Virus record (IMG/VR): IMGVR_UViG_2534681878_000029
DNA: 27,110 bases
Source of the DNA: a virus
Taxonomy: Duplodnaviria > Heunggongvirae > Uroviricota > Caudoviricetes
Direction: 5' to 3' (one strand)
Part shown: positions 1 through 27,110 of the stretch, piece after piece
Position numbering within the stretch: the first letter of the stretch is position 1
Layout: the number at the start of each line of letters is the position of its first letter
The notes under the pieces: model-generated
Seen by the model: the letters and a program-made list of their open reading frames with translations, nothing else
Databases searched by the model: none
What the model was told of the DNA's origin: nothing
Made by a program: the position numbers and the translations under genes

Positions 1-975
1 TTACACATCATTAGTACCTTCCTTATTTTTTGACTGGGACAAATTTGGGACCGATGGGTTCAGGATCGAGTCTATTTGCCGTGCGTGTTCGGTAAGGTGA
101 TTAGGTGCAAGGTGAGCATATCGACGAACCATTTCGATAGACTCCCAGCCTCCCATTTCCTGTAACACTGACAACGGGACTCCGGCTTGAACCAGCCAAC
201 TTGCCCAGGTGTGTCTCAAGTCGTGAAATCTGAAATCATCAATACCAGCCCGTCTCAGCGCCGCTTTCCAGGCTGTGTTTGCGTCATACCGCATCTTCCT
301 TACTGTTGGCGCTTTCGTTCCGTCTGGTTTGGTACAGCTTTCCTTGTACACAAATACCCAACGGTGATGATTACCGATTTGTTTTTTCAATACGCGACAT
401 GCAGTATCATTCAGCGCAACGCCAATTGCGCGGTTTGATTTACTCTCTTCCGGGTTTATCCATGCCACCCGGCGCTGCATATCTATTTGTTGCCATTCAA
501 GGTTGATGATGTTCGAGCGTCTTAAGCCTGTTGCCAGTGCAAATTCAACAACAGACTTTAATGGCTCCGGACATTCATCAATCAGCCTTTGTGCTTCATG
601 GGGCTCCAGCCAGCGGAGCCGTTTATTCTTTGGTTGAGGCACTTTAATAATTGGTGCCTTATCGAGCATTTTCCATTCACGCTCTGCGGCTCTTAGCAGG
701 GCCTTTATAAATGAAAGATGCGTAGCCTTCGTTGCAACGGACGCTGGTTTTGGCGTGTATTCTGGAACAGGTTTCCCTTTTTTTCTGCATGCTTCTGCCC
801 TGAGTTTCCAGTTTTCCTCATGACGCCGGTTCGTCATTTTCTGCATTGCTGAATAAATTTTTGATTCAGTAATGTCTCTTAGTTGCATTCCTGCGAAATG
901 TTGAAGCCAGAATCCGATCTGCTTTCCATTGAGCCTGTTTCTCTGCGCGACGTTCGCGGCGGCGTGTTTGTGCAT
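1..975 (-). CDS. int: Tyrosine recombinase (lambdoid prophage integrase); complete ORF with stop at 1-3
   Basis: 324 aa ORF with C-terminal catalytic signature HDLRHTWAS...VRRYAHL (His-x-x-Arg and Tyr nucleophile) typical of phage integrases. Lies at the edge of the lambdoid module. The N-terminal arm-binding region may be missing or frameshifted (overlapping ORF 866-1111). Confidence 0.85.
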
Positions 976-1446
976 CCATCTGGATTCTCCTGTTAGTTAG
1001 CTTTGGTTGTGTGTGGGAGTCGTAGTCCTGAACGAAAACACCCCGCAATGGCACATTGGCTGCTAATCCGGATTCGCACTTCCGGCCAATGCTTCGTTTC
1101 GTATCACACACACCAAAGCCTTCTGCTTTGAATGCTGCCCTTCTTCAGGGCTTAATTTTTAAGAGCATCACCTTCATGGTGGTTAGTGCGTCCTGCTGAT
1201 GTGCTTAGTATCACCGCTAGTGGTATTTGTGTCAACACCGCCAGAGATAATTTATCACCGCAGATGGTTATCTGTATGTTTTTTATATAGATTTATTTTT
1301 TGCAGGGTTGTGTGGCTTGGGAGGTGATCGAGAGATCAGAATTGCGTTGTTTAGTGAGTTGCACCTATTAATTTTAAAATAAATACAATTGGTGAACCGC
1401 CCCGGGTTTCCTGGAGACTAAACTCCCTGAGAAAGAGGTAAACAGG

Positions 1447-1773
1447 ATGACTAAAAATACTCGTTTTTCCCCCGAAGTCCGTCAGCGGGCGATTCGTATG
1501 GTTCTGGAAAGTCAGGATGAATATGACTCACAGTGGGCGGCAATTTGTTCCATTGCCCCAAAGATTGGCTGTACGCCGGAGACTCTGCGTGTCTGGGTTC
1601 GCCAGCATGAGCGGGATACCGGGGGCGGTGATGGTGGGCTCACCAGCGCTGAACGTCAGCGTCTGAAAGAGCTGGAACGTGAAAATCGTGAACTGCGCCG
1701 CAGTAACGATATCCTTCGCCAGGCTTCCGCTTATTTTGCGAAGGCGGAGTTCGACCGCCTCTGGAAAAAATGA
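1447..1773 (+). CDS. IS3-family transposase OrfA (HTH/leucine-zipper part)
   Basis: 108 aa, [22 protein letters not shown]...; recognised from memory as IS629/IS1203-type OrfA. A second near-identical copy lies at 6565-6891 on the minus strand. Confidence 0.9.
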
Positions 1774-2660
1774 TGCCACTGCTGGATAAGCTGCGTGAGC
1801 AGTACGGGGTCGGACCGGTATGCAGCGAACTGCATATTGCCCCGTCAACGTATTACCATTGTCAGCAACAGCGACATCATCCGGATAAACGCAGTGCCCG
1901 TGCGCAGCACGACGACTGGCTGAAGAGAGAGATACAGCGCGTATACGATGAAAATCATCAGGTGTACGGTGTGCGTAAAGTCTGGCGTCAGTTGTTACGG
2001 GAAGGAATCAGGGTGGCCAGATGTACAGTGGCACGTCTCATGGCGGTTATGGGACTTGCCGGTGTTCTCCGGGGTAAAAAGGTCCGTACGACCATCAGCC
2101 GGAAAGCCGTTGCCGCAGGCGACCGCGTAAACCGTCAGTTCGTGGCAGAACGACCTGACCAGCTGTGGGTGGCTGATTTTACTTACGTCAGCACATGGCA
2201 GGGCTTCGTCTATGTGGCGTTTATCATTGATGTGTTTGCCGGATACATCGTGGGGTGGCGGGTCTCATCGTCTATGGAAACGACATTCGTGCTGGATGCG
2301 CTGGAGCAGGCGTTGTGGGCCCGTCGTCCGTCTGGCACCATCCATCACAGCGATAAAGGCTCTCAGTATGTGTCACTGGCCTATACGGAGCGACTAAAAG
2401 AAGCCGGATTACTGGCATCAACAGGGAGTACAGGCGACTCGTATGACAACGCGATGGCTGAGAGCATCAATGGTCTTTACAAAGCGGAGGTAATACACCG
2501 TAAGAGCTGGAAAAACCGTGCAGAAGTGGAACTGGCCACACTAACGTGGGTGGACTGGTATAACAATCGACGATTGCTGGGAAGGCTGGGCCATACTCCT
2601 CCGGCAGAAGCAGAAAAAGCTTATTATGCTTCCATCGGAAACGATGATCTGGCAGCCTGA
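1770..2660 (+). CDS. IS3-family transposase OrfB (DDE integrase-like catalytic domain)
   Basis: 296 aa, overlaps OrfA by 4 nt in the -1 frame; C-terminal portion matches the IS3/IS2 DDE transposase pattern; second copy at 5678-6568 on the minus strand. Confidence 0.9.
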
Positions 2661-2701
2661 GTTCACAGATAAAACACTCTCCAGGAAACCCGGGGCGGTT
2701 C

Positions 2702-3054
2702 AAGGCTGTTTTTCGAGTTTTTCTTAACTCTTCATGCAGCTCCGTTCTCAGAATATATGATTTTTCGAGTTTGAAATTCTTGCGACCAGGCGTCTTATTG
2801 CCAGGCTCAGGAAGTGGAAGGCGTGTTTGAATGTCGAGTGGTGGACAGTCATAGAAGTAAATTCTATAAAGCTCAAGCGGTTCCCTACGTTCTTGTGATT
2901 GACGTTTTCCATTAAGATGGGAAAGAACCATTGACCATATTACTTTCATTATGCATTGCGCAGTCAGTTCATGCTCGGCGAAGTGTTTACGATGCGTAGC
3001 ATGAACACGCTGCATGAAAAAACCCGCATCAATTAAAATTGCTGCTTTCTTCAT
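2702..3054 (-). pseudogene. cI-downstream gene of unknown function, 5' ~117 codons retained, 3' end replaced by IS629
   Basis: ORF starts 128 bp downstream of the cI stop (the position rexA occupies in lambda) with MKKAAILIDAGFF...; from residue ~118 the reading frame runs into the antisense of IS629, so the native 3' end is lost. Confidence 0.5.
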
Positions 3055-3181
3055 AAGAGTCCCAAAAAAATAGCCCAGAGCCGTTATGCAGATATTAACA
3101 ATTGTCTGCGAACGGGGCTGGGCTTGGTTTAATTAATCTATGCCAAGTTGACTGTGCCGTCAACATAAAACTTACTTCCTA

Positions 3182-3898
<717 letters not shown>

Positions 3899-3905
3899 TT
3901 AAATC

Positions 3906-3969
3906 TATCACCGCAAGGGATAAATATCTAACACCGCGCGTGTTGACTACTTTACCTCTGGCGGTGATA
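3906..3969. promoter_or_regulatory. Lambda right operator OR3-OR2-OR1 with divergent PRM/PR promoters
   Basis: OR3 TATCACCGCAAGGGATA (3906-3922), OR2 TAACACCGCGCGTGTTG (3929-3945), OR1 TACCTCTGGCGGTGATA (3953-3969). PR -35 TTGACT (3943-3948) and -10 GATAAT (3966-3971). cro SD AAGGAGG at 3985-3991. Confidence 0.9.
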
Positions 3970-3986
3970 ATGGTTGCATGTACTAA

Positions 3987-4196
<210 letters not shown>

Positions 4197-4203
4197 ATAA
4201 CCC

Positions 4204-4235
4204 CGCTCTTACACATTCCAGCCCTGAAAAAGGGC
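4204..4235 (+). promoter_or_regulatory. nutR antitermination site (boxA CGCTCTTACA, boxB hairpin GCCCTGAAAAAGGGC)
   Basis: Canonical lambda nutR boxA/boxB sequence immediately downstream of cro; boxB is a perfect 5-bp stem with a GAAAA loop. Confidence 0.8.
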
Positions 4236-4314
4236 ATCCAATTAAACCACACCTATGGTGTATGCATTTATTTGCATACATTCAATCAATTGTTATCTAA
4301 GGAAATACTTACAT

Positions 4315-4608
4315 ATGGTTCGTGCAAACAAACGCAACGAGGCTCTACGAATCGAGAGTGCGTTGCTTAACAAAATCGCAATGCTTGGAACTGAGAAGAC
4401 AGCGGAAGCTGTGGGAGTTGATAAGTCGCAGATCAGCAGGTGGAAGAGAGACTGGATTCCAAAGTTCTCAATGCTGCTTGCTGTTCTTGAATGGGGGGTC
4501 GTTGACGACGACATGGCTCGATTGGCGCGACAAGTTGCTGCGATTCTCACCAATAAAAAACGCCCGGCGGCAACCGAGCGTTCTGAACAAATCCAGATGG
4601 AGTTCTGA
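4315..4608 (+). CDS. cII: Lambda-type CII transcriptional activator
   Basis: 97 aa from the ATG at 4315 (MVRANKRNEALRIESALLNKIAMLGTEKTAEAVGVDKSQISRWKRDWIPKF...). The upstream extension in the ORF track is not used. A TTGC-N6-TTGC CII-binding motif of PRE is present antisense at ~4323-4338. Confidence 0.95.
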   Translation: MVRANKRNEALRIESALLNKIAMLGTEKTAEAVGVDKSQISRWKRDWIPKFSMLLAVLEWGVVDDDMARLARQVAAILTNKKRPAATERSEQIQMEF

Positions 4609-4640
4609 GGTCATTACTGGATCTATCAACAGGAGTCATT

Positions 4641-5563
4641 ATGACAAATACAGCAAAAATACTCAACTTCGGCAGAGGTAACTTTGCCGGACAGGAGCGT
4701 AATGTGGCAGATCTCGATGATGGTTACGCCAGACTATCAAATATGCTGCTTGAGGCTTATTCGGGCGCAGATCTGACCAAGCGACAGTTTAAAGTGCTGC
4801 TTGCCATTCTGCGTAAAACCTATGGGTGGAATAAACCAATGGACAGAATCACCGATTCTCAACTTAGCGAGATTACAAAGTTACCTGTCAAACGGTGCAA
4901 TGAAGCCAAGTTAGAACTCGTCAGAATGAATATTATCAAGCAGCAAGGCGGCATGTTTGGACCAAATAAAAACATCTCAGAATGGTGTATCCCTCAAAAC
5001 GAGGGAAAATCCCCTAAAACGAGGGATAAAACATCCCTCAAATTGGGGGATTGCTATCCCTCAAATTGGGGGATTGCTATCCCTCAAAACAGGGGGACAC
5101 AAAAGACACTATTACAAAAGAAAAAAGAAAAGATTATTCGTCCGAGAATTCTGGCGAATCCTCTGACCAGCCAGAAAACGATCTTTCTGTGGTTAAACCG
5201 GATGCTGCAATTCAGAGCGGCAGCAAGTGGGGAACAGCAGAAGACCTGACCGCCGCAGAGTGGATGTTTGACATGGTGAAGACCATCGCGCCATCAGCCA
5301 GAAAACCGAATTTTGCTGGGTGGGCTAACGATATCCGCCTGATGCGTGAACGTGACGGACGTAACCACCGCGATATGTGTGTGCTTTTCCGCTGGGCCTG
5401 CCAGGACAACTTCTGGTCCGGTAACGTGCTGAGTCCGGCCAAACTCCGCGACAAGTGGACCCAGCTCGAAATCAACCGTAACAAGCAACAGGCAGGCGTG
5501 ACAGCCAGCAAACCAAAACTCGACCTGACAAACACTGACTGGATTTACGGGGTGGATTTATGA
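4641..5563 (+). pseudogene. O: Lambda-type replication initiator O, frameshifted inside the ori iteron region
   Basis: N-terminal 140 aa in frame 0 (ORF 4641-5249) and C-terminal ~160 aa in frame +2 (ORF 5051-5563), both matching lambda O. The frame break coincides with a 23-bp tandem duplication of an iteron plus spacer. Confidence 0.8.
4989..5097 (+). repeat. ori-lambda iterons, five copies (one more than canonical), followed by an AT-rich tract
   Basis: ATCCCTCAAAACGAGGGA (4989-5006), ATCCCCTAAAACGAGGGA (5009-5026), ATCCCTCAAATTGGGGGA (5033-5050), TTGCT spacer, ATCCCTCAAATTGGGGGA (5056-5073), TTGCT spacer, ATCCCTCAAAACAGGGGGA (5079-5097); then the A-rich stretch at 5100-5135. Confidence 0.85.
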
Positions 5564-5635
5564 AAAACATCGCCGCACAGATGGTTAACTTTGACCGTGA
5601 GCAGATGCGTCGGATCGCCAACATCGATAACCAGG
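5560..5635 (+). pseudogene. P: Lambda-type P (helicase loader) 5' fragment, truncated by IS629 copy 2
   Basis: MKNIAAQMVNFDREQMRRIAN matches the lambda P N-terminus; the reading frame then enters the IS629 terminal repeat at 5636. Confidence 0.8.
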
Positions 5636-5677
5636 TGAACCGCCCCGGGTTTCCTGGAGAGTGTTTTATCTGTGAAC

Positions 5678-6568
5678 TCAGGCTGCCAGATCATCGTTTC
5701 CGATGGAAGCATAATAAGCTTTTTCTGCTTCTGCCGGAGGGATATGACCCAGCCTTCCCAGCAATCGTCGATTGTTATACCAGTCCACCCACGTGAGTGT
5801 GGCCAGTTCCACTTCTGCACGGTTTTTCCAGCTCTTACGGTGTATTACCTCCGCTTTGTAAAGACCATTGATGCTCTCCGCCATCGCGTTGTCATACGAG
5901 TCACCTGTACTCCCTGTTGATGCCAGCAGTTTTGCTTCTTTTAGTCGCTCCGTATAGGCCAGTGATACATACTGAGAACCTTTATCACTGTGATGGACTG
6001 TGCCGGACGGCCGACGGGCCCACAACGCCTGCTCCAGTGCATCCAGCACGAATGTCGTTTCCATAGACGATGAGACTCGCCACCCCACGATGTATCCGGC
6101 AAACACATCAATGATAAACGCCACATAGACGAAGCCCTGCCATGTGCTGACGTAAGTAAAATCAGCCACCCACAGCTGGTCAGGTCGTTCTGCCACGAAC
6201 TGACGGTTTACGCGGTCGCCTGCGGCAACGGCTTTCCGGCTGATGGTCGTACGGACCTTTTTACCCCGGAGAACACCGGCAAGTCCCATAACCGCCATGA
6301 GACGTGCCACTGTACATCTGGCCACCCTGATTCCTTCCCGTAACAACTGACGCCAGACTTTACGCACACCGTACACCTGATGATTTTCATCGTATACGCG
6401 CTGTATCTCTCTCTTCAGCCAGTCGTCGTGCTGCGCACGGGCACTGCGTTTATCCGGATGATGTCGCTGTTGCTGACAATGGTAATACGTTGACGGGGCA
6501 ATATGCAGTTCGCTGCATACCGGTCCGACCCCGTACTGCTCACGCAGCTTATCCAGCAGTGGCATCAT
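5678..6568 (-). CDS. IS3-family transposase OrfB (copy 2)
   Basis: 296 aa, ~99% identical to the 1770-2660 product (e.g. I192V, G212K, T278I differences). Confidence 0.9.
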
Positions 6569-6891
6569 TTTTTCCAGAGGCGGTCGAACTCCGCCTTCGC
6601 AAAATAAGCGGAAGCCTGGCGAAGGATATCGTTACTGCGGCGCAGTTCACGATTTTCACGTTCCAGCTCTTTCAGACGCTGACGTTCAGCGCTGGTGAGC
6701 CCACCATCACCGCCCCCGGTATCCCGCTCATGCTGGCGAACCCAGACACGCAGAGTCTCCGGCGTACAGCCAATCTTTGGGGCAATGGAACAAATTGCCG
6801 CCCACTGTGAGTCATATTCATCCTGACTTTCCAGAACCATACGAATCGCCCGCTGACGGACTTCGGGGGAAAAACGAGTATTTTTAGTCAT
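6565..6891 (-). CDS. IS3-family transposase OrfA (copy 2)
   Basis: C-terminal 108 aa of the 316-aa track ORF are identical to OrfA of copy 1; the ATG is at 6889-6891 (reverse strand). The upstream 208 aa of the track ORF are antisense read-through and not called. Confidence 0.9.
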
Positions 6892-6944
6892 CCTGTTTAC
6901 CTCTTTCTCAGGGAGTTTAGTCTCCAGGATTTCCGGGCGGTTCA

Positions 6945-7977
6945 AGGACATGACGATATCGGTCTGGGTCTTTCCTGATACTGATATTTCAGATGTATCG
7001 CGTGAGTTAATTGCGGCAATTAAACAGGGGTATCTAACAGTAAAAGCCGCCGGGGTATGGGCGGGGGGCATTGAAACACCTTCGGTGGAAACTCCATCGG
7101 AAGGCTCTAAATTTTTTGGTTTTGATATGGATAACGAATTCATCAGTGGTTTTGATGTAGGGGCATGGGGAGTATTACTCTGATGGCGAAAAATGACTTT
7201 AAAGCGTTTGCAACTGATCGAAATGCCAATGTTATGTCGCAGGAGGAATGGGAAGCGTTGCCTGCGCTTATATCCGGATTTACAGCAGGGAAAGCATCCA
7301 GTGCGCAAGTCAATAAGGTTATTCGGCAGGCCAGCTTTATTGCTGCAGCTCTGGCCCAGTTTGTAAGTGATAAAACGCAACGGGATGTGCTTGATAATGG
7401 TGATCTGCCCGGTTTTGTTGAATTGCTGGGATCGGGGTTTGCTGTTGAATACCTGAGCCGCAAGAATCCGTTTGGCGATATCAAATCGGACGGCACGGTG
7501 AAAACGGCTCTTCAAAACCTTGGTTTGGGAGAAGGTGCTCCAGCTATTGGCGTTCCGTTCTTCTGGCCGTCCGCTGCAATGCCAAATACTGTAATCGACA
7601 GCTGGTCCTGTATGGTGTTTTTGAAGTTCAACGGCGCGAAATTCTCTGCCACTGATTATCCTGTGCTGGCGAAAGTGTTTCCTTCGCTGGTATTACCTGA
7701 AGCCCGCGGTGATTTCATTCGTATCTGGGATGACGGGCGAGGTGCAGACGGTGGTCGCGAATTATTAAGCTGGCAGGCAGCTACAAACTTTTCTCAGTTT
7801 GCCGGGAATATAGGCGAAGGTGCGGGACACGCAATTAACTTTCATGATGGCATCGCCGGAAATCAGCCAGGATTTTCACGATTTAATTTCACCAGTAACT
7901 CTGTGGGTGATGGTGTGAATTTTGTTGCAGTCAGACCGCGAAATATTGCATTTAACTTTCTGGTGAGGGCTAAATAA
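6945..7977 (+). pseudogene. stf: Side tail fibre gene 3' remnant (C-terminal receptor-binding segment), 5' end removed at the IS629 junction
   Basis: ORF 7165-7977 (270 aa) is immediately followed by a tail-fibre assembly gene. The preceding 220 bp are open in another frame (6950-7183). No N-terminal tail-fibre shaft is present because the IS629 end is at 6944. Confidence 0.65.
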
Positions 7978-8570
7978 TGAAACCTGTTTTTGATGAAAAT
8001 GGGCTGGCTACAGTGCCGGGCGATATGCGTTGTTTTTATTATGATGCTGAAACATCTGAGTATACGGGCTGGTCTGATGAATATATTAATACTGGCGTAA
8101 GTATGCCCGCCTGTTCCACTGGTATTGACCCTGGCGAAAACATTCCGGGAAGAGTGGCAGTATTTACAGGTAAGGGATGGAGCCATGAAGAAGACCATCG
8201 CAATGAGACTGTTTACTCAATCGAAAATGGCGCAGCTGTTACAGTGGATTATATCGGTGCCATCAAAGACGGTTATGTCACGATTTCACCGTTAACGCCA
8301 TACGATAAATGGGATGGTGAGAAATGGGTGACAGACACTGAGGCACAACACAGTGCCGCAGTAGACGCGGCAGAAGCACAGCGCCAATCACTGATTGATG
8401 CAGCAATGGCTTCCATTAGTCTGATTCAGCTGAAGTTACAGGCCGGACGGAAACTGACTCAGGCAGAAACAACCCGACTTAACGCCGTGCTGGATTACAT
8501 TGACGCGGTGACGGCAACAGATACCAGCACCGCGCCGGATGTCATCTGGCCTGAACTGCCGGAGGCGTAG
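7977..8570 (+). CDS. tfa: Tail fibre assembly protein (Tfa-like chaperone)
   Basis: 197 aa; start overlaps the stf stop (TAATG). Its C-terminal motif ...LDYIDAVTATDTSTAPDVIWPELPEA has a counterpart in the convergent paralogue at 8542-8994 (...LDYLDALELVDTSGAPDIEWPTPPAVQAR). Confidence 0.85.
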   Translation: MKPVFDENGLATVPGDMRCFYYDAETSEYTGWSDEYINTGVSMPACSTGIDPGENIPGRVAVFTGKGWSHEEDHRNETVYSIENGAAVTVDYIGAIKDGYVTISPLTPYDKWDGEKWVTDTEAQHSAAVDAAEAQRQSLIDAAMASISLIQLKLQAGRKLTQAETTRLNAVLDYIDAVTATDTSTAPDVIWPELPEA

Positions 8571-8994
8571 GCCATTCAATATCTGGCGCACCGGAAGTAT
8601 CGACCAGCTCCAGTGCGTCCAGATAATCCAGCCACAAATTATATTGCGTCAGTTCGTCACCTTTCAGACGACCAATAGCCGCTTTACCGGGCCATTGCTT
8701 ACTGTTCATGTATTCGTTGGCCTGGTTAATTAGTAGCTGTCTTTCTGATTCAGTAATTTCAATAAGCTCTTCATGCGTGGGTGGAGGAATATCTGCCCAC
8801 GCAGGCAGCCCATCATCTCCGGCAATACGGATTTTTCCTTGTGGCGGTTCAGCCATAAACTCACTGATAATATTTTGATTTACTTCCTTAGCGTCTGATA
8901 AATCCCATCCCTCTGATTTATATTTATCAATCATATCCACAGGGAAAAAAGCATTATGCCTTGCGCTATAAACATATTCGTCCATATAAATCAC
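8542..8994 (-). CDS. Alternative tail fibre assembly protein (inverted-orientation paralogue)
   Basis: 150 aa, convergent with tfa and overlapping its 3' end; shares the C-terminal Tfa motif. This arrangement is typical of Pin/Gin/Cin invertible host-range cassettes. Confidence 0.8.
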   Translation of the reverse strand: MIYMDEYVYSARHNAFFPVDMIDKYKSEGWDLSDAKEVNQNIISEFMAEPPQGKIRIAGDDGLPAWADIPPPTHEELIEITESERQLLINQANEYMNSKQWPGKAAIGRLKGDELTQYNLWLDYLDALELVDTSGAPDIEWPTPPAVQAR

Positions 8995-9005
8995 CCTGAA
9001 TAAAA

Positions 9006-9419
9006 TTACTCACCAACAGCCCACCAACTGTAATTCATCGATACCGTGTCGCTGGTTGATGACGTTCTGTAAGCAGAATTAAAGCCGGTTAACGTTGGGC
9101 CTTCTGCAGTCATCACGAACCCTCGCCCAGCGCCTAAAGGCGCACCGCCATCACCAGAATGAGTAAGCATGGCGCAGTCCGCTTTTTTGGGGAAAGGGAT
9201 GCTGAATGTAATTCTCATTGTTTGCGTCGATAATGTCGGCGTAACCGCACCACGACCATATTGCAGGATTTTCCCGTTGGGTAATTTCATCCATCCATTA
9301 CCACTGGCAAAAGAGGCCATGTCCGGTATCTGATTTTCCCCTGTCCCCACATCCCGTTTTGCCGCTTCTCCCAAACCAACGTTTATGAAAATGCAGAAAT
9401 AACGAGCAAATGGCATCAT
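9006..9419 (-). CDS. Alternative tail fibre C-terminal cassette (silent orientation, no independent promoter expected)
   Basis: 137 aa ORF ending just upstream of the alternative tfa; Gly/Ser/Thr-rich like fibre tips; its 5' end overlaps the candidate crossover site at 9364-9389. Confidence 0.55.
   Translation of the reverse strand: MMPFARYFCIFINVGLGEAAKRDVGTGENQIPDMASFASGNGWMKLPNGKILQYGRGAVTPTLSTQTMRITFSIPFPKKADCAMLTHSGDGGAPLGAGRGFVMTAEGPTLTGFNSAYRTSSTSDTVSMNYSWWAVGE
9364..9389. promoter_or_regulatory. Candidate invertase crossover site (gix/pix-like 26-bp site)
   Basis: TTCTCCCAAACCAACGTTTATGAAAA fits the dyad pattern TTnnCnnAAACC-nn-GGTTTnnGnnAA known for Gin/Hin/Pin sites and lies just upstream of pin. 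I could not unambiguously locate the partner site. Confidence 0.45.
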
Positions 9420-9445
9420 TCCTGCTTTTGTCAGGGAGATCTACC

Positions 9446-10000
9446 ATGCTTATTGGCTATGTACGTGTGTCAACAAATGACCAGAACACAGATCTACAAC
9501 GTAATGCGCTGAACTGTGCAGGATGCGAGCTGATTTTTGAAGACAAGATAAGCGGTACAAAGTCCGAAAGGCCGGGACTGAAAAAACTGCTCAGGACATT
9601 ATCGGCAGGTGACACTCTGGTTGTCTGGAAACTGGATCGGCTGGGGCGCAGTATGCGGCATCTGGTCATTCTGGTTGAGGAGTTGCGCGAACGTGGCGTT
9701 AATTTTCGCAGCCTGACGGATGCTATTGATACCAGTACCCCAATGGGGCGCTTTTTCTTTCATGTGATGGGGGCCCTGGCTGAAATGGAACGAGAACTGA
9801 TTGTTGAACGAACAAAAGCTGGACTGGAAGCTGCTCGCGCACAGGGACGAATTGGTGGACGTCGTCCCAAACTTACACCAGAACAATGGGCGCAGGCCGG
9901 ACGATTAATTGCAGCAGGAATTCCTCGCCAGAAGGTAGCGATCATCTATGATGTTGGTGTATCGACACTGTATAAGAAGTTTCCGGCCGGAGATAAATGA
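9446..10000 (+). CDS. pin: Serine DNA invertase of the Pin/Gin/Hin family
   Basis: 184 aa from the ATG at 9446 (SD AGGGAG at 9434-9439): MLIGYVRVSTNDQNTDLQRNAL...VVWKLDRLGRSM...GRIGGRRPKL...; resolvase N-domain with catalytic Ser and C-terminal HTH. Confidence 0.9.
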   Translation: MLIGYVRVSTNDQNTDLQRNALNCAGCELIFEDKISGTKSERPGLKKLLRTLSAGDTLVVWKLDRLGRSMRHLVILVEELRERGVNFRSLTDAIDTSTPMGRFFFHVMGALAEMERELIVERTKAGLEAARAQGRIGGRRPKLTPEQWAQAGRLIAAGIPRQKVAIIYDVGVSTLYKKFPAGDK

Positions 10001-10057
10001 AACCGTAGCACGTCGTATGCAAGATCGTGCTGCGGTTTATGCTTACCACTTGAAGAT

Positions 10058-10927
<870 letters not shown>

Positions 10928-11010
10928 CTAACCCTTTGAATTTACATAGCGCAAAAAGATACCTTTCCTCATAATGTGAGCTAATTTTATGTTTCGTTTG
11001 ATGATCGGGT

Positions 11011-11072
11011 CGGTCTCGAAAACCGGAGTAGGGGCAACTCTACCGGGGGTTCAAATCCCCCTCTCTCCGCCA
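11011..11072 (+). tRNA. Partial tRNA-Ser (anticodon CGA, serU-like), 3' ~62 nt only: att-site remnant, not a functional gene
   Basis: CGGTCTCGAAAACCGGAGTAGGGGCAACTCTACCGGGGGTTCAAATCCCCCTCTCTCCGCCA matches the 3' part of enterobacterial tRNA-Ser(CGA) from the anticodon stem onward; the 5' D-arm and acceptor strand are absent. Confidence 0.8.
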
Positions 11073-11654
11073 CTTTATCAATGACTTATCTCCCGACTTC
11101 CCGTCTTGCTTTTCCTAAACAGAACAATCGTAGAATATTCTTGAAGGGTTAGATCGTCACTGTTTTCTGTTCGATACTGTGACATTCAGCACTTGATTCG
11201 CTATGGATCTGACAGGAAGGTTTTGAGCGAAAATCTGCAGTTATTCAGTCGTTTTCTTATCGGTCACCATTATTCTTTTAGACATTGATCCTACAAAGCT
11301 GCCGTAAAGTTGGTGGTGGGAACTGAAGTTGCGTAGAGAAGGGGTCAATACCCGGAGGCAAACATGGGCTGGCAAAAGTGTAGCGGTATTAGGCGCAGCT
11401 ATTTAGCCTAGTTATGTTTTATGAAAACTTGATATCATATAAGTGTCTTACTTATTGGCTGTAAATAAGTTTTTCCTAAGGAATTGTTTCTTGAGTATCA
11501 TTTGTAACTGTAACGGAATTTATAATCCTTTGCTTTATTGTTACGGTATTTTTTATCACACCCTATTTTTAGTGGTTTTTTATACTGAAGTTTGGCAAAG
11601 TGAACTTTATATACATATACTTCATCCTGGTTTCAGTTAAATTGGGGGGATGAT

Positions 11655-12398
11655 ATGGCAACTACATGTTCAGTTATATTGATTTTGGAGTCCTTTGATG
11701 TTTATTTCGGAAAAGAGAGTGTGTTTCTGGAGAGAGGTTCATCTGTACTTGTCGACTCTAGCTCTAGAGATTTTTTCCTGACATATCCTGAAAGAGTGAT
11801 AGTGGCGGATTTTGGCGCTGAGTTTATTAGTCGCTATTTGAAAGCTAATAACTTAAGGGATATTTCTGATTGTAGGGAATATCCATCTTATTTAAAAATA
11901 AACTTTGCTGACTTCAGTTTAATTAAAGGATTAATTAGTTGGGCTAATCACTGTGCTGAATACATAGAAATTTTTGATGAGTCTATTGCTTTTACATGTC
12001 TCTCTGCATTTTCTTCTGAAAAACAATTTGGAGTATTTCTGTTTGGATGTTTGAAAAGCACAGGGGCTAAAGTTAAAACGATTATTCATACGGATTTATC
12101 TGCACCATGGCGTCTTAAGGATATATCATCAAGATTATATCTCAGCGAAAGTTTACTAAAGAGGAAATTGAAAGAAGAGGGGGTATCATTCAGTAAGATC
12201 ATACTTGATGAGAGGATGCAAATGGCTGAATATTTACTCAGCACTCGTTGTTATCCTATTAGTAAAGTAGCTAAGGTCTGTGGTTATGCCAGTGTCTCAT
12301 ACTTTACTTATGTATTTAGACGTTATTTTGGTGTTTCTCCAAGTCAATACTCTCAGAGGAGTTCAGAAAGTAAAATTCTTACTCACCAGGGAATCTGA
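11655..12398 (+). CDS. AraC/XylS-family transcriptional regulator (AppY/GadX-like)
   Basis: 247 aa, strong SD GGGGGGA before the ATG; N-terminus MATTCSVILILESFD resembles AppY (MDYVCSVVFICQSFD); C-terminal AraC-type HTH (...KVAKVCGYASVSYFTYVFRRYFGVSPSQY). Sits in an AT-rich segment. Confidence 0.8.
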   Translation: MATTCSVILILESFDVYFGKESVFLERGSSVLVDSSSRDFFLTYPERVIVADFGAEFISRYLKANNLRDISDCREYPSYLKINFADFSLIKGLISWANHCAEYIEIFDESIAFTCLSAFSSEKQFGVFLFGCLKSTGAKVKTIIHTDLSAPWRLKDISSRLYLSESLLKRKLKEEGVSFSKIILDERMQMAEYLLSTRCYPISKVAKVCGYASVSYFTYVFRRYFGVSPSQYSQRSSESKILTHQGI

Positions 12399-12439
12399 TC
12401 ATTGTTCTTGCCCCCTTATTTCCAGACAGGGGGGGTATC

Positions 12440-12805
12440 TTAAGTTAACGTTACCCGCTGACGTCGATATTCTCGCGGAGAGCGATAACCCAACGCACTG
12501 TGCGGATGGTTTTCATTGTAATGTTCGATCGCCACTGCAAGATTATGCAATGCCGTTCTTACATTCGGTTTCGGCATGAACGCGATGTAGTCTTCCTTCA
12601 TCGTTTTCACGAACCTTTCTGCAATTCCATTACTCTGAGGACTGCTGATTGCCGTTGTGCAGGGCTCCAGATTCAACTCTCTGGCGAACTGCCGTGTTTC
12701 ATGCGCTCTATACGCTGAACCGTTATCTGTCAGCCACTGGATGGACTGTTCCGGTACTTTATCGCCAAAGCGTTTTTCTATCGCTCCTAACATGACATCC
12801 TGCAC
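12440..12805 (-). pseudogene. IS3-family (IS2-group) transposase OrfB C-terminal fragment
   Basis: 121 aa ...[51 protein letters not shown]...[14 protein letters not shown] resembles the IS2 InsD C-terminus; no intact upstream catalytic domain or OrfA. Confidence 0.8.
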
Positions 12806-13152
12806 TGTCGCTTTATCGTAACCTCCCGTGCTTGCGGCCCAGTCTATGGCTTCACGATCGCAACAGTCCAGGGCGATTCATCTGGGCCAATCCTTGCTCA
12901 TAACAGGCATTCACTTCAGTCATGGCAGAAAGGTATGCATGCTGGAGAAGTCGTGAAAGAAAAGAAGACTGCTGCGCCGTTTGTCGTCACGTTTATCTTC
13001 ATTGGCTATGCAAGTCGTAATACAAGGTGGGACAAAACTGAGACACATAAGGCCTCGCAATGGCTTGCAAGGCTTTACATGTTTTGATGTGGTGGGACGT
13101 GTGAGCGCAGTGTTGATGGGGTAATGCTTTGAATTAGAAGCGGATTCTTATA

Positions 13153-13198
13153 ATTCGTAATGCGAAGGTCGTAGGTTCGACTCCTATTATCGGCACCA
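13153..13198 (+). tRNA. Partial tRNA-Thr (anticodon CGU, thrW-like), 3' ~46 nt only: attL core of the P4-like element
   Basis: ATTCGTAATGCGAAGGTCGTAGGTTCGACTCCTATTATCGGCACCA equals the 3' part of tRNA-Thr(CGU) from the anticodon loop; the upstream sequence is unrelated to the tRNA 5' half. Confidence 0.8.
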
Positions 13199-13360
13199 TC
13201 TCAACTTCCTCAAACGTCCGTATTAGTCCATAAAATCTCTGATTTATAACATTTTTTATTCTTTTAAGTCCATAGTAGTCCGTAACCATCCAGTAGAATC
13301 CGGTACTGAATGTGTATAGGATTGTGTATATGTTCCTGTTCGGTCTGGATTCCTATACAC

Positions 13361-14542
13361 ATGCCTTTAAACGATATGCAGATTCGCCGCGCTAAGCCTG
13401 AAGCTAAAGCCTATACATTTGGAGATGGGCTAGGGTTGTCATTACTTATAGAACCTAATGGAAGCAAGAGTTGGCGGTTCCGCTATCGCTATGCCGGCAA
13501 ACCCAAAATGATCTCGCTTGGTGTTTACCCAACGATCACCCTTGCCGATGCTCGTTCCCGTCGTGATGAAGCTCGAAAACTTGTGGCAGAAGGAAAGAAC
13601 CCTAGTGAGGTTCGAAAAGAGCAAAAGCTAGCTATGCAAACAGAGTCAGAGAACGCCTTCGAAAAGATAGCCAGAGAGTGGCATCAACTTAAATCTGCTA
13701 AATGGTCGGCGGGATATGCATCAGACATCATGGAAGCGTTTAAGAACGACATTTTTCCTTATGTCGGAACAAGGCCTGTGGGAGAGATTAAACCGCTAGA
13801 GCTGCTGAACGTTCTGCGTAAAATTGAGAAACGTGGTGCGTTGGAGAAAATGCGCAAAGTGCGGCAGCGTTGCTCCGAAGTGTTTCGCTACGCAATTGCA
13901 ACGGGTAGGGCGGAGTACAATCCTGCGGCTGATCTCTCCAGCGCTCTCGAAGTACACCAATCCAATCATTTCCCATTCCTAAAAGCTGATGAGATACCTG
14001 ATTTTCTACGTGCCTTAGAGGGTTACTCCGGGAGTAAGCTTGTCCAGATAGCCACGAAATTACTGATGATTACGGGTGTGAGAACCATCGAATTACGCGC
14101 GGCATTATGGCAAGAATTTGATCTGGATAACGCTATTTGGGAAATTCCTGCTGAAAGGATGAAAATGCGTAGGCCACATCTTGTGCCCTTATCATCTCAA
14201 GCGGTAGATTTACTCAATGAACTCAAGATCATGACAGGGAACTATCGTTATGTTTTTCCAGGGCGGAACGATCCGAATAGGCCAATGAGCGAAGCGAGTA
14301 TAAATCAAGCCATTAAGCGTATTGGGTATGGAGGAAAAGTCACTGGACATGGTTTTCGTCATACCCTTTCTACAATCCTGCATGAGCAAGGTTTTGAGAG
14401 TGCTTGGATTGAAATCCAGTTGGCTCATGTAGATAAAAATTCTATTAGGGGGACTTATAACCATGCTCAATATTTTAGTGGAAGGAAGTCTATGATGGAC
14501 TGGTACAGTAATTTGATATTTGAAAGACTAAAAAGGAGTTAA
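13361..14542 (+). CDS. int: P4-type tyrosine integrase (IntA/IntS-like, DUF4102 N-domain)
   Basis: MPLNDMQIRRAKPEAKAYTFGDGLGLSLLIEPNGSKSWRFRYRYAGKPK... with the C-terminal R...HGFRHT...Y catalytic signature; directly downstream of the tRNA-Thr fragment. Start moved to the ATG at 13361 because the track extension overlaps an inverted repeat. Confidence 0.9.
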   Translation: MPLNDMQIRRAKPEAKAYTFGDGLGLSLLIEPNGSKSWRFRYRYAGKPKMISLGVYPTITLADARSRRDEARKLVAEGKNPSEVRKEQKLAMQTESENAFEKIAREWHQLKSAKWSAGYASDIMEAFKNDIFPYVGTRPVGEIKPLELLNVLRKIEKRGALEKMRKVRQRCSEVFRYAIATGRAEYNPAADLSSALEVHQSNHFPFLKADEIPDFLRALEGYSGSKLVQIATKLLMITGVRTIELRAALWQEFDLDNAIWEIPAERMKMRRPHLVPLSSQAVDLLNELKIMTGNYRYVFPGRNDPNRPMSEASINQAIKRIGYGGKVTGHGFRHTLSTILHEQGFESAWIEIQLAHVDKNSIRGTYNHAQYFSGRKSMMDWYSNLIFERLKRS

Positions 14543-14545
14543 TTT

Positions 14546-14962
14546 GTGTCTCAACCACTTTCGGAAATATTGACATGGGATGATGAACAATGGGAGGTAT
14601 TTGTCCATGATTGGCTTATTGTCTGTAAATCAGATGATTACCCGTGGAGCGAACGTTTGGGAGGAGCTGGAGATAAAGGTAGAGACGTTGTTGGATATAA
14701 ATCGGATCCTAACGTAGAAGGTTATTCTTGGGATAATTATCAATGCAAACTGTACAAAAAAAGTTTAGGGTTCTCTGATGTTGTAGTTGAGTTTGGAAAA
14801 CTTATCTATTTTACTCTGAATGGTGATTATCCCATCCCTCAGAAGTACTTTTTTGTGGCACCCTATGATTTATCTACTACATTTTCTAATTTATTGAAAA
14901 ATAAAAACGAGCTTAAAAAAGCAGTCCTTGATTCATGGGATTCAGCAATTTCAAAAAAATAA
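14546..14962 (+). CDS. Mrr-like PD-(D/E)xK nuclease-domain protein (candidate effector, N-terminal part)
   Basis: GTG start 4 nt after the int stop with SD AAGGAG at 14533-14538. Motif GGAGDKGRDVVGY ... YQCKLYKK (residues 39-72) matches the Mrr_cat pattern g-DgG-D ... QcK. AT-rich. Confidence 0.6.
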   Translation: MSQPLSEILTWDDEQWEVFVHDWLIVCKSDDYPWSERLGGAGDKGRDVVGYKSDPNVEGYSWDNYQCKLYKKSLGFSDVVVEFGKLIYFTLNGDYPIPQKYFFVAPYDLSTTFSNLLKNKNELKKAVLDSWDSAISKK

Positions 14963-15552
14963 CTAAAAAGATTGATATTCCATTAGATGATGAAATAAAA
15001 AAATATATTGAGGATTTTGATTTTAGTATTTTTTACTCTCTACCCTTATCATTGATTTTAAATGATATTGCAAATACACACCTTTATTTTAAGTACTTTA
15101 ACGAGCTGTATGTCGTGAGAATCCCTCCAAATGAAATTCCAACATACAATTCAAAAAAAGAGTCTGTATATGTTAATGCACTGCTTCAAGCCTATTCAGA
15201 GCATGGAAATAAAACTTATAGTTCTTTCTTAGAGCTTGATGATCCATACAGACGACACTTTAATAATAGTAGAAATGATTTTTATTTTGCATCTTCGCTT
15301 GAGGTTTTTGTCCGCGAAGTATTTAAAGATGATGTATTCAAAGCATTGAAATGTTACATTTCATCTTCAATTGAACCCGTCTTTTATGAAGACCATAATT
15401 ATGCATTTATTAGGTGTAATGCAGTCTTGAAGCAGGCTGTTCTGACACCAATTGCACATTCAGTACTATCAAAAATATGTGAAGCAAATGATAAAAAAGG
15501 AATATGCCATCATTTGGTTAATGATGGTGAAGTAATTTGGACGGTGAGATAA
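14935..15552 (+). CDS. Hypothetical protein; possibly the C-terminal continuation of the preceding ORF via -1 frameshift at an A7 run
   Basis: 205 aa ORF overlapping the previous one by 28 nt in the -1 frame; the overlap contains AAAAAAA (14953-14959) followed by the 0-frame stop; no recognisable motif. Confidence 0.5.
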   Translation: MGFSNFKKITKKIDIPLDDEIKKYIEDFDFSIFYSLPLSLILNDIANTHLYFKYFNELYVVRIPPNEIPTYNSKKESVYVNALLQAYSEHGNKTYSSFLELDDPYRRHFNNSRNDFYFASSLEVFVREVFKDDVFKALKCYISSSIEPVFYEDHNYAFIRCNAVLKQAVLTPIAHSVLSKICEANDKKGICHHLVNDGEVIWTVR

Positions 15553-16010
15553 TGGTTAGAATTTATAATTCAAGTTTAGAAGTGGCATGTCGAATGGCGA
15601 AAGTGCTCGTCGCTATTTATCCTTCTTCATTAAGCCTTGAACGGCTTATTTGTTTTGATTTTATTTTAGTAAATCTTAAGGATTTTTTACCTGAAGAGAT
15701 TAGTCTTCATCCTCCAATACCCCGTAGAGATGCTCAGTTAGCCCTAAAACGAGAGATTGTTTTAGAATCATTGGCTTTGTTGCAAGGCTATGAACTAGCC
15801 TCAAAAATTTATACACATCGTGGTTTTGTATATAAAGCTTCTGAAAAAACATATGCATTTACAAATTCTCTACATAATGAATATGTTGCGCAGATGGAGC
15901 ATAATATAAATTTGGTGGTTAAGTTATATAGTGATATTCCTGATGAGCAGTTGCAATCAATTATAAAAAATAAAATTGGCAAATATGATATGGAATTTAA
16001 TTATGAATGA
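15552..16010 (+). CDS. Hypothetical small protein (middle component)
   Basis: 152 aa from the ATG at 15552, overlapping the upstream stop as TAATG (translational coupling); no recognisable motif. Confidence 0.5.
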   Translation: MVRIYNSSLEVACRMAKVLVAIYPSSLSLERLICFDFILVNLKDFLPEEISLHPPIPRRDAQLALKREIVLESLALLQGYELASKIYTHRGFVYKASEKTYAFTNSLHNEYVAQMEHNINLVVKLYSDIPDEQLQSIIKNKIGKYDMEFNYE

Positions 16011-16635
16011 CAATTTTTTTACGTTCAGAAAAATAAAGGTAACCGGATTCAATAAATTAGATGCTATAATTGAATTTGGTTCTAAATTGACTATTTTATA
16101 TGGTGGTTCTGACTCTGGAAAAACATACATATATTATTTGATTCGATATTTATTAGGGAGTGAAAAACTAAAAAATAAAGATATCGATCATGCTCAAGGT
16201 TATGATTTAGCCTATCTGGAATTTAATTTTCAAGGTAGGGTAATGACAATTGAGAGGTCTCTTCAGGATAGCGCCCATTACAGATTATATGATTCGAGCA
16301 TTGAAAATGTTAGTGAAGCTAATCTGTTGATGGTTTTTTCCAAAAGTGCTTCGTCTAAAAAGAGTTTTTCATCATACTTTTATGGTAGGTTGAATTTCAA
16401 AGAGGCTAAAGTAAGAACAAACTTAAGTAATACTCTTCATAAATTTAATCTTAATAATGTTTTTGAATTTTTTTGTATTGATGAATTAAGAGTGTTAACT
16501 GAGAAGTCGTTAATTCTTTCTGATATTCCTAGCGAGGAGACAAAAAGAAAGTCTGAATTTAAATTCCTTTTAACTCAGAGAGATGATACTAACTCCTTAG
16601 CAGAAAAACCAAATAAAAAAGCAAGATATTTTTAA
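15985..16635 (+). CDS. ABC/SMC-like ATPase, N-terminal head with Walker A
   Basis: FRKIKVTGFNKLDAIIEFGSKLTILYGGSDSGKT: the SMC/RecF/RecN-type N-terminal strand followed by P-loop GGSDSGKT (nt 16102-16125). Start uncertain (ATG 15985 or 16003). Confidence 0.6.
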   Translation: MIWNLIMNDNFFTFRKIKVTGFNKLDAIIEFGSKLTILYGGSDSGKTYIYYLIRYLLGSEKLKNKDIDHAQGYDLAYLEFNFQGRVMTIERSLQDSAHYRLYDSSIENVSEANLLMVFSKSASSKKSFSSYFYGRLNFKEAKVRTNLSNTLHKFNLNNVFEFFCIDELRVLTEKSLILSDIPSEETKRKSEFKFLLTQRDDTNSLAEKPNKKARYF

Positions 16636-16665
16636 AAAAATCAAATTGCAAATATTTATGAGGAA

Positions 16666-17256
16666 TTGAAAGCGCAATTAATTTATCCTGAATATGATCA
16701 AGTCATTGTTTCAAGAGAACTTGAGAAAGTAGAGCAAGATATTGAATCATCGAAAGATATATTGAAAGGTATTGTTGATGCACTTGATGATAAGAAGCAA
16801 TTATTAAAAGAGTTAAGTGATGAATTATATTCAATCAGTGACAGGGAAAAATACTTATCATTACTCATTGAAAGATTTAGTCTTCTTAAAGACCAATACT
16901 TTATAGATCTACAAAGAATAGATGTTGTATCACAGGCGAATTTCTATTTAAATAATTTTGCAGATATTTATTGTGAGTTCTGTAATACACCGCAAAAAAA
17001 AGAAAATGAAATATCATATGATGATTGTTTTTTGTCGTGTAATGCAGAAAAATTGAAAATCAAAAGCCAGCTGAAAGGATTAATTGAATCAATCGGATCT
17101 AATGTTCGCGAACATGAATTAATTATGTTAAGAAAAAATGATGTTAATGAAATTTATCAATCAGAAAAAAGTGATTTTAAGACGTTAGAAGATAAAAATA
17201 TAAAACAATACATTCATCTCTTGAATCACTTTATGAATATAAAGACAATCTTTTAA
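16666..17256 (+). CDS. Coiled-coil segment, same frame as the preceding ORF and separated from it only by a single TAA
   Basis: 196 aa rich in heptad-like K/E/L/I repeats; the track start is TTG with no convincing SD; in frame with 15985-16635 across the TAA at 16633-16635. Confidence 0.5.
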   Translation: MKAQLIYPEYDQVIVSRELEKVEQDIESSKDILKGIVDALDDKKQLLKELSDELYSISDREKYLSLLIERFSLLKDQYFIDLQRIDVVSQANFYLNNFADIYCEFCNTPQKKENEISYDDCFLSCNAEKLKIKSQLKGLIESIGSNVREHELIMLRKNDVNEIYQSEKSDFKTLEDKNIKQYIHLLNHFMNIKTIF

Positions 17257-17822
17257 TGGATCACACAAAACATAGCATTCTATCTTCATTACAAGATAAA
17301 GAAGATGATGTTGACGAACTTAAATACTCCGCCGAGGACTTTGACTCCTTAACAGTAGCTGATTTGTATGATATAGAAATAGCGATGCAAGACTTTTTGA
17401 ATGATATAAATTTTGAAAATTCTAAAGATAACAAAGTGCGATTTGACGAAGATACATATGACTTTAATATCAATGGGAAACGCCGAGGAATGTTTGGTAA
17501 AGGTACCCGTGCAGTAATGCATGCTATATTTACCATTTGCTTTGCGGAATTTTTATCAAGAAAAGGGAATCCATTCATTGGATTTGTTGTGCTTGATAGT
17601 CCATTAGTGACGCACTTTGATAAAGATAGAGGGGGTTCTCTATCGGATGTTAATAGCGTCAGTCTCAGTGATTCATTTTATCACGCATTAATCAAAAGGG
17701 ACTATAATTTCCAGATTGTAATTCTTGAGAATAAAGGTCCGACGTTCCAAATAAAAATTAATGATGCAAATAAAATCCATAACTTAAATAAGAATGGAAG
17801 CTCTGGTTTTTATCCTGTTTAA
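17256..17822 (+). CDS. ABC/SMC-like ATPase, C-terminal head with signature-like and Walker B motifs
   Basis: ...RRGMFGKGTRAVMHAIFTICFAEF (signature-like region) followed ~20 aa later by IGFVVLDSP (Walker B-like hhhhD); ATG overlaps the upstream stop as TAATG. Confidence 0.55.
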   Translation: MDHTKHSILSSLQDKEDDVDELKYSAEDFDSLTVADLYDIEIAMQDFLNDINFENSKDNKVRFDEDTYDFNINGKRRGMFGKGTRAVMHAIFTICFAEFLSRKGNPFIGFVVLDSPLVTHFDKDRGGSLSDVNSVSLSDSFYHALIKRDYNFQIVILENKGPTFQIKINDANKIHNLNKNGSSGFYPV

Positions 17823-18231
17823 TACATTAAAAATATAACTGCTAATTGGGGTGCTCGAAATTATATTTCGTTTCGAGCGCTCAGTTCATTTCTAAATAAT
17901 TTGCAAAATTATTTTGGGTACTTTCGCCTCTACACTTCCTTCGGGTGGTTCCACAATAATGGATCTCACCGGCGTTTGATATTTTATAATCTAACCCCTT
18001 AGCGCGCGCAGCCCCCCACGCCTGCTCGCTTCGCTTAACAGACTGGTTTTCATGCATTCCGCAAATCGTCTCAGAAGCCACCACACAAGGGCTTTCGCGT
18101 CAAAAATGGTGCATGAGAATCATGCGTTTTCATGCGCTATAGACATGCACTCATGCGCTCTCAGGCCAGCCAGGGAAAAGGCGTAAAAAATCCCAGTACT
18201 GGACCGGGATTACGTGGGCTTTTTTTGCTAA

Positions 18232-18504
18232 TCAGACAGGAATTTGCTGACGGCTTGACAGCTTTGACGCGGAGCCATAGCGATTGAGAGTTTGCTGTTG
18301 TTTTTCCGGCATTTGTGCTTTCTCTGATTCCTGTTCATTGCGCCGGGGCTTCATGATTATCGTATCCACACTTTCCAGTGCGGTAAATGTGTAGGAACAT
18401 TCAAGATTCTGGCACTGATACCATGAGCGTTTAACCGATGGTGCTTCATAGGCGGAGGTTCTGGCGTGTGCCGTCGTACCGCATTCGGGACATTTAAGTG
18501 CCAT
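18232..18504 (-). CDS. Ogr/Delta-family zinc-finger late-gene transcriptional activator
   Basis: MALKCPECGTTAHARTSAYEAPSVKRSWYQCQNLECSYTFTALESV: the CxxC...AHARTS...QCxNxxC...TF pattern of P2 Ogr / P4 Delta. Confidence 0.85.
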   Translation of the reverse strand: MALKCPECGTTAHARTSAYEAPSVKRSWYQCQNLECSYTFTALESVDTIIMKPRRNEQESEKAQMPEKQQQTLNRYGSASKLSSRQQIPV

Positions 18505-18509
18505 TAATA

Positions 18510-19061
18510 TTACTCCTGCATGCCGTTAATGTAATCCAGACGTTGCTGAAAGCGCAGTTGTTGTGCAGGGGTGTAAGAGCTCTGGCAATCACGAACCATC
18601 ATGGGGTCAGGCATCACACCGGATTCATCCAGAATCATACGATAATCCCCGGCAATTTCAGGCGGTGTTATTGCCAGCTGGCGAACCAGAGCATTGCGTA
18701 ATATACGGGACGCAACGTCAACCCCTCCGCGCCCCTTCAGGAACGGAGCCAGTGCAGATGTCAGGGCTGCTCCATTCGCCTGCATAAAATTGCTGAGAGC
18801 GTCTTCTGTGCAGGCCTCCATCAGTTGATGCTGCGAGTAAATGCATTCGCGCGCAGCACAGTTAATTTGCCATTTCAGCACATCCAGATGTTCCCGCTGT
18901 AATTCGAGCTGTCGAGCATAATCTGCTGGTTTTTCCATGGCAGTGAGGAGTGATTCTATCTGTTGTTCAACGGCTTTTCGGCTCTCACTATGTCCAGCCC
19001 ACAGAATACGGGCATTTCTAAAACTGATAAGCGCTTGGTCTGGAGTGACTCGGGCCATCAT
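18510..19061 (-). CDS. psu: Psu-like protein (P4 polarity suppression / capsid decoration family)
   Basis: 183 aa; shares recalled P4 Psu motifs (KWQ[IV]N, HG[AT]ALA[AS]ALAP, TPAQ); co-oriented with the sid-like gene as in P4. Confidence 0.7.
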   Translation of the reverse strand: MMARVTPDQALISFRNARILWAGHSESRKAVEQQIESLLTAMEKPADYARQLELQREHLDVLKWQINCAARECIYSQHQLMEACTEDALSNFMQANGAALTSALAPFLKGRGGVDVASRILRNALVRQLAITPPEIAGDYRMILDESGVMPDPMMVRDCQSSYTPAQQLRFQQRLDYINGMQE

Positions 19062-19810
19062 ACTGCTTTCTCCTTCTCAGCACGTTCCTGACGAACCTTC
19101 ATTTTATGCATAGCTGCTGGAGAGAGTTTATTACTGAAATCCAGACGGGCCGCATAATCCGGGGCAACTCCCGCCAGTTTAAACACGGGGTCCTGTTCGG
19201 GCATCGCATCGTTAGTCAGAGCCGGTCTGGTGATATGTTTATGAATAAAATCTTTCAGCAGTGTGTCCGGGTCATTAACTGAATGCACCACACCGACAAC
19301 TGCGCTGGCTTCCCTGCCCATTGTTGATTTGAGCAGGCTTAGTGTCTGGATTAGTGCTTTTCCATGCGACTGCATAAAATCTTCCCAGATTTGTTTTGCG
19401 CGAATACCCACAAGGGTGTCGTGCGCGTGGATATACTTTCCGGCTAATTCCGCAGCCTCCTGCGGCAAAAGTGCATTTTCGCTTTCCTGAGCCGCCAGCA
19501 GCTCATCAAAATCCTCAAGCGTTTCTCGTCCCAGCGCAATTTCCGTGCGCAGTTTTTTCATTTCCTTTGAGACTACGCCCTGACTTTCACGAAATAGCGT
19601 GCGCCACTCCTCATTCAGGGCGTTCGTCGTGGCTTCCATTTCAGCGCGGCGCTGGCGGATTGTCGCAATATTATCCGCTGCCGCTTTTTGCTGACGACGT
19701 GCTTCAAGCCATGCAGATTTGGTGGCATTCACTTTCTCAAGCGCCTGTTGCGTCGAAACAGGGATAGAAATTTCAACGATCGGGTTATTGTTCTGTTCTG
19801 GGATTGTCAT
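19058..19810 (-). CDS. sid: Sid-like external scaffold protein (P4 capsid size determination family)
   Basis: 250 aa, Ala/Glu/Gln-rich helical protein upstream of psu in the same operon, divergent from the alpA/primase operon; resembles what I recall of P4 Sid (e.g. EEWRTLFRESQGVVS). Confidence 0.7.
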   Translation of the reverse strand: MTIPEQNNNPIVEISIPVSTQQALEKVNATKSAWLEARRQQKAAADNIATIRQRRAEMEATTNALNEEWRTLFRESQGVVSKEMKKLRTEIALGRETLEDFDELLAAQESENALLPQEAAELAGKYIHAHDTLVGIRAKQIWEDFMQSHGKALIQTLSLLKSTMGREASAVVGVVHSVNDPDTLLKDFIHKHITRPALTNDAMPEQDPVFKLAGVAPDYAARLDFSNKLSPAAMHKMKVRQERAEKEKAV

Positions 19811-19975
19811 GTCAGCACCTAGTGGTTTGTCGTGGTGTCAATTGTGCTGTGATGCATACAAAGCTGCCATTGAACGCCATTGTGCGAGCGACAAGACAAA
19901 GACTGAACCGCCCCGGACCTCTTTTGGCTAGCCAGAAAAGGCCTCGTTTAACTAAGGCTGTTTCAGACTTACCTT

Positions 19976-20196
19976 AACTATTCACTACTATTCACTTAGG
20001 TAAAAAAAATAGGTAATACAGAAGGTTATAAGGTGAAGGGTTGGCATGGCAGTATTCATCGACTGTTCATAACTGTTCACATGGGAATAAAATTATTTAT
20101 GGTATTTTTTCATAATGGGTGGTTTTTTTATTCCTCGTAGCTATTTGTTTTTTGCTCCTCACCACTATTCACCCTTATTCAGGAGTATTCAACAGG
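19976..20196. repeat. Cluster of ~9 degenerate octamer repeats T(A/G)TTCA(C/T): putative primase-binding iterons (P4 crr/ori-like)
   Basis: AACTATTCACTACTATTCAC (19977-19995), TATTCATCGACTGTTCATAACTGTTCACATGG (20053-20084), CACTATTCACCCTTATTCAGGAGTATTCAAC (20163-20193). P4 ori/crr use TGTTCACC-type octamers. Confidence 0.5.
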
Positions 20197-20743
20197 CACA
20201 TAAATAGACTGCATGTTTTTGCCGGGGAATAACATTTTCGCCTCTGGCCATGGTGTTGCATTTCATACTGATTTTTATAAAACTAGATCTGTCCGGTTCT
20301 TTATGGATTCATTCGGATATATTTTACGATTTAAGGTGATGTTATTTAATATCAAGGTTTTTATGCAGGCCCAATGTTTATAAGTTGGATGCGATTCAAA
20401 AATATGCCCGGAAATTGGGGCCTGCAATGCAAGGCCTCGTGTAGAAGTTGTACTGCCTTGCTGTATTGGCGGTGGGGTTAGCACTATCAGGTGCAATGAC
20501 CCATAGGATAGTAAACCCTGGGTGAATGGTAGTTCCTATTAATGCTCCTGTATTTATAGTCCGCAGGCATGGTATTTATTATGTCATTTTATATGGTTTA
20601 ATCGGGCTTTAAATTCCATAAAATCAATATGTGACGCTAAATAAAAAATGCGTGCGCAGGTGGTTTATATACACATAATAAGGAACTACCTGAACCCGGA
20701 TAAATTCATCCGGACTGTTGTGGAAATTAAAGAGGGTAGATAA

Positions 20744-21004
20744 ATGCGTAATATTTCTGTGTCTGCGCCAGCTCCTGCTGCGCCATTATTTCCTGTATCG
20801 AACCATCATGAGCGATTTTTACGCCTGCCTGAGGTGATGCACTTATGCGGGTTGTCCCGTTCGACCGTTTACGACCTGATCAGCCGCGATGCGTTTCCGA
20901 AGCAGATCCCGCTTGGCGGTAAAAATGTCGCCTGGGCACAGTCTGAGGTCAGCGCATGGATGGCGGACCGCATCAGCGCCCGTGGGCGGGGATGTGATGC
21001 ATGA
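20744..21004 (+). CDS. AlpA-family DNA-binding regulator (prophage excisionase/regulatory HTH)
   Basis: 86 aa; [52 protein letters not shown] is the AlpA/MerR-like HTH signature found in P4-like and CP4-57-like elements. Confidence 0.8.
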
Positions 21005-21554
21005 TGATACCTGCATACATTAAATACCTTTATTCTGGCTTGCTTACTGTCGTCATTTCCAGGTATAGTTTTTCCGCTGTCGCAAAATCGGCAGCCGGAA
21101 TTGGCGTTCCGTATAACTTATTGGCGACAATTGACGCCCCTTGCGTCTTTTTTTACGTCGTAGCTCAGGCACAACCATTTTCAGGGCTGTGGTGTTTATG
21201 CTTACACCATGGTTCTATCGAGATAATGGTAGTCCGGGCGGGGCAGCCTTCGGGCTGGCCGGTTTCCAATAAGGCCGGTTACGCCAACCCCGTTCGGGCT
21301 GCCACCAGTGAAATTGGCGTTTCCGGTGGTAGCAATAACCGCTACTTATTGGAGGCTGCCATCATGGCTACAATCCTCACCCCGTCACACCCGCAATATG
21401 TCTTTGTGTTTGCCGCAATCCGCCGTGCTGACACTCACCCCCGCATCTGTATGCTTCGCACTGTCTCCTGCGATGAGCGTTCCGCGCGCCGTTTGCTAGT
21501 CCGAGATTATGTACTCTCCCTTTCTGCACGGCTGCCTGCCGGGGAGGTGACGCT

Positions 21555-21776
21555 ATGAACCAGTTTGAGATTTCCTACGACGATGTTGTAAGGCTGAAAC
21601 ATTTACGCAATGTGGGTGAGTATGTAACTGGCATGGCAGTCCTGCAGGACTGTTATGAAAAGCCAGCAGGTGCCCAATGCGAACAACTGGTTTCCCTCAT
21701 TTATCTGATGACAGAGCAACTGGATGGAGTGGTGCAACGCTGCCATGACGACCTGATGAATGCGGAGGTGGCCTGA
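21555..21776 (+). CDS. Hypothetical small protein of the P4-like early operon
   Basis: 73 aa, ATGA start/stop overlaps with both neighbouring ORFs, co-oriented with the primase; no motif recognised. Confidence 0.45.
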
Positions 21777-22099
21777 TGATATGCTGTGAATCTCTTCTGG
21801 CACTTCGTGCCGCTCTGTATCGCCGTGCCGTTGCCTGTGCCTGGCTGGCTCTAAGCAATCATCAGGAACGTTATTCCGGCCTGACGCTCGCTGAACTTGA
21901 AGATGCCATAGCCCGCGAGCTGGAAGGGTTCTATCTGCGCCAGCATGGGCAGCAAAGAGGGCTGGAAATTGCCTGCGCGTTGCTTTCGGATCTGATGGAG
22001 TCGGGGCCGCTTAAAGCCTGTCCGGTTCTCTCACTGCTCGGAATGACGGTCATGGATGAACTTTGTTCCCGTCACCTCAACAAACCAGCGCTGCACTAA
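21776..22099 (+). CDS. Hypothetical small protein of the P4-like early operon
   Basis: 107 aa, coupled to the upstream ORF (TGATGA overlap) and ends 13 nt before the primase ATG. Confidence 0.45.
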
Positions 22100-22112
22100 G
22101 GAGGGCCGCACA

Positions 22113-24446
22113 ATGTCAGGAATGAAAGTTAGCCAGGCTGAGAAAGCAGCTCGGGGTCACTGGTCAAGAATTTTACCTGCGCTGGGCGTAAATGTACTGA
22201 AAAATCGGCACCAGCCCTGCCCGGTCTGTGCCGGGAAAGACCGCTTTCGATTTGATGACCAGGAAGGGCGGGGAACGTGGTTCTGTAACCAGTGCGGGGC
22301 AGGTGATGGCCTGGCGCTTGTAAGTAAAGTACTGGATGTAGGCATTAGTGAAGCGGCAGACAGAATAAACGGCATTATCGGAAACCTGCTGCCAGTATCT
22401 CAGGGAATGCTTGAATCTGGTTCTCCTGAAAAAGAGGACGGGAGAAAAGCTGCAGCAGTGCTGGCTGCCCGTTTGTTTGATAAGTCCCGCCAGACCACTG
22501 GCAATGCCTATCTGACGAGTAAAGGGTTTCCTGCACTGCCTTGCCGGGAATTAACCGCTATGCATAAAGTCGGTGGTGTGGCATTTCGCGCGGGAGATCT
22601 TGTCGTTCCATTGTATGCAGATGGAGAGCTGGTAAATCTGCAGTTAATCAACGCTAATGGGGGCAAATGCTTCCTTAAAGGCGGTCAGGTTAAGAATGCC
22701 TTTTACCTGGTTGAAGGTACTGCCAAAGCAGCCAAACGGCTCTGGATAGCGGAAGGATATGCCACCGCACTTACTATCAACTATCTGACTGGCGATGCTG
22801 TCATGGTGGCCTTTTCGTCCGTCAATTTCCTTTCCCTGGCGAGCATTGCCTGCAGTGAGTACCCAACGCACCAGATAATTATTGCTGCTGACCGCGATCT
22901 CAACGGTGCGGGGCAAACAAGGGGCGCAGCTGTTACCGGGGCCTGCAATTGCACAATGGCGCTCCCGCCTGTGTTTGGTGACTGGAACGATGCATTCACG
23001 CAAAACGGCGAAGAAGCCACCCGGCATGCAATTCATGAAGTAATAAAACCAGCTGTTGCCAGCCCCTTCGACACAATGAGCGAAGCTGAATTTACCGCGC
23101 TGAGCGTCAGCGAAAAAGCGCAGAGGGTAGTGGATCACTATAAAAATTCACTGGCAGTAGACCCGAACGGGCAGCTCCTTTCATGCTATGAGGCGGGGGC
23201 CTGGAAAGTTATCTATTACGCCGATTTTGCCCGTGATGTCGCTGCGCTGTTTCAGCGCCTCGACGCACCTTTTTCATCCGCGAAAATTGCGTCTCTCGTG
23301 GAAACCCTCAAACTGATCGTTCCGCAACAGCAGAATCCGGCGCGGCAACTTATCGGATTTCGCAACGGTGTGCTCGATACCCGGACAGGATTGTTCAGCC
23401 CGCACGATAAGAAGCACTGGTTACGTACGCTGTGCGAGGTGGATTACACGCAGCCCGTTGACGGTGAGTCACTGGAAACCCATGCCCCGGCATTCTGGCG
23501 CTGGCTGGATCGTGCCGCAGGTTTTAATCCTGAAAAACGGGACATTATTCTGGCTGCATTGTTTATGGTGCTGGCTAACCGTTATGACTGGCAGCTGTTT
23601 CTGGAGGTCACTGGCCCTGGCGGAAGTGGAAAGAGTATTCTTGCTGAAATAGCAACCATGCTGGCGGGTGAAGATAACGCGACCTCGGCAACCATTGAAA
23701 TGCTTGAGTCGCCAAGAGAACGAGCTGCGTTAATAGGTTTTTCACTGATTCGACTTCCCGACCAGGAAAAGTGGAGCGGTGACGGGGCCGGACTAAAAGC
23801 CATCACTGGCGGCGATGCGGTATCCGTTGATCCCAAATATCAGAACGCCTATTCAACCCACATCCCGGCGGTCATCCTGGCTGTGAACAATAATCCGATG
23901 CGCTTCACTGATCGTAGTGGTGGAGTTTCACGCCGAAGGGTGATCCTGCATTTCCCCGACCAGATAGCCCCGGAGGAACGCGATACCCAGCTCAAAGAGA
24001 AAATTGCCAGTGAGCTAGCGGTGATTGTTCGCCAGCTTATGCAGCGTTTCAGCGACCCAATGAGTGCCAGGACATTGCTTCAGTCACAGCAGAACTCCGA
24101 TGAAGCGCTCACCATCAAACGTGATGCTGATTCAGCTTTTGATTTTTGCGGCTACCTTGAGGTCCTACCTGACACCACGGGCATGTTTATGGGGAACGCT
24201 AATATTGTTCCACGTCAGCCTCGAACTTACCTCTACCATGCCTATCTGGTCTACATGGAGGCTAACGGCTATAAAAATACGCTCAGTCTGACCATGTTTG
24301 GCAAGGGGCTACCGTTAATGCTCAAGGAATATGGGCTGCAGTATGAGAAACGACGGACCAATCAAGGAATGCAGACTAATCTGGCCCTAAGAGAGGAAAG
24401 CAATGCTGACTGGTTGCCAAAATGCGATGAGTTTGCAGCGAAATAA
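22113..24446 (+). CDS. P4 alpha-like primase/helicase (zinc-binding domain, TOPRIM primase, D5-like SF3 helicase)
   Basis: 777 aa from the ATG at 22113 (SD AAGGAGG at 22099-22105). N-terminal CPVCAGKDRFRFDD...WFCNQCG zinc ribbon; Walker A GPGGSGKS in the C-terminal helicase; same length as P4 alpha. Confidence 0.9.
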   Translation: MSGMKVSQAEKAARGHWSRILPALGVNVLKNRHQPCPVCAGKDRFRFDDQEGRGTWFCNQCGAGDGLALVSKVLDVGISEAADRINGIIGNLLPVSQGMLESGSPEKEDGRKAAAVLAARLFDKSRQTTGNAYLTSKGFPALPCRELTAMHKVGGVAFRAGDLVVPLYADGELVNLQLINANGGKCFLKGGQVKNAFYLVEGTAKAAKRLWIAEGYATALTINYLTGDAVMVAFSSVNFLSLASIACSEYPTHQIIIAADRDLNGAGQTRGAAVTGACNCTMALPPVFGDWNDAFTQNGEEATRHAIHEVIKPAVASPFDTMSEAEFTALSVSEKAQRVVDHYKNSLAVDPNGQLLSCYEAGAWKVIYYADFARDVAALFQRLDAPFSSAKIASLVETLKLIVPQQQNPARQLIGFRNGVLDTRTGLFSPHDKKHWLRTLCEVDYTQPVDGESLETHAPAFWRWLDRAAGFNPEKRDIILAALFMVLANRYDWQLFLEVTGPGGSGKSILAEIATMLAGEDNATSATIEMLESPRERAALIGFSLIRLPDQEKWSGDGAGLKAITGGDAVSVDPKYQNAYSTHIPAVILAVNNNPMRFTDRSGGVSRRRVILHFPDQIAPEERDTQLKEKIASELAVIVRQLMQRFSDPMSARTLLQSQQNSDEALTIKRDADSAFDFCGYLEVLPDTTGMFMGNANIVPRQPRTYLYHAYLVYMEANGYKNTLSLTMFGKGLPLMLKEYGLQYEKRRTNQGMQTNLALREESNADWLPKCDEFAAK

Positions 24447-24455
24447 CTGACCTAA

Positions 24456-24476
24456 GACCGGCTGTGCCGGTCTTAA
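24456..24476. terminator. Perfect 9-bp stem hairpin AAGACCGGC-TGT-GCCGGTCTT between convergent genes (candidate bidirectional terminator)
   Basis: Inverted repeat 10 nt after the primase stop; no strong U-tract on either side, so function as an intrinsic terminator is uncertain. Confidence 0.4.
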
Positions 24477-24578
24477 ATCCGCTACAGGAAATTATCTCAA
24501 AATATATATCGATAAAATTTAAAAGTTATATGCTAAGGCGTCAGCGGAAAATGCATCTAATTCATTGTTAGATGATGT

Positions 24579-25535
24579 TTATTTTTGAATTGATTTAAAC
24601 ATCCCATCGAGTTGTAATTTATTTATGTCGGTTTTCTTTATGGCTTTAATTAAGTTTTCAATAACTTCCAAAGAAAAAATTACATCTTTCTTTTCAATTC
24701 TAACCCCCCCGTGGTGGCTGCAAGCATTAAGGATGTCCTTTGTAATTTCAACATCATTTTTCATTAATGGTTCATAGTCCAGAGCCTCAATAACAGAAAC
24801 TAAACTACCTAGCATTTGCTCTTGGTATTGAACGTTGTTTAAATGCATTATACGAATATTAACAAGCATGAGAATATATTCTAAATATCTCCTGGCAGTA
24901 TTTCCTTTCTCTTGTAAAGAATCACGATCATATTCCTCAATACTCATGACTTCATTATGTAAAGAGGCTATTTTGTGCTCTGCTAATGAAATATTTATCG
25001 CATCCATGAGGTTTCGTGAGAAGCCTGTAGATGTAACATGACCATTTGCGGGCCTTGTTAAAATACATGTAGTATAGCAATTTATATTTGGGGTCTGGAT
25101 TGTCTCATTTACTCTTTTAACCGTTCTATAAACGTCTACCATATAAGAACCTGAGTTTTCAAATGAACATGAAGAGCATTTTGTATTATATATTCTATTT
25201 AGAGATAACTGATTGTGATAGTATCCCTTTAAGAAAGCATATATAGTGTCATTAAACTCGACAAACACAACGGACTCAATATATATATGGAATTTATCAT
25301 TGGGGTGCCACTCTAATTCAAGTCTTCTTGTAGAGTCATCAAAGGAAAAGTTTGAAATAAAATCCCAGTTACCTAAATCTATAAAATCAACGATATTTCT
25401 ACCTGCACCATGGATATTTTTATTTATTAAAGTTGTGATTGAGTTTTTTATAATGTCCCAATCATGAATTTCATGATCGAATTTATTATTGATGGTTTCT
25501 TTTATTTGATTGGAAAAGTTTGAATAACTAGTCAC
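24579..25535 (-). CDS. Hypothetical AT-rich cargo protein in the second variable region of the P4-like element
   Basis: 318 aa, Asn/Ile/Lys-rich, much lower GC than the flanking primase gene; no recognisable catalytic motif by eye. Confidence 0.6.
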   Translation of the reverse strand: MTSYSNFSNQIKETINNKFDHEIHDWDIIKNSITTLINKNIHGAGRNIVDFIDLGNWDFISNFSFDDSTRRLELEWHPNDKFHIYIESVVFVEFNDTIYAFLKGYYHNQLSLNRIYNTKCSSCSFENSGSYMVDVYRTVKRVNETIQTPNINCYTTCILTRPANGHVTSTGFSRNLMDAINISLAEHKIASLHNEVMSIEEYDRDSLQEKGNTARRYLEYILMLVNIRIMHLNNVQYQEQMLGSLVSVIEALDYEPLMKNDVEITKDILNACSHHGGVRIEKKDVIFSLEVIENLIKAIKKTDINKLQLDGMFKSIQK

Positions 25536-25833
25536 TTGTTAGCCTCAAAATTAATAATGAGTATTAAAATTTAATTGATATTGTCTATAAAATGTAGCGA
25601 TGCAATTTTATTGCAACGAAATGATTTTTACAACATACCATTATCGCTAAACAAAATCGCACCCATCAAATCAACTTACGTTACAATCACTACAAAGCGA
25701 TTGCATTTAAATTCAAAACAGTTTTCTGTTGGGCGCATTTTTTGTTGTACTGGACTAAAGAGAAAAAATGGGGTAAGGAACAAATACCTTCCGTGCTCAA
25801 AAATTAGGTTTTTATGCACTTATTAATCAGTCA

Positions 25834-25853
25834 AGGTGAACAGTAAAGTGTTC
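25834..25853. promoter_or_regulatory. Inverted pair of TGTTCAC octamers (GTGAACA-gtaaag-TGTTCAC): putative primase-binding/origin-like site
   Basis: Same octamer family as the 19976-20196 cluster, arranged as a dyad. Confidence 0.35.
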
Positions 25854-26067
25854 ACTTCTTATCAATCGTTAATTTCATATCTTTTTGAATATTAATGAAA
25901 AAAAACACAATGAGTAGTATGAACAGTTTTCCCCCAAAAAAAGTTTTTTCTGCCTTGAGAATGCGCGGAAAGCGAACGCCTTCACCAATGTGTATAGGGG
26001 TGTGTGTAGTTTAAATCTTCTATTTTAATTTATGTATTAAAATCATTGTGTTGGTGGCGATTATTGG

Positions 26068-26085
26068 TTCCTATTATCGCACCAT
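26068..26085 (+). repeat. attR-like direct repeat of the tRNA-Thr 3' core (17/18 nt, one G deleted)
   Basis: TCCTATTATCGCACCAT versus TCCTATTATCGGCACCAT at 13181-13198; delimits a ~12.9 kb element. Confidence 0.55.
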
Positions 26086-26210
26086 TTAAATCAAGTAGTT
26101 ACCCCATATTTAAATACACCACGTTTCCTCCTGTGCCGCATTTGTGCCATTGTAACCCTGGCAATTAATCAAAATACTGTTCTGACATCAGGCAATGCAG
26201 GTGCAGACAT

Positions 26211-27110
26211 TTAAGCCAATTGCTGCCGCCATTCCTTAACGTGGTCAATCAGAGCGCGGAGCTTTGGTGCAATATTGCGACGCTGTGGGAAATACAGATA
26301 GAAGCCCGGAAATTGTGGAAGAAAGTCATCAAGCAGAGATACAAGCTTACCGCTTTCAATATACGGCCTGAAAGTTTCCTGAGTGGCAATTGTTATTCCT
26401 CCGCCGGCAAGAGCCAGCCTCAACATCAGACGCAGATCATTAGTCGTAATCTGCGGTTCAATCGCAAGGTCGAAAGCTCTCCCGTTTTCTTCAAATGGCC
26501 AGCGATAAGGCGCAACCTCCGGGGACTGACGCCAGCCGATACACTTATGATTCACAAGTTCACGCGGATGAACAGGTGTGCTGTTGGCTGCGAGATAGGA
26601 GGGAGAGGCAACGACCATTTCACGCTGCCTGCCGGTAAGGGGCACAGCAATCATGTCTTTTTCAATGACCTCTCCGAGCCTTACGCCAGCATCGTAACCT
26701 GCGGCCACGATATCGAATTCCTCATCCGTGACAACAATATCAAGCGTAACGGCTGGATTGGCTGCTGCAAACGAAGCGATTAGCGGACCTGAAAGAAATT
26801 CTTCAGCTATTGACGTCACCGCGATTCTGAGAAGTCCGCGTGGCACATGGTCAGAAACCATCTCTTCGAACGCTGCCTCAATACCGGATAAAGGTAATGA
26901 CAGCGATTTATGCAGCCGTTCTCCCGCTTCTGTCAAATTAACTGAGCGCGTGGTCCGCATTACAAGCATTGTCCCGAATGCATCTTCAAGGCGTCTTATT
27001 CCCTGACTGACCGCTGAACGGGTAACGCCCAGCCGTGCGGCGGCTTTACTAAAATTACTCTCTTCTGCTACCGCGATAAAAATGGGTAAAAGATTAAGAT
27101 CGATTTTCAT
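26211..27110 (-). CDS. LysR-family transcriptional regulator
   Basis: 299 aa; N-terminal LysR HTH (LNLLPIFIAVAEESNFSKAAARLGVTRSAVSQGIRRLEDAFGTMLVMRTTRSVNLTEAG) and C-terminal substrate-binding domain; ATG is the last three bases of the window (reverse strand). Confidence 0.9.
   Translation of the reverse strand: MKIDLNLLPIFIAVAEESNFSKAAARLGVTRSAVSQGIRRLEDAFGTMLVMRTTRSVNLTEAGERLHKSLSLPLSGIEAAFEEMVSDHVPRGLLRIAVTSIAEEFLSGPLIASFAAANPAVTLDIVVTDEEFDIVAAGYDAGVRLGEVIEKDMIAVPLTGRQREMVVASPSYLAANSTPVHPRELVNHKCIGWRQSPEVAPYRWPFEENGRAFDLAIEPQITTNDLRLMLRLALAGGGITIATQETFRPYIESGKLVSLLDDFLPQFPGFYLYFPQRRNIAPKLRALIDHVKEWRQQLA

What the first reader, a model, noticed from the sequence alone, without database searches (positions are those of the whole stretch)
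1393..6944. Two inverted IS629 copies bracket the immunity region and mark two large deletions of the lambdoid prophage
Copy 1 joins the int-proximal region directly to the cI-downstream gene, so xis, the recombination genes and N are missing. Copy 2 joins the 5' end of P directly to the 3' end of stf, so nin, Q, lysis, head and most tail genes are missing. The flanks of each copy come from non-contiguous prophage positions, and I see no clear matching target duplications. This fits IS-mediated adjacent deletions or recombination between IS copies. The inverted pair can also invert the intervening cI-cro-cII-O segment by homologous recombination. Copy 1 has perfectly matching 25-bp terminal repeats, whereas copy 2 has a divergent OrfA-side repeat.
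Basis: partly seen in the sequence, partly recalled or inferred. Interest (0 to 1): 0.5.

Follow-up and report, generated by a model that had tools for sequence, protein, structure and literature searches.

The report
Two IS629 insertions in prophage Sp1
Two copies of the common E. coli O157:H7 jumping gene IS629 sit in opposite orientation around the repressor region of the decayed prophage Sp1. They did not cause the prophage's two big deletions, so this is ordinary, already documented insertion-sequence variation.

Summary
The two inverted IS629 copies are real: 1393-2702 on the + strand (1310 bp) and 5636-6944 on the - strand (1309 bp). The window is the thrW-linked cryptic prophage Sp1/CP-933H of E. 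coli O157:H7, 100% identical to Sakai outside the IS copies.

The headline interpretation fails.
- Sakai and EDL933 carry both large deletion junctions with no IS at all.
- The int'::N' junction lies at 918/919, 474 bp left of copy 1. N codons 1-20, nutL, pL and oL1-3 sit between them.
- The P' junction lies at 5623/5624, 12 bp left of copy 2. It joins P codon 21 to the last 82 codons of a myovirus DUF2612 baseplate-type gene, not to stf.
- Copy 2 is a simple insertion with a 3-bp AGG duplication. Its site is empty in all 5,426 complete E. coli genomes searched.
- Copy 1 has no duplication (TGG/AGG). It marks only a 571-bp deletion inside a NYN-domain gene in the rex position, at a known polymorphic IS629 site with at least six allelic states.
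- Copy 1's perfect terminal repeat is the derived, minority form. Copy 2's OrfA-side end is canonical apart from one missing C.

Inversion of 2703-5635 between the copies is plausible but untested.

The parts
1..918 (-). Truncated integrase gene (int', N-terminus missing) next to thrW
   Evidence: Phage_integrase domain, E=2.4e-47. RefSeq relatives annotate it as incomplete, missing the N-terminus.
918..919 (.). IS-free junction int'::N'. This is the large left deletion: xis, exo, bet, gam, kil, cIII, ral and most of N.
   Evidence: Homology to the intact O121:H19 prophage starts at window 919 = N nucleotide 61. The same junction is present in Sakai and EDL933, which have no IS here.
919..979 (-). 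N' : the first 20 codons of antiterminator N ([20 protein letters not shown])
   Evidence: Pfam N36, E=3.1e-9. Coordinates.
1134..1166 (-). nutL (boxA/boxB)
   Evidence: Exact match to GCTCTTAAAAATTAAGCCCTGAAGAAGGGCAGC. That this string is lambda nutL rests on my own knowledge.
1209..1270 (+). oL1-oL3 operators with pL
   Evidence: TATCACCGC occurs at 1209 and 1253, and at oR (3906, 3961); 4 matches against 0.16 expected by chance. Sequence read.
1393..2702 (+). IS629 copy 1, 1310 bp. IRL 1393-1417 has the GTT tip; IRR is 2678-2702; orfA 1447-1773; orfB 1770-2660; ALIL pseudoknot 1728-1844. Flanks are TGG|...|AGG, so there is no target duplication.
   Evidence: It is identical to the copy in strains 155 and FDAARGOS_293. 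The same insertion occurs in 35 genomes.
2703..3054 (-). 5' part of a NYN-domain gene in the rex position. It is cut at 2703 by the 571-bp deletion that copy 1 marks.
   Evidence: NYN domain in the full-length relative. Native sequence. Alignment window 2702-5623 = L007 6649-9547.
3182..3895 (-). cI repressor (lambda immunity type)
   Evidence: HTH_3 and Peptidase_S24 domains. The protein is identical across all Sp1 relatives.
3996..4608 (+). cro (3996-4196) and cII (4315-4608)
   Evidence: ORFs; annotations.
4641..5563 (+). Replication gene O, frameshifted by an extra 23-bp ori iteron (5033-5055 repeated at 5056-5078)
   Evidence: It is a pseudogene in all Sp1 relatives.
5560..5623 (+). P' : the first 21 codons of replication gene P
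   Evidence: Homology to intact P ends at window 5623.
5623..5624 (.). IS-free junction P'::DUF2612'. This is the large right deletion, 12 bp left of copy 2.
   Evidence: Sakai positions 5382/5383 split between P (L007) and the DUF2612 gene of phage vB_EcoM-611R5. The junction is present without an IS in Sakai, EDL933, 155, EC4115 and DEC4E.
5633..5635 (.). Left copy of the AGG target duplication of copy 2
5636..6944 (-). IS629 copy 2, 1309 bp. IRR is at 5636-5660. IRL is at 6921-6944 with one C missing. orfB 5678-6568; orfA 6565-6891; ALIL pseudoknot 6494-6610. It has 20 substitutions clustered at IS positions 869-1205.
   Evidence: This minor subtype is 100% identical only in FDAARGOS_293 and three other strains. 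No complete genome has an IS at this site.
6945..6947 (.). Right copy of the AGG target duplication of copy 2
6945..7183 (+). 3' end of a DUF2612 (baseplate-type) gene. Together with 5624-5635 it encodes the last 82 of 226 codons.
   Evidence: Pfam DUF2612, below the curated cut-off. tblastn gives 98.8% identity over 82 aa to Escherichia myoviruses, plus matches to SEN34. Gene context; DNA alignment.
7183..7977 (+). Complete tail-fibre gene, followed by tfa and the Pin-invertible segment (pin at 9446-10000)
   Evidence: Annotations. Same gene length and order as in vB_EcoM-611R5. Caudo_TAP domain in the tfa gene.

Best explanation
The region is the immunity core of the cryptic prophage Sp1/CP-933H at thrW in E. 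coli O157:H7, carrying two independent IS629 (IS3-family) insertions.

The two large deletions, int'::N' at 918/919 and P'::DUF2612' at 5623/5624, are older and IS-free. They are shared by all Sp1 alleles examined (shown).

Copy 2 (5636-6944) is a recent, strain-specific, ordinary copy-out/paste-in insertion of a minor IS629 subtype. It landed in the DUF2612 remnant and made a 3-bp AGG duplication (shown).

Copy 1 (1393-2702) occupies a long-standing polymorphic IS629 site just beyond oL.
- The earliest recoverable state is an IS629 in the opposite orientation, with a TTA duplication, downstream of an undeleted NYN-domain gene (strain 472) (shown).
- From that state, lineages carry different IS-associated scars (shown).
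  - EC4115 has a 566-bp deletion starting 5 bp from the IS.
  - Strain 147 has precise excision.
  - DEC4E has excision plus a 156-bp deletion at a TTG microhomology.
  - The window/155/Z570 type has an IS in + orientation abutting CAATTGG and native AGGC, with 571 bp lost and both TTA copies gone.
  - Sakai/EDL933 have that type minus the IS and AGGC, joined at a TG microhomology.
- These scars fit transposase-dependent events with microhomology end joining, promoted by the IS-excision enhancer IEE (inferred).
- The + copy most likely arose as a second, inverted copy inserted at AGG. The old copy and the spacer were then lost (inferred; the intermediate was not found).
- The perfect inverted repeat of copy 1 arose later in situ, by conversion of IRL positions 14-16 from AAA to GTT (shown as a state change; mechanism inferred).

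The inverted pair can in principle invert 2703-5635 by homologous recombination. The window is in the same orientation as Sakai.
For: - Identity of the locus: the window matches Sakai at 100% over 1-1394 and 2707-5635, and at 99.985% over 6945-27110. It lies next to tRNA-Thr thrW.
- IS-free large junctions: Sakai and EDL933. N', nutL and oL lie left of copy 1.
- Copy 2: AGG|IS|AGG against a single AGG in five relatives. No complete genome has an IS there. The subtype is rare.
- Duplication control: 6 of the 8 IS629 insertions in the fetched loci have perfect 3-bp duplications.
- Copy-1 allelic series.
  - Five genomes have the undeleted NYN gene region with IS(-).
  - 35 genomes have IS(+).
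  - 108 genomes are IS-free.
- Polarity: AGGC is native sequence, retained in the window type and absent from Sakai. SNP 618G groups window, 155, Z570, FDAARGOS_293, Sakai and EDL933. SNPs 618T and 3949G link strain 147 to EC4115.
- IR tip: 33 of the 35 genomes with the same insertion match the 300-nt junction query at 99.0% (3 mismatches), and Z570, the one fetched, has IRL ...AAA.... Only 155, FDAARGOS_293 and the window have GTT.
- Literature: IS.29 in Sp1 is listed as polymorphic (PMC3271280). [quoted passage not shown]
Against: - The route from the strain-472 state to the window's + oriented copy is not shown. The predicted intermediate, IS(+) at AGG in an undeleted NYN gene region, was absent from all 5,426 complete genomes.
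- One SNP (4499G, shared by 155 and 472) conflicts with the 618 split, so the small SNP tree is not clean.
- IEE involvement is inferred from the form of the scars and from the literature. The iee gene was not looked for in the source strain, and it lies outside the window.
- The single missing C in copy 2's IRL could be a homopolymer sequencing error.
Confidence: 0.85

Rival explanations
1. First reader's model. Each IS629 copy created the large deletion beside it. Copy 1 removed xis-N and copy 2 removed P-tail, either by IS-mediated adjacent deletion or by recombination between IS copies.
For: Copy 1 lacks a target duplication and its flanks are non-contiguous in intact relatives. IS629-associated deletions do occur in Sp1: in FDAARGOS_293 an IS joins O to pin with no duplication.
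Against: Both large junctions exist without any IS in Sakai and EDL933. They lie 474 bp and 12 bp from the IS ends. Copy 2 has an AGG duplication and an empty site in every other genome. Strain 472 has an IS629 with a TTA duplication in an Sp1 whose large deletions are already present.
Confidence: 0.03
2. Alternative origin of copy 1. An IS629 inserted in + orientation at AGG in an Sp1 that had an undeleted NYN gene region and no resident IS. Its IRL end then transposed intramolecularly into TGG, next to the TTA hot spot. This deleted 571 bp in one adjacent-deletion step, independently of the (-) copy seen in strain 472 and EC4115.
For: The right flank AGGCTG is native, and the flanks TGG/AGG fit an adjacent deletion. 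The same few bases were hit by IS629 in the other lineage, which argues for a regional hot spot.
Against: It needs a second, independent deletion whose two endpoints fall within 5 bp and 2 bp of those in the EC4115 lineage. No genome has IS(+) at AGG in an undeleted NYN gene region, and no IS-free Sp1 with an undeleted NYN gene region was seen.
Confidence: 0.3
3. The pair is a composite transposon that moved the cI-cro-cII-O module here as a unit, or the second copy is an assembly artefact.
For: Two inverted IS copies flanking a 2.9-kb segment is the architecture of a composite transposon.
Against: The segment and its flanks are collinear and 100% identical with IS-free Sakai. The outer flanks TGG and AGG do not match. 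Each copy has its own history in relatives. Copy 2 carries 20 private substitutions and exact junctions with a duplication, which a collapsed or misplaced repeat would not give.
Confidence: 0.02

Closest known systems
IS629 / IS1203 (IS3 family) of E. coli O157:H7 and Shigella
   Same: 1310 bp. OrfA (HTH) and OrfB (DDE, rve) with a -1 frameshift and the ALIL pseudoknot. TG...CA ends and 3-bp target duplications. Copy 1 differs from other O157 copies only at 3 tip positions. RefSeq annotates the homologues as 'IS3-like element IS1203 family transposase'.
   Different: Copy 1 has a perfect 25-nt inverted repeat (IRL tip GTT), a minority variant: best match >=99% in 220 of 5,737 records. Copy 2 is a minor mosaic subtype with one base missing in IRL.
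Cryptic prophage Sp1 (Sakai) / CP-933H (EDL933) at thrW
   Same: Same locus, same gene order and same two large deletion junctions. 100% identity outside the IS copies.
   Different: Sakai and EDL933 have no IS629 in this part of Sp1 and lack the 4 bp AGGC. The window carries two IS copies. The copy-2 site is unoccupied in all 5,426 complete genomes.
Polymorphic IS629 site 'IS.29, Sp 1' (Rump et al. 2011, PMC3271280)
   Same: An IS629 in Sp1 that is present in EC4115 and TW14359 and absent in Sakai and EDL933. Sp1 itself is found only in the A6 clonal complex. This matches the copy-1 site seen here.
   Different: In EC4115 the IS lies in the opposite orientation with a TTA duplication. In the window it is + oriented, without a duplication and 3 bp offset on each side.
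IEE-promoted IS629 excision with microhomology-joined flanking deletions (Kusumoto 2011 as cited in PMC9943667)
   Same: The IS-free alleles are joined at short microhomologies (TG in Sakai, TTG in DEC4E). Deletions run from 4 to 156 bp and start at or near the IS position. One allele (strain 147) shows precise excision.
   Different: Nothing was tested experimentally here, and the orientation switch of the resident IS is not among the outcomes quoted from that paper (only passages were read).
IS-flanked invertible segments and composite transposons (Tn5/Tn10-type architecture)
   Same: Inverted 1.3-kb repeats at 98% identity, 2,933 bp apart, a substrate for RecA-dependent inversion.
   Different: No inversion isomer and no transposition of the unit has been observed. 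The arrangement arose stepwise in situ.

Membership tests
IS3 family, IS629/IS1203 | Length about 1.3 kb and near-identity to named IS629/IS1203 copies | tested here: met
   1310 and 1309 bp. Copy 1 differs at 3 of 1310 positions from the EC4115 copy annotated as IS1203 family. Copy 2 differs from it at 21.
IS3 family, IS629/IS1203 | Two overlapping ORFs (OrfA HTH, OrfB DDE/rve) with a programmed -1 frameshift signal | tested here: met
   HTH_Tnp_1, E=2.4e-12; rve, E=9e-28 and 1e-26. ALIL pseudoknot, 121.5 bits, in both copies.
IS3 family, IS629/IS1203 | Terminal inverted repeats ending 5'-TG...CA-3' | tested here: met
   Both copies start TGAACC and end GGTTCA. Copy 2's IRL lacks one C.
IS3 family, IS629/IS1203 | 3-bp target-site duplication on simple insertion | tested here: met
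   Copy 2 has AGG/AGG with a single AGG at empty sites. Copy 1 has TGG/AGG, which is not met, and is explained by the adjacent 571-bp deletion. 6 of the 8 control insertions have perfect duplications.
IS3 family, IS629/IS1203 | Transposition activity (circle formation, mobility) | not testable with these tools
   Activity is only implied by the polymorphic sites among strains.
Lambda-type immunity region (prophage Sp1/CP-933H) | cI (HTH + S24), cro, cII, O, P' and the oL/oR operators in lambda order | tested here: met
   Collinear with the intact O121:H19 prophage at 98.4%.
   The junctions at 918/919 and 5623/5624 lie 474 and 12 bp from the IS ends. They occur IS-free in Sakai and EDL933.
Composite transposon | Target duplication flanking the whole IS-segment-IS unit, or the unit found at another locus | tested here: not met
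   The outer flanks are TGG and AGG. The segment is in its native Sp1 context.
IS-flanked invertible segment | Both orientations of the bracketed segment observed | not testable with these tools
   No other complete genome has copy 2. The window has the Sakai orientation. Reads from the source strain would be needed.

The most novel reading that the evidence does not exclude
The copy-1 site may record a reaction of IS3-family elements that is not described in what I read. A resident IS629 was replaced in place by a copy in the opposite orientation, with loss of both 3-bp duplications and of the adjacent 571 bp. Its IRL tip was later homogenised in situ to the IRR sequence. If this was a single transposase/IEE-dependent event, rather than two ordinary steps (inverted duplication, then deletion), it would be a new outcome of copy-out/paste-in transposition.
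Probability: 0.08. Interest if true: 0.45.

Novelty: already known. Interest (0 to 1): 0.15.

Why it matters
It matters little beyond strain typing.
- IS629 insertion polymorphism in O157:H7 prophages, including one site in Sp1, is documented and is used for subtyping.
- Copy 2 is a private marker of the source strain's lineage, whose closest relative is FDAARGOS_293.
- The useful corrections are these:
  - Sp1's large deletions predate the IS copies and are independent of them.
  - pL, oL and N' survive left of copy 1.
  - The right-hand module is a myovirus baseplate, tail-fibre and Pin cassette rather than lambda stf.
- The six-state allelic series at the copy-1 site is a neat natural record of IS629 insertion, excision and microhomology-joined deletion. 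It could serve as a test bed for IEE models.

Tried and rejected
1. In-place flip of the resident IS by recombination between its own 25-nt inverted repeats. This predicts that both TTA duplications are kept. The window type has lost both, and its right flank is native AGGC rather than EC4115's TGGC.
2. The window type derived from the EC4115 or strain-147 allele. Rejected because the window keeps the native A of AGGC, which those alleles lack. They in turn keep native TTATG, which the window lacks.
3. The Sakai-type IS-free site as the ancestral empty site. Rejected because the window type carries 4 native bases (AGGC) that are absent from Sakai.
4. Copy 1 as a fresh transposition of a GTT-tip copy such as the pO157 one. 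Rejected because 33 genomes have the identical insertion with the canonical tip.
5. Search for the predicted intermediate, IS(+) at AGG in an undeleted NYN gene region. None was found.
6. Search for any genome with copy 2 in place or with the inverted isomer. None was found.
7. Literature search for the IR sequence string. It returned only IS6110 papers.
8. Reading 6945-7183 as a 'phage replication protein' fragment, as RefSeq annotates it. Rejected in favour of the DUF2612 3' end.

Full report
**What is there.** The repeat finder reports a single inverted pair in the 27-kb window, 1401-2702 and 5636-6937, 1302 nt at 98%. Reading the ends gives copy 1 = 1393-2702 (+, 1310 bp) and copy 2 = 5636-6944 (-, 1309 bp). 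Each copy has orfA (HTH_Tnp_1) and orfB (rve DDE), the ALIL frameshift pseudoknot and TG...CA ends. RefSeq relatives annotate the same element as 'IS3-like element IS1203 family transposase'. The IS identification and the inverted arrangement around cI-cro-cII-O are confirmed.

**Where the window comes from.** The window is the thrW-adjacent cryptic prophage Sp1 (Sakai) / CP-933H (EDL933) of E. coli O157:H7, followed by Sp2.
- Outside the two IS copies it matches Sakai at 100% over 1-1394 and 2707-5635.
- It differs from Sakai at 3 of 20,166 positions over 6945-27110.
- Sakai and EDL933 have no IS629 anywhere in this part of Sp1.

**The two large deletions are not at the IS copies.** I aligned the window to an intact lambda-immunity prophage of O121:H19 strain 16-9255, which has the same cI, cro and cII proteins.
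- Window 919-1393 matches L007 5603-6077, and window 2702-5623 matches L007 6649-9547.
- The left block starts at nucleotide 61 of N. The window therefore keeps N codons 1-20 (979-920, Pfam N36), nutL (1134-1166) and oL1-3 with pL (1209-1270).
- The deletion that removed xis to most of N is the int'::N' junction at 918/919, 474 bp left of copy 1.
- On the right, homology to P stops at 5623 (codon 21).
- From 5624 the sequence is the last 82 codons of a 226-codon DUF2612 gene. In Escherichia myovirus vB_EcoM-611R5 and in SEN34-like phages this gene lies between a baseplate-J gene and the tail-fibre gene.
- That junction is 12 bp left of copy 2.
- It is followed by a complete tail-fibre gene (7183-7977), tfa genes and a Pin-invertible segment.
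- Both junctions are present, IS-free, in Sakai, EDL933, strain 155, EC4115 and DEC4E.

**Copy 2 is a simple, recent insertion.**
- The window reads ...GATAACCAGG|IS|AGGACATG..., whereas strain 155 and Sakai read ...GATAACCAGGACATG.... This is a 3-bp AGG duplication.
- As a control, 6 of the 8 IS629 insertions in the fetched loci have perfect 3-bp duplications: TTA in three, plus GTG, CAG and AGG.
- No complete E. coli genome among 5,426 has an IS at this site.
- Copy 2 is a minor subtype. It has 20 substitutions clustered at IS positions 869-1205, giving 3 amino-acid changes in OrfB, and one C missing in IRL.
- The variable block is 100% identical only in FDAARGOS_293 (chromosome and two plasmids), 7.1_Anguil, Balcarce_24.2 and PK8241.

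**Copy 1 sits at a small deletion at a known polymorphic site.** Its flanks are CAATTGG|IS|AGGCTG, with no duplication (TGG against AGG). In intact relatives these flanks are 571 bp apart. The missing stretch is the 3' two-thirds of a NYN-domain gene that occupies the rex position between oL and cI. Comparison of Sp1 alleles gives a series of six states:

| State | Sequence at the site (+ strand) | Where seen |
|---|---|---|
| (i) IS(-), NYN gene region undeleted | CAATTGG TTA[IS-]TTA TGTG...577 bp...CTTA AGGC TG, a clean insertion | strain 472 and four other genomes |
| (ii) EC4115 type | CAATTGG TTA[IS-]TTA TG\|GC TG, state (i) plus a 566-bp deletion starting 5 bp from the IS | EC4115, TW14359, F690 |
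| (iii) Precise excision of (ii) | CAATTGGTTATGGCTG; shares SNPs 618T and 3949G with EC4115 | strain 147 |
| (iv) IS-free, 156-bp deletion | CAATTG\|CCTTTTT, joined at a TTG microhomology | DEC4E |
| (v) Window type | CAATTGG[IS+]AGGC TG | 35 genomes, including 155, Z570, FDAARGOS_293 |
| (vi) IS-free, Sakai type | CAATTGG TG; state (v) minus IS and AGGC, joined at a TG microhomology | Sakai, EDL933; about 100 of 108 IS-free genomes |

- AGGC is native sequence, so state (vi) must derive from a state like (v) and not the reverse.
- SNP 618G groups the window, 155, Z570, FDAARGOS_293, Sakai and EDL933.
- Rump et al. list this site as 'IS.29, Sp 1': present in EC4115 and TW14359, absent in Sakai and EDL933.

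**How the + oriented copy 1 arose is not settled.**
- A flip by recombination between the element's own inverted repeats is excluded, because both TTA copies are gone and the right flank is native AGGC.
- The simplest routes both pass through a (+) insertion at AGG followed by an adjacent deletion to TGG. In one route the old (-) copy is lost together with the spacer. In the other, the lineage never had the (-) copy.
- The predicted intermediate was not found in any complete genome.
- I give the first route about 0.5 and the second about 0.3.

**The terminal repeats.**
- Most IS629 copies have IRL TGAACCGCCCCGGAAATCCTGGAGA and IRR TGAACCGCCCCGGGTTTCCTGGAGA.
- In one search, the best match to copy 1's 80-nt end is 95-99% in 5,194 records and >=99% in only 220.
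- Of the 35 genomes with the same (+) insertion, 33 match the junction at 99.0% (3 mismatches); Z570, the one fetched, has the canonical AAA tip. Only 155, FDAARGOS_293 and the window have GTT.
- Copy 1's perfect repeat is therefore a derived three-base conversion that happened in place.
- Copy 2's 'divergent' end is the canonical IRL minus one C. That missing base is either a real mutation of the end or a homopolymer error.

**Inversion.** The pair, 1.3 kb at 98% identity and 2,933 bp apart, is a plausible RecA substrate. The window has the Sakai orientation. No other genome carries copy 2, so the isomer cannot be assessed here. pL and oL lie outside the bracket.

**Verdict.** This is ordinary, documented IS629 polymorphism in a decayed prophage. 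One copy is a private simple insertion. The other is a resident copy at a hot spot that marks a 0.57-kb deletion, not a multi-kilobase one.

Noticed in passing
window 5033-5078: The O gene carries a tandem duplication of a 23-bp ori iteron unit (ATCCCTCAAATTGGGGGATTGCT). This gives one more iteron than the intact relative and frameshifts O. It is shared by all Sp1 alleles.
   Followed up: partly
window 1390-1392 / 2703-2706, with L002, L005, L008, L011, L014, L003: There are six allelic states of one IS629 site in Sp1 among O157:H7 genomes. They include an orientation switch of the resident IS with loss of both 3-bp duplications. The route between the (-) and (+) states is unexplained, and the predicted intermediate was not found.
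   Followed up: yes
window 1406-1408 (IS positions 14-16): The IRL tip changed from AAA to GTT in place, making a perfect 25-nt inverted repeat. This occurs in 155, FDAARGOS_293 and the window, but not in 33 other genomes with the same insertion. GTT-tip copies also occur on pO157 and in O111/O26-type strains. A DEC4E copy has a further IRR variant, GGTTTT.
   Followed up: partly
window 6934-6937: The C-run in copy 2's IRL is CCC instead of CCCC. This could disable that end or could be a homopolymer sequencing error. The FDAARGOS_293 copy of the same subtype has CCCC.
   Followed up: no
L012 11205-12514 (FDAARGOS_293), equivalent to window 5446 to 9600: In the closest relative, an IS629 of the copy-2 subtype in + orientation joins O (about nucleotide 806) to pin, with no target duplication (CTC/TAT). 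This is a genuine IS-associated deletion of about 4.1 kb that removed P', DUF2612', the tail-fibre genes and the pin 5' end.
   Followed up: partly
L008 7341-10426 (DEC4E): DEC4E's Sp1 has a different pair of inverted IS629 copies, with duplications GTG and CAG, bracketing a 466-bp segment. One copy interrupts pin. The bracketed segment is not inverted relative to the window.
   Followed up: partly
window 2703-3054; L007 6144-7001; L014 2621-3544: A NYN-domain (PIN-like) gene occupies the rexAB position between oL and cI in this lambda-immunity phage group. Even the 'undeleted' copies are annotated in two pieces, and the strain 472 copy contains stops or a frameshift.
   Followed up: partly
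window 7183-10000: An e14/Mu-like invertible tail-fibre cassette: a constant tail-fibre gene, two oppositely oriented tfa genes, an alternative fibre C-terminus (gp53-like) and the pin invertase at 9446-10000. It derives from a myovirus module fused to the lambda early region.
   Followed up: no
window 21076-21309: isrK (71.9 bits) and C4 antisense RNA (84 bits) lie side by side in the P4-like prophage Sp2.
   Followed up: no
window 973-975 / 919-979: The 324-codon 'int' ORF starts at an ATG that lies inside the retained N' fragment, read in another frame. The apparent start of int is therefore a by-product of the int'::N' fusion.
   Followed up: no
window 4499, 618, 3949, 11305, 21640, 23184: SNP 4499 (in cII) is shared by strains 155 and 472 but not by the window. 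This conflicts with the 618 split and points to homoplasy or recombination. Three T/C differences from Sakai lie at 11305, 21640 and 23184.
   Followed up: no

Follow-up and report, generated by a model that had tools for sequence, protein, structure and literature searches.

The window, 27,110 nucleotides of Caudoviricetes DNA (IMG/VR record IMGVR_UViG_2534681878_000029), matches in the region considered here a cryptic prophage integrated at thrW in Escherichia coli O157:H7 (TW14359). Downstream of a lambda-type cI gene, on the same minus strand and at a spacing of 127 nt, lies an open reading frame (ORF) that starts with the ATG at 3052-3054, begins MKKAAILIDAGFFMQRVHATHRKHF and runs for 117 codons and 1 nt down to position 2703, where an IS629 element adjoins it (Table 1). 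This ORF had been noticed in the original prediction, at the position held by rexA in lambda, and given a span of 2702-3054; its start stands and its end is off by one, 2702 being the last base of the insertion sequence. The reading frame continues into the IS, producing a 195-aa fusion ORF (2467-3054).

Over all its 117 aa, the fragment shows 100% identity to the corresponding part of intact 285-aa proteins in phage Lambda_ev099 (gp48), in 2B8, E212 and EC.P3, and in 48 Stx2a-converting phages, and the only family that it matches by itself is PHROG 5783 (E = 2.5e-42, profile positions 1-108 of 246). Neither Pfam nor PADLOC returned a hit for the fragment alone, in the case of Pfam because the residues matched by the NYN model in the full-length protein (158-205) are deleted in the window. 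What survives is the front 41% of the gene, about half of the fold, and judging from that fold the stump should be incapable of acting as a nuclease. With codons 118-285 and the terminator removed, the nuclease would therefore be dead, and only the promoter and leader RNA are intact in the window (3064-3163). The same stump is shared by about 200 complete O157:H7 genomes. As an ordinary pseudogene of a decayed prophage it is of minor importance in itself; it leads, however, to a large family of solitary NYN genes borne by prophages and plasmids.

Table 1. Coordinates of the features at the locus, as positions in the window.
Feature	Position	Strand	Basis
Lambda-type cI repressor gene	3182..3895	(-)	233/237 residues identical to lambda cI (98%)
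Inverted repeat GTTGACGGCACAGTCAAC, one arm of which is the -35 hexamer	3147-3164	(-)	
Sigma-70-like promoter, TTGACG-17 nt-TAGATT	3135..3163	(-)	Promoter scan on the identical sequence in locus L001
53-nt three-tier hairpin (7+5+5 bp, two internal loops, 12-13-nt apical loop)	3072..3124	(-)	Covariance model
U7 tract directly after the hairpin, intrinsic-terminator-like	3064..3070	(-)	Direct reading of the sequence
SD-like GGGA, followed by ATG	3060-3063	(-)	
5' fragment of the gene for a 285-aa NYN-domain protein (predicted nuclease)	2703..3054	(-)	100% aa match to Lambda_ev099 gp48, PHROG 5783
IS629/IS1203 copy 1, 1310 bp, truncating the NYN gene	1393..2702	(+)	Terminal inverted repeats at both ends
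Surviving lambda-like PL/OL/nutL and 5' part of N, outside the cassette	919..1392	(-)	92% DNA identity to lambda 35300-35771

The rexA-rexB slot and the IS629 junction

Past the cI stop codon, homology between the window and lambda DNA extends for 4 nt and then ends. It returns, in the intact phage Lambda_ev099, 8 nt after the NYN stop codon, exactly at the stop codon of rexB, and just past this point lies a terminator-like hairpin that we take to be the lambda terminator downstream of rexB. Since homology is lost at the cI stop and regained at the rexB stop, a 988-bp cassette, at 35173-36160 of NC_049953 in Lambda_ev099, has replaced the 1.4-kb rexA-rexB pair boundary to boundary, and the gene assigned on position to the rexA slot occupies rexA-rexB exactly. 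The earlier view that it is not rexA was borne out when lambda RexA (279 aa) was compared with the full-length homologue, BLASTP yielding chance matches only (best E = 9.2, over 15 residues). That the ORF might be an ordinary truncated rexA, a reading whose one point in favor is its position directly downstream of a cI that is 98% lambda-like, can be dismissed with near certainty on this chance-level match, on the end of lambda homology so close to the cI stop and on the NYN fold of the intact gene.

RexA-RexB is the classic prophage exclusion system of the cI-downstream slot, and the cI-N region is a mosaic hotspot holding rexAB and bstA (PMC8585504). The cassette takes up the same slot to the base, bounded by the cI stop codon and the terminator that precedes PL, and shares the strand of cI. 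Unlike RexA-RexB, to which it bears no sequence similarity, it encodes one protein instead of two, with an NYN nuclease fold in place of a DNA-binding (RexA) and a membrane (RexB) protein, and it brings a promoter of its own, with a hairpin/U-tract leader interposed between cI and the NYN gene. No second ORF or rexB-like partner was found downstream of the NYN gene in the intact phages, where the terminator and PL/N directly follow.

The interruption of the gene by IS629 had also been called correctly. Copy 1, for which the RefSeq annotation of the matching O157:H7 genome gives an IS3-like element, family IS1203, has differing 3-bp flanks (TGG vs AGG) and hence no target-site duplication, so that it cannot represent a simple insertion; beside it, the window is about 573 bp short of Lambda_ev099, a loss that takes in codons 118-285 and the terminator along with a few tens of further bases. 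The IS had been supposed to replace everything leftward up to int, but PL, OL, nutL and the 5' part of N persist beyond it, and the ORF at 866-1111 (-) carries the N terminus of N (39 of 46 residues identical to lambda N). The N-to-int deletion has a junction of its own near position 919, with no IS there. Lambda N is truncated after about 46 codons and fused to the int region, and cIII, kil, gam, bet, exo and xis are gone.

The O157-like strain ERL05-1306 (NZ_CP032803; L114:4501-6734) carries the same thrW prophage with a full-length NYN region, in which the loss of 1 nt near codon 153 shifts the reading frame of the gene. An IS629/IS1203 element lies there 63 bp downstream of the NYN gene, with a TAA target duplication and in the orientation opposite to that of the window copy. 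From this comparison it follows that the truncation in the window is a secondary IS-associated rearrangement. Two simpler schemes, IS insertion followed by an adjacent deletion and recombination between two direct IS copies, were rejected, as the orientation and the TAA duplication in ERL05-1306 conflict with the arrangement in the window. The ERL05-1306 frameshift represents a second inactivation route, and could also be a homopolymer sequencing error. Further along the window (5636-6944), the lambda-type replication gene O is split by a second IS629 copy, inverted with respect to the first; the absence of this copy from ERL05-1306 and its flanks, which overlap by 3 nt, suggest a simple insertion with a 3-bp duplication.

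The intact NYN protein and its genomic contexts

A search for intact versions of the gene in related prophages had been suggested, and such versions were found. The 285-aa product is 100% identical in Lambda_ev099, 2B8, E212 and EC.P3 and 99.6-100% identical in the 48 Stx2a-converting phages, and 74 of the 5,426 complete E. coli genomes carry near-complete copies of the gene. On a full-length homologue, the Pfam NYN model (PF01936) matches residues 158-205 (E = 6.8e-9, 36.8 bits against a gathering cut-off of 24.2). A profile search with the family alignment gave no hit among PDB sequences, and fold searches were therefore needed. An AF2 model built on 34 homologues (pLDDT 86.8) retrieved through Foldseek 2qip and the NYN domain of MARF1 (5yaa), revealing a PIN-like alpha/beta fold that can be superposed on solved NYN domains. 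Invariant across the 34 homologues (41-86% identity) are D9 and D69, which the window stump keeps, and D164, D170, D189, D191 and D224, which it lacks, together with many Arg and Lys residues; these aspartates form a conserved acidic cluster, such as would be expected of the metal-binding residues of an NYN domain. Past the core, the protein presents a P-x-WW motif and then a basic disordered tail.

The protein is closest to the MARF1/LabA-like metal-dependent ribonucleases, and it is predicted to be a nuclease with RNA as its substrate. It shares with them the PIN-like/NYN fold at a sequence identity of 15-18%, and differs from them in being about 100 residues longer, with insertions at 25-60 and 121-160 besides the P-x-WW motif and the tail, and in being encoded by a solitary gene on mobile elements. 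Against PADLOC-DB v2, the full-length protein gave two weak local matches, to HEC-09 (E = 2e-4, 46 residues) and to the NYN model PDLC01154 (E = 1.4e-3, about 45 residues of the catalytic core). HEC-09, the sole NYN defense candidate in PADLOC, is a MARF1-like putative RNase of Hma systems that conferred no protection against the phages tested (10.1101/2024.01.29.577857); its resemblance to the cassette protein is confined to the core motif, and it has another N-terminal domain and another context.

The family is broadly distributed. IMG/VR contains 558 confirmed relatives. At E <= 1e-3, matches were obtained to about 7,000 protein clusters, a figure that probably takes in other NYN proteins; the family members are always single genes. 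A same-strand cI/LexA-like ORF ends 127-550 nt upstream in 40 of 79 IMG/VR loci, and clustering of these upstream repressors gives 23 groups at 90% identity and 8 at 60%, which, together with published work (PMC8585504), upholds the earlier suggestion that the cI-downstream slot is a variable one. The order repressor-NYN is seen in the P22-like Proteus phage Brookers, and repressor, NYN and integrase follow one another in Streptococcus phage Javan84. Elsewhere the gene lies in the slot that separates the Q antiterminator from the lysis genes (in Edwardsiella and in groups L061 and L080), between tail genes I and J (L059), next to the integrase (phiE202, L089) or after the terminase gene (Moraxella phage Mcat4). 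Plasmid copies in Pseudomonas and Acinetobacter sit beside HigBA, YoeB/Phd and HTH-M78 genes, and chromosomal singletons occur in Proteus, between glmS and an ABC transporter, and in Pantoea. The cassette hence travels as a solitary unit into several prophage accessory slots and plasmids, and its distribution is that expected of an accessory gene that benefits its carrier (a "moron"). Small toxin-antitoxin (TA) modules were often observed within a few kb of NYN members in prophages and plasmids, with BrnT/BrnA found twice and HigB/HigA and YoeB/Phd also present (L005:11161-11677, L026:2277-2781, L015:6958-7543, L019:9519-10074).

In the 48 Stx2a phages, the cassette comes after a different, 235-aa repressor and an additional, uncharacterized 113-aa ORF, and the last 19 nt of lambda cI still accompany it. 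Stx2a phage LC616031 (L014:5512-6858, 9484-9715) carries besides a second, partial copy consisting of the leader and the 5' end of the gene, which adjoins an IS629, and the same two-place pattern is present in an O121:H19 genome. With these 48 intact copies among its members, the family occupies the best-known exclusion-gene slot of the lambdoid phages, and it is known in databases only as "NYN domain-containing protein" or as PHROG 5783 of unknown function.

Promoter and leader RNA

The spacer between cI and the NYN gene carries a compact promoter-leader element (Table 1), which, like the NYN fold, did not figure in the original prediction. In the window, 10 nt separate the end of the -10 hexamer from the hairpin foot. 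A promoter of the form TTGACN-16/18 nt-TAnnnT was found in 24 of 32 distinct upstream regions, its -10 ending 8-11 nt before the hairpin, and this fixed spacing places the predicted transcription start at the hairpin foot. Every gammaproteobacterial copy examined has the hairpin before the ATG, whatever its genomic context, with a U-run (5-8 nt) after the hairpin and the SD and start codon 10-35 nt further on; none of the 28 distinct leaders listed lacks the U-tract. No tandem repeats were detected in the window between 2700 and 3300, and the 127-nt spacer holds one hairpin.

Several lines of evidence indicate that the hairpin is maintained as RNA. Across 15 distinct sequences, compensatory double changes affect 13 of the 17 base pairs; 97.3% of cells are paired, against 27-45% when the partners are slid, and none of 500 shuffles reached the observed covariation. 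The non-Watson-Crick pairs comprise 11 G.U and no A.C, and since G.U pairs occur on the sense strand only, this imbalance points to selection acting on the sense-strand RNA. The covariance model scores 82.2 bits on the window (3065-3124, minus strand) and, across 508 kb, yields exactly one hit of 60-83 bits per locus, invariably placed immediately 5' of the gene; the runner-up anywhere scores 26 bits. The association holds on a wider scale: a degenerate 35-nt pattern of the hairpin core, searched in one genome each from 185,579 species, produced seven hits, all seven of them 26-36 nt upstream of an NYN homologue on the same strand. An Rfam 15 scan of the spacer returned no family, only chance matches (E of 8). 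More distant homologues, on the Proteus chromosome, in Streptococcus phage Javan84 and in gut phage L106, have other multi-tier hairpins with U-tracts at the same place. Neither the leader RNA nor its strict link with the gene appears to have been described before.

A further element of the upstream region is a TTGAC-N6-GTCAA repeat (N9 in Edwardsiella-type clades) that overlaps the -35 hexamer. This inverted repeat, a possible operator, occurs in about one to two thirds of the distinct upstream regions; the notion of a universal operator was rejected on this ground, and for the same reason the palindrome is not relied upon in the interpretation that follows.

Possible roles of the cassette

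In its intact form, the 988-bp cassette consists of a near-consensus sigma-70 promoter, the 53-nt hairpin with its U-tract, an SD and the 285-aa NYN gene, and lambda's own terminator beyond rexB ends the unit. Starting from this anatomy, from the fold, from the co-inheritance of RNA and gene and from the mobile-element contexts, all of which are shown here, we propose that the cassette is a self-contained promoter-leader-NYN unit with a ribonuclease-based, exclusion- or toxin-like role, restrained by its leader, and we assign to this explanation as a whole a probability of roughly 0.6. The cassette lies on the same strand as cI, so that read-through from PRM is possible in lysogens. The cassette promoter, along with any such read-through, would yield mostly a short, terminated leader RNA, and occasional read-through past the leader terminator would supply the nuclease at a low level. 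The nuclease would then act as a toxin-like, metal-dependent RNase to the benefit of the mobile element, through superinfection exclusion, abortive infection or addiction, and the co-inherited leader would restrain it by attenuation or by direct binding. As modeled here, the cassette would constitute an accessory nuclease module of prophages and plasmids equipped with an RNA control element.

A defense role for the NYN gene is plausible. No experimental report on the family was found in the literature on prophages, defense, toxin-antitoxin systems or abortive infection; Rousset 2022 and the 2026 NAR hotspot paper make no mention of NYN, and a search by the accessions of the Stx2a phage records returned nothing. 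Since the cassette is small (about 1 kb), self-contained and provided with its own promoter, its phenotype should be easy to test, and if it proved to be a defense or addiction module, it would add to the known repertoire an NYN effector under a dedicated structured RNA.

Among the alternatives, a type III-like RNA-protein TA or abortive-infection (Abi) module is possible, if unlikely. Here the abundant terminated hairpin would neutralize the NYN RNase, and its decay after phage-induced shut-off of transcription would free the toxin. In the type III systems known, the antitoxin is an array of repeats that is processed into pseudoknots. Type III systems (ToxIN, CptIN, TenpIN) reside on plasmids and prophages, act in abortive infection and plasmid stabilization, and have as their defining layout a promoter, a structured RNA, a Rho-independent terminator and an endoribonuclease gene (PMC5086642). 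The order of parts in the cassette fits this layout, given a nuclease activity that is predicted for its protein; RNA and protein are always co-inherited; the cassette is found on plasmids and prophages beside other TA modules; and both O157 variants have a broken protein under an intact leader, which is the order of decay that a TA pair tolerates. The RNA of the cassette is, however, a single non-repeated hairpin and not a tandem-repeat array, its protein has an NYN/PIN-like fold as opposed to the MazF/Kid-like fold of ToxN, CptN and TenpN, and a plain attenuator explains the same architecture. Lacking repeats and a ToxN fold, the cassette may therefore work like a type III system without being a member of that class. 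A related proposal, offered tentatively and itself unlikely, is that it represents a new RNA-protein TA/Abi class in which the non-repeated 53-nt hairpin, made in excess because it carries its own terminator, directly antagonizes the NYN RNase, protecting lysogens and plasmid hosts from phages and, in lambda-type phages, standing in for RexAB. If this were true, O157:H7 would still be making an orphan antitoxin-like RNA, its toxin being dead.

It is improbable that the protein is a regulatory RNase serving the carrier or the host, for instance by processing specific transcripts, with the hairpin as an autoregulatory attenuator. LabA-like and MARF1 NYN proteins, which the cassette protein matches in fold, are regulatory RNases in other organisms. 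The absence of a defense phenotype in HEC-09 points the same way, and the chromosomal singletons in housekeeping neighborhoods without mobile-element context (Proteus, glmS) fit this reading as well as they fit defense. A role in the phage lifecycle is nonetheless hard to reconcile with the occurrence of the gene on plasmids, in five prophage slots and behind many types of repressor, and the gene has been repeatedly lost or broken while the prophage was retained.

More improbable still is that the upstream element acts as DNA, either as a self-immunity site or as a recombination site that mobilizes the cassette. The precedent is BstA of BTP1, a defense gene found downstream of the repressor, cI included, in diverse Gram-negative prophages, whose 63-bp self-immunity element at the 5' end, aba, acts as DNA (PMC8585504). 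Like bstA, the NYN gene is a single gene directly after a prophage repressor with a conserved cis element at its 5' end; the TTGAC-N6/N9-GTCAA palindrome lies over the -35 in many copies, and the cassette boundaries are sharp. Unlike BstA-aba, the protein is unrelated and the element bears the marks of an RNA hairpin and terminator. The G.U bias among the hairpin pairs and a U-tract always 3' on the sense strand make a DNA-level role less likely, and the promoter is placed to start transcription at the hairpin foot.

The family is in part hidden from gene-based surveys by the way in which RefSeq annotates it. PGAP splits the NYN gene into a 354-nt pseudogene "missing C-terminus" and a 117-aa "NYN domain-containing protein" (WP_137413698) at three of the loci analyzed, in E. 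coli 214-4 (L013:3001-3858), GPEC1165 (L003:4495-5352) and ERL05-1306 (L114:4501-5357). The DNA of 214-4 is 100% identical to the intact 858-nt ORF of Lambda_ev099 gp48, and the split there is therefore an artefact of annotation, for which the truncated O157 protein was probably the seed. At the ERL05-1306 locus, the gene is really frameshifted.

Follow-up and report, generated by a model that had tools for sequence, protein, structure and literature searches.

The 27,110-nt stretch of DNA analysed here (the window) is, as identified from its sequence, the degraded lambda-immunity prophage Sp1 (CP-933H in EDL933) of E. coli O157:H7, integrated at thrW. Its O region (4641-5563) is 100% identical to that of Sakai Sp1 and of other E. 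coli O157:H7 genomes, and the Sakai annotation has a 'prophage Sp1, lambda-like phage' at thrW, with O (ECs_0277), P (ECs_0279) and int all entered as pseudogenes. By blastn the window is collinear with Sakai except for two extra copies of IS629/IS1203, at 1395-2706 and 5636-6944. With 98.2% nucleotide identity to lambda 37219-38700, the immunity region belongs to the lambda type, and the stretch at 4540-4640, which holds oop, pO and tO, is identical to lambda 38585-38685. The exact ends of the oop RNA (Table 1) follow the lambda oop transcript of 77 nt; in an Rfam scan of 3000-7200 no family covered oop, and the only match was the ALIL frameshift pseudoknot (RF01497, 6494-6610) inside the IS629 copy. 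The Sp1 remnant is without int (a pseudogene in Sakai) and without all late genes, and in Sakai Sp1 a tail-fibre/pin segment lies directly 3' of what is left of P.

Table 1. Features of the immunity and replication region of Sp1 in the window (positions are those of the window).
Feature	Position	Strand	Basis and details
cI repressor, lambda immunity type	3182..3895	-	ORF; 233/237 aa identical to lambda cI; ECs_0274
pR-like promoter TTGACT-17-GATAAT, driving cro-cII-O	3943..3971	+	Consensus scan; position corresponds to lambda oR/pR
cII	4315..4608	+	Sakai ECs_0276, mapped by offset
oop antisense RNA unit	4554..4630	-	pO 4666-4638, tO 4584-4557; promoter and terminator scan matches
O pseudogene, 5' frame, 202 aa	4641..5249	+	Native residues 1-141 at 4641-5063, then 61 out-of-frame codons; stop 5247-5249
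ITN1	4989..5006	+	Mapped annotation and pattern match
ITN2	5009..5026	+	Mapped annotation and pattern match
Duplication copy 1: ITN3 (5033-5050) and TTGCT spacer	5033..5055	+	Alignment, Tandem Repeats Finder, pattern
Duplication copy 2: extra ITN3 (5056-5073) and TTGCT; insertion relative to lambda and phage 21	5056..5078	+	Alignment, Tandem Repeats Finder, pattern
ITN4; first 10 bp ATCCCTCAAA equal the start of iteron 3	5079..5097	+	Mapped annotation and pattern match
O pseudogene, 3' part, native residues 142-299	5087..5563	+	+2 frame, open from 5030
AT-rich unwinding region of ori-lambda	5098..5138	+	Identical to lambda 39120-39160
P remnant, first 21 codons, then unrelated sequence	5560..5622	+	21/21 identity to lambda P; annotated pseudogene
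IS629/IS1203 copy, just 3' of the P remnant	5636..6944	-	blastn breakpoints, transposase ORFs; absent from Sakai

The two IS629/IS1203 copies stand in inverted orientation and flank the cI-cro-cII-O segment. The copy at 1395-2706 shares its insertion site with the IS carried by the TW14359/SS52 group, in the opposite orientation and with 99.8% identity, and the copy at 5636-6944 differs from the element of that group at 20 positions; the exact two-IS629 arrangement of the window was found in no complete genome of the collection. Further to the right, 7165-10000 is a pin-type invertible tail-fibre segment with pinE at 9446-10000 (the listed ORF starts at 9410). The annotated orientation of this segment varies among O157:H7 assemblies, and either a 'tail fiber protein' or a 'gp53-like domain-containing protein' is entered directly after the P remnant. 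From about 13180 to 26070 the window holds the P4-like prophage Sp2, with an integrase, a sid-like capsid-size gene, psu and a primase; the AAA-family ATPase of Sp2, a pseudogene in Sakai, corresponds to three ORFs of the window (15976-16635, 16666-17256 and 17256-17822).

Within O, a 23-bp unit made up of iteron 3 and its TTGCT spacer is repeated in tandem without a mismatch (5033-5055 and 5056-5078), and 4989-5097 holds five O-binding iterons instead of the four of lambda and phage 21. The preliminary description had placed a five-iteron array at exactly these coordinates, and both the alignments and the pattern search return them; the canonical number of four, likewise claimed, agrees with the annotations of lambda and phage 21. 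Iteron positions were mapped from the protein_bind features of these two phages through the alignments. Tandem Repeats Finder reported a period-23 array at 5033-5088 with 2.4 copies, 100% matches and the consensus ATCCCTCAAATTGGGGGATTGCT, which, together with the lambda and phage 21 alignments, bears out iteron 3 plus TTGCT as the duplicated unit, and the 10-bp repeat ATCCCTCAAA recurs at 5033, 5056 and 5079, where it bounds that unit. The iteron pattern was found on the plus strand at 4990, 5010, 5034, 5057 and 5080; with the palindromic reverse matches included there were 8 matches against 0.38 expected, a number reached by 0 of 100 shuffles. The perfect 23-bp tandem copy is far beyond chance.

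When 4540-5140 was aligned with lambda NC_001416 38585-39162, the 601 columns contained one clean 23-column insertion, as had been anticipated of a comparison with the lambda reference, and a T/C substitution at 4988. The alignment with phage 21, in which four gpO binding sites are annotated, has the same single 23-column gap. The possibility that the reference itself has the five-iteron arrangement was rejected, as lambda and phage 21 both have four. Measured against ori-lambda, the extent of which is 39034-39160 in lambda (PMC3349717), the locus retains dyad-symmetric iterons of 18-19 bp inside the initiator gene and an AT-rich region to the right of the last iteron, and it is without an intact O, owing to a frameshift after residue 141, and without the lambda P helicase loader downstream.

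Gene O contains the origin, and an insertion of 23 bp, a length not divisible by 3, therefore puts translation out of the O frame after residue 141. The shift from frame 0 to frame +2 at the duplication, as first described, is seen in the ORF translations, and the two parts of the gene, which had been called lambda-O-like, proved to be identical to lambda O. Removal of one 23-bp copy in silico restores an O of 299 aa, and the natural four-iteron allele of Sp1 encodes an O protein identical to lambda O at 299/299 residues. In line with this, PGAP marks the five-iteron O as 'frameshifted'. The proposal that the initiator has been broken by its own origin repeats is thereby upheld as to the frameshift, and it is to be read with the fact that the match to Pfam Phage_rep_O (aa 22-115, E=1.9e-36) ends before the frameshift and is still in frame; the O gene is truncated, not erased. 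We found no solved structures of O. The C-terminal part of O recruits P-DnaB.

Only 21 of the 233 codons of lambda P are left in Sp1, and with P cut to this extent the O frameshift is one of several lesions; the duplication is not the sole lesion and perhaps not the first. With no late genes and so little of P, the remnant cannot replicate alone, and since four- and five-iteron alleles both occur in the same P-less remnant (see below), the O frameshift now adds nothing to the loss of replication. In Table 1 of Asadulghani et al. 2009 (PMC2669165), Sp1 is scored as repressor +, antirepressor +, integration D, excision - and replication D. In Sakai, Sp1 DNA was not amplified after mitomycin C, and the Sp1 early genes were clearly induced without DNA amplification (PMC2669165). 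As these genes are still SOS-induced, it may be that a truncated O is produced and has some activity. The words 'iteron' and 'frameshift' are both absent from the main text of that paper, so the base-level cause may not have been spelled out there. In substance, the O pseudogene and the defective replication of Sp1 were already known from the Sakai annotation, from PGAP and from PMC2669165, and the duplication is real but ordinary, because the remnant is also without P and its O was a pseudogene in the annotation already.

The number of iterons is not uniform in O157:H7. With a query of 1,725 bp that runs from cII through O and the P remnant to the tail fibre and was taken from a four-iteron strain, this Sp1 structure was found in 203 genomes, 13 of which, all complete O157:H7 genomes, have four iterons and an O protein identical to that of lambda (272, JEONG-1266, Rafaela_II, SS52, ECP19-798, 3-5-1, Al Ain, 08-3918, Z1812, 26_141088, UTME-4, PNUSAE151637 and 7386WT) and the rest of which are 23 bp longer. 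This four/five-iteron polymorphism is a new observation of the present analysis. The annotations of 3-5-1 (L010) and UTME-4 (L011) have an intact O in this same remnant, P being deleted there too, and over 2,929 bp the 23-bp gap is the sole difference between UTME-4 and the window. Further, an IS629 between the int remnant and the cI side marks a sublineage that holds both alleles, with five iterons in genomes that include TW14359, EC4115, SS17, F7386 and 7386Nal, and with four in SS52, 272, 3-5-1, 08-3918, Rafaela_II and 7386WT. Among genomes without the shared IS629, Sakai and EDL933 have five iterons and UTME-4 has four. If the IS inserted once, this four-gamete pattern cannot arise unless the 23-bp change was reversed or recurred at least once.

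The prophage at thrW in O55:H7 CB9615 (L014 17545-45001) is a different, apparently complete lambdoid prophage of another immunity type, which has four iterons, an O that is 96.3% identical, an intact P and a CII identical to that of Sp1. CB9615 was considered as an outgroup for polarising the change between four and five iterons and was set aside as uninformative, because it is a different prophage that occupies thrW in this strain.

Considering the geometry of the repeats, which points to slippage, we hold that the 23-bp duplication is very probably a slippage-made, neutral or near-neutral decay lesion in the ori-lambda/O region of the Sp1 remnant. The starting state would have been a four-iteron origin in which iterons 3 and 4 both open with ATCCCTCAAA, 23 bp apart, and mispairing of these 10-bp direct repeats by strand slippage, or an unequal exchange between them, could have duplicated iteron 3 together with TTGCT. 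In the resulting five-iteron array the O frame is lost after residue 141, with a stop 61 codons further on, and what is left is the N-terminal iteron-binding domain without the C-terminal part. The duplication, probably neutral or near-neutral, then became common in the O157:H7 lineage, and the same repeats would permit the precise loss of one copy, which is the simplest account of the minority of four-iteron strains with an intact O. The duplication, the frameshift, the identity with lambda, the distribution of the alleles and the loss of P are observed, while the slippage belongs to the proposed scheme and the neutrality of the duplication is an assumption in it. As to direction, the ancestral state may have been five iterons, with later reversions, or four.

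There is a slim chance that what has been retained is instead a means of interference, in which the N-terminal fragment of O, the oop RNA and the doubled ITN3 would dampen theta replication of rep-lambda phages, whether co-resident or incoming (the Stx1 phage Sp15, for example); on this view the frameshift would confer an advantage and not be mere decay. The parts that such an activity would call for are in place, as cI, pR, cro, cII, oop/pO/tO and the full set of iterons have been preserved intact, with near-identity to lambda, the iteron-binding domain of O is encoded upstream of the frameshift, and the early genes respond to mitomycin C though the element does not amplify (PMC2669165). Plasmids with oop plus ITN3-4 do block rep-lambda phages, and O/ori without oop is inert for inhibition; this inhibition was shown with multicopy plasmids, however, whereas Sp1 is present in a single copy (PMC3349717 for the plasmids). 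The predominance of the five-iteron allele in O157:H7 would fit an advantage but is equally explained by clonal descent, and four-iteron revertants persist with no obvious cost. As the two halves of O are unchanged from the lambda O protein, they carry no sequence signal of selection either way.

Improbable to a like degree is an extension of this idea, in which the 23-bp repeat would serve as a reversible slippage switch between a full-length lambda O (four iterons) and a truncated, DNA-binding-only O with an extra ITN3 (five iterons) that, expressed from the SOS-inducible remnant together with oop, would interfere in trans with the replication of rep-lambda phages. If true, such a switch would tune the output of Shiga-toxin phages (the co-resident Sp15) or exclude lambda-like invaders.

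Scarcely credible is the notion that the five-iteron origin works and that O is recoded downstream of the duplication, by ribosomal -1 frameshifting or by transcriptional slippage that adds one base, so as to restore the full-length protein. The two O frames do overlap over 5030-5249, where an A6 run (5121-5126) and three G5 runs are found, but this overlap has no X XXY YYZ slippery heptamer, the A6 within AAG AAA AAA GAA is the only long adenine run and forms no heptamer in that frame, and a run of six adenines is short for efficient slippage by RNA polymerase. A recoded O would, moreover, carry about 20-30 aberrant linker residues. Stx phages do have working origins with expanded iteron arrays (PMC7466680), but in Sp1 P is absent, so that O could not act for it, the element was not amplified after induction (PMC2669165), and the five-iteron allele is found only in the Sp1 remnant and in one doubtful draft contig.

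An error of assembly or consensus calling, with a true sequence of four iterons and the extra 23 bp a miscall in a tandem repeat, is just as hard to credit, and the possibility of such an error, raised when the array was first described, can be answered from the databases. Tandem repeats are prone to miscalls, and the 13 assemblies of the same remnant with four iterons, as well as strain 7386, whose own assemblies differ (four in 7386WT; five in 7386Nal, F7386 and a patient isolate), could be taken in this sense. However, 198 complete-genome records, among them Sakai, EDL933, TW14359, EC4115 and Xuzhou21, match the five-iteron O along its full length at 99% identity or more, and because these come from many laboratories and platforms and carry the same exact arrangement, the duplication is not an assembly artefact. 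The diagnostic junction TTGCTATCCCTCAAATTGGGGGA is present also in six Sp1-matching IMG/VR contigs from other genome projects, and in a seventh contig (L003) discussed below; it had no match in the GTDB species representatives or in JGI metagenome contigs. In the assembly of the window itself, the five-iteron allele is supported by its identity with about 200 other assemblies. Keeping in mind that the outlier among the 7386 assemblies is the one with four iterons, any error runs towards collapse, not expansion.

At least one of the four-iteron calls, that of 7386WT, is probably such a collapse, so that 13 of 203 is an approximate frequency for the four-iteron allele. The paper describing the 7386 genomes singles out 7386WT, for which MinION reads and Canu were used to check the PacBio assembly, and the O gene of this genome (L015) has clustered substitutions of its own, with no counterpart in any of the seven other O-gene sequences in the comparison. 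On the ground of these same substitutions, a paralogous O was rejected as the source of this allele through gene conversion, and an assembly error is likelier because five iterons are found in both the NalR derivative and the patient isolate.

Outside the Sp1 remnant, the identical 23-bp duplication was seen beside an intact P and ren in one contig (L003, IMG/VR UViG_2541047164_000016, 11985-13062). The flanks of this contig are Sp15-like and enclose an Sp1-like central tract of about 250-460 bp; such a mosaic is present in no complete E. coli genome, and on both grounds the contig was rejected as an independent occurrence of the duplication in an intact phage. It is more probably a draft-assembly chimera, or a rare gene conversion between prophages, than a separate event. 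A search of INPHARED with the five-iteron O returned no phage record at 99% identity or above; among the 30 matches listed, the spans were 900 or 939 bp, which correspond to four and six iterons, respectively.

What the duplication provides is a base-pair-level reason for the O pseudogene of a long-annotated O157:H7 remnant, and this matters little alone. With an origin inside the initiator gene, any expansion of the repeats is coupled to the reading frame, and the in-frame 39-bp expansions survive in active Stx phages, whereas the out-of-frame 23-bp one is found only in a dead element. The four/five-iteron polymorphism is of some use in practice as a marker, and it warns of the collapse of tandem repeats in assemblies. 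Greater import would follow only if the truncated O, oop and iterons of the remnant modulate the replication of co-resident Stx phages.

Among known systems, the locus is closest to the ori of lambda (NC_001416 39034-39160) and to that of phage 21, with which it shares the iterons, the spacers, the AT-rich region and the place inside O, and from which it differs in its five iterons (ITN3 and its spacer being present twice), the frameshifted O and the deleted P. The phage 21 O gene matches at 900 of 923 positions, and the 23 bp are the sole difference. Classical lambda ori mutations of the 1970s literature include small in-frame deletions within the iteron array that were selected as cis-acting ori defects and likewise rearrange iterons inside O; Sp1 has an out-of-frame duplication instead. 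Within the species, the O region of Sakai (ECs_0277) is the same as that of the window, and the strain of the window has two additional IS629 copies elsewhere in Sp1.

The Stx phages 933W and P27 and the Sakai prophage Sp15 offer a parallel, in that a lambda-type origin has likewise been expanded by tandem duplication of iterons inside O. In the Stx-phage origins a 39-bp copy of iterons 1-2 is in frame, giving six iterons and 13 additional residues, and is needed for plasmid establishment (P27 and 933W, PMC7466680), whereas in Sp1 a 23-bp copy of iteron 3 is out of frame in a dead element and the 39-bp in-frame pair that characterises the Stx origins is absent. In the Stx1 prophage Sp15 of Sakai (L013 985-1115), six iterons result from a diverged 39-bp copy of iterons 1-2, and ITN3 reads AAATTAGGGG, not AAATTGGGGG. 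The five-iteron array was also considered as an intermediate or a derivative of the six-iteron array of Stx phages, and this was rejected because the Sp15 alignment has the duplication of another unit at another place. Finally, the oop-ori-lambda inhibition fragments of Hayes et al. 2012 (PMC3349717) required tO-oop-pO and ITN3-4, all of which are also in the window; their effect was obtained on multicopy plasmids, whereas the element in Sp1 is single-copy and chromosomal.

Follow-up and report, generated by a model that had tools for sequence, protein, structure and literature searches.

Positions 7183-10000 of the DNA analysed here, a stretch of 27,110 nucleotides referred to as the window, very probably (with a probability of roughly 0.88) hold a complete, functional-looking, site-specific Pin inversion switch that belongs to the Hin/Gin/Cin/Pin family, is of the same type as the P segment of e14 and is stranded in Sp1/CP-933H, the defective, lambdoid and decayed prophage of E. 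coli O157:H7 to which the window corresponds. Aligned with Sakai, the window shows only one mismatch, at 11305. The kind of system is already known, and nothing about it is new in kind. Its gene set and layout, with the order fibre, tfa, tfa', alternative tip and pin, are those given in the preliminary description of this DNA, which had recognised an invertible tail-fibre module with a Pin-type invertase, of the kind known from e14, Mu and P1. That description had also held that all other tail genes are lost, and indeed none remains in the prophage: besides the module, no tail or head gene is left in Sp1 except about 82 codons of a DUF2612 gene.

Genes and crossover sites of the Pin module

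The module comprises the following features.

7183..7977, plus strand: complete gene for a tail fibre of 264 aa (assigned to the PHROG families tail fibre and tail collar)
7508..7533, minus strand: fibre-internal crossover site, pixL-like, TTCTCCCAAACCAAGGTTTTGAAGAG (inverted repeat, position weight matrix and likeness to e14)
7977..8570, plus strand: tfa, tail-fibre assembly chaperone for tip A (Pfam Caudo_TAP, 2.3e-27; PHROG 105)
8542..8994, minus strand: tfa', tail-fibre assembly chaperone for tip B (Pfam Caudo_TAP, 2.9e-30; PHROG 188)
9006..9377, minus strand: tip B cassette, an alternative fibre tip with a gp53-like C-terminal domain (Pfam Gp53-like_C, 1e-12)
9366..9391, plus strand: pin-proximal crossover site, pixR-like, TTCTCCCAAACCAACGTTTATGAAAA (position weight matrix and likeness to e14)
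9380..9419, minus strand: fixed leader, MMPFARYFCIFIN..., outside the segment (part of ORF 9006-9419)
9446..10000, plus strand: pin (pinH/pinE), encodes a DNA invertase of 184 aa from the small serine recombinases (Pfam Resolvase, 8.3e-52; Pfam HTH_7, 1.1e-15)
9464..9535, no strand assigned: putative recombinational enhancer, presumably dependent on Fis, in the 5' part of pin (by position, the counterpart of the enhancer annotated in P1 cin)

All 264 residues of the fibre align without gaps to the fibre of the intact phage vB_EcoM-611R5, which is also 264 aa long (256/264 identical, 97%) and comes after Baseplate_J and DUF2612 genes. Judged by this homology, the fibre gene is full length and its constant N-terminal part is present, contrary to the earlier view that this part is gone and the fibre 'decapitated'. 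The constant part covers 7183-7520 (about 113 aa) and is followed by the variable tip A, which is of the tail-collar type (7521-7977). The frame change at 7165-7183, formerly read as a break in the fibre frame, is a gene boundary with the sequence TGATG, where the stop codon of an upstream DUF2612 remnant (TGA, 7181-7183) overlaps the fibre start codon (ATG, 7183-7185). Both Caudo_TAP genes lie inside the invertible segment in convergent orientation, and the ends of tfa and tfa' overlap. The ORF that holds tip B extends to 9419 (9006-9419, minus strand); in the window orientation, tip B is joined to the short pin-proximal leader and not to the fibre constant part.

The two crossover sites are imperfect palindromes of 26 bp each, lie in inverted orientation and have the same central dinucleotide AA, which is located at 9378-9379 in the pin-proximal site and appears as plus-strand TT at 7520-7521 in the fibre-internal site. 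Their inverted repeat is exact over 14 bp and near-exact over 20 bp, and the shared 14-mer has two matches in the window versus 0.01 expected by chance. In a window-wide scan with a position weight matrix (PWM) built from Mu and P1 sites only, with 200 shuffles as the control, the fibre-internal site ranked first in the 27 kb (27.9 bits) and the pin-proximal site second (21.8 bits), the shuffle maximum being 18.3 bits. Positions 20342-20367 were considered as a third site and rejected, as their score of 13.6 bits is under the shuffle maximum. At 24 of 26 positions, the fibre-internal site agrees with the site that e14 has within stfP, and the pin-proximal site matches its e14 equivalent completely (26/26). 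Mosaic boundaries with other phages also coincide with the sites (7515 and 7456-7534; 7538 and 9365). A gix/pix-like site adjoining pin had previously been placed at 9364-9389 and is present 2 bp away from there. For its partner, the region 7100-7170 had been searched in vain; this part of the observation stands, as the best PWM score in 6945-7200 is 0.1 bits, but a partner does exist at 7508-7533. It was missed because the search addressed the gene start, whereas the site forms the constant/variable boundary inside the ORF, which is also its place in Mu, P1 and e14. The lesson for annotation is that the crossover of a tail-fibre switch marks this boundary within the ORF and not the start of the gene.

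When Pin is aligned with PinE, Gin and Cin, its catalytic Ser9 proves invariant, and the protein is 97% identical to e14 PinE, 82% to Cin and 78% to Gin. The positional references were taken from phage P1, in which cixL and cixR, the crossover points and an enhancer within the 5' part of cin are annotated. The enhancer-equivalent region of the window is identical to e14 at 70/72, to P1 at 55/72 and to Mu at 54/72 positions. It contains two G-N13-C motifs, 49 bp apart, which it shares with e14 and Mu and the first of which is absent in P1; a strict scan for the Fis consensus returned one match only. By homology to e14 and P1, in preference to motif calls, Fis would presumably act at 9464-9535. 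A PD-T4-3 defence gene adjoins pin in Sp1.

The upstream deletion and the IS629 insertion

Three features precede the fibre gene.

5560..5623, plus strand: remaining N-terminal part of a replication gene resembling lambda P, MKNIAAQMVNFDREQMRRIAN..., the start of a chimeric P'::baseplate' ORF (from its translation)
5636..6944, minus strand (transposase ORFs): insertion sequence of the IS629/IS1203 type (ends read directly)
6948..7183, plus strand: C-terminal remnant of a DUF2612 baseplate gene (match to a 226-aa protein of vB_EcoM-611R5)

Together with 5624-5635, the DUF2612 remnant represents about the last 82-86 of 226 residues. It is identical at 82 of 86 positions to residues 141-226 of the vB_EcoM-611R5 protein, which at full length is a member of Pfam DUF2612 (E 2.5e-47). 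DNA homology to this baseplate gene of the intact phage starts at window position 5624 (Sakai L001 7992), and the deletion junction is located at 5623/5624, 12 bp upstream of IS629. Through a deletion, the final ~82 codons of the DUF2612 baseplate gene were joined to the P-like replication gene, and in the strain of the window the IS629 copy arrived later, 12 bp downstream of the junction. The pseudogene annotated in RefSeq as 'replication protein P' conceals this P'::baseplate' chimera.

An IS629 end had been reported at 6944, and an IS629/IS1203-type element does end there; it shares 98.3% identity with an element whose annotation is IS1203 family. Its interpretation as the edge of the truncation is not tenable. 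Sakai has no IS629 at this site and its flanks are contiguous, the element is bordered by a 3-bp target duplication (AGG, at 5633-5635 and 6945-6947), and the real junction is the one described above. IS629 represents a simple insertion and lies outside the switch, at a distance from both sites, the enhancer and pin; this mode of insertion and the upstream position of the junction exclude the element as the cause of tail loss. As a second lesson for annotation, an IS end adjoining a truncated gene need not mark the truncation edge. Two junction-spanning queries (IS629 end plus fibre plus either orientation) retrieved no genome with IS629 at position 5636 among 5,426 complete RefSeq E. coli genomes. 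Expression of the fibre in the IS629-bearing strain is doubtful, because IS629 now lies between the fibre gene and the early operon. A scan of 6800-10100 for consensus promoters and terminators gave counts indistinguishable from those of shuffles, which makes it uninformative on expression, and revealed no standout promoter upstream of the fibre gene.

Inversion isomers and their interpretation

The local Pin would pair the two 26-bp sites, presumably with assistance from Fis at the enhancer in the 5' part of pin, and would then invert the 1,856-bp segment between them. Because the left site is situated at the constant/variable boundary inside the fibre ORF, a flip would exchange the C-terminal tip and align the matching chaperone gene. 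In the window state, the constant part continues into tip A and forms the 264-aa fibre, which would be served by tfa. Inversion in silico places tip B in frame with the constant part, and the outcome would be a 236-aa fibre accompanied by tfa'. The other tip would meanwhile become fused to the short fixed leader beside pin; the predicted fusions are 137 aa long with tip B (the present state) and 165 aa with tip A. The genes of the module would presumably be expressed.

Both isomers exist. The window orientation is found with 100% identity over 3,056 bp in 125 complete genomes, and the predicted inverted isomer, at the same identity and length, in 91. In the near-isogenic pairs TT12B/TT12A and 107/110, 15.6-kb flanks on each side contain 0 mismatches and the inter-site segment alone is flipped. 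The breakpoints in both pairs fall inside the shared 14-bp half-sites, and the outer half-sites are unmoved. In strains 107/110, an IS copy within the segment flipped along with it, and thus this inversion postdates the IS insertion. The window module is base-for-base identical to the genomes that represent the two isomers. Judged from these comparisons, the switch is active in the O157:H7 population that carries the exact window sequence. The switch still flips in O157:H7, long after the decay of the phage that it served, and this yields small structural differences among otherwise identical outbreak isolates. On inversion and pinE/pinH/CP-933H/Sp1 in O157, the library searched contained general surveys and one proteome in which PinH is listed, but no paper on the inversion of this locus.

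The host range of a virion is beyond the reach of this switch, because all other tail genes have been lost. Mechanically, it resembles a host-range switch, but it cannot act as one. It is either a still-running relic or co-opted. For the latter case, a role in phage defence is conceivable but rather unlikely. By analogy with the PinQ/PinE-StfE2 device of e14, in which StfE2 blocks adsorption of phage T2 (Kirigo et al. 2025; PMC12529663), the 137-aa protein composed of leader and gp53-like tip might mask a surface receptor and block adsorption in a phase-variable manner. The 137-aa ORF (9006-9419, minus strand) has the architecture of StfE2, with Gp53-like_C at residues 45-136 behind a leader that is 89% identical to the leader of StfE/StfE2, and the four possible products of the window switch match StfP, StfE, StfP2 and StfE2 of e14 one-to-one. 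The PD-T4-3 gene beside pin, comparable to mcrA beside e14 pinE, would also fit. However, the 137-aa protein shares only 31% identity overall with StfE2 (E 1e-9), the tip itself is only about 31% identical to that of e14, no PADLOC model matches the leader-tip protein, and what is known of StfE2 goes back to one study based largely on overexpression and docking (PMC12529663). The 100% conservation across O157:H7 is uninformative about a defence role, because the clone is young. If the analogy holds, the 137-aa fusion could mask an outer-membrane receptor in the window orientation, which is that of 125 of the 216 matching genomes, and a flip would swap it for the 165-aa collar-type protein with a different specificity. 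The Sp1 end with the adjacent PD-T4-3 would then be a small defence island in O157:H7. With the switch in Sp1, the recent claim that relic switches function in phage defence (PMC12529663) gains a second natural system in which it can be put to the test.

That the local Pin is the enzyme responsible is also subject to an alternative. Another invertase might act in trans, with the local pin being dispensable or weak. In K-12, inversion of the e14 P segment is mainly due to PinQ/PinR acting in trans, and PinE yields less (PMC12529663). Such cross-reaction occurs within the invertase family, and the cores of the window sites are the same as those of e14. Against this stands that PinH is made, as the protein has been reported in an O157 proteome (PMC3936929), and flipping by an invertase in trans is distinctly unlikely here.

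A locally encoded and active switch, the preferred reading, also has to be weighed against the earlier suspicion that inversion is frozen. Truncation by IS629 would have removed the partner site together with the fibre N-terminus and made inversion impossible. The absence of the other tail genes, the lack of a site in 6945-7200 and the absence of the IS629-bearing lineage from complete genomes would agree with such a relic. The partner site inside the fibre gene exists, however, the fibre gene is full length, IS629 lies outside the switch as a simple insertion, and the identical sequence occurs in both orientations in silico, including the isomer in 91 complete genomes and the two near-isogenic pairs that differ by the flip. 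A frozen switch is thus very improbable. Hardly credible is that the orientations are assembly artefacts, or products of RecA recombination at the 14-bp exact (20-bp near-exact) inverted repeat shared by the arms, as repeats of 14-20 bp are too short to mislead assemblers and under the usual minimum length for efficient RecA exchange, the exchange falls exactly on canonical 26-bp invertase sites adjoining an invertase gene, and each isomer was assembled many times over, in 91 and 125 independent complete genomes. The homologous segment of e14, moreover, has been flipped experimentally by Pin proteins (PMC12529663).

Comparison with known inversion systems

The closest relative of the switch is the P segment of e14 with PinE. 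It has the same layout, fibre-tfa followed by tfa'-tip'-pin, and the same short pin-proximal leader ORF, and its sites (26/26 and 24/26), Pin (97%) and enhancer-equivalent (70/72) are near-identical to those of the window. The site repeats of e14 are the ones that were inverted experimentally (PMC12529663). Both prophages are defective and without a complete tail, both carry a defence gene beside pin (mcrA in e14, PD-T4-3 in Sp1), and both switches are represented by the two isomers among sequenced strains. There are also differences. DNA similarity is limited to the sites, pin and the 3' ends of tfa, and the tips are just 31-47% identical. The constant part and the upstream baseplate gene belong to another lineage, which is of the DUF2612 type here and of the DUF2313 type (ymfQ) in e14. 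The segment measures 1,856 bp here versus 1,797 bp in e14, and still less of the tail region is left in Sp1 than in e14.

In the G segment of Mu, which is inverted by Gin, the crossover is likewise placed within the fibre gene, where Sc meets Sv. As in the window, the cassettes Sv-U and U'-Sv' are convergent and the invertase is encoded just outside the segment, and the 26-bp sites have the AAACC..GGTTT core in common. Mu differs in being a viable phage with a full baseplate and tail, whose switch sets the host range, and in its segment of about 3 kb and longer fibres. The C segment of P1 with Cin follows the same logic as the window switch. Its segment is 4.2 kb long, P1 is a viable phage-plasmid, and with respect to the constant part of S, cin lies on the other side.

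The intact myophages vB_EcoM-611R5, 606R2 and 683R1 are collinear with window positions 6945-8807 at about 95-97%, a stretch that takes in the DUF2612 C-terminus, the fibre gene in full, tfa and a portion of tfa'. In contrast to Sp1, they have a complete baseplate and tail, and their tail modules show the form of the undeleted ancestor. vB_EcoM-611R5 has a shortened alternative tip and an invertase CDS of just 104 aa. To judge from these reading frames, it is the switch of vB_EcoM-611R5, and not that of the window, that looks degraded.

Gene set and crossover sites of the module

The gene content attributed to the module in the preliminary description is borne out by ORF predictions and by Pfam and PHROG family matches.

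Features of the module and its downstream neighbour (coordinates, strand, identity)
7183-7977, plus: fibre ORF, ATG at 7183, 264 aa
7508-7533, minus: left (fibre-internal) crossover site, 26-mer TTCTCCCAAACCAAGGTTTTGAAGAG, central AA
7977-8570, plus: chaperone gene tfa (Caudo_TAP)
8542-8994, minus: chaperone gene tfa' (Caudo_TAP), convergent with tfa
9006-9377, minus: gp53-like fibre-tip cassette (profile match); ORF extends to 9419
9366-9391, plus: pin-proximal crossover site, 26-mer TTCTCCCAAACCAACGTTTATGAAAA, central AA
9446-10000, plus: pin, serine invertase, 184 aa, full length
10058-10882, minus: GIY-YIG (LEM-3-like) gene that follows pin directly; full-length match to PADLOC PD-T4-3, E 2.3e-140

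Pin shares 97% identity with e14 PinE over its full length and retains Ser9. The segment equivalent to the P1 enhancer (the annotated reference) is identical to that of e14 at 70 of 72 positions, and from homology the switch may be expected to depend on Fis. A PinH protein is listed in a rumen-fluid proteome of O157 (PMC3936929). The local Pin is the probable recombinase; in K-12, however, PinQ and PinR act on e14 in trans, and PinE has a weaker effect (PMC12529663).

The gix/pix-like site previously recognized next to pin is real, although its 26-mer occupies 9366-9391 instead of 9364-9389. Its inverted partner, reported as missing, is indeed absent near the fibre start, where the best score within 6945-7200 was 0.1 bits, but is found further downstream at 7508-7533. 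These values derive from a symmetrised position weight matrix built only from Mu gix and the annotated P1 cixL and cixR, with the e14 sites of K-12 kept for comparison. The left and pin-proximal sites reached 27.9 and 21.8 bits, respectively, the top two scores of the 27-kb window, against a maximum of 18.3 bits in 200 shuffles. The third-ranked match (TTATTTAATATCAAGGTTTTTATGCA, 20342-20367, 13.6 bits) remains under this maximum and thus probably is a chance occurrence. The longest inverted repeat within 6900-10100 pairs 7515-7534 with 9365-9384, and the 14-mer TTCTCCCAAACCAA has two exact matches in the window, at 7520-7533 (minus) and 9366-9379 (plus), where 0.01 would be expected by chance. 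Compared with the e14 sites, 24 of 26 positions are identical at 7508-7533 and all 26 at 9366-9391; experimental inversion of the e14 P segment was shown to take place at the repeats that form the cores of these sites (PMC12529663). As in Mu and P1, the left site lies at the boundary between the constant and variable parts of the fibre ORF. Mosaic breakpoints coincide with it: homology to mEp213/mEp043 begins at ~7515 and SfV-type homology covers ~7456-7534. Homology to e14 stops at 7538 and restarts at 9365.

Both orientations in O157:H7 genomes

Positions 6945-10000 are 100% identical to chromosomes of E. coli O157:H7, among them Sakai and EDL933. The Sakai counterpart is annotated as "prophage Sp1, lambda-like phage" and adjoins thrW. 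The whole window is collinear with Sakai except for two insertions of ~1.3 kb (1395-2706 and 5636-6944), which are IS629/IS1203-type elements in mutually opposite orientation, both lacking in Sakai Sp1. Over 6945-18000 the only mismatch, at 11305, does not touch the module. Sp1 and the P4-like prophage Sp2 are integrated in tandem and meet at a 47-bp exact copy of the thrW 3' end (13153-13199); in related strains, Sp2 is annotated with ABC-three-component-system genes.

In-silico inversion of 7522-9377 (1,856 bp) places the gp53-like tip in frame behind the 113 constant residues, giving a 236-aa fibre followed by tfa'. This predicted isomer is present with 100% identity over 3,056 bp in 91 complete genomes at the same chromosomal locus, and the window's orientation in 125. 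Decisive here are two near-isogenic pairs with opposite orientations, TT12B and TT12A (both from faeces, Yokosuka) and cattle strain 107 and strain 110, whose module sequence is identical to that of the window. In both pairs the flanks (15,590 and 15,636 bp per pair) contain no mismatch, the reversal is confined to the stretch between the sites, and the outer half-sites are unmoved. In strains 107 and 110 (loci L005 and L006, positions 16413-17722), an IS1203/IS629 copy inside tfa was inverted together with the segment; the inversion therefore postdates this insertion. The earlier suggestion of a frozen switch is thus largely wrong, because the partner site and the inverted isomer, which the preliminary description itself took as signs of activity, are both found as far as sequence data reach. 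By these genome comparisons, the feature is an ordinary and apparently active Pin switch within a decayed prophage.

Origin of the truncation

The fibre had been described as decapitated at the IS629 end. However, the intact myophages vB_EcoM-611R5, 606R2, and 683R1 have a counterpart of 6945-7977 with 97% identity. In this region, 611R5 has a Baseplate_J gene, a 226-aa DUF2612 gene and a 795-bp fibre gene in this order, and its fibre aligns with that of the window end to end without gaps (256 identities in 264 residues), so the N-terminus is the natural one. The stretch 6950-7183 encodes the DUF2612 C-terminus (82 of 86 residues identical to residues 141-226 in 611R5), and its stop codon (TGA, 7181-7183) shares a base with the start codon of the fibre (ATG, 7183-7185). 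What was read as a frame change is an ordinary overlap of two genes.

The coding sequence before DUF2612 residue ~145 has been lost, together with all that preceded it. The N-terminus that continues in frame into the DUF2612 remnant in Sakai is lambda-P-like (MKNIAAQMVNFDREQMRRIAN); homology to phage baseplate gene DNA starts at window position 5624. The corresponding gene, ECs_0279 (window 5560-5635 plus 6945-7183), appears in the annotation as a pseudogene of "replication protein P", an assignment we reject in favor of an in-frame chimera of ~21 P-like and the last ~82 DUF2612 codons. This chimera marks the deletion that took out the late region. IS629 (5636-6944) inserted 12 bp past that junction, where it duplicated a 3-bp target (AGG) and split a stretch that is continuous in Sakai. 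The insertion came later and is strain-specific; it did not cause the truncation, and it is clear of the sites, the enhancer equivalent, and pin. All 5,426 complete RefSeq E. coli genomes lack IS629 at this position, so the window stems from an O157:H7 lineage absent among them.

Present role and relation to known switches

In Sakai-type Sp1 the fibre lies downstream of cro-cII-O'-P' on the same strand, and the early promoter could drive its transcription. The window has IS629, with an antisense transposase, between the early genes and the fibre, and a consensus promoter scan of 6800-10100 gave counts no different from shuffles. No baseplate or tail is present in Sp1, and the switch therefore cannot set virion host range. 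By default, we regard it as a relic that still runs.

An anti-phage role would be an alternative. The inverted state of e14 makes StfE2, a short pin-proximal leader plus gp53-like tip reported to block T2 adsorption (PMC12529663; Kirigo et al., 2025). The four in-silico products of the window correspond one-to-one to e14 StfP, StfE, StfP2, and StfE2, and its current orientation is the StfP2 plus StfE2-like state. The leader of the 137-aa ORF at 9006-9419 is 89% identical to that of e14, with 31% overall identity to StfE2 (E 1e-9). PD-T4-3 is a known anti-phage defence protein (PADLOC model), and the match at 10058-10882 thus places a defence gene beside the invertase, as mcrA adjoins pinE in e14. 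These analogies are suggestive, but such a role seems rather improbable.

By mechanism and membership tests the module belongs to the Hin/Gin/Cin/Pin family of switches and corresponds in type to the e14 P segment. The kind of switch, its mechanism, and the pinE/pinH annotation were already established, and genome-wide surveys report programmed inversions to be enriched for tail-fibre, tfa, and DUF2612 genes (PMC9881135); our literature search found no description of inversion at the O157 Sp1 pin locus. Unlike in e14, the constant part derives from a DUF2612-type myophage lineage, and the tips differ too. In the otherwise intact 611R5 (L002, 11041-11780), the invertase CDS has only 104 aa, and that of the alternative tip only 55 aa. 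There the switch appears degraded and the tail intact, whereas the window appears to represent the reverse.

Follow-up and report, generated by a model that had tools for sequence, protein, structure and literature searches.

Judged by its sequence, the window analysed here (the whole 27,110-nt stretch of DNA) is the thrW locus of E. coli O157:H7, holding the tandem elements Sp1 and Sp2. The two half-tRNAs within it are, with a probability of roughly 0.88, ordinary leftovers of phage integration: the thrW fragment forms the junction between Sp1 and Sp2, and the serU fragment is an old junction carried as cargo in Sp1. The locus is already known as the annotated Sp1/Sp2 tandem prophage region (CP-933H/CP-933I) of O157:H7 Sakai and EDL933, and both elements have been placed at thrW in the literature (PMC8190617). 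Two extra IS629 copies aside, the window is collinear with Sakai, EDL933 and ~283 complete genomes, the count referring to the 283 genomes that cover at least 80% of window positions 10500-14000. It corresponds to strain WS4202 plus two IS629 insertions, with aligned blocks that are 100.0%, 100.0% and 99.985% identical. In the Sakai RefSeq record, Sp1 lies at 300042-310627 and Sp2 at 310628-323514. The features that delimit the two elements, and the two insertions, are listed here by window position.

1-975, minus strand: truncated SfIV/SfV-type tyrosine integrase of Sp1, pseudogene intD/ECs_0271 (Pfam Phage_integrase; Sakai annotation)
1395-2706, plus strand: IS629/IS1203 copy in Sp1, with an ALIL frameshift pseudoknot at 1728-1844; not at that site in WS4202 or Sakai
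5636-6944, minus strand: second IS629/IS1203 copy, in inverted orientation, with an ALIL pseudoknot at 6494-6610 (minus strand); an insertion relative to WS4202
12877-13152, plus strand: end of the phage b region and P arm of an SfIV-type thrW attP (identity to SfIV and phi458)
13153-13199, plus strand: 47-bp repeat of the thrW 3' end, attR of Sp1 and attL of Sp2 (identity to thrW nt 31-76 plus T; repeat spacing)
13310-14542 (annotated start 13361), plus strand: P4-type integrase of Sp2 (Arm-DNA-bind_3, Phage_int_M, Phage_integrase, NF007246; annotation)
26069-26084, plus strand: degenerate third copy of the thrW 3' end (TCCTATTATC-GCACCA), attR of Sp2, followed by native thrW downstream flank

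An earlier note on this DNA had described two tRNA 3' fragments, Ser-CGA and Thr-CGU, without 5' halves. This description was accurate, as both are exact matches to the 3' ends of serU and thrW. The tRNA search that the note had called for found no intact tRNA gene inside the window: ARAGORN reported none, and Rfam reported none at gathering score, with the two fragments giving sub-threshold partial matches. The 5' acceptor and D arms are missing from both fragments, neither of which constitutes a functional tRNA gene, and it is very likely that neither has a present function. The statement that neither fragment belongs to a complete tRNA holds within the window but fails just outside it: all collinear genomes examined have an intact thrW 15 bp upstream of window base 1. 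Rather than being without a partner, the thrW fragment forms a normal attL/attR pair with this intact copy.

The thrW fragment is an exact 47-bp repeat comprising thrW nt 31-76 and one additional T. Its tRNA part is the 3' 46 nt (13153-13198), and no chance match of this kind is expected. The 47-bp copies are 10,586 bp apart, which is the annotated length of Sp1. The left junction of Sp1 was 99.2% identical to SfIV 23198-24183, which covers the core, the P' arm and int, and the right junction (window 13028-13199) was 98.3% identical to SfIV 23073-23244. The overlap between the two SfIV matches is precisely the 47-bp core, which shows that a single SfIV-type attP was split by integration. Window positions 12891-13199 additionally showed 88% identity to phage phi458. 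The arrangement at thrW therefore includes a copy of the tRNA end at the distal boundary, split attP arms and a tyrosine integrase adjoining the tRNA. On these sequence comparisons, Sp1 (CP-933H) is a defective, deleted phage of the SfIV/SfV type. Int-mediated recombination of its attP with thrW inserted Sp1 here; an intact thrW was left beside the now-truncated int, and the distal boundary of the prophage received a 47-bp duplicate of the thrW 3' end.

Sp2 (CP-933I) is placed directly beyond the 47-bp copy, which serves as both attR of Sp1 and attL of Sp2, and the degenerate third thrW copy closes Sp2. This right-hand repeat is a degenerate copy of 16-17 nt, and the annotated end of Sp2 in Sakai maps to window position 26068. 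Sp2 carries a C4 RNA and IsrK, both detected with Rfam, and primase, Psu and Ogr/Delta genes in the RefSeq annotation. It is a P4-like element by its integrase, C4 RNA, primase, psu/delta-like genes and flanking repeats. The successive integrations that the earlier note had considered are thus borne out for the thrW arrangement, in which two elements occupy one tRNA.

The serU fragment lies inside Sp1, ~2 kb before the thrW repeat, within a compact group of features.

10058-10831, minus strand: LEM-3-like GIY-YIG gene, the last gene of the right end of an e14/SfV-like phage arm (Pfam PF22945; RefSeq)
10832-11010, plus strand: P arm "type B" of a serU-type attP, directly abutting the serU core (same sequence in MB15 and RMDEC332)
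11011-11072, plus strand: 3' fragment of serU (tRNA-Ser CGA), core of the fossil attR (exact match; same 62-nt extent as in the SerU-LTIIb attR)
11073-11350, plus strand: 278 bp of native E. coli flank downstream of serU toward yodB, the B' arm (identity to the serU locus)
11351-11406, plus strand: remnant of the right end of an IS630-family element, joined to the serU flank at its inner breakpoint (55-nt match, 92.9%, to the transposase gene end and terminus)
11655-12398, plus strand: AraC/XylS-family regulator of 247 aa, ECs_0287 / Z0321, PatE by locus and literature, YdeO/GadX/AppY-like (domains, annotation, literature)
12403-12876, minus strand: truncated IS3-family orfB (ISEc48 / IS2-like InsD), the right edge of the block (rve and rve_3 domains; Sakai repeat_region)

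With K-12 serU as reference, the fragment matches serU nt 29-90 exactly over 62 nt, from the 5' strand of the anticodon stem through CCA and including the anticodon CGA; such a match was found in 0 of 100 shuffled controls. Core and flank together matched the serU locus at 96-97% identity in K-12 and in nearly all E. coli. A chimeric query of P arm, core and yodB flank was fully covered at 97% by MB15 and RMDEC332, whose prophages are truly located at serU, and in the complete, e14/SfV-like prophage at serU in strain MB15 the same GIY-YIG gene is the last before attR. The three parts of an attR (P-O-B') are therefore all present, namely the core block, the P arm of true serU prophages and the native flank. 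Sp1 is nevertheless not integrated at serU, since at its other end it has thrW and an SfIV-type int. Together with the attP arms matched at thrW, these junction matches support the earlier note in taking both fragments for att-core duplications left by tRNA-targeting integrases. Some serU matches began at query position 123 instead of 132. This is probably an extension of the alignment through partial similarity to the intact tRNA and not another junction.

The real serU locus of O157 is ~2.4 Mb away and has the normal order mtfA-serU-Sp14-yodB, being occupied by Sp14. The serU copy in Sp1 has 11 differences over 337 positions (96.7% identity) to the flank of the Sp14 attR of O157, compared to ~99% identity to phage-borne copies. 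A recent copy of the Sp14 attR was rejected as the source on the strength of these two values. The normal serU locus and the close match to the phage copies indicate that the serU piece arrived as phage cargo. Collectively, these matches identify the serU fragment not as a local scar but, with its 278 bp of serU-yodB flank, as the fossil attR of a serU-integrating phage.

This attR heads a 1.87-kb block in which it is followed by the IS630-family remnant, the AraC gene and the IS3-family remnant. The block was 98.8-99.3% identical over 1,867 bp in the lambdoid phages ev099, mEp332 and PhiR70_1. Strain TK3888 also has it in a lambdoid prophage, and isolate 602 has it in a full-length, Sp1-like prophage located at thrW. 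The match to the phage records stops at 12876. The IS3-family remnant, of which 12440-12876 (minus strand) encodes the C-terminal rve/rve_3 part of the transposase, is named "ISEc48, IS3 family, partial" in Sakai and "InsD/IS2" in phage records. Use of serU by the block-carrying phages was rejected for ev099, the carrier in which the att region was read and which has a canonical lambda attP core and int. The block is joined to either of two types of P arm, with the junction falling precisely at the core in both: type A is present in ev099, PhiR70_1, TK3888 and, in diverged form, SerU-LTIIb, and type B in Sp1, isolate 602 and MB15. Homologous recombination may account for two P arms meeting one block. 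Part of the block, as measured by coverage of window 10880-11660 (the serU fragment, flank, IS630-family remnant and region upstream of patE), was present in ~516 of 5,426 complete E. coli genomes. A chimeric K-12/window query for the patE block immediately after an intact serU matched none of these 5,426 genomes. The block circulates among temperate phages of differing specificity, including lambda att, thrW and a prophage adjoining argW/intS.

The P arm, the 62-nt core and 278 bp of serU-yodB intergenic DNA make up a complete serU attR junction. The IS630-family remnant links this junction to patE, which is AT-rich, and to the truncated IS3-family element, and the 1.87-kb block occupies the cargo slot adjoining attP. 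We infer a single illegitimate event, for instance an excision of the specialised-transduction type or an IS-mediated fusion, in which host DNA from beside a serU prophage was captured. Recombination in the serU core and flank (340 bp) would then have transferred the block from one phage backbone to another.

An AT-rich, AppY-like regulator and an IS2-group remnant had been noticed between the two fragments, and an AraC-family gene and an IS3-family remnant are indeed present there. The GC content is 32-36% across 11450-12350. The product of the ORF at 11655-12398 has a C-terminal AraC-type double HTH (HTH_AraC/HTH_18; PF00165, PF12833). Its best full-length NCBIfam match was YdeO, followed by GadX, and both were sub-threshold, with 148 bits against the equivalog cut-off of 348 for YdeO and 110 against 500 for GadX. 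Scores so far under both cut-offs suggest that the protein is a distinct paralogue. It is the only AraC-family gene product of Sp1/CP-933H, and EDL933 has an AraC gene at the same position. Z0321 has been named as the CP-933H regulator PatE (PMC2907692, PMC10877973), and PatE activates the gad and hdeAB genes and lowers LEE gene expression (PMC10877973). The assignment to PatE and the activation of acid resistance in trans have also been reported elsewhere (PMC11879457). By locus and literature, the AraC gene is very probably PatE, and the suggestion that this orphan regulator could act in trans is supported by the published work (PMC10877973, PMC11879457, PMC2907692). PatE would accordingly be the active part of the block, acting in trans on the gad/hde acid-resistance genes and the LEE genes, as published.

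The juxtaposition of serU and thrW had been taken by the earlier note to mark a rearrangement, in which the two chromosomal regions were joined directly or phages integrated in situ at both and IS-mediated deletions followed. The genuine chromosomal DNA from the serU flank and the IS remnants that bracket the regulator are consistent with such an origin. However, only 278 bp of flank are present, O157 retains its normal mtfA-serU-Sp14-yodB locus, and the copy in Sp1 is 11/337 off the native flank while being ~99% identical to copies in free phages. The block itself resides in free lambdoid phages, among them ev099 with its lambda attP. A synteny comparison had been proposed as the check on this reading, with collinearity as the result that would speak against it, and the region proved collinear with Sakai, EDL933 and ~283 genomes. 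These results make a rearrangement very improbable. An assembly artefact or chimeric contig across 11000-13200 has practically no likelihood: nothing spoke in its favour, and the identical arrangement is present in 283 independently finished genomes, including those of Sakai and EDL933.

Two further readings concern how the block came to sit in different phages. Independent captures of the serU flank by Sp1-type and ev099-type phages would fit the differing P arms, but the copies share the flank endpoint at 11350, the IS630-family remnant, patE and the IS3-family truncation point at ~99% identity. This shared structure argues for common descent of the block and renders separate captures hardly credible. 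The internal serU attR might instead still be active, as a portable landing pad or exchange point for serU-specific integrases, such that serU phages dock into phages of lambda att, thrW and argW specificity, or swap right arms with them, and thereby spread the patE block. The attR keeps the whole identity block with both strands of the anticodon stem, and the junction is at the same nucleotide for both P-arm types. In addition, strain A29 has a type B arm with serU nt 25-44 that is interrupted within the anticodon stem-loop, consistent with a crossover region at that point. Against this, the signature of nested integration (P arm A, the serU core and the P' arm (B) of an MB15-type phage) was found in 0 of 5,426 genomes, the same product arises from ordinary homologous recombination across the 340 bp of core and flank, and Sp1 is without a serU-type integrase. 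We consider a still-active site unlikely; if it were real, it would explain both the spread of the patE block and the joining of P arms at the same nucleotide. Our preferred reading remains a single capture followed by homologous exchange of the block as cargo.

A half-tRNA found in a prophage is not necessarily the sign of an integration or rearrangement at that site, and may be a travelling fossil attR with its host flank. This is a caution for annotators who delimit islands by tRNA fragments. The presence of patE in a compact, IS-bounded block common to inducible lambdoid phages would explain the spread of this acid-resistance regulator. The portable attR fossil is otherwise a minor footnote to an ordinary finding, the regulator being, by locus and literature, the published PatE.

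Compared to Sp1/Sp2 of Sakai and EDL933, the window has the same locus, att repeats and gene content and is essentially identical in sequence; relative to Sakai, it has two extra IS629 copies inside Sp1. The serU pseudo-tRNA/attR fossil carries no annotation in the Sakai feature table. PatE groups with the AraC-family acid-resistance regulators YdeO, AppY, GadX and PsrA-PsrB, the scores covering YdeO and GadX.

Sp1 has its integrase and attP type in common with the Sf phages, being 98-99% identical to SfIV, SfI, SfV and SfII, and likewise has its cargo on the P-arm side of attP. The cargo slot adjoining attP holds serotype-conversion (gtr) genes in Shigella Sf phages, whereas the cargo of Sp1 is the serU-attR/patE block. 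The attR sites of Sp14, SerU-LTIIb and MB15 have the identical 62-nt duplication followed by the yodB-side flank, and the P arm and GIY-YIG gene of Sp1 are the same as in the MB15 attR. In contrast to these serU-prophage sites, the junction in Sp1 lies away from serU and its flank ends after 278 bp at an IS remnant. With neither a partner attL nor a serU-type integrase, it is a relic inside another prophage.

In the specialised transducing phages lambda gal and lambda bio, host DNA beside att ends up next to a hybrid att. The block resembles the products of such aberrant excision in that att-adjacent host DNA lies in a phage beside a hybrid att. It differs in that just 278 bp were captured, without a host gene, and by a mechanism that we infer. 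Unlike phages of the lambda gal/bio type, the carriers of the block retain an integration module that is complete and has a different specificity.

Two 3' tRNA fragments lie in the window. Nucleotides 29-90 of serU (anticodon CGA), from the 5' strand of the anticodon stem to the CCA end, match 11011-11072 (+) exactly over 62 nt, and such a match arose in 0 of 100 shuffled sequences. Nucleotides 31-76 of thrW and one downstream T match 13153-13199 (+) exactly over 47 bp; the tRNA part stops at 13198, the end assigned to it in the earlier note. ARAGORN found no tRNA gene in the window, and Rfam gave no tRNA at gathering score, only sub-threshold partial matches over the two fragments. The earlier note was thus accurate in describing two 3' fragments without an intact tRNA, and right to read both as att scars.

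The window comes from E. coli O157:H7, where it corresponds to the already known thrW locus; published work places prophages Sp1 and Sp2 at thrW and Sp14 at serU (PMC8190617). Many O157:H7 genomes are 100% identical to window 10500-14000, which 283 genomes cover to at least 80% in one place. Intact thrW ends 15 bp before window base 1. The Sakai RefSeq annotation gives Sp1 a length of 10,586 bp ('prophage Sp1, lambda-like', 300042-310627) and Sp2 one of 12,887 bp ('prophage Sp2, P4-like', 310628-323514), the latter corresponding to window 13182-26068. The region is collinear with reference genomes, an outcome that the earlier note had itself named as refuting its interpretation. The sequence of strain WS4202 plus two IS629/IS1203 insertions, each of about 1.31 kb, accounts for the entire window.

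Features of the window
1395-2706, +, IS629/IS1203 copy in Sp1, absent from this site in WS4202 and Sakai
5636-6944, -, IS629/IS1203 copy in Sp1, inverted relative to the other and likewise absent from this site in WS4202 and Sakai
11655-12398, AraC-family ORF (247 aa), ECs_0287, with AraC-type HTH domains
12440-12876, -, C-terminal part of an IS3-family transposase, with rve/rve_3 domains
13310-14542, P4-type integrase of Sp2, directly after the thrW repeat, from domain/family matches
21076-21153 and 21222-21309, IsrK and C4 antisense RNA of Sp2
26069-26084, thrW 3' end repeated a third time in degenerate form, closing Sp2 (TCCTATTATC-GCACCA)

The exact pair of IS629/IS1203 insertions was found in none of the complete genomes listed. 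The two inverted copies flank the cI/cro/cII/O region of Sp1 and could invert this immunity region.

The two long thrW copies are spaced by 10,586 bp, exactly the annotated length of Sp1. At the left junction of Sp1, the thrW 3' part, the P' arm and a truncated int (window 1-975) match Shigella phage SfIV 23198-24183 at 99.2% identity and SfI, SfV and SfII at 98.5-98.7%. At the right junction, window 13028-13199 matches SfIV 23073-23244 at 98.3%. Since the overlap of these SfIV stretches is exactly the 47-bp core, they represent a single SfIV-type attP split by integration into thrW. On the other side of the repeat, Sp2 carries the P4-type integrase, C4 antisense RNA and IsrK, and beyond the degenerate third copy the sequence resembles the native thrW downstream flank. 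It follows that the thrW fragment is an att repeat common to both prophages, serving as attR of Sp1 and attL of Sp2. This double role is what successive integration of two elements into a single tRNA gene normally produces. The successive integrations suggested in the earlier note therefore hold for thrW, where the data show that an SfIV-type phage integrated and a P4-like element integrated in tandem with it.

The serU fragment makes up the core of an attR that is now a fossil. The 278 bp that follow the 62-nt core (window 11073-11350) are native serU-to-yodB intergenic DNA, 96-97% identical to K-12 and nearly every E. coli genome. Prophage SerU-LTIIb ends on its right in a pseudo-tRNA-Ser annotated with the same 62-nt extent and followed by yodB. 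A chimeric query, made of window 10600-11350 and the continuing K-12 flank, found complete prophages at chromosomal serU whose right end has the window's own GIY-YIG gene and P arm, then the 62-nt core and the flank, and leads into yodB; it was fully covered at 97% in strains MB15 and RMDEC332. Because complete prophages truly at serU have this same right end, window 10832-11350 is a bona fide attR (P-O-B': phage arm, core, bacterial flank) of a serU-specific phage. In MB15 the prophage, an e14/SfV-like myovirus of roughly 39 kb, occupies the interval from intact serU to yodB. The stretch from its attL (serU) to its integrase (7046-9434 of the MB15 comparison sequence) holds three hypothetical genes and is a second cargo slot, on the int side of the att site. 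Current integration of the Sp1 element at serU is excluded, as its partner end is thrW and the O157 serU locus is intact with Sp14.

This attR, a genuine serU junction with host flank, sits inside a cargo block shared by phages of different integration specificities. From 11010 to 12876, the block comprises the core and flank of serU, the end remnant of an IS630-family element, the AraC gene and a truncated IS3-family orfB. Copies 98.8-99.3% identical over 1,867 bp occur in three sequenced phages, PhiR70_1, ev099 and mEp332, between the tail-fibre genes and attP/int. As ev099 has a canonical lambda attP core and a lambda-type int, the block has nothing to do with the site where this phage integrates. 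In strain TK3888 the block closes a lambdoid prophage adjoining argW/intS, and in isolate 602 a full-length Sp1-like prophage at thrW carries it at its right end. Window 10880-11660, spanning the serU fragment, flank, IS630-family remnant and the sequence ahead of patE, is covered to at least 80% in about 516 of 5,426 complete genomes.

The Sp1 core and flank share about 99% identity with the phage copies, compared with 96.7% with the Sp14 attR flank of O157 (11 mismatches in 337), so the serU copy arrived with a phage rather than by copying within the genome. The rearrangement of the serU and thrW loci proposed in the earlier note is unsupported, given that the O157 serU locus is intact with Sp14 and the block is phage cargo. 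The two O157 copies of core and flank (window 11011-11350, and 2868-3204 of the comparison sequence with the Sp14 attR) share about 340 bp at that 96.7% identity; presumably they lie about 2.4 Mb apart in opposite orientation, and recombination between them could invert a large part of the chromosome. The serU pseudo-tRNA is without annotation in the Sakai record. Our sole, modest addition is that it belongs to a portable cargo block of attR plus patE.

Chromosomal homology of the serU flank stops at 11350. Window 11351-11406 matches the last ~55 nt of an IS630-family element (transposase gene end and terminus), so the flank is fused to an internal IS breakpoint. At the left edge the block is joined, at one and the same nucleotide, by two different P arms: type A in ev099, PhiR70_1 and TK3888, closely resembling the SerU-LTIIb arm, and type B in Sp1, isolate 602 and MB15. 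Strain A29 has the type-B arm and only serU nt 25-44, then unrelated DNA. Its prophage, a related one, adjoins ssrA and carries the same GIY-YIG gene and P arm as Sp1; the unrelated DNA includes a methyltransferase/restriction pair. The A29 break (about 7600-7640 of the A29 comparison sequence) falls within the anticodon stem-loop and may mark the crossover region of a serU-type integrase. We infer that the host flank was captured once, in an illegitimate event beside a serU prophage, either by specialised-transduction-type excision or by IS-mediated fusion. Recombination in the 340-bp core and flank would later have transferred the block between backbones. A source locus, in which the patE block would directly follow an intact serU, was found in 0 of 5,426 genomes, as was a nested-integration signature.

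The AraC-family gene has a GC content of 32-36%. The best full-length match of its product is YdeO, then GadX, both far below family cut-offs. ECs_0287 is the only AraC-family gene of Sp1, and EDL933 carries this gene in the corresponding position. Z0321 was described as a 'putative regulator (prophage CP-933H)' and as RpoS-dependent (PMC2907692) and was named PatE, which activates gadB, gadC, gadE and hdeAB and negatively regulates LEE genes (PMC10877973, PMC11879457). The locus suggests that ECs_0287 is identical to PatE. Action of the regulator in trans, raised in the earlier note, is supported by this published activity, with the identity drawn from the locus.

Sp1 and Sp2 have further features. 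In Sp1, a tail-fibre gene is fused directly to a remnant of replication gene P. At about 14546-17822, the Sp2 integrase is directly followed by a cluster with the annotation 'ABC-three component system' plus an AAA ATPase; the post-integrase site is a typical defence-cargo position in P4-like satellites. At about 7165-10000, Sp1 carries a Pin-type invertase with opposed tail-fibre and tail-fibre-assembly cassettes, kept in this defective prophage despite deletion of most structural genes. This invertase region is a host-range switch of the e14/Mu-like kind.

Follow-up and report, generated by a model that had tools for sequence, protein, structure and literature searches.

A P4-like satellite prophage in a tandem array at thrW, very probably the known Sp2 of Escherichia coli O157:H7, with an inactivated Lamassu cargo

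The stretch of DNA analysed here (the window, 27,110 nt) carries at 13199-26085 (12,887 bp) an element whose parts follow one another in the order int, a first cargo region (14546-17822, + strand), ogr, psu and sid on the - strand, a 933-nt divergent intergenic region, alpA, small ORFs, alpha, a second cargo region (- strand) and a right repeat. Both cargo regions are AT-rich, with a GC content of 28-32% versus 50-53% for the core. Annotation of the window's ORFs confirmed this gene content and order as the first-pass annotation had given them. The core genes are:

13361..14542, + strand: int, P4-type tyrosine integrase, 393 aa (Pfam Arm-DNA-bind_3, Phage_int_M, Phage_integrase)
18232..18504, - strand: ogr/delta late-gene transactivator, 90 aa, a single zinc-finger domain (Pfam Ogr_Delta 1e-16)
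18510..19061, - strand: psu, polarity suppression and capsid decoration, 183 aa (Pfam Psu 4.8e-42; phrog_6366 1.4e-76)
19058..19810, - strand: sid, capsid size determination, 250 aa (phrog_6165 5.3e-96)
20744..21004, + strand: alpA/vis, excisionase and regulator, 86 aa (Pfam Phage_AlpA 1.2e-19)
21555..21776, + strand: 73-aa ORF with no known function (phrog_10110 4.2e-42)
21776..22099, + strand: cnr/orf106 homologue (DUF5375), 107 aa (Pfam DUF5375 1.7e-49)
22113..24446, + strand: alpha primase-helicase, 777 aa (Zn_Ribbon_Prim, Toprim_3, D5_N, DUF5906, Pox_D5; phrog_2249 2e-219)

All seven markers of the published P4-like definition (PMC8628076) are found, each at full length (Pfam and PHROG). 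Identity of the core proteins to their P4 counterparts ranges from 23% for Sid (over its full length, E 7e-11) through 31% for Psu, 38% for Int (full length), 41% for Ogr with the N-terminal domain of P4 delta, 63% for AlpA with P4 orf88 and 71% for the orf106 homologue to 72.5% for alpha. Measured against P4 and against relatives from other genera, every core ORF has its full length, and the core gene lengths are those of two satellites at the same thrW site, one in Pantoea alhagi (CP019706, here L009) and one in a Logan assembly (SRR1122541, here L010). The proposal of a P4-like satellite thus held: the ogr, psu, sid and alpha homologies stand both in profile searches and against P4 itself, and Rfam finds a P4-type C4/CI RNA. 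Two supposed departures from P4 fared differently. The AlpA-like regulator is not one, because P4 has orf88/Vis, which is itself of the AlpA family. The psu-ogr order does differ from P4, but it is a documented family variant, the psu/delta swap occurring in about 20% of P4-like elements (PMC8628076). The 73-aa ORF is absent from P4 and common in P4-like elements, 61% of which have a 75-aa family at this position (PMC8628076).

The non-coding and regulatory DNA also follows the P4 plan:

17997..18056, - strand: cos-like region, core GGCGTGGGGGGCTGCGCGC at about 18021-18003
19977..20190, + strand: ori-like iterons (ACTRTTCAY), repeat family D1, about 7 copies, pairs spaced 10 nt
21001..21558, + strand: immunity region with an Ash/Icd-like ORF (Pfam Phage_ASH 4.8e-30)
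21063-21115: a1b1 target (Rfam c4-a1b1, 44.6 bits; gathering score 46.7)
21076-21153: isrK-like RNA (Rfam isrK, 71.9 bits; gathering score 50)
21222-21309: C4/CI antisense RNA (Rfam C4, 84 bits; gathering score 45)
25836..25925: crr-like repeats (GGTGAACAG / TGTTCAC), motif-search hits at 25836 (-), 25849 (+) and 25919 (-)

The TGTTCAC-type repeats first noticed in the divergent region are real: TGTTCAC or TATTCAC occurs six times in 19979-20172, against a chance expectation of about 0.14 copies (Poisson P about 8e-9), and the iteron region has a blastn match to the P4 ori (P4 9311-9418). The crr-like repeats occupy the position of P4 crr, between alpha and att, and similar ones follow alpha in L010, while the Ash/Icd-like ORF is 68% identical to the P4 cI ORF. 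The cos-like region likewise lies where cos does in P4, on the downstream side of the late operon. Its sequence is similar to the flanks of P4 cos and to the termini of Burkholderia phage records, and the block is kept in four satellites as far as the start of the cargo. The canonical P2/P4/186 cos 19-mer is absent (the P2/P4 19-mer was not found within 3 mismatches, and only 12/19 positions of the site match the P2 19-mer ungapped), and O157 genomes contain no second copy of the cos-like sequence, such as a helper would carry.

Many islands share the element's AT-rich cargo, its AlpA regulator and its P4-type integrase beside a tRNA fragment, and homologues of the second cargo gene are also found in non-satellite islands, which would fit a generic genomic island at a tRNA gene, or a cryptic prophage of the CP4 type, in place of a satellite that depends on a helper. 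We find that reading barely conceivable, given a helper-exploitation module (sid, psu, ogr/delta) and an alpha replicase with iterons, C4 immunity RNA and cos-like site, all in P4 order, together with the full set of family markers.

The ends of the satellite are defined by the following features:

13153..13198, + strand: thrW 3' fragment, identical to the final 46 nt of tRNA-Thr thrW (match to L001 thrW)
13182..13199, + strand: satellite attL core repeat, TCCTATTATCGGCACCAT, 17/18 match to 26069-26085
13311..13361: P' arm-type repeats TGTGTATAG, copies at 13311 (+), 13323 (+) and 13353 (-), from a motif search
25989..26009, + strand: P arm-type repeats TGTGTATAGGGGTGTGTGTAG, from a motif search
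26069..26085, + strand: satellite attR core, TCCTATTATC-GCACCAT, 17/18 match to 13182-13199 with one G deleted

The 46-nt fragment is the attR of an upstream Sf-type lambdoid remnant (Sp1). ARAGORN detected no complete tRNA in any part of the window; in an O157 genome identical to it, the intact thrW stops 15 nt short of window position 1, and window positions 1-13152 are occupied by the Sp1-type remnant, whose integrase is 99% identical to those of SfII, SfIV and SfI, phages with a 46-bp att in thrW (PMC3851460). The first 29 nt of the fragment (13153-13181) belong to this neighbour's att site only, whereas the final ~17 nt double as the satellite's attL core. The initial suggestion of tandem islands at thrW is therefore right, with the satellite second in the array, and RefSeq gives the neighbourhood as proA, thrW, Sp1 remnant, Sp2 element and LysR regulator. 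The boundaries proposed at the outset, a tRNA fragment and a right repeat, are confirmed, but the satellite proper starts at 13199 and not at 13153. In L009 and L010, the attL core sequence lies inside an intact thrW, with the homologous int immediately downstream.

The right repeat had been described as degenerate. The right end of L010, a distant family member in another host, has an identical core with the same 1-nt deletion, so the imperfection is a conserved feature of the family, not decay. The P' arm-type repeats are putative integrase arm-binding sites; this block next to int is kept in L010, where the P arm-type repeats also lie at an equal distance from attR. The sequence to the right of attR is what comes immediately after thrW in E. 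coli C and in many further genomes and thus marks the empty site: in E. coli C the junction is contiguous over the full 134-nt query, across the annotated tRNA-Thr, and the query is covered to at least 80% in about 2,590 genomes, although att-like second copies may account for some of these.

The first cargo region holds a Lamassu system (lmuA-lmuC-lmuB) that has been inactivated by three point lesions:

14546..15552, + strand: lmuA pseudogene, effector with an ABC-3C CTD6 domain, as ORFs of 138 aa and 205 aa
15552..16010, + strand: lmuC, ABC-3C middle component 2, 152 aa, intact (Pfam MC2 5.4e-30; PADLOC LmuC 2.9e-36)
16003..17822, + strand: lmuB pseudogene, SMC-like ABC ATPase, as three ORFs

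A 1-nt deletion at 14955/14956 splits lmuA into ORFs that cover positions 10-140 and 141-333 of the 336 in the PADLOC LmuA profile; the intact L010 homologue (335 aa) is continuous through the break, reading TCAAAGAAAATAA where the window reads TCAAA-AAAATAA in the DNA alignment. In lmuB, a TAA at 16633-16635 (TTA in O55:H7 DEC5B) and a 1-nt deletion at 17193 leave fragments covering positions 3-199, 231-412 and 428-608 of the 610-position LmuB profile, compared with intact 606-aa homologues at 87% and 75% identity; relative to a Proteus gene there is only one indel. The three genes are those shared by Lamassu and ABC-3C systems, namely an effector with an ABC-3C C-terminal domain, a middle component and an SMC-like ABC ATPase, but here, unlike in those systems, two of them are broken. 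For the N-terminal effector domain, Pfam gave no match; by inspection, its GDKGRD...YQCK motif suggests a PD-(D/E)xK nuclease, as opposed to the Cap4 nuclease of Vibrio cholerae DdmABC (PMC12663957). Sequence searches detected no solved structure.

Because two of the three lesions are in A-runs, slippage during transcription or translation could give back some full-length product; in addition, lmuC is intact and the cargo has been kept since before the split of O55:H7 and O157:H7, all of which could be accommodated by a functional split-gene or slippage-dependent variant. Such a variant is nonetheless very unlikely: relatives at 75-90% identity encode LmuA and LmuB as single ORFs of 335 and 606 aa, slippage offers no way past the third lesion, a plain TAA nonsense codon, and O55:H7 and TW14359 carry additional, different frameshifts, the pattern expected of neutral decay. 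We therefore treat lmuA and lmuB as pseudogenes.

The second cargo region holds a single gene:

24579..25535, - strand: 318-aa protein of an uncharacterised family, ORF intact

This protein combines an N-terminal alpha/beta domain with a C-terminal HEPN-like helical domain, and no sequence-level match to HEPN families was found. Unlike HEPN toxins and abortive-infection RNases (HEPN/MNT, RnlA, Csm6), it does not have the canonical Rx4-6H motif, its conserved pattern being R215-x3-E219 plus N270-x2-S-H274, and its gene has no evident antitoxin partner; any activity of the protein is putative. The slot between alpha and attR comprises about 290 nt and no gene in L010, which has an intact Lamassu in the first slot. 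A relative in E. coli 1368KP, at leuX and with 88% identical core DNA, carries Hachiman in the first slot, and its alpha is followed by no annotated gene resembling the 318-aa one. That the element has two variable cargo regions is thus borne out, and both slots are published P4 hotspots (PMC13586616).

The element is 100% identical to that in O157:H7 chromosomes, and we put at roughly 90% the probability that it is the thrW-integrated P4-like satellite prophage known as Sp2 in O157 Sakai, which we take to be CP-933I of EDL933. Hayashi (2001) reportedly listed Sp2 at about 12.9 kb. The computed 12,887 bp fits the published description and there are no sequence differences from Sakai, where Sp2 has been named as a P4-like prophage with an ogr homologue (PMC2669165). 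Sp2 is an ordinary, already described element, and the details added here are incremental; missing from the published account are the Lamassu pseudogenes and the HEPN-like cargo, as well as the conservation of the imperfect attR and the derivation of the 46-nt fragment from an Sf-type phage. The element occurs in about 305-310 of the 5,426 genomes, never below 99% identity and always within one clonal lineage, E. coli O157:H7/O55:H7.

In O157:H7, the core of Sp2 reads as intact and the element is quiescent. In the experiments of Asadulghani et al., Sp2 was not seen to circularise, replicate or be packaged, whether or not mitomycin C had been added, so its present-day mobility is unproven, and the sole P2-like prophage of Sakai, Sp13, is defective (PMC2669165). 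These findings, along with the truncated integrase of strain TW14359, the three Lamassu lesions and the further, different ones in O55:H7 and TW14359, and the confinement to one lineage, would all fit a fixed, decaying remnant incapable of excision or transfer under any condition, with an intact-looking core that reflects recent inactivation. We regard that as possible though doubtful. To our knowledge, the SOS response does not induce prophages of the P4 type, which means that the mitomycin C assays were no test of induction by a helper; moreover, the core ORFs are all full length, the attR imperfection is no lesion, and the element has its arm sites, iterons, immunity RNAs and cos-like block. 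We favour an intact but quiescent satellite, probably stranded for lack of a competent helper. A search for the 95-aa epsilon of P4, the protein that derepresses the helper, gave no homologue in the element.

The probable history starts with integration of the satellite into the 3' end of thrW by its own P4-type tyrosine integrase, after which an Sf/P22-type lambdoid phage (Sp1) would have inserted into the same tRNA, leaving its 46-bp attR between the two elements. By homology with P4, the C4/CI antisense RNA would hold the element silent until a P2-like helper turned on the late operon sid-psu-ogr; AlpA/Vis and Int would then excise it, presumably through a crossover within the final ~7 bp (GCACCAT) of the att core. 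Its replication would be the work of Alpha, starting from the iteron ori and crr, helper capsids would be remodelled by Sid and Psu, and the helper terminase would cut the cos-like site. Both hotspots hold cargo of benefit to the host, a now dead Lamassu between int and cos and the intact HEPN-like gene between alpha and attR.

Sp2 and P4 (NC_001609) share the layout att-int-hotspot-cos-late operon-ori-vis/alpA-CI RNA-cnr-alpha-crr-att, with a C4-type immunity RNA and TGTTCAC-type iterons. They differ in the late operon (sid-delta-psu in P4, sid-psu-ogr in Sp2), in delta (166 aa in P4, a single domain of 90 aa in Sp2), in Int, Psu and Sid (only 23-38% identical), in the integration site (leuX for P4, thrW for Sp2) and in the cos core, which has diverged in Sp2. 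Homologues of P4 orf151, gop, beta and cII, like that of epsilon, were not found in the Sp2 element, which has in addition the 73-aa ORF and a second cargo gene between alpha and crr. L009 and L010 share with Sp2 the integration site, int length, Lamassu type in the same slot, sid-psu-ogr order, core gene set, arm repeats and 1-nt-deleted attR core. In contrast to Sp2, lmuB is intact in both (606 aa) and lmuA in L010 (335 aa), an extra 72-aa ORF follows alpA, and both satellites adjoin an intact thrW directly, with no prophage in between.

Many E. coli O157:H7 chromosomes match window positions 12000-27110 at 100% identity, and at least 80% of this stretch is present in ~305 of 5,426 complete E. 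coli genomes. In the RefSeq annotation of strain 9000, the context begins with proA, tRNA-Thr (thrW), a truncated integrase with a lambdoid remnant, and an AraC regulator with an IS fragment; it continues with a tyrosine integrase, ABC-3C proteins, ogr, psu and a gene labelled "septation initiation protein", and ends with an HTH regulator, an Icd-like gene, DUF5375, the primase-helicase, a hypothetical gene and a LysR regulator. The septation label, on the sid homologue (19058-19810), is apparently a name mix-up; profile and P4 comparisons identify the product as the capsid size determination protein. We take the satellite (13199-26085; 12,887 bp) to be also CP-933I of EDL933. It has been described as Sp2, the P4-like prophage of O157 Sakai, with an ogr homologue (Asadulghani et al., PMC2669165).

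The first-pass annotation had read a P4 prophage layout here: int, cargo, ogr, psu and sid on the opposite strand, a divergent regulatory region, alpA, small ORFs, alpha, further cargo and an att repeat. We find the same order, and both it and the P4-like identity are confirmed by Pfam and PHROG profiles together with comparison to P4 proteins, the ogr, psu, sid and alpha homologies all holding. GC content is 28-32% in both cargo stretches versus 50-53% in the core, whose genes were recognised as follows.

Core genes of the satellite and their matches
int: PF00589 (Phage_integrase) 1.6e-25, plus Arm-DNA-bind_3 and Phage_int_M, by profile search
psu: PF07455 4.8e-42, profile positions 2-177 of 182
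ogr/delta: PF04606 1e-16, whole profile matched
sid: phrog_6165 5.3e-96; blastp to P4 Sid, E 7e-11, full length
alpA: PF05930 1.2e-19
Ash ORF: PF10554 4.8e-30
cnr/orf106 homologue: DUF5375 match
alpha: 777-aa primase-helicase; PF03288 1.2e-17, phrog_2249 2e-219

P4-like satellites have been defined by seven components (Moura de Sousa and Rocha, PMC8628076), of which the "Epsilon" marker is the Ash family, PF10554 (PMC8628076). All seven (integrase, Psu, Delta/Ogr, Sid, AlpA, Ash/"Epsilon" and Alpha) are present and co-localised within 11 kb, Sid being judged by phrog_6165 and blastp to P4 Sid in place of the definition authors' own profile. The satellite thus qualifies, under this definition, as a complete "Type A" member of the P4-like group.

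The array runs from thrW through the Sp1 remnant, a 46-nt fragment, the satellite and a 17/18 repeat to the chromosome. In a matching O157 genome, the intact thrW that the first-pass annotation had wanted located ends 15 nt before window position 1, and ARAGORN finds no tRNA in the window because the window begins past that end. Tandem islands at thrW had been suspected from the fragment, which is the exact last 46 nt of the gene (13153-13198), and the suspicion was correct: the Sp1 remnant lies between intact thrW and the satellite. At the start of the window, a truncated integrase (1-975, minus strand) shares 99% identity with its counterparts in Shigella phages SfII, SfIV and SfI and 97.7% with the SfV enzyme, and Sf phages integrate into thrW via a 46-bp att site (PMC3851460). 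The 46-nt fragment is thus the attR of Sp1 and does not belong to the satellite's own repeat. In the simplest history, the satellite would have integrated first and an Sf-type phage would later have inserted in the reconstituted tRNA.

For the right boundary, a synthetic 134-nt junction (the thrW 3′ end plus sequence from 26086 on) was searched in genomes. In E. coli C all 134 nt are contiguous, at 99.3% identity and in a single place, over the annotated tRNA-Thr; the junction is at least 80% covered in ~2,590 genomes, some of these matches being unannotated or second places that are possibly att-like copies. On the left, homologous satellites in Pantoea alhagi (CP019706) and in Logan assembly SRR1122541 (L010) abut intact thrW with the same P′ arm sequence. 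The right repeat (26069-26085) differs from 13182-13199 only by the loss of one G, a 17/18 match. It had been called degenerate, and the missing G could be taken for a decay lesion behind non-excision; we reject that reading, as the attR core of L010 keeps the same 1-nt deletion (cgactcctattatc-gcaccat). This shared deletion shows the imperfect repeat to be a conserved attP-derived feature, from which we infer a strand-exchange site on the right-hand side of the missing G, within ~7 bp (GCACCAT). Arm-type repeats (TGTGTATAG) flank both att cores (13311, 13323 and, on the minus strand, 13353; 25989 and 26001), are kept in L010, and parallel in arrangement the annotated attP arm repeats of P4. 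The lesson for boundary calling is that an imperfect att repeat can be a conserved integrase-family trait and no sign of immobility. Separately, native chromosome at 26086-26110 resembles phage-derived sequence (5300-5330 of L001, the sequence carrying intact thrW) that now follows thrW at the Sp1 junction, so the Sf-type attP arm appears to retain a trace of sequence from downstream of a thrW.

The neighbouring remnant (window 1-13152, of Sp1/CP-933H type) contains the truncated Sf-type integrase (1-975, minus strand), whose 99% identical counterparts (SfII, SfIV and SfI) belong to Shigella serotype-converting phages, along with CI/Cro/CII, broken replication genes, a tail-fibre module with pin, a GIY-YIG gene, an AT-rich AraC regulator (11655-12398) and an IS fragment. 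Two inverted copies of IS629/IS1203 (1447-2660, plus strand; 5678-6810, minus strand) each carry an ALIL frameshift pseudoknot (Rfam, 121.5 bits); strain 9000, otherwise identical, has a single copy in the same region. The Pin-invertible tail-fibre segment (7511-9389) is in the opposite orientation to that in strain 9000 (99.8% identity on the reverse strand), implying that a site-specific inversion switch has flipped between isolates.

The first cargo region, between int and the cos position, holds six ORFs with PADLOC matches.

ORFs of the first cargo region
14546-14962: LmuA, profile positions 10-140 of 336
14935-15552: LmuA, profile positions 141-333 of 336
15552-16010: LmuC, 2.9e-36
16003-16635: LmuB, profile positions 3-199 of 610
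16666-17256: LmuB, profile positions 231-412 of 610
17256-17822: LmuB, profile positions 428-608 of 610

PADLOC E-values are 9e-41 and 3.9e-44 for LmuA and 1.3e-49, 1.6e-21 and 5.1e-37 for LmuB, and Pfam finds ABC-3C CTD6 and MC2 domains. Homologues of LmuA, LmuC and LmuB thus adjoin one another, as in Lamassu; lmuA and lmuB are broken, so that intact ORFs do not exist for every component. Unbroken homologues are a 606-aa LmuB in Proteus mirabilis and Pantoea alhagi (87% and 75% identity, respectively) and a 335-aa LmuA in L010. Comparison with these locates three lesions: a 1-nt deletion at 14955/14956 in lmuA; a T to A change at 16634 in lmuB that creates TAA (16633-16635) where intact proteins have Leu and O55:H7 DEC5B has TTA; and a 1-nt deletion in an A-run at 17193, the sole indel relative to the Proteus gene. 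To judge from its reading frames, then, cargo 1 is a dead Lamassu system.

This cargo is limited to 308 genomes, all at least 99% identical, and no intact allele was found within E. coli, all sampled strains among these carriers having split genes. The lmuA split is also present in O55:H7 strains, which are free of the nonsense codon and have additional indels of their own; O157:H7 TW14359 (NC_013008.1, 317084-320559) has an additional lmuB frameshift and a satellite integrase annotated as N-terminally truncated. The satellite is still decaying within O157, in the TW14359 lineage, and the lesions across sublineages have the appearance of progressive neutral decay in a pseudogene cluster retained since before the O55:H7/O157:H7 split. 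A 2026 survey found that defence-like genes make up <1% of pseudogenes in P4-like satellites, its conclusion being that defences are replaced before decaying (PMC13586616). The O157 locus is a counter-example to this rule, and a dated case of defence decay, of a satellite Lamassu in a clinically important clone. Intact Lamassu works through an LmuB/LmuC complex, which detects DNA ends or phage origins of replication and sets the LmuA effector free (PMC12663957). The LmuA effector domain had no Pfam match, and no PDB relatives of LmuA or LmuB were detectable by sequence; by motif reading only, the domain may be a PD-(D/E)xK nuclease.

The second cargo region holds one gene:

24579-25535, minus strand: 318-aa ORF, between the alpha terminator and the crr-like repeats

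This location, the primase-att hotspot, is a minor one, with 7% of P4 defence systems, and complete systems in more than one hotspot occur in only 1% of P4-like satellites having complete systems (PMC13586616). Pfam, PHROGs, PADLOC and NCBIfam gave no match for the protein, nor did a profile search of PDB sequences; Foldseek of its model against the PDB gave nothing significant, and Pfam was equally silent on ten longer members of the family. Homologues, their length conserved, are found in Enterobacterales and Aeromonas (152 cluster representatives by profile search), in mobile or island-like settings: one, in a region resembling an ICE or plasmid, adjoins a DNA methyltransferase, ArdC and a type I R-M system, one is in a variable Proteus islet, and one, from another E. 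coli, neighbours a P4-type integrase at thrW. AlphaFold2 predicts an N-terminal alpha/beta domain and a C-terminal helical domain (pLDDT 88.6, pTM 0.84), and the protein is predicted to have a four-helix, HEPN-like fold. D58, R215, E219, H274 and G277 are invariant in 50 diverse members, N270 and S273 nearly so; there is no Arg 4-6 residues before H274, and the conserved pattern differs from the canonical Rx4-6H. It is reasonable to hypothesise that the gene encodes a HEPN-like RNase with an abortive-infection or toxin role, the odds being somewhat against it. With the same reserve, we tentatively propose an undescribed single-gene anti-phage (abortive infection) family that combines an N-terminal sensor-like alpha/beta domain with a non-canonical HEPN RNase domain and travels in the alpha-att hotspot of P4-like satellites as well as on other mobile elements. 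A HEPN-like family in this minor satellite hotspot is in any case a candidate for defence screens.

That the two cargo regions are variable, as had been claimed, is borne out by the satellite of E. coli 1368KP: its core DNA is 88% identical, but it sits at leuX with a different integrase, carries Hachiman (HamA plus helicase) in slot 1, and has no annotated counterpart of the 318-aa gene after alpha. The ogr-psu-sid module alone is shared with ~300 further genomes at ~92% identity, implying modular recombination.

A canonical cos site is rejected: the P2/P4 cohesive-end 19-mer is absent even with up to 3 mismatches allowed, and blastn with the P4 cos region gives only chance matches. At the P4 position downstream of ogr, on the minus strand, there is instead a cos-like block, TGCATGAAAACC-N8-AAGCG-N9-GGCGTGGGGGGCTGCGCGCGC (core GGCGTGGGGGGCTGCGCGC, flank TGCATGAAAACC); P4 has TGCATTAAAACC-N7-AAAGCG-GGCG|GGCGAGGCGGGGAAAGCACCGCGCGC at the equivalent place. 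The block is kept in four satellites differing in cargo and host, and conservation ends where the cargo starts. Against a phage collection, the sole matches of the ogr-to-cargo spacer (E ~0.1) are to Burkholderia phage records, in stretches without annotation that mostly lie no more than ~300 nt from the record end, where cos is expected. A diverged, putative cos for some helper is plausible; the cos-like 91-mer occurs once per O157 genome, with no second copy, and so identifies no helper.

P4-type prophages answer to helper functions, not to SOS. In O157 Sakai, neither circularisation nor replication nor packaging of Sp2 was seen, whether or not mitomycin C was given, and Sp13, the sole P2-like prophage of that strain, is defective (PMC2669165). 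Given the dependence on helpers, the negative assay is no proof of a dead element. Lamassu decay in place fits an element that no longer moves, and the negative assay, this decay and the truncated integrase of one lineage together point to a stranded element.

Rfam matches above gathering score to C4 antisense (CI) RNA (RF01695, 21222-21309; 84 bits vs 45) and to isrK RNA (21076-21153; 71.9 vs 50 bits) indicate that antisense RNA immunity of the P4/P1/P7 kind is present; the a1b1 target (21063-21115) scores 44.6 bits, slightly under its gathering score of 46.7. The isrK-family sRNA, which has a terminator of its own, is nested in the P4-type immunity leader and overlaps the a1b1 target of C4 RNA. 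This arrangement suggests that one kind of RNA underlies both the Salmonella IsrK family and the P4 immunity leader. The TGTTCAC-type repeats noted in the divergent region are indeed clustered: six TGTTCAC/TATTCAC copies fall within ~200 nt, where 0.14 are expected (P ~8e-9). These iterons (19977-20190) align to the P4 ori, and three further copies at 25836-25925 (GGTGAACAG/TGTTCAC) sit at the crr position. The sid-alpA intergenic region spans 933 nt versus ~550 nt in P4, and ~540 nt past the iterons (20200-20743) hold only short unconserved ORFs.

Ordinary overall and already published, the element is of little importance in itself, and three details are of specialist use: the defence decay, the HEPN-like screening candidate and the att boundary caution. 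What is new is incremental: the tracing of the 46-nt fragment to an Sf-type phage, the conservation of the imperfect attR, the three lesions in Lamassu and the HEPN-like cargo.

Relative to P4 (NC_001609), identity is 72.5% for alpha, 71% for orf106, 68% for the cI ORF, 63% for AlpA (P4 orf88, Vis), 41% for the delta N-terminal domain, 38% for Int, 31% for Psu and 23% for Sid. Comparison with P4 proteins found no homologue of epsilon (95 aa), orf151, gop, beta or cII in the satellite, the missing epsilon agreeing with PMC2669165. The first-pass annotation, essentially right in both observation and interpretation, had listed the psu-ogr order and the AlpA-like regulator as departures from P4. 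The former stands, as a swap found in 20% of P4-like elements (PMC8628076); the latter does not, given the 63% identical orf88, and alpA is a core marker of the family (PMC8628076). A 75-aa ORF between epsilon and alpha is absent from P4 and present in 61% of P4-like elements (PMC8628076). The element is thus an already published P4-like satellite prophage whose "unusual" features are known family variants.

Follow-up and report, generated by a model that had tools for sequence, protein, structure and literature searches.

A decayed type II Lamassu operon at the int-psu cargo site of prophage Sp2, a P4-like satellite of Escherichia coli O157:H7

The six open reading frames at positions 14546 to 17822 of the window, by which we mean the whole 27,110-nucleotide stretch of viral DNA analyzed (IMG/VR record IMGVR_UViG_2534681878_000029), are on sequence evidence a decayed type II ("short") Lamassu or ABC-3C operon, lmuA-lmuC-lmuB. 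The cassette is a pseudogenized copy of an already known system. It appears as six ORFs because two 1-nt deletions and a nonsense codon hit a once-intact three-gene operon. Our best explanation, to which we give a probability of about 0.87, is that prophage Sp2 received in its int-psu hotspot a type II Lamassu whose effector was an Mrr-like nuclease, and that the copy here has been inactivated and is drifting neutrally.

ORF calling placed all six frames on the plus strand: ORF1 at 14546-14962, ORF2 at 14935-15552, ORF3 at 15537-16010, ORF4 at 15976-16635, ORF5 at 16666-17256, and ORF6 at 17256-17822. The GC content is 0.28 to 0.34 over 14501-17500, compared with 0.48 at 13501-14000 and 0.51 at 18001-18500. 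The left border of the cargo hotspot is the P4-type tyrosine integrase gene intS (ECs_0289, 13361 to 14542, plus strand), recognized by Pfam (Arm-DNA-bind_3, Phage_int_M, and Phage_integrase) and by the Sakai annotation. The right border, on the minus strand from 18232 to 19810, is formed by ogr/delta (18232-18504; Ogr_Delta, 1e-16), psu (18510-19061; Psu, 4.8e-42), and sid (19058-19810; Psu-like, 7.1e-10). The ORF list, the GC content, and the Pfam matches of the flanks thus bear out a preliminary description of the DNA, which had seen six co-directional, low-GC ORFs between a P4-type integrase and ogr/psu/sid and had placed them in the P4 int-psu hotspot. A Shine-Dalgarno sequence for lmuA, AAGGAG (14532 to 14537, plus strand), was read inside the terminal part of the int gene, with 8 nt separating it from the GTG start. 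A terminator-like hairpin with a 13-bp stem (17849 to 17882, plus strand) lies 27 nt past the lmuB stop codon and is the longest terminator-like site within 13000-18600.

The element in the window is prophage Sp2 of E. coli O157:H7, annotated in Sakai as "prophage Sp2, P4-like phage." It has the core genes of a P4-like satellite, namely int, psu, sid, delta/ogr, alpA, ash, and the alpha primase-helicase, in the P4 order, and the Pfam matches in the window are Phage_integrase, Ogr_Delta, Psu (twice), Phage_ASH, and Zn_Ribbon_Prim/Toprim_3/D5_N/Pox_D5. An AlpA-family ORF at 20744-21004 is labeled merely "transcriptional regulator" in Sakai; its counterpart in orthologous satellites matches Phage_AlpA. 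The Psu proteins of these satellites are about 31% identical to P4 Psu, according to the Domainator authors (PMC11754643).

The six ORFs tile the PADLOC profiles for LmuA, LmuC, and LmuB end to end. From ORF1 to ORF6 the E values are 9e-41, 3.9e-44, 2.5e-36, 8.4e-50, 1.6e-21, and 5.1e-37, a likeness to known families (1e-21 to 1e-50) far above chance. Pfam found the ABC-3C domains CTD6 and MC2, plus AAA_23. All three genes are on one strand, lmuA first, then lmuC and lmuB, and neighbors overlap: lmuA and lmuC share a TAATG overlap (15550-15554), and lmuC and lmuB overlap by 8 nt (16003-16010). The true starts are 15552 for lmuC and 16003 for lmuB, the same as in RefSeq. In RefSeq strains annotated by PGAP, the products are already labeled ABC-three component system proteins.

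The lmuA pseudogene extends from 14546 to 15552 on the plus strand and was assigned from PADLOC LmuA (PDLC03852), Pfam CTD6, and intact 335-aa orthologues. ORF1 and ORF2 match positions 10-140 and 141-333, respectively, of the 336 in PDLC03852. The ancestral LmuA had 335 aa, with an N-terminal Mrr-like PD-(D/E)xK nuclease and a C-terminal CTD6 oligomerization/sequestration domain (Pfam, 7.7e-30 for ORF2). Here the nuclease fragment (14546-14962, 138 aa) and the CTD6 fragment (14935-15552, 205 aa) are no longer fused, because a frameshift at 14952-14958 separates them. The nuclease catalytic motifs are GDKGRD (14669-14686) and QCK (14741-14749), both on the plus strand, and D43, G45, D47, Q66, C67, and K68 are invariant among 38 LmuA relatives. 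The catalytic lysine mutant of Salmonella LmuA is K68A, the same residue number as K68 here. The Pfam Mrr_cat profile matched 6 of these 38 family members, at best with 1.6e-6, and gave an E value of 0.2, below the cut-off, for ORF1 of the window. With its D...QxK motif, the nuclease falls in the Mrr-like PD-(D/E)xK branch, by a modest margin over Cap4. The best structural matches for LmuA are solved type II Lamassu complexes.

The only undamaged gene of the operon is lmuC (15552 to 16010, plus strand). It encodes a small, 152-aa protein of the MC family between lmuA and lmuB, ABC-3C middle component 2 (Pfam MC2, 6e-30, above the cut-off; PADLOC LmuC, 2.5e-36; phrog_36943, 4.7e-105).

The lmuB pseudogene (16003 to 17822, plus strand) was identified by PADLOC LmuB (PDLC03863) and is the Sakai RefSeq pseudogene ECs_0293. 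The ancestral LmuB was a 606-aa SMC/Rad50-like ABC ATPase, with intact homologues that are 86% and 74% identical. Its fragments (16003-16635, 16666-17256, and 17256-17822) match positions 3-199, 231-412, and 428-608 of the 610 in PDLC03863. Homology and fold are therefore those of LmuB. However, no single LmuB polypeptide is encoded, because the frame is broken by a TAA at codon 211 and by a 1-nt deletion near codon 398. The Walker A motif GGSDSGKT (16102 to 16125) has G34, S36, G39, and K40 invariant in 26 relatives. A zinc-hook-like CxxC (CEFC, 16972 to 16983; C324 and C327 invariant) lies at the apex of the coiled coil. The Walker B-like motif FVVLDSP (17583 to 17603) has Asp followed by Ser instead of Glu, and the family does not vary at D532, S533, or P534; all three motifs are on the plus strand. 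An AlphaFold2 (AF2) model of the 86%-identical intact homologue (pLDDT 86) has the apex loop at 319-338, between helices 233-318 and 339-439. It best matches the LmuB of solved Lamassu systems, 9uxh, 9hqu, 9hqx, and 9nyg (E values of 4e-15 to 4e-11), and next Rad50 and SMC. LmuB shares with the Rad50/SbcC and SMC ABC ATPases the head-coiled-coil-head fold, Walker A, and a signature-like GKGxRA ahead of Walker B. However, it is much shorter, its Walker B reads LDS and not DE, and its partners are LmuC and LmuA in place of Mre11/SbcD or kleisin.

These results partly support what the preliminary description had proposed about the products. Its quoted motifs (GDKGRD, QCK, GGSDSGKT, and FVVLDSP) were all located. 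Its Mrr-like nuclease in ORF1 was upheld by the invariant D43, D47, Q66, and K68 and by the Mrr_cat matches among relatives, and its Lamassu-like logic by the LmuA, LmuC, and LmuB matches. The last three ORFs do make up one SMC/Rad50-type ABC ATPase, as the LmuB tiling and the intact 606-aa homologues indicate, and the suggested check for an ABC head with a coiled coil gave a match of the LmuB model to solved LmuB at 4e-15. The suggested profile searches succeeded in PADLOC for all six ORFs, and Mrr_cat on ORF1 stayed below the cut-off. Several of its points have to be withdrawn. The middle proteins, said to match nothing, are CTD6 (ORF2) and MC2 (ORF3). The system, said to be uncharacterized, matches PADLOC Lamassu in all six ORFs, is annotated in RefSeq, and has been published as "Lamassu-var." The split of the ATPase is not an architecture but the product of a 1-nt deletion and a nonsense codon in a formerly whole lmuB.

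When the window is aligned to the intact orthologous operons of Logan assembly L008 (78.7% nucleotide identity) and Proteus mirabilis (L006, 89.3%), the damage comes to exactly two gaps of 1 nt and a single stop codon. The first lesion is a 1-nt deletion in an A-run (14952 to 14958, plus strand; A7 here), seen as a gap against both orthologues, that puts the rest of lmuA in frame 1 instead of frame 2; the nuclease and the CTD are separate ORFs because of it. The second, found by comparison with orthologues, is a nonsense TAA at LmuB codon 211 (16633 to 16635, plus strand), which is Leu in relatives: TTA in O55:H7 and the Proteus orthologue and CTG in L008. The third is an alignment gap, a 1-nt deletion in an A-run (17194 to 17198, plus strand; A5 here, A6 in the Proteus orthologue), that takes lmuB out of frame 1 and into frame 0 near codon 398. 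Past it, the frame-0 sequence KYKTIHSSLESLYEYKDNLLMDH aligns with the intact YKKIHLLLESLYEYKDNLLMDY.

Intact operons encoding 335, 152, and 606 aa were found in Pantoea alhagi CP019706 (L007), in Logan assemblies L008 and L009, and in Proteus mirabilis, and Citrobacter braakii has an intact operon of 334, 157, and 609 aa. These have the same three genes and overlapping junctions as the window but lack the frameshifts and the stop codon; nucleotide identity to the window is 79% for L008 and 89% for Proteus. The Pantoea, L008, and Citrobacter copies sit between a P4-type int and ogr/psu, and the Pantoea and L008 copies are flanked by the same integrase type and ogr-psu-sid as the window. Proteus shows the opposite state, a whole operon next to a fragmented integrase. 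In a survey of 80 species, lmuA-lmuC-lmuB was colinear in 79 of 80 loci, LmuB was one ORF of at least 605 aa in every locus, and a split LmuB was never seen among the intact relatives.

Among 5,426 complete genomes, 309 carry the cassette, all at least 99% identical, and the E. coli carriers are confined to the clonal O157:H7/O55:H7 clade. Neither the first nor the third lesion is repaired in any of the 309 E. coli records; TTA at codon 211 is kept in 10 of them. In our best explanation, both frameshifts are older than the common ancestor of O55:H7 and O157:H7, and the nonsense codon arose later, within O157:H7. The substitutions within the clade are 18 non-synonymous and 2 synonymous, and two of them create new stop codons. 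This ratio is compatible with neutral evolution (expected 0.80, p=0.40), and an omega of 0.1 is rejected (p=2e-8); dN/dS against the intact orthologues is 0.06 to 0.12. Damage continues to appear: the A-run at 17165-70 is A5 in O55:H7, A6 in the window, and A7 in LSU61; CB9615 has Q214* and a private insertion (+T); deletions of 1 nt at 14589, 14997, and 16994 are seen in single strains; and some strains have IS insertions or partial deletions of the cassette. The pattern indicates that the locus has been in neutral drift since the nonsense codon arose.

The best structural matches for LmuB and LmuA are the solved Vibrio cholerae DdmABC/LmuACB (9nxx, 9ny1, 9nyg, and 9uxh) and Salmonella enterica LmuACB (9hqu and 9hqx). 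In these complexes, one LmuA, two LmuB, and one LmuC form the sequestration state, DNA ends are sensed, and the active form is an LmuA tetramer. By analogy, two LmuB and one LmuC of the intact ancestor would have sequestered a single LmuA by binding its C-terminal domain. ATP together with phage DNA ends or replication intermediates would have freed LmuA, which would then tetramerize into an active nuclease and degrade cellular DNA, leading to abortive infection. The window copy, with lmuA cut between its domains and lmuB in three pieces, would be incapable of this mechanism. Where Lamassu systems have been tested, defense was lost on mutating the ATPase, on mutating the effector, or on deleting lmuC. 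Lamassu-Mrr of E. coli O150:H5 SE15 is also a type II Lamassu with an Mrr-family nuclease in LmuA, and it has been validated in E. coli as an abortive infection system that needs all three components (Millman et al. 2022). A blastn search found no relative of the window operon or of the Citrobacter-type operon in E. coli genomes outside the O157/O55 clade. The SE15 system therefore has no detectable similarity in DNA, provided that SE15 was part of the genome set covered.

The cassette has been published as "Lamassu-var" (Domainator, NAR 2024, PMC11754643), from E. coli O55:H7 TB182A (CP038295, 4,116,517-4,120,474). This is the same locus as in the window: ORFs, int-psu position, and the two ancestral frameshifts all agree, and 9 positions differ in 3,551 nt. 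The O55:H7 version has TTA in place of the TAA stop and an additional 1-nt deletion at 17165, so that the cloned copy carries three frameshifts. The paper presents it as a new, abundant, and active variant, in 259 of 910 hotspots, and nowhere mentions frameshifts or pseudogenes. We infer that the published abundance largely reflects heavy sequencing of the O157:H7/O55:H7 clade.

The fragments could in principle be a working "Lamassu variant," with the pieces translated separately or by slippage and assembling noncovalently into an active sensor-effector complex, which we consider quite unlikely. In its favor, Rad50 heads can be rebuilt from N- and C-terminal halves supplied as separate polypeptides. 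Two junctions also speak for it: the lmuA lesion, TC-A_AAA_AAA-TAA, has the form of a heptamer prone to -1 slippage, and a slip of -1 at this site would give back the protein sequence of the ancestor; at 17254-17258, lmuB fragments meet in a TAATG stop-start overlap, and all fragments might be translated. The O55:H7 clone reduced plaque size for the T-even phages T2, T4, and T6 and for RB69 (PMC11754643), suggesting some residual activity. However, the reported phenotype amounts to smaller plaques at the highest dilutions, with no mutant controls described in the accessible account. The clone begins exactly at the lmuA GTG, without the Shine-Dalgarno sequence or an upstream promoter, and bears the three frameshifts noted above. 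A P4 "Lamassu variant," which may or may not be the window's locus, gave no protection against 28 phages. The neutral-looking substitutions, the continuing build-up of indels, and the absence of the split from all intact relatives also argue against a working complex. A weaker version, a low-dose, naturally split SMC-like sensor in which a -1 slip gives a little full-length LmuA and TAATG-restarted LmuB pieces join noncovalently for a weak anti-T-even effect, is in our estimate very unlikely.

It is extremely unlikely that the A-run lesions are phase-variation switches of a contingency locus that toggles a toxic defense system. Both frameshifts do lie in A-runs, and the nearby run at 17165-17170 varies by lineage, but those variants merely add more frameshifts. 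The runs are short (A7 and A5), an in-frame length at either lesion occurs in 0 of 309 genomes, and the O157 lineage has also fixed a nonsense codon that slippage cannot reverse. The genes might instead be really intact, with the frameshifts being sequencing or assembly errors in homopolymers. Homopolymer indels are common in long-read assemblies, and some of the private deletions (14589, 14997, and 16994) may have arisen in this way. For the three lesions this is barely credible, as the same lesions are in about 300 independently sequenced genomes, Sakai and EDL933 included, and one of them is a substitution, not an indel. A novel, uncharacterized six-gene defense system would agree with the lack of any NCBIfam model for the six products and with single-sequence PDB searches of the cassette products that returned no match. 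We rejected it as next to impossible, since LmuA, LmuC, and LmuB profiles cover every ORF, intact three-gene orthologues exist, and the folds match solved Lamassu subunits.

A decayed operon changes how this cargo is counted. In print, the cassette is an active new variant and the cargo found most often in the "P4-like hotspots" of E. coli; here it is a single pseudogenized operon whose many counts come from the heavy sequencing of O157:H7. Censuses of defense systems that are blind to frameshifts and clonality will overcount likewise. Most likely, the O157:H7 lineage has no working Lamassu at this locus, which matters for how susceptible it is to phages and for phage biocontrol. The locus is also a dated example of a defense system decaying in place within an immobilized satellite. 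In published experiments with Sakai, circularization/excision, replication, and packaging of Sp2 were all absent, and the P2-like Sp13 was defective. A 2026 survey concluded that defense genes in P4 hotspots are swapped before becoming pseudogenes; the in-place decay of the Sp2 Lamassu is therefore a counter-example to that conclusion.

The window comes from E. coli O157:H7. Between 14400 and 17950, it matches Sakai, EDL933, and numerous further strains at 100% identity; the Sakai annotation of this region reads "prophage Sp2, P4-like phage". ORF calling placed six ORFs on one strand at 14546-17822, with a GC content of 0.28 to 0.34 versus about 0.5 in the flanks. In a Pfam scan, the left side carries a P4-type integrase; on the right come ogr/delta, psu, and sid, and beyond them ash and the alpha primase. 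Therefore, the preliminary description of an AT-rich six-ORF cassette between a P4-type integrase and ogr/psu/sid was correct in both observation and placement. A tRNA scan of the window found no tRNA genes. In experiments on Sakai, Sp2 did not excise, replicate, or become packaged, and its P2-like helper is defective.

The six ORFs collapse to three genes in a PADLOC profile search. ORF1 and ORF2 tile a single LmuA model (profile positions 10 to 140 and 141 to 333 of 336), ORF3 matches LmuC, and ORF4, ORF5, and ORF6 fall on a single LmuB model (positions 3 to 199, 231 to 412, and 428 to 608 of 610). The reach of ORF5 to position 412 is a spurious coiled-coil alignment. By Pfam, ORF2 carries the ABC-3C family CTD6 (7.7e-30), ORF3 carries MC2 (6e-30), and ORF4 matches AAA_23; type II Lamassu and ABC-3C are one system under two names. 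The true gene bounds, all on the plus strand, are 14546-15552 for lmuA, 15552-16010 for lmuC, and 16003-17822 for lmuB, so that both junctions overlap. No NCBIfam model matched any of the six products, and single-sequence and profile searches of the PDB returned only noise or marginal matches to SMC/Rad50 N termini; the solved Lamassu structures were reached only through fold searches. Since all six ORFs fall on LmuA, LmuC, and LmuB profiles, this is not an uncharacterized system, as had been proposed, but a known one: a type II Lamassu whose effector is Mrr-like, located in the known P4-like int-psu hotspot.

Intact relatives of this operon define how the window copy is broken. Full-length 606-aa LmuB homologues occur in Proteus mirabilis (86% identical) and Pantoea alhagi (74%), each in a locus where all three genes are unbroken (lmuA, 335 aa; lmuC, 152 aa; lmuB, 606 aa). 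In P. alhagi and in the Logan assembly L008, the intact operon is likewise flanked by this type of integrase and by ogr-psu-sid, and a Citrobacter braakii clade (44% identical) has an intact operon in the same setting. From a further scan with a single genome for each species, we retained the 80 best loci with LmuB relatives, which come from many phyla. The genes are colinear as lmuA-lmuC-lmuB in 79 of these best 80 loci, and none of the 80 has LmuB split or shorter than 605 aa, which shows a conserved architecture in which the intact operon is the rule. The matches listed in this contig scan are mostly about 25% identical and speak to architecture, not to the frequency of close relatives. In the P. 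mirabilis locus (89% nucleotide identity to the window), the P4-type integrase beside the operon is present only as short fragments (7800-8450 of that locus). Another copy from this Lamassu clade, with 77% identity, lies beside a near-identical integrase in IMG/VR UViG_2923272612_000005 (4531-7801). It decayed independently, with LmuA in three fragments, LmuB in at least three, and breakpoints unlike those of the window.

Aligned with L008 (78.7% identity) and the Proteus locus (89.3%), the window shows only three disruptions of the plus-strand genes: a stop codon and two gaps of 1 nt each. The split ATPase of the preliminary description is therefore not an architecture. One base is missing from the A-run at 14952-14958, which splits the LmuA nuclease domain from the C-terminal domain. 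In lmuB, a TAA stands at 16633-16635, where the Proteus orthologue and O55:H7 have TTA (Leu) and L008 has CTG (Leu). A second base is missing from the A-run at 17194-17198, and the frame-0 text downstream of it, KYKTIHSSLESLYEYKDNLLMDH, matches the intact proteins. We had considered the T-run at 17251-17254 for this lesion and rejected it, because protein and DNA alignments place the gap in the A-run. RefSeq already flags lmuB in Sakai as a pseudogene.

The nuclease prediction for the first ORF and the ABC-ATPase prediction for the last three hold, as domains of the known system. The intact Proteus LmuB, modeled with AlphaFold2 (pLDDT 86), forms an ABC head from residues 1 to 190 and 470 to 606, and a coiled coil from helices 233 to 318 and 339 to 439 with a conserved CxxC at its apex. 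The best PDB matches of the model are solved Lamassu LmuB chains (9uxh, 9hqu, 9hqx, and 9nyg; E values of 4e-15 to 4e-11), followed by Rad50 and SMC. In LmuA, D43, D47, Q66, and K68 are invariant among 38 relatives, six of which reach Pfam Mrr_cat, in agreement with the predicted PD-(D/E)xK fold.

For the intact ancestor, we adopt by inference the mechanism of the solved homologues. The LmuA C-terminal domain would be sequestered in a complex of LmuA, LmuB, and LmuC with a 1:2:1 stoichiometry, in which LmuB and LmuC would be the sensors of DNA ends or replication intermediates. Engagement of the heads, driven by ATP, would then free LmuA to form a tetrameric nuclease that destroys DNA, leading to abortive infection. 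Lamassu systems that have been tested, Lamassu-Mrr of E. coli SE15 among them, depend on all three of ATPase site, effector site, and lmuC. In the window copy, the nuclease domain is cut off from the domain that sequesters and oligomerizes it, and the LmuB head halves from their coiled coil. Most likely, this copy has no present function.

We found the cassette in 309 of 5,426 complete E. coli genomes, always at 99% identity or more; the listed carriers are O157:H7, O55:H7, and strains with no assigned serotype, for instance NJS001, isolated from a pig. Blastn searches of E. coli with the window and with a Citrobacter-type operon found no diverged copies outside the O157/O55 clade. Queries with repaired junctions found neither frameshift in frame in any of the 309 records, while ten (the O55:H7 strains, O157:H7 LSU61, O157:H7 493/89, and FDAARGOS_946) keep TTA at the lmuB nonsense codon. 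Therefore, the frameshifts are older than the stop. The lack of any in-frame allele among the 309 genomes contradicts phase variation of the cassette, and the presence of the lesions in reference genomes and about 300 independent assemblies contradicts sequencing error.

Decay has continued within the clade. At the lmuB A-run at 17165-17170, the window and the Proteus orthologue share A6, whereas four O55:H7 genomes have A5 and LSU61 has A7; each change shifts the frame once more. In CB9615, the private damage consists of Q214* and an inserted T at 16467. Individual strains lack 1 nt at 14589, 14997, or 16994, and others have lmuB interrupted by IS1203 or another insertion, or have partial deletions. 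Within the clade, 18 of 20 substitutions are nonsynonymous, a proportion compatible with neutrality (expected, 0.80; P = 0.40) but not with an omega of 0.1 (P = 2e-8). Against intact orthologues, dN/dS is 0.06 to 0.12, so strong selection lasted until not long before the O55/O157 ancestor. These data are evidence that the O157/O55 copy is dead and drifting.

The fragments might instead keep residual function. The lmuA junction at 14949-14961, TC-A_AAA_AAA-TAA, is built like a -1 slippery heptamer with a stop codon after it; slippage by -1 at this point would restore the ancestral protein (...SKKITKK...), and at the last lmuB junction, stop and start overlap as TAATG. Intact orthologues read AAAGAAAA or AATAAAA at the slippery site, so it is not a conserved programmed site. 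We consider residual function very improbable because of the neutral substitutions, the indels still accumulating, and the weak published phenotype.

That phenotype comes from the Domainator paper (PMC11754643), where "Lamassu-var" is called the commonest P4-like hotspot cargo (259/910) and is reported to give smaller T-even phage plaques at the highest dilutions. The cloned fragment, CP038295 4,116,517-4,120,474, is the O55:H7 TB182A copy of the cassette plus ogr. It carries three frameshifts, and the paper makes no mention of frameshifts or pseudogenes. The clone runs from exactly the lmuA GTG (14546) to the ogr start codon (18504). Both the Shine-Dalgarno sequence at 14532-14537 and any promoter upstream are therefore missing from it, and the activity claim is the weaker for that. 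A 2026 survey of P4 hotspots (PMC13586616) states that defense pseudogenes are rare there, and in it a P4 "Lamassu variant", which may or may not be the Sp2 locus, gave no protection against 28 phages. The cassette is already annotated and already published, and the copy in the window is pseudogenized; the value of our result is as a correction and an example, not as a discovery.

The far end of Sp2, just past the P4 alpha primase, holds a 318-aa ORF, ECs_0304 (24579-25535, minus strand; GC about 0.31), with no match in Pfam or PADLOC. About 35 homologues were found, 44 to 80% identical, mostly of about 318 aa, and all labeled "hypothetical"; those named are all from Enterobacterales or Aeromonas. 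ECs_0304 is a candidate for a second piece of cargo in the satellite. A 15-nt stretch upstream of sid (19901-19915), present in O157:H7, is missing from O55:H7 TB182A. Between the Sp1 remnant and Sp2 lies an AT-rich (GC 0.33) AraC-family regulator, ECs_0287 (11655-12398, plus strand), which is frameshifted in NJS001 and adjoins an IS3-family transposase remnant (12440-12805, minus strand).

Follow-up and report, generated by a model that had tools for sequence, protein, structure and literature searches.

The question at this locus is whether the ribosome is meant to cross from one reading frame into another, or whether a single gene has simply been broken. In the 27,110-nucleotide stretch of Caudoviricetes DNA analysed here (the window), the sequence at 14945-14962 reads GCA ATT TCA AAA AAA TAA, with a run of seven As (A7; 14953-14959) followed directly by the 0-frame stop codon (14960-14962). 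The first ORF starts at 14546 (2 mod 3) and the next at 14935 (1 mod 3), which places the second ORF in the -1 frame with an overlap of 28 nt; the A_AAA_AAA heptamer fits the 0-frame register X_XXY_YYZ, and the -1 ORF runs on to 15552. The preliminary description had reported the A7 run, the TCA AAA AAA TAA ending, the -1 ORF and the 28-nt overlap, all of which are borne out by the sequence and the ORF list, and had offered three readings: programmed -1 frameshifting, a phase-variable homopolymer, or a simple frameshift mutation splitting one effector of about 340 residues. We conclude, with a probability of roughly 0.92, that the A7 run was left behind by a one-base deletion that splits the lmuA gene of a decaying Lamassu system, and is thus an ordinary pseudogene lesion.

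The region is 100% identical to genomes of E. coli O157:H7, including Sakai, EDL933 and about 300 others, and the Sakai annotation names the element prophage Sp2, a 'P4-like phage'. The window is the P4-like satellite prophage element Sp2/CP-933I of E. coli O157:H7. The cassette that contains the junction lies between the P4-type integrase and the ogr/delta-psu-sid genes (18232-19810), and this psu-int position is a hotspot of defence cargo in P4-like satellites (PMC9122126). A literature search on ECs0290-ECs0293 and CP-933I found nothing. We also considered whether the P4-hotspot system of O157:H7 FRIK944 (Rousset et al.) is the same cassette, but it differs, being according to the supplement a two-gene cytidine-deaminase cassette; it showed no activity (PMC9122126).

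When one A is inserted to restore the frame, the resulting 335-aa protein matches the PADLOC LmuA profile PDLC03852 in a single stretch from residue 3 to residue 333 (297 bits, 8e-89), and the C-terminal half of the effector, encoded by the downstream ORF, matches Pfam CTD6 (PF20282, 7.7e-30). The lmuC product matches Pfam MC2 (PF20288, 6e-30) and PADLOC LmuC (2.9e-36). The three ORFs 3' of lmuC give, in order, AAA_23/SMC_N, no Pfam match, and DUF3732, and an intact homologue of the ATPase matches PADLOC LmuB (395 bits, 1.2e-118); none of the six operon ORFs matched an NCBIfam profile. We identify the cassette, in the order lmuA-lmuC-lmuB, as a Lamassu (ABC-3C) system of type II whose effector is a PD-(D/E)xK (Mrr-like) nuclease (Table 1); Lamassu type II (short) with an Mrr-type effector corresponds in Pfam nomenclature to ABC-3C with CTD6 and MC2. 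The label 'nuclease ORF' given to the first frame in the preliminary description proved apt, as the invariant D43/D47/Q66-x-K68 constitutes a PD-(D/E)xK-type motif and the structural model of a homologue matches the nuclease domains of LmuA, MspJI, Cap4 and FokI.

Table 1. Features of the satellite element, the Lamassu cassette and its lesions (positions in the window).
Feature	Position	Strand	Evidence or remark
P4-type tyrosine integrase of the satellite	13361-14542	+	left boundary of the defence hotspot
lmuA pseudogene	14546-15552	+	N-terminal Mrr-like PD-(D/E)xK nuclease and CTD6 effector; split by a 1-nt deletion
lmuA upstream fragment (upstream ORF)	14546-14962	+	138 aa, GTG start; nuclease core with invariant D43, D47, Q66, K68, E82 and K85; ends with helix 120-138
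lmuA downstream fragment (downstream ORF, -1 frame)	14935-15552	+	205 aa as called, ATG start; remaining N-terminal region and CTD6; without start signals of its own
lmuA frameshift lesion site, A7 run	14953-14959	+	codon alignment with homologues
lmuC (ABC-3C middle component 2)	15552-16010	+	intact in the window; lmuA stop and lmuC start overlap (TAATG)
lmuB pseudogene (SMC-like ABC ATPase), three pieces	16003-17822	+	tblastn, Pfam, Sakai annotation
Premature TAA in lmuB	16633-16635	+	TTA (Leu) in O55:H7 copies; Leu in the Xenorhabdus homologue
1-nt deletion in lmuB	17207-17208	+	CAA ATA to CAATA; common to O55:H7
ogr/delta and psu (P4-like satellite)	18232-19061	-	annotation; right boundary of the hotspot

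The cassette has an LmuA with its family-specific CTD, an LmuB in the same operon and an LmuC between the two, and it resembles other type II Lamassu systems in the order lmuA-lmuC-lmuB with overlapping stops and starts, in an LmuA built of an N-terminal PD-(D/E)xK nuclease and a CTD, in an LmuC of the MC2 type, and in an SMC-like ABC ATPase LmuB of about 605 aa. It does not, however, have all its components in intact frames: two of the three genes are pseudogenes, lmuA by a frameshift and lmuB by a nonsense codon and a frameshift. It also differs from the systems whose structures are known, V. cholerae DdmABC (9NXX/9NY5) and Salmonella LmuACB (9HQX), in that these carry Cap4 with CTD7 whereas the effector in the window is Mrr-like with CTD6. 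In RefSeq the two halves of lmuA are given as separate CDSs ('hypothetical protein' and 'ABC-three component system protein'), and the lmuB ATPase is split into three CDSs in most O157 genomes.

Evidence on the nature of the junction comes from lmuA homologues. With the restored 335-aa protein as query, a homologue search returned 157 significant matches, and among the 120 listed almost all are 324-381 aa long and are aligned at 91-100% coverage; more than 100 single-ORF homologues, of 330-380 aa, span 97-100% of restored LmuA. The exceptions among the matches listed are the E. coli fragment itself, one 298-aa protein (P0104) and one of 211 aa, the last stemming from an lmuA copy broken by an independent CAA to TAA nonsense codon. 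The best homologue is a 335-aa protein of Xenorhabdus bovienii (67% identity), and intact operons of the same three-gene layout in Xenorhabdus, Aeromonas dhakensis and metagenomes encode proteins of 334-337, 151-154 and 604-612 aa. The conserved sequence runs straight through the break: W131 on one side is invariant and I139 on the other is at least 90% conserved in the protein alignment, and SWDSAISKK|ITKK in the window stands against VWDESISKK|ITST and the like in homologues, within a family pattern of WDxSISKK|ITxx. Thus where the preliminary description had allowed that homologues might consistently encode two separate proteins, they turn out to be single ORFs, which makes the junction a lesion and not a recoding site. 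The suggestion of a simple frameshift mutation fares best, since the restored protein, at 335 aa, aligns end to end with intact homologues.

The DNA of these homologues also bears on what was lost. In Aeromonas the junction reads TCA AAA AAA ATT, an in-frame run of eight As (A8) and thus a different run length from that of the window, while AGT AAA AAA ATA occurs in two metagenomic homologues and AGT AAA ATA in Xenorhabdus. Elsewhere the Lys-Lys codons differ synonymously (AAA AAA, AAG AAA or AAA AAG), and AGT AAA also occurs. The A-run itself is not conserved, and at the codon level it is a by-product of Lys-Lys-Ile codons in AT-rich genes. Judged against the family, the lmuA of the window is one base short, and its ancestor would most simply have had A8 (TCA AAA AAA ATA), although an AAG codon that lost its G would leave the same A7. 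No close intact relative of the cassette (above 67% identity) was found, and the ancestral DNA is reconstructed from distant homologues; a scan of genome contigs gave a single distant homologue (32%).

A separate observation from the same subfamily concerns an SRA assembly (SRR25209460; L014:3001-3993), in which an lmuA homologue of 60% identity carries an in-frame CAA to TAA change at codon 212. The lmuC and the 609-aa lmuB of that locus are intact, making it a second, independent effector-only knockout in this Lamassu subfamily.

To place the break in the protein, we used an AlphaFold2 model of the closest intact homologue (P0001), which is 67% identical to restored LmuA and shares its length and numbering. 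The model has a mean pLDDT of 94.4 and puts the break at the C-terminal end of helix 120-138, where the local pLDDT is 96-98; further ordered elements follow it in the chain (H149-157, E163-166 and H168-185, then the helical CTD). In a Foldseek comparison, the best PDB matches are the LmuA chains 9NXX, 9NY1, 9HQX and 9UXH, followed by the nuclease-fold proteins MspJI, Cap4, FokI and EndoMS, with alignments of 113-195 columns. The solved LmuA chains show just 7-11% sequence identity in this fold comparison, and a sequence-profile search of the PDB gave no match, such that LmuA was found by fold comparison only. On this model, the lesion lies within ordered, conserved structure and not at a natural domain boundary or linker. 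The nuclease-fold alignments, 135-195 columns long and reported as column counts, suggest that the nuclease domain extends past residue 138.

These features count against the notion that the gene has undergone a functional fission, with the nuclease and CTD6 fragments acting as two subunits and the second translated from ATG 14935 by coupling or re-initiation. Two CDSs are indeed annotated, and the first fragment holds all the invariant catalytic residues, but the break lies in conserved, well-ordered structure, no homologue is organised as two ORFs, and LmuB, the partner of the putative pair, is broken. The initiation context also counts against it: AAGGAG precedes the GTG start of the first ORF, but no Shine-Dalgarno sequence was found upstream of ATG 14935 (sequence AAAAAAGCAGTCCTTGATTC), which lies 27 nt upstream of the stop of the first ORF. 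The -1 frame opens at 14932, just past a TGA at 14929-14931, and ATG 14935 is the first start codon thereafter; the length of the overlap is set by that TGA, and the 28 nt have no significance of their own. In Lamassu, moreover, it is the covalent link between the N- and C-terminal parts of LmuA that couples sequestration and tetramerisation to nuclease activation (PMC12663957; bioRxiv 10.1101/2025.03.14.643221), and we regard a working two-subunit effector as highly improbable.

The junction has the look of a recoding site, and programmed -1 ribosomal frameshifting or transcriptional slippage at A_AAA_AAA-TAA, which would set the ratio of a nuclease-only protein to full-length LmuA, deserves to be weighed on its merits. 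The heptamer stands in the correct register, the 0-frame stop is directly 3' of it, and the -1 ORF continues the homologous protein. In dnaX and in IS3 elements, the family as a whole keeps both the two-frame layout and the slippery motif, with flanking stimulators. The lmuA junction is like these sites in having an A-rich slippery run beside a 0-frame stop and a continuation in the -1 frame, but unlike them in that its family has a single ORF, does not conserve the run and shows no stimulator at the window's junction. No 3' hairpin stimulator was found in the 81 nt downstream of the site, whose predicted folding energy is -5.9 kcal/mol (z = +1.3; 185 of 200 shuffled sequences fold at least as well), nor was any SD-like element (GGAG, AGGA or GAGG) found in the 23 nt 5' of the run. 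Of the hallmarks of programmed -1 frameshifting, the heptamer and the open -1 frame are thus present, and the stimulators and a conserved two-frame layout are not.

The motif itself is not distinctive in the AT-rich context of the operon. Across 14546-17822 the G+C content is 30.9% and the A content 35.5%, against 44.7% G+C for the whole window; there are six runs of at least seven As in this interval and four in-frame A_AAA_AAA heptamers (at 14953, 14997, 15153 and 16995), three of which sit inside unbroken coding sequence. In homologues the run is interrupted by a synonymous AAG or gives way to AGT, none of the other homologues examined has two ORFs in this layout, and the one broken copy, in L014, is broken elsewhere and by a nonsense codon. 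Together with the state of lmuB, which is a pseudogene broken at two sites that are not slippery, and with the extra lesions that sublineages have gathered, these observations make programmed frameshifting, as suggested in the preliminary description, very unlikely.

Some slippage may nevertheless occur. In reporter assays A_AA.A_AA.A, which is common in IS1 and IS3 elements, gives more than 0.1% frameshifting without stimulators, with motif-to-background ratios of 2-10 over a reporter background of about 0.055% (PMC4066793), and published reporter values for A_AAA_AAA are about 0.1-0.5%. In many bacterial genomes, signs of selection against transcriptional slippage emerge once a run reaches about 9 nt (PMC1088944). 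Ribosomal or transcriptional slippage on the A_AAA_AAA-stop sequence may therefore produce complete LmuA in trace amounts, which would be incidental; a stop codon directly 3' of a slippery site may itself stimulate slippage. Since LmuB is truncated, however, LmuA restored by frameshifting would lack a functional sensor, and slippage cannot restore the system.

The locus is also comparable to the 'pseudo-pseudogenes' of Baranov et al. (2005; PMC1088944), in which a poly-A indel splits an otherwise conserved gene. In those cases frameshift alleles in A or T runs are partly rescued by transcriptional slippage, with runs of at least 9 nt, although as few as 8 As are productive in some IS elements (PMC1088944). 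The lmuA run differs in being only 7 nt long, and whereas the rest of the pathway is intact in the pseudo-pseudogenes, here the partner ATPase is dead. Citrobacter rodentium tssM (PMC4256274) is a possible further example of the class.

If the A7 run were a contingency tract, switching a toxic abortive-infection effector between ON (A8) and OFF (A7) within populations, both lengths should be found among related isolates. Homopolymers are hot spots for indels, A7-A8 runs stand in frame at the same codons in intact homologues of two lineages, and an OFF switch could help because Lamassu effectors are toxic once released (bioRxiv 10.1101/2025.03.14.643221). We probed 5,426 complete genomes with a 73-nt sequence containing A7 and a 74-nt sequence containing A8. 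The A7 probe matched with at least 99% identity in 308 of 308 E. coli records (100% in every record listed), whereas the A8 probe fell in the 95-99% band in all 308, every listed record giving 98.6%, the value that one gap gives. Thus the run is exactly A7 in every one of these records, which span O157:H7 and O55:H7, and the A8 (ON) allele was found in none of the 5,426 genomes. The invariance of A7 is by itself of limited power because all E. coli copies are at least 99% identical, that is, clonal. But no length polymorphism was seen among related isolates, homologues differ in both the length and the composition of the run, and an ON allele would still be without a working LmuB, so that the phase-variable homopolymer proposed at the outset is scarcely credible. 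The same census disposes of the idea that the gene is really intact and the missing base an error of sequencing or assembly: homopolymer indels are common on some platforms, but the identical A7 in 308 independently sequenced complete genomes, Sakai and EDL933 among them, refutes it and leaves it a negligible probability.

The E. coli collection contains 310 matching places, of which one belongs to a plasmid-typed record; a single genome carries two copies. Genomes from beyond the O157:H7/O55:H7 clade share the integrase alone (82-93% identity) and differ in cargo, which fits cassette swapping at the P4 hotspot.

A further line of evidence is the state of lmuB. The interval 16003-17822 aligns with residues 8-604 of an intact 604-aa LmuB homologue, and tblastn with intact ATPases of 604-609 aa passes through an in-frame stop and then changes frame between 17203 and 17210; Sakai already annotates the gene (ECs_0293) as a pseudogene. 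The premature TAA sits in a T5-A7 stretch (16633-16640; TAT TTT TAA AAA AAT) and results from a TTA to TAA change at 16634 in O157. Because the O55:H7 copies have TTA at this position, the lmuB nonsense codon arose after the O55/O157 split and is younger than the lmuA frameshift. We also noted possible restarts in the lmuB fragments, at a TTG at 16666, 31 nt past the TAA, and at ATG 17256, which overlaps the stop of the middle fragment as TAATG (17254-17258). To judge from sequence these restart codons are probably fortuitous, yet pieces of LmuB could be translated.

Comparison of lineages adds further lesions. O55:H7 RM12579 (L012) and the similar FDAARGOS_946 (L011) share the lmuA A7 and the lmuB deletion at 17207 with O157, and both have an extra 1-nt lmuB deletion at 17165 (A6 to A5; 17165-17170); FDAARGOS_946 additionally has a TAT to TAA nonsense change in lmuC at window position 15812. 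O157:H7 NE 1092-2 carries a second lmuA frameshift through loss of an A at 14589, and in strains 4276 and F3113 the cassette is partly or almost wholly lost. Nine substitutions separate the O55-type copies from that of the window (O157-type); eight are non-synonymous, among them two that create nonsense codons. The pattern across the cassette reads as neutral decay after an ancient inactivation.

In our account, one base was lost from lmuA, most simply from A8 to A7 by replication slippage. The deletion ends the frame two codons further on, giving a 138-aa N-terminal nuclease fragment, and strands the remaining 197 codons, including CTD6, in the -1 frame, where they lack start signals. Both this lesion and the 1-nt lmuB deletion predate the divergence of the sampled O55:H7 and O157:H7 copies from their common ancestor, and independent inactivating mutations have kept building up since, leaving a decaying, presumably non-functional system. 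Published structures and mutants of Lamassu indicate what the split would mean for the protein: the C-terminal domain of LmuA makes all the contacts with LmuB2-LmuC and, once LmuA is released, brings about the tetramerisation by which the active nuclease site forms; the N-terminal nuclease on its own is non-toxic unless artificially dimerised; and LmuB ATPase mutants lose defence (PMC12663957; bioRxiv 10.1101/2025.03.14.643221). With the nuclease core parted from the CTD, both regulation and activation should be abolished, and from these precedents we infer that the lmuA fragments would be inert.

A doubtful variant of this account is that the lmuA frameshift was a selected loss of function and not a neutral accident. 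Lamassu is an abortive-infection system with reported anti-plasmid activity, and a nuclease knockout in the O55:H7/O157:H7 ancestor would have relieved its self-toxicity; the A8 tract at Lys-Lys-Ile would have offered the easiest safe path to inactivation, with the effector lost first and the ATPase thereafter. If true, the loss would have cleared the way for lambdoid prophages and the large virulence plasmid to build up later, and the cassette would be a fixed defence pseudogene in the P4 hotspot.

Several features of the rest of the window are worth recording. It contains two IS629-like (IS3-family) insertions of about 1.31 kb, at 1395-2706 (+) and 5636-6944 (-), which are about 98% identical to each other, in opposite orientation, and both absent from EDL933 at these places; because of these two extra insertions, the mapping of window coordinates to EDL933 holds from 6945 onward only. 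In the first copy, orfA (1447-1773) and orfB (1770-2660) have a 0/-1 arrangement with the junction TGG AAA AAA TGA TG, and since the two-frame layout is the norm in this family, the element provides a contrast to the lmuA lesion within the same window. Just upstream of the Sp2 integrase, 46 nt at 13153-13198 duplicate the 3' end of tRNA-Thr(CGU) (thrW), as expected for the att-site duplicate of a tandem Sp1 + Sp2 integration at thrW; ARAGORN found no complete tRNA gene in the window, and the tRNA-Thr annotated in EDL933 lies outside it. The neighbouring lambda-like Sp1 remnant (5953-7183 in EDL933 coordinates, shifted in the window by the IS insertions) is heavily decayed as well: its integrase is truncated, its replication gene is frameshifted or partial, and part of an IS3-family transposase remains (12440-12874). 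The thrW island as a whole is thus a graveyard for the genes of mobile elements.

Returning to the one-base deletion in lmuA, a textbook slippery heptamer followed by a stop in an AT-rich gene is no evidence of recoding without comparative support. Direct tests speak against each of the four rivals: programmed recoding, phase variation, sequencing error and a functional fission of the gene. The RefSeq pieces of lmuA and lmuB should be read as one decayed Lamassu cassette, and inventories of defence systems in O157:H7 should not count it as functional. A 2026 survey found defence pseudogenes to be rare in P4 hotspots, with fewer than 1% of P4 pseudogenes resembling defence genes (PMC13586616), and the sole mildly notable aspect of the present case is that throughout the O55:H7/O157:H7 clade a P4 hotspot carries a fixed defence pseudogene. 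What the cassette offers is a clear, datable example of the stepwise decay of a defence system in a P4-satellite hotspot, with two lesions common to O55:H7 and O157:H7 and later ones that are lineage-specific.

What the first reader, a model, noticed from the sequence alone, without database searches (positions are those of the whole stretch)
16630..16668. Single in-frame TAA separating the Walker A head from the coiled-coil segment of the ATPase
ORF 15985-16635 and ORF 16666-17256 are in the same reading frame, separated by one TAA (16633-16635) and ten sense codons. The downstream ORF has no ATG, and its only candidate start is a TTG with GAGGA just 1 nt upstream. This looks like a nonsense mutation (or stop-codon readthrough site) inside one gene, suggesting the ATPase may be inactivated in this strain.
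Basis: seen in the sequence. Interest (0 to 1): 0.55.

Follow-up and report, generated by a model that had tools for sequence, protein, structure and literature searches.

The report
Nonsense mutation in a dead Lamassu ATPase
The TAA is a real single-base nonsense mutation (Leu211 to stop) inside the ATPase gene of a Lamassu anti-phage system in an E. coli O157:H7 P4-like satellite, but two older frameshifts had already broken the system, so this is ordinary pseudogene decay.

Summary
ORFs ending at 16635 and starting at 16666 share a reading frame and are separated by one TAA (16633-16635) plus ten sense codons.

The window is E. coli O157:H7 (Sakai prophage Sp2, a P4-like satellite). The cassette 14546-17822 is a short Lamassu (ABC-3C) defence system, LmuA-LmuC-LmuB.

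Intact orthologous cassettes in Proteus and Pantoea-like genomes encode one 606-aa LmuB. The codon aligned to the TAA is TTA or CTG (Leu) there, and Leu in all ten full-length homologues aligned. The "TTG start" at 16666 is TTA in those orthologues, so it is an internal Leu codon and not a start.

In E. coli, TTA survives in at least 11 genomes: O55:H7 strains, LSU61 and 493/89. About 297 typical O157:H7 genomes carry TAA, so the stop is derived.

The TAA was not what killed the system. All 12 E. coli cassettes examined, counting the window, share a 1-base loss in lmuB after 17193 and a 1-base loss in lmuA after 14952. Both lie at A-runs and predate the TAA. Other sublineages carry their own extra lesions.

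RefSeq Sakai already annotates 16003-17822 as a pseudogene (ECs_0293). Interest is low.

The parts
13361..14542 (+). P4-type tyrosine integrase of satellite Sp2 (context; left border of the defence hotspot)
   Evidence: Annotated intS/integrase in Sakai and EDL933. The orthologous Pantoea-like loci have a 393-aa integrase in the same position.
14546..14962 (+). lmuA fragment 1: N-terminal effector domain (Mrr/PD-(D/E)xK-like; GDKGRD 14669-14686, YQCK 14738-14749), ending at a TAA created by the frameshift
   Evidence: PADLOC LmuA PDLC03852 positions 10-140, E = 9e-41. Mrr_cat is weak here (E = 0.2) but found in 6/35 homologues. Invariant D43, D47, Q66-C67-K68.
14953..14959 (+). A7 run: site of the ancestral 1-base loss that frameshifts lmuA
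   Evidence: The DNA alignment with four intact cassettes shows one gap column after 14952, in both the window and O55:H7. It is present in all 12 E. coli cassettes examined, counting the window. Adding one A restores a 335-aa LmuA that matches 325-380-aa homologues at 97-100% coverage.
14961..15552 (+). lmuA fragment 2: linker plus CTD6 domain (mechanical ORF call 14935-15552)
   Evidence: Pfam PF20282 CTD6, E = 7.7e-30. PADLOC LmuA positions 141-333, E = 3.9e-44.
15552..16010 (+). lmuC (ABC-3C middle component 2), apparently intact in this window
   Evidence: Pfam PF20288 MC2, E = 6e-30. PADLOC LmuC E = 2.5e-36. Same 152-aa length as in the intact cassettes.
16003..16635 (+). lmuB fragment 1: N-terminal ATPase head half with Walker A GGSDSGKT (16102-16125)
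   Evidence: PADLOC LmuB PDLC03863 positions 3-199, E = 1.3e-49. Pfam AAA_23 E = 1.9e-7. Motif coordinates.
16633..16635 (+). TAA nonsense codon, Leu211 to stop, caused by T>A at 16634 (T6A6 became T5A7)
   Evidence: TTA in O55:H7, 493/89, LSU61 and Proteus; CTG in Pantoea-like cassettes. Leu in 10/10 full-length homologues. Allele counts.
16636..17193 (+). lmuB fragment 2 (true coding part): coiled coil with CxxC zinc-hook motif CEFC (16972-16983). The mechanical ORF call 16666-17256 starts at an internal Leu codon, and its last ~20 codons are out-of-frame sequence.
   Evidence: PADLOC LmuB positions 231-412, E = 1.6e-21. C324 and C327 are invariant. The TTG at 16666 aligns to TTA in intact orthologues.
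17194..17198 (+). A5 run: site of the ancestral 1-base loss that frameshifts lmuB (Proteus has A6 here)
   Evidence: One gap column after 17193 in the window and O55:H7 against four intact cassettes. Shared by all E. coli cassettes examined.
17196..17822 (+). lmuB fragment 3: end of the coiled coil plus the C-terminal head half, with GKGTRA (17496-17513) and Walker B FVVLDS (17583-17600). The mechanical ORF call 17256-17822 starts at internal Met420.
   Evidence: PADLOC LmuB positions 428-608, E = 5.1e-37. Homology extends 20 codons upstream of the ATG in this frame. Motif coordinates.
18232..19810 (-). P4-like core genes ogr/delta, psu and sid (context; right border of the defence hotspot)
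   Evidence: Annotations. Same order, with Pfam Ogr_Delta and Psu, in the orthologous Pantoea-like satellites.

Best explanation
The TAA at 16633-16635 is a fixed single-base nonsense substitution (TTA Leu211 to TAA) in lmuB. LmuB is the SMC/Rad50-like ATPase of a short, Mrr-type Lamassu (ABC-3C) anti-phage system carried in the defence hotspot of the P4-like satellite Sp2 of E. coli O157:H7.

In its intact form the cassette encodes:
- LmuA (335 aa): an Mrr-like nuclease domain plus CTD6.
- LmuC (152 aa).
- LmuB (606 aa): Walker A head, coiled coil with a CxxC hook, and a Walker B head.

By analogy with solved Lamassu complexes, LmuB2-LmuC holds LmuA inactive until LmuB senses phage DNA ends. 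LmuA then oligomerises and degrades DNA. This mechanism is inferred from the family and was not shown for this cassette.

In the whole O55:H7/O157:H7 lineage the cassette is a pseudogene array. One-base losses at A-runs in lmuA (after 14952) and lmuB (after 17193) were already present in the common ancestor. The TAA arose later, on the branch to typical non-sorbitol-fermenting O157:H7. It is therefore a secondary, most likely neutral, lesion in a gene that was already dead. The TTG at 16666, the GAGGA before it and the ATG at 17256 are ordinary internal codons (Leu, Glu-Glu, Met420) that ORF callers and PGAP pick up as starts.
For: **Identity of the cassette**
- PADLOC LmuA, LmuC and LmuB hits. 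The three ATPase ORFs tile one LmuB profile.
- Pfam CTD6, MC2 and AAA_23.
- Walker A, CxxC and Walker B fall one in each fragment and match the short-Lamassu motifs described in PMC12663957.

**Intact orthologues**
- 606-aa LmuB at 88% (Proteus) and 76% (Pantoea) identity with 100% coverage, plus more than 20 others of 594-612 aa.
- Loci with integrase-LmuA(335)-LmuC(152)-LmuB(606)-ogr-psu-sid.
- The 3.28-kb DNA alignment has only three gap columns, and TAA aligns to TTA/CTG.

**Polarity of the change**
- T at 16634 in Proteus, all O55:H7 examined, LSU61 and 493/89. A only in typical O157:H7.
- This fits the published order O55:H7, then LSU-61, then the SF and NSF O157 branches (PMC3309690).
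- 493/89 still has a fused 417-aa head + coiled-coil ORF.

**Order of events**
- Both frameshifts are shared by all 12 E. coli cassettes examined, counting the window.

**Relaxed constraint**
- 7 of 8 substitutions between the window and O55:H7 RM12579 are non-synonymous.
- Independent extra lesions: A5 and A7 variants of the A6 run at 17165, an lmuC nonsense at 15812 in DEC5A and FDAARGOS_946, +T at 16467 and Q214* in CB9615, and an IS1203 insertion in three strains.

**Existing annotation**
- RefSeq Sakai annotates 16003-17822 as pseudogene ECs_0293.
Against: - No expression or activity data are available, so residual function of the fragments cannot be formally excluded.
- lmuC is still intact in this window.
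- The lmuA frameshift site (TC A_AAA_AAA TAA) is formally a -1 slippery heptamer, so some full-length LmuA could be made.
- Neutrality of the TAA is inferred from the order of lesions and was not measured.
- The Mrr assignment of the effector rests on weak or partial profile hits.
- The Lamassu mechanism is transferred from distant, structurally characterised systems. No PDB chain matched by sequence beyond weak SMC/Rad50 head hits.
- Only 12 of about 308 E. coli cassettes were compared base by base, counting the window.
Confidence: 0.94

Rival explanations
1. Genuine multi-gene organisation: the Walker A head, the coiled coil and the Walker B head are separate functional polypeptides that assemble in trans.
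For: PGAP annotates the three ORFs as separate CDSs in most O157:H7 genomes. ORF2's stop overlaps ORF3's ATG (TAATG), which resembles translational coupling.
Against: - All full-length homologues are single proteins of 594-612 aa.
- The TAA is a Leu codon in orthologues, and the TTG is TTA there.
- GAGGA lies 1 nt from the TTG. From general knowledge, this is too close for a Shine-Dalgarno sequence.
- Homology continues through the ten codons upstream of the TTG and 20 codons upstream of the ATG at 17256, in another frame.
- The split pattern differs between sublineages.
Confidence: 0.02
2. Programmed recoding: stop-codon readthrough at the TAA, and/or ribosomal or transcriptional slippage at the A-runs, yields functional full-length LmuB and LmuA at low level.
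For: The TAA sits in a T5A7 tract. The lmuA break is a formal A_AAA_AAA heptamer followed by a stop, and a -1 slip there would recreate the ancestral SKKITKK sequence. The A-runs in the cassette are length-variable among strains.
Against: - The stop and both frameshifts are derived states absent from intact orthologues, so there is no conserved recoding signal.
- Full-length LmuB would need two independent recoding events, UAA readthrough plus a -1 shift at T_AAA_AAT, which is not a canonical heptamer.
- From general knowledge, UAA is read by both release factors in E. coli and is the least leaky stop.
- The two ancestral frameshifts are in the same broken state in all 12 cassettes compared base by base. 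This argues against reversible phase variation.
Confidence: 0.02
3. The TAA was the primary inactivating event, possibly selected to remove a toxic abortive-infection ATPase, in O157:H7.
For: The TAA is fixed in nearly all typical O157:H7 genomes. Lamassu systems are toxic when over-expressed (PMC12663957).
Against: The lmuB frameshift after 17193 and the lmuA frameshift after 14952 are present in genomes that still have TTA: O55:H7, LSU61 and 493/89. The gene was therefore already broken. Fixation is explained by clonal descent of the NSF O157:H7 lineage.
Confidence: 0.02
4. Sequencing or assembly artefact in a homopolymer-rich, AT-rich stretch.
For: The TAA lies at a T/A homopolymer junction. 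Some strain-specific single-base A-run deletions in other assemblies may be errors.
Against: The change is a substitution, not an indel. It is identical in about 297 independently sequenced complete genomes, and its distribution follows the phylogeny.
Confidence: 0.005

Closest known systems
Short Lamassu / ABC-three-component (ABC-3C) systems with an Mrr-type LmuA (Doron 2018; Millman 2022; Krishnan 2020; structures of V. cholerae DdmABC/Lamassu Vc-Cap4, Haudiquet et al. 2025, PMC12663957)
   Same: - Three-gene operon of LmuA (effector + CTD6), LmuC (MC2) and LmuB.
- LmuB of about 600 aa in intact orthologues.
- Walker A Gx4GKT with K40, Walker B hhhhDS, and one CxxC hook in the coiled coil.
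- Overlapping gene boundaries.
- Location in a mobile defence hotspot.
   Different: - Here lmuA and lmuB are pseudogenes: two frameshifts plus one nonsense codon.
- The effector is Mrr/PD-(D/E)xK-like, not Cap4.
- There is no detectable sequence similarity to the solved Lamassu chains.
- No activity was tested.
Defence hotspot of P4-like satellites between integrase and psu/delta (Rousset et al. 2022, from my own knowledge; PMC13586616)
   Same: Same architecture: int, defence cargo, ogr/delta, psu, sid, then alpA and primase. Orthologous Pantoea-like satellites carry the intact version of the same cargo next to proA.
   Different: PMC13586616 reports that recognisable defence pseudogenes are rare in P4-like satellites (<1% of pseudogenes) and that cargo is usually swapped before decay. 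Here the cargo has been decaying in place since before the O55:H7/O157:H7 split, while the satellite core genes have the same lengths as in the intact relatives.
RefSeq annotation ECs_0293 (Sakai): 'AAA family ATPase', pseudogene
   Same: Covers exactly 16003-17822 and already treats the three ORFs as one disrupted gene.
   Different: The annotation does not name the system (Lamassu LmuB), does not flag lmuA (ECs_0290/0291) as split, and gives no polarity or order for the lesions. Most other O157:H7 records annotate three separate CDSs.

Membership tests
Short Lamassu (LmuABC / ABC-3C) | LmuB: SMC/Rad50-like ATPase with Walker A Gx4GK[S/T] | tested here: met
   GGSDSGKT at 16102-16125. PADLOC LmuB E = 1.3e-49. 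Motif definition from PMC12663957.
Short Lamassu (LmuABC / ABC-3C) | LmuB Walker B of the short type, hhhhD[Q/S/T/E] | tested here: met
   FVVLDS at 17583-17600, in the third fragment. D532-S533 are invariant in homologues.
Short Lamassu (LmuABC / ABC-3C) | LmuB of about 600 aa with a central coiled coil (0-2 CxxC hooks), encoded as one polypeptide | tested here: not met
   Orthologues are 606 aa with invariant C324-x-x-C327. In the window the reading frame is broken by the TAA at 16633 and by a 1-base loss after 17193. This is a degraded member, not an intact one.
Short Lamassu (LmuABC / ABC-3C) | LmuC (middle component) encoded between or next to LmuA and LmuB | tested here: met
   15552-16010. 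Pfam MC2 E = 6e-30. PADLOC LmuC E = 2.5e-36.
Short Lamassu (LmuABC / ABC-3C) | LmuA: N-terminal effector domain fused to a conserved C-terminal domain | tested here: inconclusive
   CTD6 E = 7.7e-30 and PADLOC LmuA hits for both halves. However, the gene is frameshifted at 14953-14959. The effector class (Mrr) is supported only by Mrr_cat hits in 6/35 homologues and by invariant D...D...QxK residues.
Short Lamassu (LmuABC / ABC-3C) | Anti-phage or anti-plasmid activity dependent on the LmuB Walker A lysine | not testable with these tools
   Needs plaque assays with the native and repaired cassettes.
Programmed stop-codon readthrough / recoding site | Stop codon conserved across orthologues, with coding potential conserved downstream | tested here: not met
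   The stop is absent from Proteus, Pantoea-like, O55:H7, LSU61 and 493/89 cassettes.
Genuine split gene (two-gene organisation) | Conserved stop of the upstream part and conserved start codon and RBS for the downstream part | tested here: not met
   TAA aligns to TTA/CTG, TTG at 16666 aligns to TTA, and GAGGA aligns to GAGGAG or GAAGGT coding for Glu-Glu / Glu-Gly.
P4-like satellite defence hotspot | Cargo located between the P4-type integrase and the delta/psu/sid module, with alpA and primase further on | tested here: met
   Annotations of Sakai Sp2 'P4-like phage'. Orthologous loci carry Pfam Phage_integrase, Ogr_Delta, Psu, Phage_AlpA and primase domains.

The most novel reading that the evidence does not exclude
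Inactivation of this Lamassu system in the common ancestor of O55:H7 and O157:H7 was not neutral. This family senses replicating phage or plasmid DNA ends and eliminates plasmids in V. cholerae. Its loss may have been permissive, or selected, for the later accumulation of lambdoid and Stx prophages and of pO157 in this lineage. The persisting fragments (intact LmuC, LmuA restorable by a -1 slip at A_AAA_AAA) might retain some modulatory activity.
Probability: 0.07. Interest if true: 0.5.

Novelty: already known. Interest (0 to 1): 0.17.

Why it matters
The value here is mainly annotation hygiene. In most O157:H7 genomes, five [quoted passage not shown] CDSs are fragments of just two genes, lmuA and lmuB. 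Defence-system censuses should score O157:H7 as lacking a functional Lamassu at this site.

Two modest points go beyond that:
- The cassette gives a dated series of lesions along the well-studied O55:H7 to O157:H7 lineage. Two ancestral A-run frameshifts come first, followed by lineage-specific nonsense and slippage events.
- It is a clear example of a defence cargo decaying in place inside an otherwise full-length P4-like satellite. A recent survey (PMC13586616) reports such cases as rare.

Tried and rejected
- An 81-nt query carrying the TTA allele found nothing in E. coli genomes, probably because of low-complexity masking. I replaced it with a 271-nt query.
- Sequence searches of the PDB with intact LmuB and LmuA, as single sequences and as profiles, did not reach any Lamassu structure. 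Only weak SMC/Rad50 head matches appeared (E = 0.014-0.035). I did not pursue structure prediction or fold search because the question was settled by orthologue alignment.
- A literature search for an explicit description of a Lamassu pseudogene in O157:H7 found nothing specific.
- No tRNA lies in the window. thrW is just upstream of the window start in Sakai.
- I considered whether LSU61's +1 in the A-run at 17164 compensates the -1 after 17193. It does not, because the shifted frame hits TGA immediately.
- I considered phase variation at the A-runs and rejected it for the two ancestral sites, which are in the same broken state in all 12 cassettes compared base by base.
- I did not verify every one of the ~308 genomes base by base. 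Allele counts rest on BLAST identity ranking.

Full report
**1. The observation.**
- A +1-frame ORF ends at a TAA at 16633-16635.
- Ten sense codons follow (KNQIANIYEE).
- A TTG lies at 16666, preceded by GAGGA at a spacing of 1 nt.
- The same frame stays open to 17256.

A third ORF (17256-17822, another frame) overlaps the stop of the second. The gene upstream of the cassette is also in two overlapping pieces (14546-14962 and 14935-15552).

**2. What the genes are.** PADLOC profiles identify a Lamassu system.
- LmuA (336-position profile) is covered by the two upstream ORFs, at positions 10-140 and 141-333.
- LmuC is 15552-16010.
- One LmuB profile (610 positions) is tiled by the three ATPase ORFs: positions 3-199, 231-412 and 428-608, with E = 1e-49, 2e-21 and 5e-37.

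Pfam agrees, with CTD6 and MC2 of the ABC-three-component systems and AAA_23. The motifs that Haudiquet et al. 2025 (PMC12663957) give for short Lamassu LmuB fall one per fragment:

| Motif | Sequence | Window coordinates | Fragment |
|---|---|---|---|
| Walker A | GGSDSGKT | 16102-16125 | 1 |
| CxxC hook | CEFC | 16972-16983 | 2 |
| Walker B (hhhhDS) | FVVLDS | 17583-17600 | 3 |

LmuA homologues carry CTD6 in 35/35 cases and Mrr_cat in 6/35, with invariant D43, D47 and Q66-x-K68. The ancestral effector was therefore most likely an Mrr/PD-(D/E)xK-type nuclease.

**3. Where the window comes from.** The cassette is 100% identical to E. coli O157:H7 Sakai and EDL933. It occurs at ≥99% identity in 309 records (308 of 5,426 complete E. 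coli genomes), all of the O157:H7/O55:H7 clade as far as listed. In Sakai it lies in "prophage Sp2, P4-like phage", between the integrase and ogr/delta-psu-sid. RefSeq Sakai already annotates 16003-17822 as one pseudogene, "AAA family ATPase" (ECs_0293). Most other records list three CDSs.

**4. Intact orthologues.** A repaired conceptual LmuB retrieves full-length single proteins: Proteus mirabilis (606 aa, 88% identity, 100% coverage), Pantoea alhagi (606 aa, 76%), and more than 20 others of 594-612 aa at about 45%.

In the protein alignment the residue at the stop position is Leu in all ten homologues. K212 and Q214, encoded between the TAA and the TTG, are invariant.

The encoding loci show intact LmuA (335 aa) - LmuC (152 aa) - LmuB (606 aa). 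In the Pantoea-like loci these sit in the same P4-like satellite layout next to proA.

A DNA alignment of the whole 3.28-kb cassette with four intact cassettes (89% and 79% identity) contains only three gap columns:
- The window and O55:H7 lack one base after 14952, in lmuA at an A-run.
- The window and O55:H7 lack one base after 17193, in lmuB, where the window has A5 and Proteus has A6.
- O55:H7 lacks one more base at 17165.

The TAA aligns to TTA (Proteus) or CTG (Pantoea-like). The TTG at 16666 aligns to TTA, which is not a start codon. All four intact cassettes read as clean 335/152/606-aa genes.

**5. Polarity and timing.** At 16634, O55:H7 RM12579 has T. A 271-nt query carrying TTA is matched at 100.0% by exactly ten records: seven labelled O55:H7 (RM12579, USDA5905, DEC5A/B/D/E, TB182A), FDAARGOS_946 (no serotype in the record), and O157 strains 493/89 and LSU61. 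The rest are ≤99.6%. O55:H7 CB9615 is an eleventh TTA genome with further changes. With the window's own allele, 56 of 60 evenly spaced rows are 100% identical.

[quoted passage not shown] That 493/89 is the SF prototype is from my own knowledge. On this tree, T>A at 16634 arose on the branch to typical NSF O157:H7.

Both frameshifts are present in every one of the 12 E. coli cassettes compared base by base, counting the window and including all the TTA-bearing ones. By parsimony they predate the O55/O157 split, and therefore the TAA. Strain 493/89 shows the immediate pre-TAA state: a fused 417-aa head + coiled-coil ORF that still terminates at 17256 because of the frameshift.

**6. Ongoing decay.** The cassette carries independent lesions in different sublineages.
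- The A6 run at 17165-17170 is A5 in all O55:H7 examined and A7 in LSU61, where it creates a TGA.
- DEC5A and FDAARGOS_946 have TAT>TAA in lmuC at 15812.
- CB9615 has +T at 16467 and CAA>TAA at Q214.
- Three strains have an IS1203 insertion.
- Some strains have further single-base A-run losses at 14997, 16542 and 16994, some of which may be assembly errors.
- Seven of the eight substitutions separating the window from O55:H7 RM12579 are non-synonymous, as expected without purifying selection.

**7. Mechanistic reading.** For intact short Lamassu, the solved V. cholerae complex is LmuA1B2C1. It binds dsDNA ends and releases LmuA to tetramerise and cut DNA, and the Walker A K40A mutant loses defence (PMC12663957).

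Applied here by inference, the longest LmuB product in O157:H7 is a 210-aa half-head with Walker A. It lacks the coiled coil, the hook and the Walker B half, so it cannot form an ABC-type ATPase head. LmuA is cut between its nuclease domain and the CTD6 domain. In the solved short Lamassu complex, the LmuA C-terminal domain makes the core contacts with LmuB and LmuC. The system should therefore be non-functional.

The TAA added nothing to an inactivation that already existed. Readthrough is implausible, and even if it occurred it would be futile because of the downstream frameshift.

**8. Verdict.** The readthrough and two-gene alternatives are rejected. The feature is an ordinary, already annotated pseudogene in a known kind of defence system.

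The only mildly unusual aspect is that a recognisable defence cargo has decayed in place in a P4-like satellite whose core genes keep full length. PMC13586616 reports such cases as rare.

Noticed in passing
window 14953-14962: The lmuA frameshift site reads TC-A_AAA_AAA-TAA, a formal -1 slippery heptamer immediately followed by the 0-frame stop. A -1 slip would recreate exactly the ancestral SKKITKK sequence, so some full-length LmuA might still be made.
   Followed up: no
window 17165-17170: This A6 tract has three length states in the clade: A5 in all O55:H7 examined, A6 in 493/89 and typical O157:H7 (and in Proteus), and A7 in LSU61. Almost all indels in the cassette are at A/T homopolymers, so slippage is the main route of decay in this AT-rich cargo.
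   Followed up: yes
window 15812 (lmuC); 16467 and 16642 (lmuB): Independent lesions occur in other lineages. TAT>TAA in lmuC in O55:H7 DEC5A and in FDAARGOS_946. +T in a T-run at 16467 and CAA>TAA (Q214*) at 16642 in O55:H7 CB9615, only three codons from the O157:H7 stop.
   Followed up: yes
window 1393-2702 and 5636-6944: Two 1310-bp IS copies, 98.2% identical to each other and in inverted orientation, each with a 296-aa ORF, sit in the lambda-like Sp1 remnant. Both are absent from these positions in Sakai. The rest of the window (6945-27110) differs from Sakai by 3 mismatches.
   Followed up: partly
window 13361-14542 and 18232-24446: The P4-like core genes of Sp2 (integrase 393 aa, delta 90, psu 183, sid 250, alpA 86, primase 777) have essentially the same lengths as in the Pantoea-like satellites that carry the intact Lamassu. 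The satellite core looks intact while its defence cargo is degraded, the opposite of the pattern emphasised in PMC13586616.
   Followed up: partly
L008/L009 (Proteus mirabilis) 6543-9821: The closest intact cassette (89% DNA identity) is not in a P4-like satellite. It sits in a different island with a DUF927 protein, an rve-family transposase and an integrase next to smpB, so the same Lamassu cargo has moved between unrelated mobile elements. In L008 the gene caller reports LmuA as only 145 aa, against 335 aa in L009. I did not examine this.
   Followed up: no
window 17285: A second substitution (C>T, synonymous in the lmuB fragment-3 frame) has the same distribution as the TAA among the 12 E. 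coli cassettes compared: T only in typical O157:H7. Two changes in this 3.3-kb cassette therefore mark that branch.
   Followed up: partly

Follow-up and report, generated by a model that had tools for sequence, protein, structure and literature searches.

Probable ori and crr sites of a P4-like satellite prophage at thrW in Escherichia coli O157:H7

The satellite prophage and its genes

The window, by which we mean the whole stretch of 27,110 nucleotides analysed, matches the chromosome of Escherichia coli O157:H7 at 100 % and begins just past thrW. It holds a P4-like satellite prophage integrated at this gene. The limits of the element run from a perfect 46-nt copy of the 3' part of thrW on the attL side (13153-13198) to a 16-nt attR core matching the thrW 3' end (26069-26084, plus strand), both of which were located by local alignment to tRNA-Thr. 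The order within the element is int, delta, psu, sid, alpA, C4/cI RNA, ORF106 homologue and alpha. The integrase is encoded at 13310-14542, the Delta-like zinc finger at 18232-18504, Psu at 18510-19061, Sid at 19058-19810 (minus strand; 23 % identity to P4 Sid over the full length), AlpA at 20744-21004 (plus strand), the ORF106 homologue at 21776-22099 (plus strand) and alpha at 22113-24446 (plus strand); all seven genes are full-length. The places that an earlier note on this DNA had given to sid, alpA and alpha were confirmed. Along the minus strand the order is sid, psu, delta, whereas it is sid, delta, psu in P4, and Delta has 90 amino acids here and 166 in P4.

The alpha homologue claimed in the same note is indeed encoded, and as a complete protein. 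Its 777 amino acids comprise a primase, an SF3 helicase and a C-terminal winged-helix origin-binding domain, and are 73 % identical to P4 alpha from end to end (771 amino acids aligned). Pfam matches were obtained to Zn_Ribbon_Prim, Toprim, D5_N, DUF5906 and Pox_D5, and residues 671-770 match the solved origin-binding domain of P4 (PDB 1KA8) with an E-value of 9e-46. This C-terminal domain departs from the family at only one of the positions conserved at 90 % or more. Directly upstream of alpha lies the intact ORF106 homologue (71 % identity to P4 ORF106; DUF5375, E-value 1.7e-49), which we take to be cnr, the copy-number regulator of P4. The cnr family was placed between epsilon and alpha in P4-like satellites (PMC8628076).

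Rfam matches in 21063-21309 comprise isrK (21076-21153), a C4 antisense RNA (21222-21309, 84 bits) and an a1/b1 target (21063-21115), all inside an Ash/Icd-like ORF (21001-21558), and this is an immunity region of the P4 cI-RNA type. Within alpha, a GTGAACA at 23883-23889 falls on exactly the codons that carry it in P4 alpha (nt 1770-1778, motif LAVNNNP); its presence in both is explained by coding conservation. P4 reportedly has an intragenic second origin, to which this GTGAACA might conceivably be linked.

Two further sites were recorded beside the regions of interest. A TGT-N12-ACA dyad found by pattern matching at 19881-19898, with its centre about 80 bp upstream of the sid start codon, is a likely Delta/Ogr site of the sid promoter, and as such a neighbour of the proposed origin lying outside it; P4 carries the same dyad upstream of its own sid. 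The Delta/Ogr role follows what is known of P2 and P4 late promoters. In the alpA promoter region (20190-20744) a pattern search found no exact TGT-N12-ACA. Near the ends of the element, a 22-nt repeat (AATGTGTATAGG..TGTGT.TA) occurs at 25987-26008 (plus strand) on the attR side and at 13309-13330 next to int; the two copies are 86 % identical and are probably a pair of integrase arm-type sites, the former setting the outer limit of the crr region described below.

Upstream of attL, positions 1-13100 of the window are a second, degraded prophage in tandem at thrW. Between int and delta, a hotspot, the consecutive ORFs 16666-17256 and 17256-17822 align to the Lamassu LmuB profile over positions 231-412 and 428-608 of its 610, and the N-terminal part may correspond to an ORF upstream of them (15976-16635) whose annotation is AAA ATPase. 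The LmuB-like defence gene at 15976-17822 looks as if it had been broken into three ORFs by frameshifts. It adjoins genes of an ABC-three-component system.

Clustering of octamers between sid and alpA

The interval 19976-20196 lies in the 933-bp gap between sid (minus strand) and alpA (plus strand). About 300 complete E. coli genomes contain this intergenic region at an identity of at least 99 %, and it carries no annotation. When the interval between the two genes was scanned for the hexamer TRTTCA, eight copies were found within 19979-20191, all on the plus strand. They start at 19979 and 19989, at 20053, 20064 and 20074, and at 20166, 20176 and 20186, with successive spacings of 10, 64, 11, 10, 92, 10 and 10 bp, so that neighbours within each group are 10-11 bp apart. 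An inverted copy, GGTGAAGG at 20032-20039, reads CCTTCACC on the opposite strand and raises the count to about nine, and a weaker unit, CTCCTCACC, lies at 20155, upstream of the third group. The figure of about nine T(A/G)TTCA(C/T) copies in 220 bp, as first reported, stands for the hexamer together with the inverted copy, but the stricter 7-mer TRTTCAY is matched at only six of the eight hexamer sites.

The 7-mer is not enriched over the window as a whole, which contains 26 copies against 18.6 expected (26 or more were reached in 5 of 100 shuffles). The enrichment over a shuffled background lies in the clustering. The largest number of same-strand TRTTCA copies in any 220 bp was five in 1000 dinucleotide shuffles of the window and four in 5000 shuffles of the intergenic region alone, compared with the eight observed. 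The clustering of the octamers is far beyond chance.

The origin module

The annotation of P4 (NC_001609) places ori between sid and ORF88, the Vis gene of the AlpA family, and gives it six type-1 octamers and three 10-bp type-2 repeats; besides TGTTCACC, variants such as TATTCACC and TCTTCACC are annotated among the octamers. When the window was compared with it, positions 19965-20095 (plus strand) aligned with P4 9297-9424 as a type-1 module homologous to P4 ori1 (nhmmer E-value 3.4e-33). The relationship surfaced only through direct alignment and nhmmer, whose profile was built from two sequences, the window and P4; a blastn search in 'distant' mode with the intergenic region returned no match in the phage collection.

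The module has the same layout as in P4: two direct iterons, an A+T-rich spacer, one inverted iteron and three direct iterons. Both s1 (19979-19986, plus strand) and s2 (19989-19996, plus strand) read TATTCACT, the commonest family variant at s1, and have the TTCAC core intact. The inverted s3 (20032-20039, minus strand) aligns with the inverted P4 repeat at 9353-9360 and keeps its GTGAA. The last three, s4 TATTCATC, s5 TGTTCATA and s6 TGTTCACA (20053-20081, plus strand), align with the three tandem iterons of P4. All six positions are thus occupied, four by TTCAC and two, s4 and s5, by TTCAT where the family has TTCAC.

Between s2 and s3, the spacer (19997-20031) contains ..aaaaaaaataggtaatacagaaggttataa.. 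and is A+T-rich and conserved; P4 has ..aataaaaaagataagtaatacagtaagttaaag.. in its place, which is A+T-rich as well, and the family consensus is ..AAAAAGATAAGTAATACAGTAAGTTAAAGG. Across 61 loci the columns of the spacer are about 90 % conserved, nearly as high as the iterons, and the spacer is a candidate unwinding element or host-factor site.

Of 80 loci encoding alpha, about 60 gave an nhmmer match to the module, which lies 1.7-2.6 kb upstream of alpha; these loci belong to Escherichia, Enterobacter, Klebsiella, Citrobacter, Kluyvera, Pantoea, Erwinia, Pectobacterium, Yersinia and other Enterobacterales. Among 59 loci, the columns of the TTCAC core were 98 % conserved compared with 76 % for the other columns of the module, and the two bases before the core vary freely (TA, TG, TC or CC). 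TTCAT, as seen in s4 and s5, is rare in the family. However, s5 is TGTTCAT in all five members of the sub-lineage to which the window belongs, down to about 70 % overall identity, and the differences in the module between the window and its Scandinavium relative (L040) leave every TTCAC or TTCAT core unchanged. An altered specificity of alpha was considered as the cause of the TTCAT iterons. It is not indicated, because the C-terminal domain of alpha differs at the single conserved position mentioned above.

The crr unit

The crr of P4 is annotated between alpha and attP as two 120-bp repeats with five octamers each. One unit of this type, of about 118 bp, was found in the window at 25833-25950 (plus strand) by alignment with both P4 repeats, and was matched by nhmmer with an E-value of 3.7e-26. 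The second site near attR had originally been described as the dyad GTGAACA-N6-TGTTCAC. This dyad is real and is formed by two intact iterons, but it lies at 25836-25855, 2 bp away from the 25834-25853 first given (GTGAACA 25836-25842, gtaaag as the 6-nt spacer, TGTTCAC 25849-25855), and it is only part of the larger crr unit.

About 70 loci have a crr unit downstream of alpha. In the family the unit begins with GTGAACA, 5-6 nt, TGTTCAC, T(G/C)TTCAC, 4 nt and TATTCACC, and continues with an A+T-rich stretch, GTGAACA-gt-GTGAACA and gttttc-A7-T7. The window keeps three of the six iteron positions, in both orientations, together with the A/T tail: the two of the dyad, and a weakened last iteron, ATGAACA (reading TGTTCAT) at 25919-25925 (minus strand), whose counterpart in the family unit is the final GTGAACA. 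At the three intervening positions the motif is lost.

Among the 56 loci with enough flanking sequence, 34 had one crr unit, 20 had two and two had more, so that a single unit is common in the family. In P4 itself one crr repeat is sufficient. A crr consisting of two 120-bp direct repeats, which is not what the window has, is specific to P4 and not a rule of the family. The unit usually starts about 51 bp past the alpha stop codon, but here the distance is 1387 bp. More than 500 bp of DNA is inserted between alpha and crr in 16 of 64 loci including this one, and in several loci two crr units are split by 1-2 kb; the gap between alpha and crr therefore behaves as an insertion hotspot. The insert in the window is an A+T-rich ORF of 318 amino acids (24579-25535, minus strand), for which no match was found in Pfam or PADLOC.

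Comparison with P4 and other replication systems

The reading of the two regions as ori and crr, which the earlier note had put forward, is supported: 19965-20095 and 25833-25950 are homologues of annotated P4 sites, as judged from their position, the order and orientation of their iterons and the two profile matches. We consider it likely that they are the ori and crr of the P4-like satellite at thrW of O157:H7, with the third group of repeats (20155-20195) most likely outside the set bound by alpha. In structure, the element is a member of the P4-type bipartite replicons, with an iteron module, a crr, an alpha of the 1KA8 type and an ORF106 homologue.

Likeness to P4 extends to ori lying between sid and an AlpA-family gene and crr between alpha and att, to the iteron family T(G/A)TTCAC(C), to the arrangement of two, one inverted and three iterons, to the internal order of crr, and to the initiator and its associated ORF106 homologue. 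The window differs from P4 in having one crr unit instead of two, 1.39 kb from alpha with an ORF inserted, in the TTCAT of two ori iterons, in the loss of three crr positions, in the TATTCA units that occupy the type-2 slot where P4 has CTTTAAG, and in some 400 extra bp before alpA.

If the element works as P4 does, the C-terminal winged-helix domain of alpha would, after excision, bind the iterons at ori and crr, and the two sites would be brought together. The A+T-rich DNA of ori would then be opened, the SF3 helicase domain would load and the primase domain would start synthesis, while the ORF106 (Cnr) homologue would modulate the binding of alpha. This scheme follows the GenBank annotation of P4 and what is generally known of its alpha binding, DNA looping and Cnr.

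The iteron origins of pSC101, R6K and the RepA/RepE type of P1 and F likewise combine direct repeats at helical spacing, an A+T-rich stretch and a winged-helix initiator. Unlike in these theta plasmids, the P4-type initiator is one polypeptide that includes primase and SF3 helicase (PMC2777425). A P4-type origin would differ from those of theta plasmids also in being bipartite, with a second required site several kb away. In PICI and SaPI origins, iterons flank an A+T-rich region beside a primase-helicase gene, and the initiator-helicase is likewise encoded by the satellite. However, the protein family and the iteron sequence are different there, and a single origin takes the place of ori and crr.

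The finding is real but ordinary, being a homologue of the known ori1 and crr pair of P4 and no new kind of system. Surveys of P4-like satellites, in which the interval between sid and alpA was noted as variable, treat proteins only and describe no ori or crr (PMC8628076, PMC13586616); for this reason the conservation of both sites across the family is a modest addition. It locates an unannotated ori and crr on a prophage that essentially every O157:H7 genome carries, extends the P4 design across the Enterobacterales and supplies exact sites for asking whether the element still amplifies after infection by a helper.

The third sub-cluster

The earlier note had taken all the octamers as one primase-binding set. 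This holds for six of the approximately nine, which form the alpha-type module, but the three at 20166-20191 fall in the type-2 slot. Together with the weaker unit they make up a third cluster of four 10-bp units on the plus strand (20155-20195), CTCCTCACCA, CTATTCACCC, TTATTCAGGA and GTATTCAACA, starting at 20155, 20165, 20175 and 20185. The cluster is found 60-100 bp from the type-1 module in the direction of alpA and is the positional equivalent of the P4 type-2 repeats.

In P4 and most of the 60 loci, this slot is filled by three or four direct repeats at 10-11 bp spacing. Their sequences vary with the satellite, among them TTGCCA, GGCCAAT, TGGCAA, TGACAAT, TAGTAC and ATTGCCC besides the CTTTAAG of P4. 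In three E. coli relatives and L040, conservation of the surrounding region peaks at the third cluster, and its TATTCA units are kept in E. coli relatives of 70-77 % overall identity. In the five members of the sub-lineage TATTCA is kept, with a variable seventh base and TATTCAA as the constant last unit, and the second unit is TATTCAG or TCTTCAG in three of them. As a constant TATTCA is the reverse of the pattern of the alpha iterons, in which TTCAC is constant, we think that a different protein reads the third cluster. It is probably outside the alpha iteron set and a putative site of a Cox/Apl-type protein, although its first unit, TATTCACC, could also bind alpha.

The third cluster is about 550 bp from alpA in the window, in L040 and in the three E. 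coli relatives, compared with about 150 bp in other satellites, and this distance weakens a promoter-proximal role. A shared stretch of about 400 bp of additional non-coding DNA (window 20200-20600) separates the third cluster from the alpA promoter region in these same genomes. A strongly conserved block (GTTGCATTTCA...ATTTTTATAAAACTAGA) lies inside it at about 20255-20300. The 20200-20600 region has no annotated gene and no Rfam match, and the small ORFs 20213-20383 and 20275-20496 gave no match in PADLOC.

Alternative explanations

A chance cluster in A+T-rich intergenic DNA might be suspected from the lack of enrichment of the motif over the whole window. It carries a negligible probability and is already refuted by the shuffles, of which none (0 of 1000 for the window, 0 of 5000 for the intergenic region) reached eight copies, and by the profile search, in which the ori module is kept across genera. 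The repeats might instead be Delta/Ogr or AlpA/Vis sites of divergent sid and alpA promoters, or arm-type sites of the integrase. This is indeed a divergent promoter region with the TGT-N12-ACA dyad at 19881-19898, and two iterons 10 bp apart give another match to that pattern at 20064-20081, by chance. The colinearity of the module with the annotated origin of P4 and the recurrence of the same octamer family in crr, far from any promoter, speak for ori instead. AlpA sites would also fit poorly with a DNA-binding region of AlpA that is invariant while the type-2 repeats differ, and the putative arm repeats have another sequence, TGTGTATAGG. We therefore regard promoter or integrase sites as very improbable.

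More weight attaches to two readings that accept the homology with P4. One holds that ori and crr are decaying relics of a cryptic prophage which have lost the ability to support replication. Judged from its sequence, this copy is weakened relative to the family: s4 and s5 have TTCAT in a core that is 98 % conserved, and three of the six crr iteron positions are kept. These departures make the activity of the replicon uncertain, and the 'functional replicon' of the earlier note goes beyond the evidence. The element shows decay elsewhere, since its LmuB-like gene is in three ORFs, and it stands in a tandem array at thrW beside a degraded prophage. Nevertheless, its core genes (alpha, the ORF106 homologue, alpA, sid, psu, delta and int) are full-length, the TGTTCAT of s5 persists in five relatives at identities as low as about 70 %, a pattern more like selection than drift, the differences from L040 spare all the cores of ori, and single crr units are the majority state in the family. 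Decay is a real possibility, but we lean against it. The other reading takes all nine copies, including those at 20155-20195, as alpha iterons, the extra block compensating for the weakened s3-s5. Its first unit is a perfect alpha-type octamer, which also occurs among the type-1 repeats annotated in P4 crr and as iteron four of crr in many loci, and for this reason the idea retains some probability. E. coli 2012C-4606 has two perfect TATTCACC units there and has lost its s3 and s4; the spacing and strand are those of s4-s6, and the block stays beside ori despite the insertion of about 400 bp that separates it from alpA. However, what is conserved in it is TATTCA and not the TTCAC of the family, all five relatives end the block with TATTCAA and three have TATTCAG or TCTTCAG as its second unit, and the slot holds unrelated repeats in other satellites that share this C-terminal domain of alpha. 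An extra block of alpha iterons is therefore rather unlikely, and a third sub-cluster outside the alpha set is preferred.

Type-2 repeats and helper Cox/Apl boxes

The variability of the type-2 slot was compared with the switch regions of helper phages, using the loci L003-L082 (from the end of ori to the start of alpA), L207 (1557-1624) and L369 (380-440). AlpA was tried as the reader of the type-2 repeats and rejected. Satellites with TTGCCA repeats and those with GGCCAAT repeats have the identical helix-turn-helix in the DNA-binding region of AlpA, which makes AlpA an unlikely reader of repeats that differ. A Cox/Apl-type protein would probably read them and would couple the late leftward promoter of the satellite to helper induction. 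According to the cox annotation in the P2 record, Cox activates a promoter of satellite P4.

Several type-2 repeats resemble sequences of helper switches. The P4 repeats TTAAAGTCA, TTAAAGCCA and TTAAAGCAA resemble TAAAAGGCA and TTAAACGCA of the P2 switch region. The annotated Apl-binding region of 186 contains GTTGGCAAAC, ATGGCAAG and TTGGCTAA, and GTTTGCCAAC, the repeat most common among satellites, corresponds exactly to the reverse complement of GTTGGCAAAC. The switch region of Eganvirus BIS20 contains TGACAATC, TGATAATC and TGATAAAC, which are the three repeats of the Erwinia satellite L078. The sharing of 8-mers between the satellite regions and the switches of 186 and BIS20 was about 3 sd above shuffles; it was not raised for P2, Wphi, 11W, ESSI2 or Cartapus, and the sharing with Wphi was dismissed as trivial. 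Given the relatedness of the satellites, the likeness of boxes and 8-mers is no more than suggestive.

The third cluster of the window resembles the P2 Cox boxes and 186 Apl sites in consisting of three or four direct repeats at 10-11 bp spacing and in its place upstream of the promoter of the AlpA operon. Its TATTCA boxes were found in none of seven helper switch regions (P2, 186, BIS20, Wphi, 11W, ESSI2_ev239 and Cartapus). In viral contigs, three TATTCA units at 10-11 bp gave at least 120 unrelated matches, none encoding a relative of Cox or Apl, and a search of viral contigs for such relatives yielded near-identical copies only. With no TATTCA in the seven helpers and about 550 bp to alpA, helper boxes are a hypothesis for this element. 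That the repeats of the type-2 slot are helper Cox/Apl boxes swapped between lineages, the TATTCA units of O157:H7 being such a site for another helper, is conceivable but on the whole doubtful. Under this hypothesis alpha, AlpA and the alpha iterons may stay constant while the type-2 boxes change, and, as the TATTCA units overlap the alpha iteron sequence, there might be competition or cooperation between alpha and the helper protein at the origin. If true, variable Cox/Apl-like repeats beside the origin would explain the matching of satellites to helpers.

In the Klebsiella satellite L034, the leader and start of alpA are partly duplicated at positions 2640-3130. Separate sets of direct repeats accompany the two copies, of ATTC type upstream and GGCCAAT type downstream, as if a cassette of type-2 repeats and promoter had been replaced by insertion.
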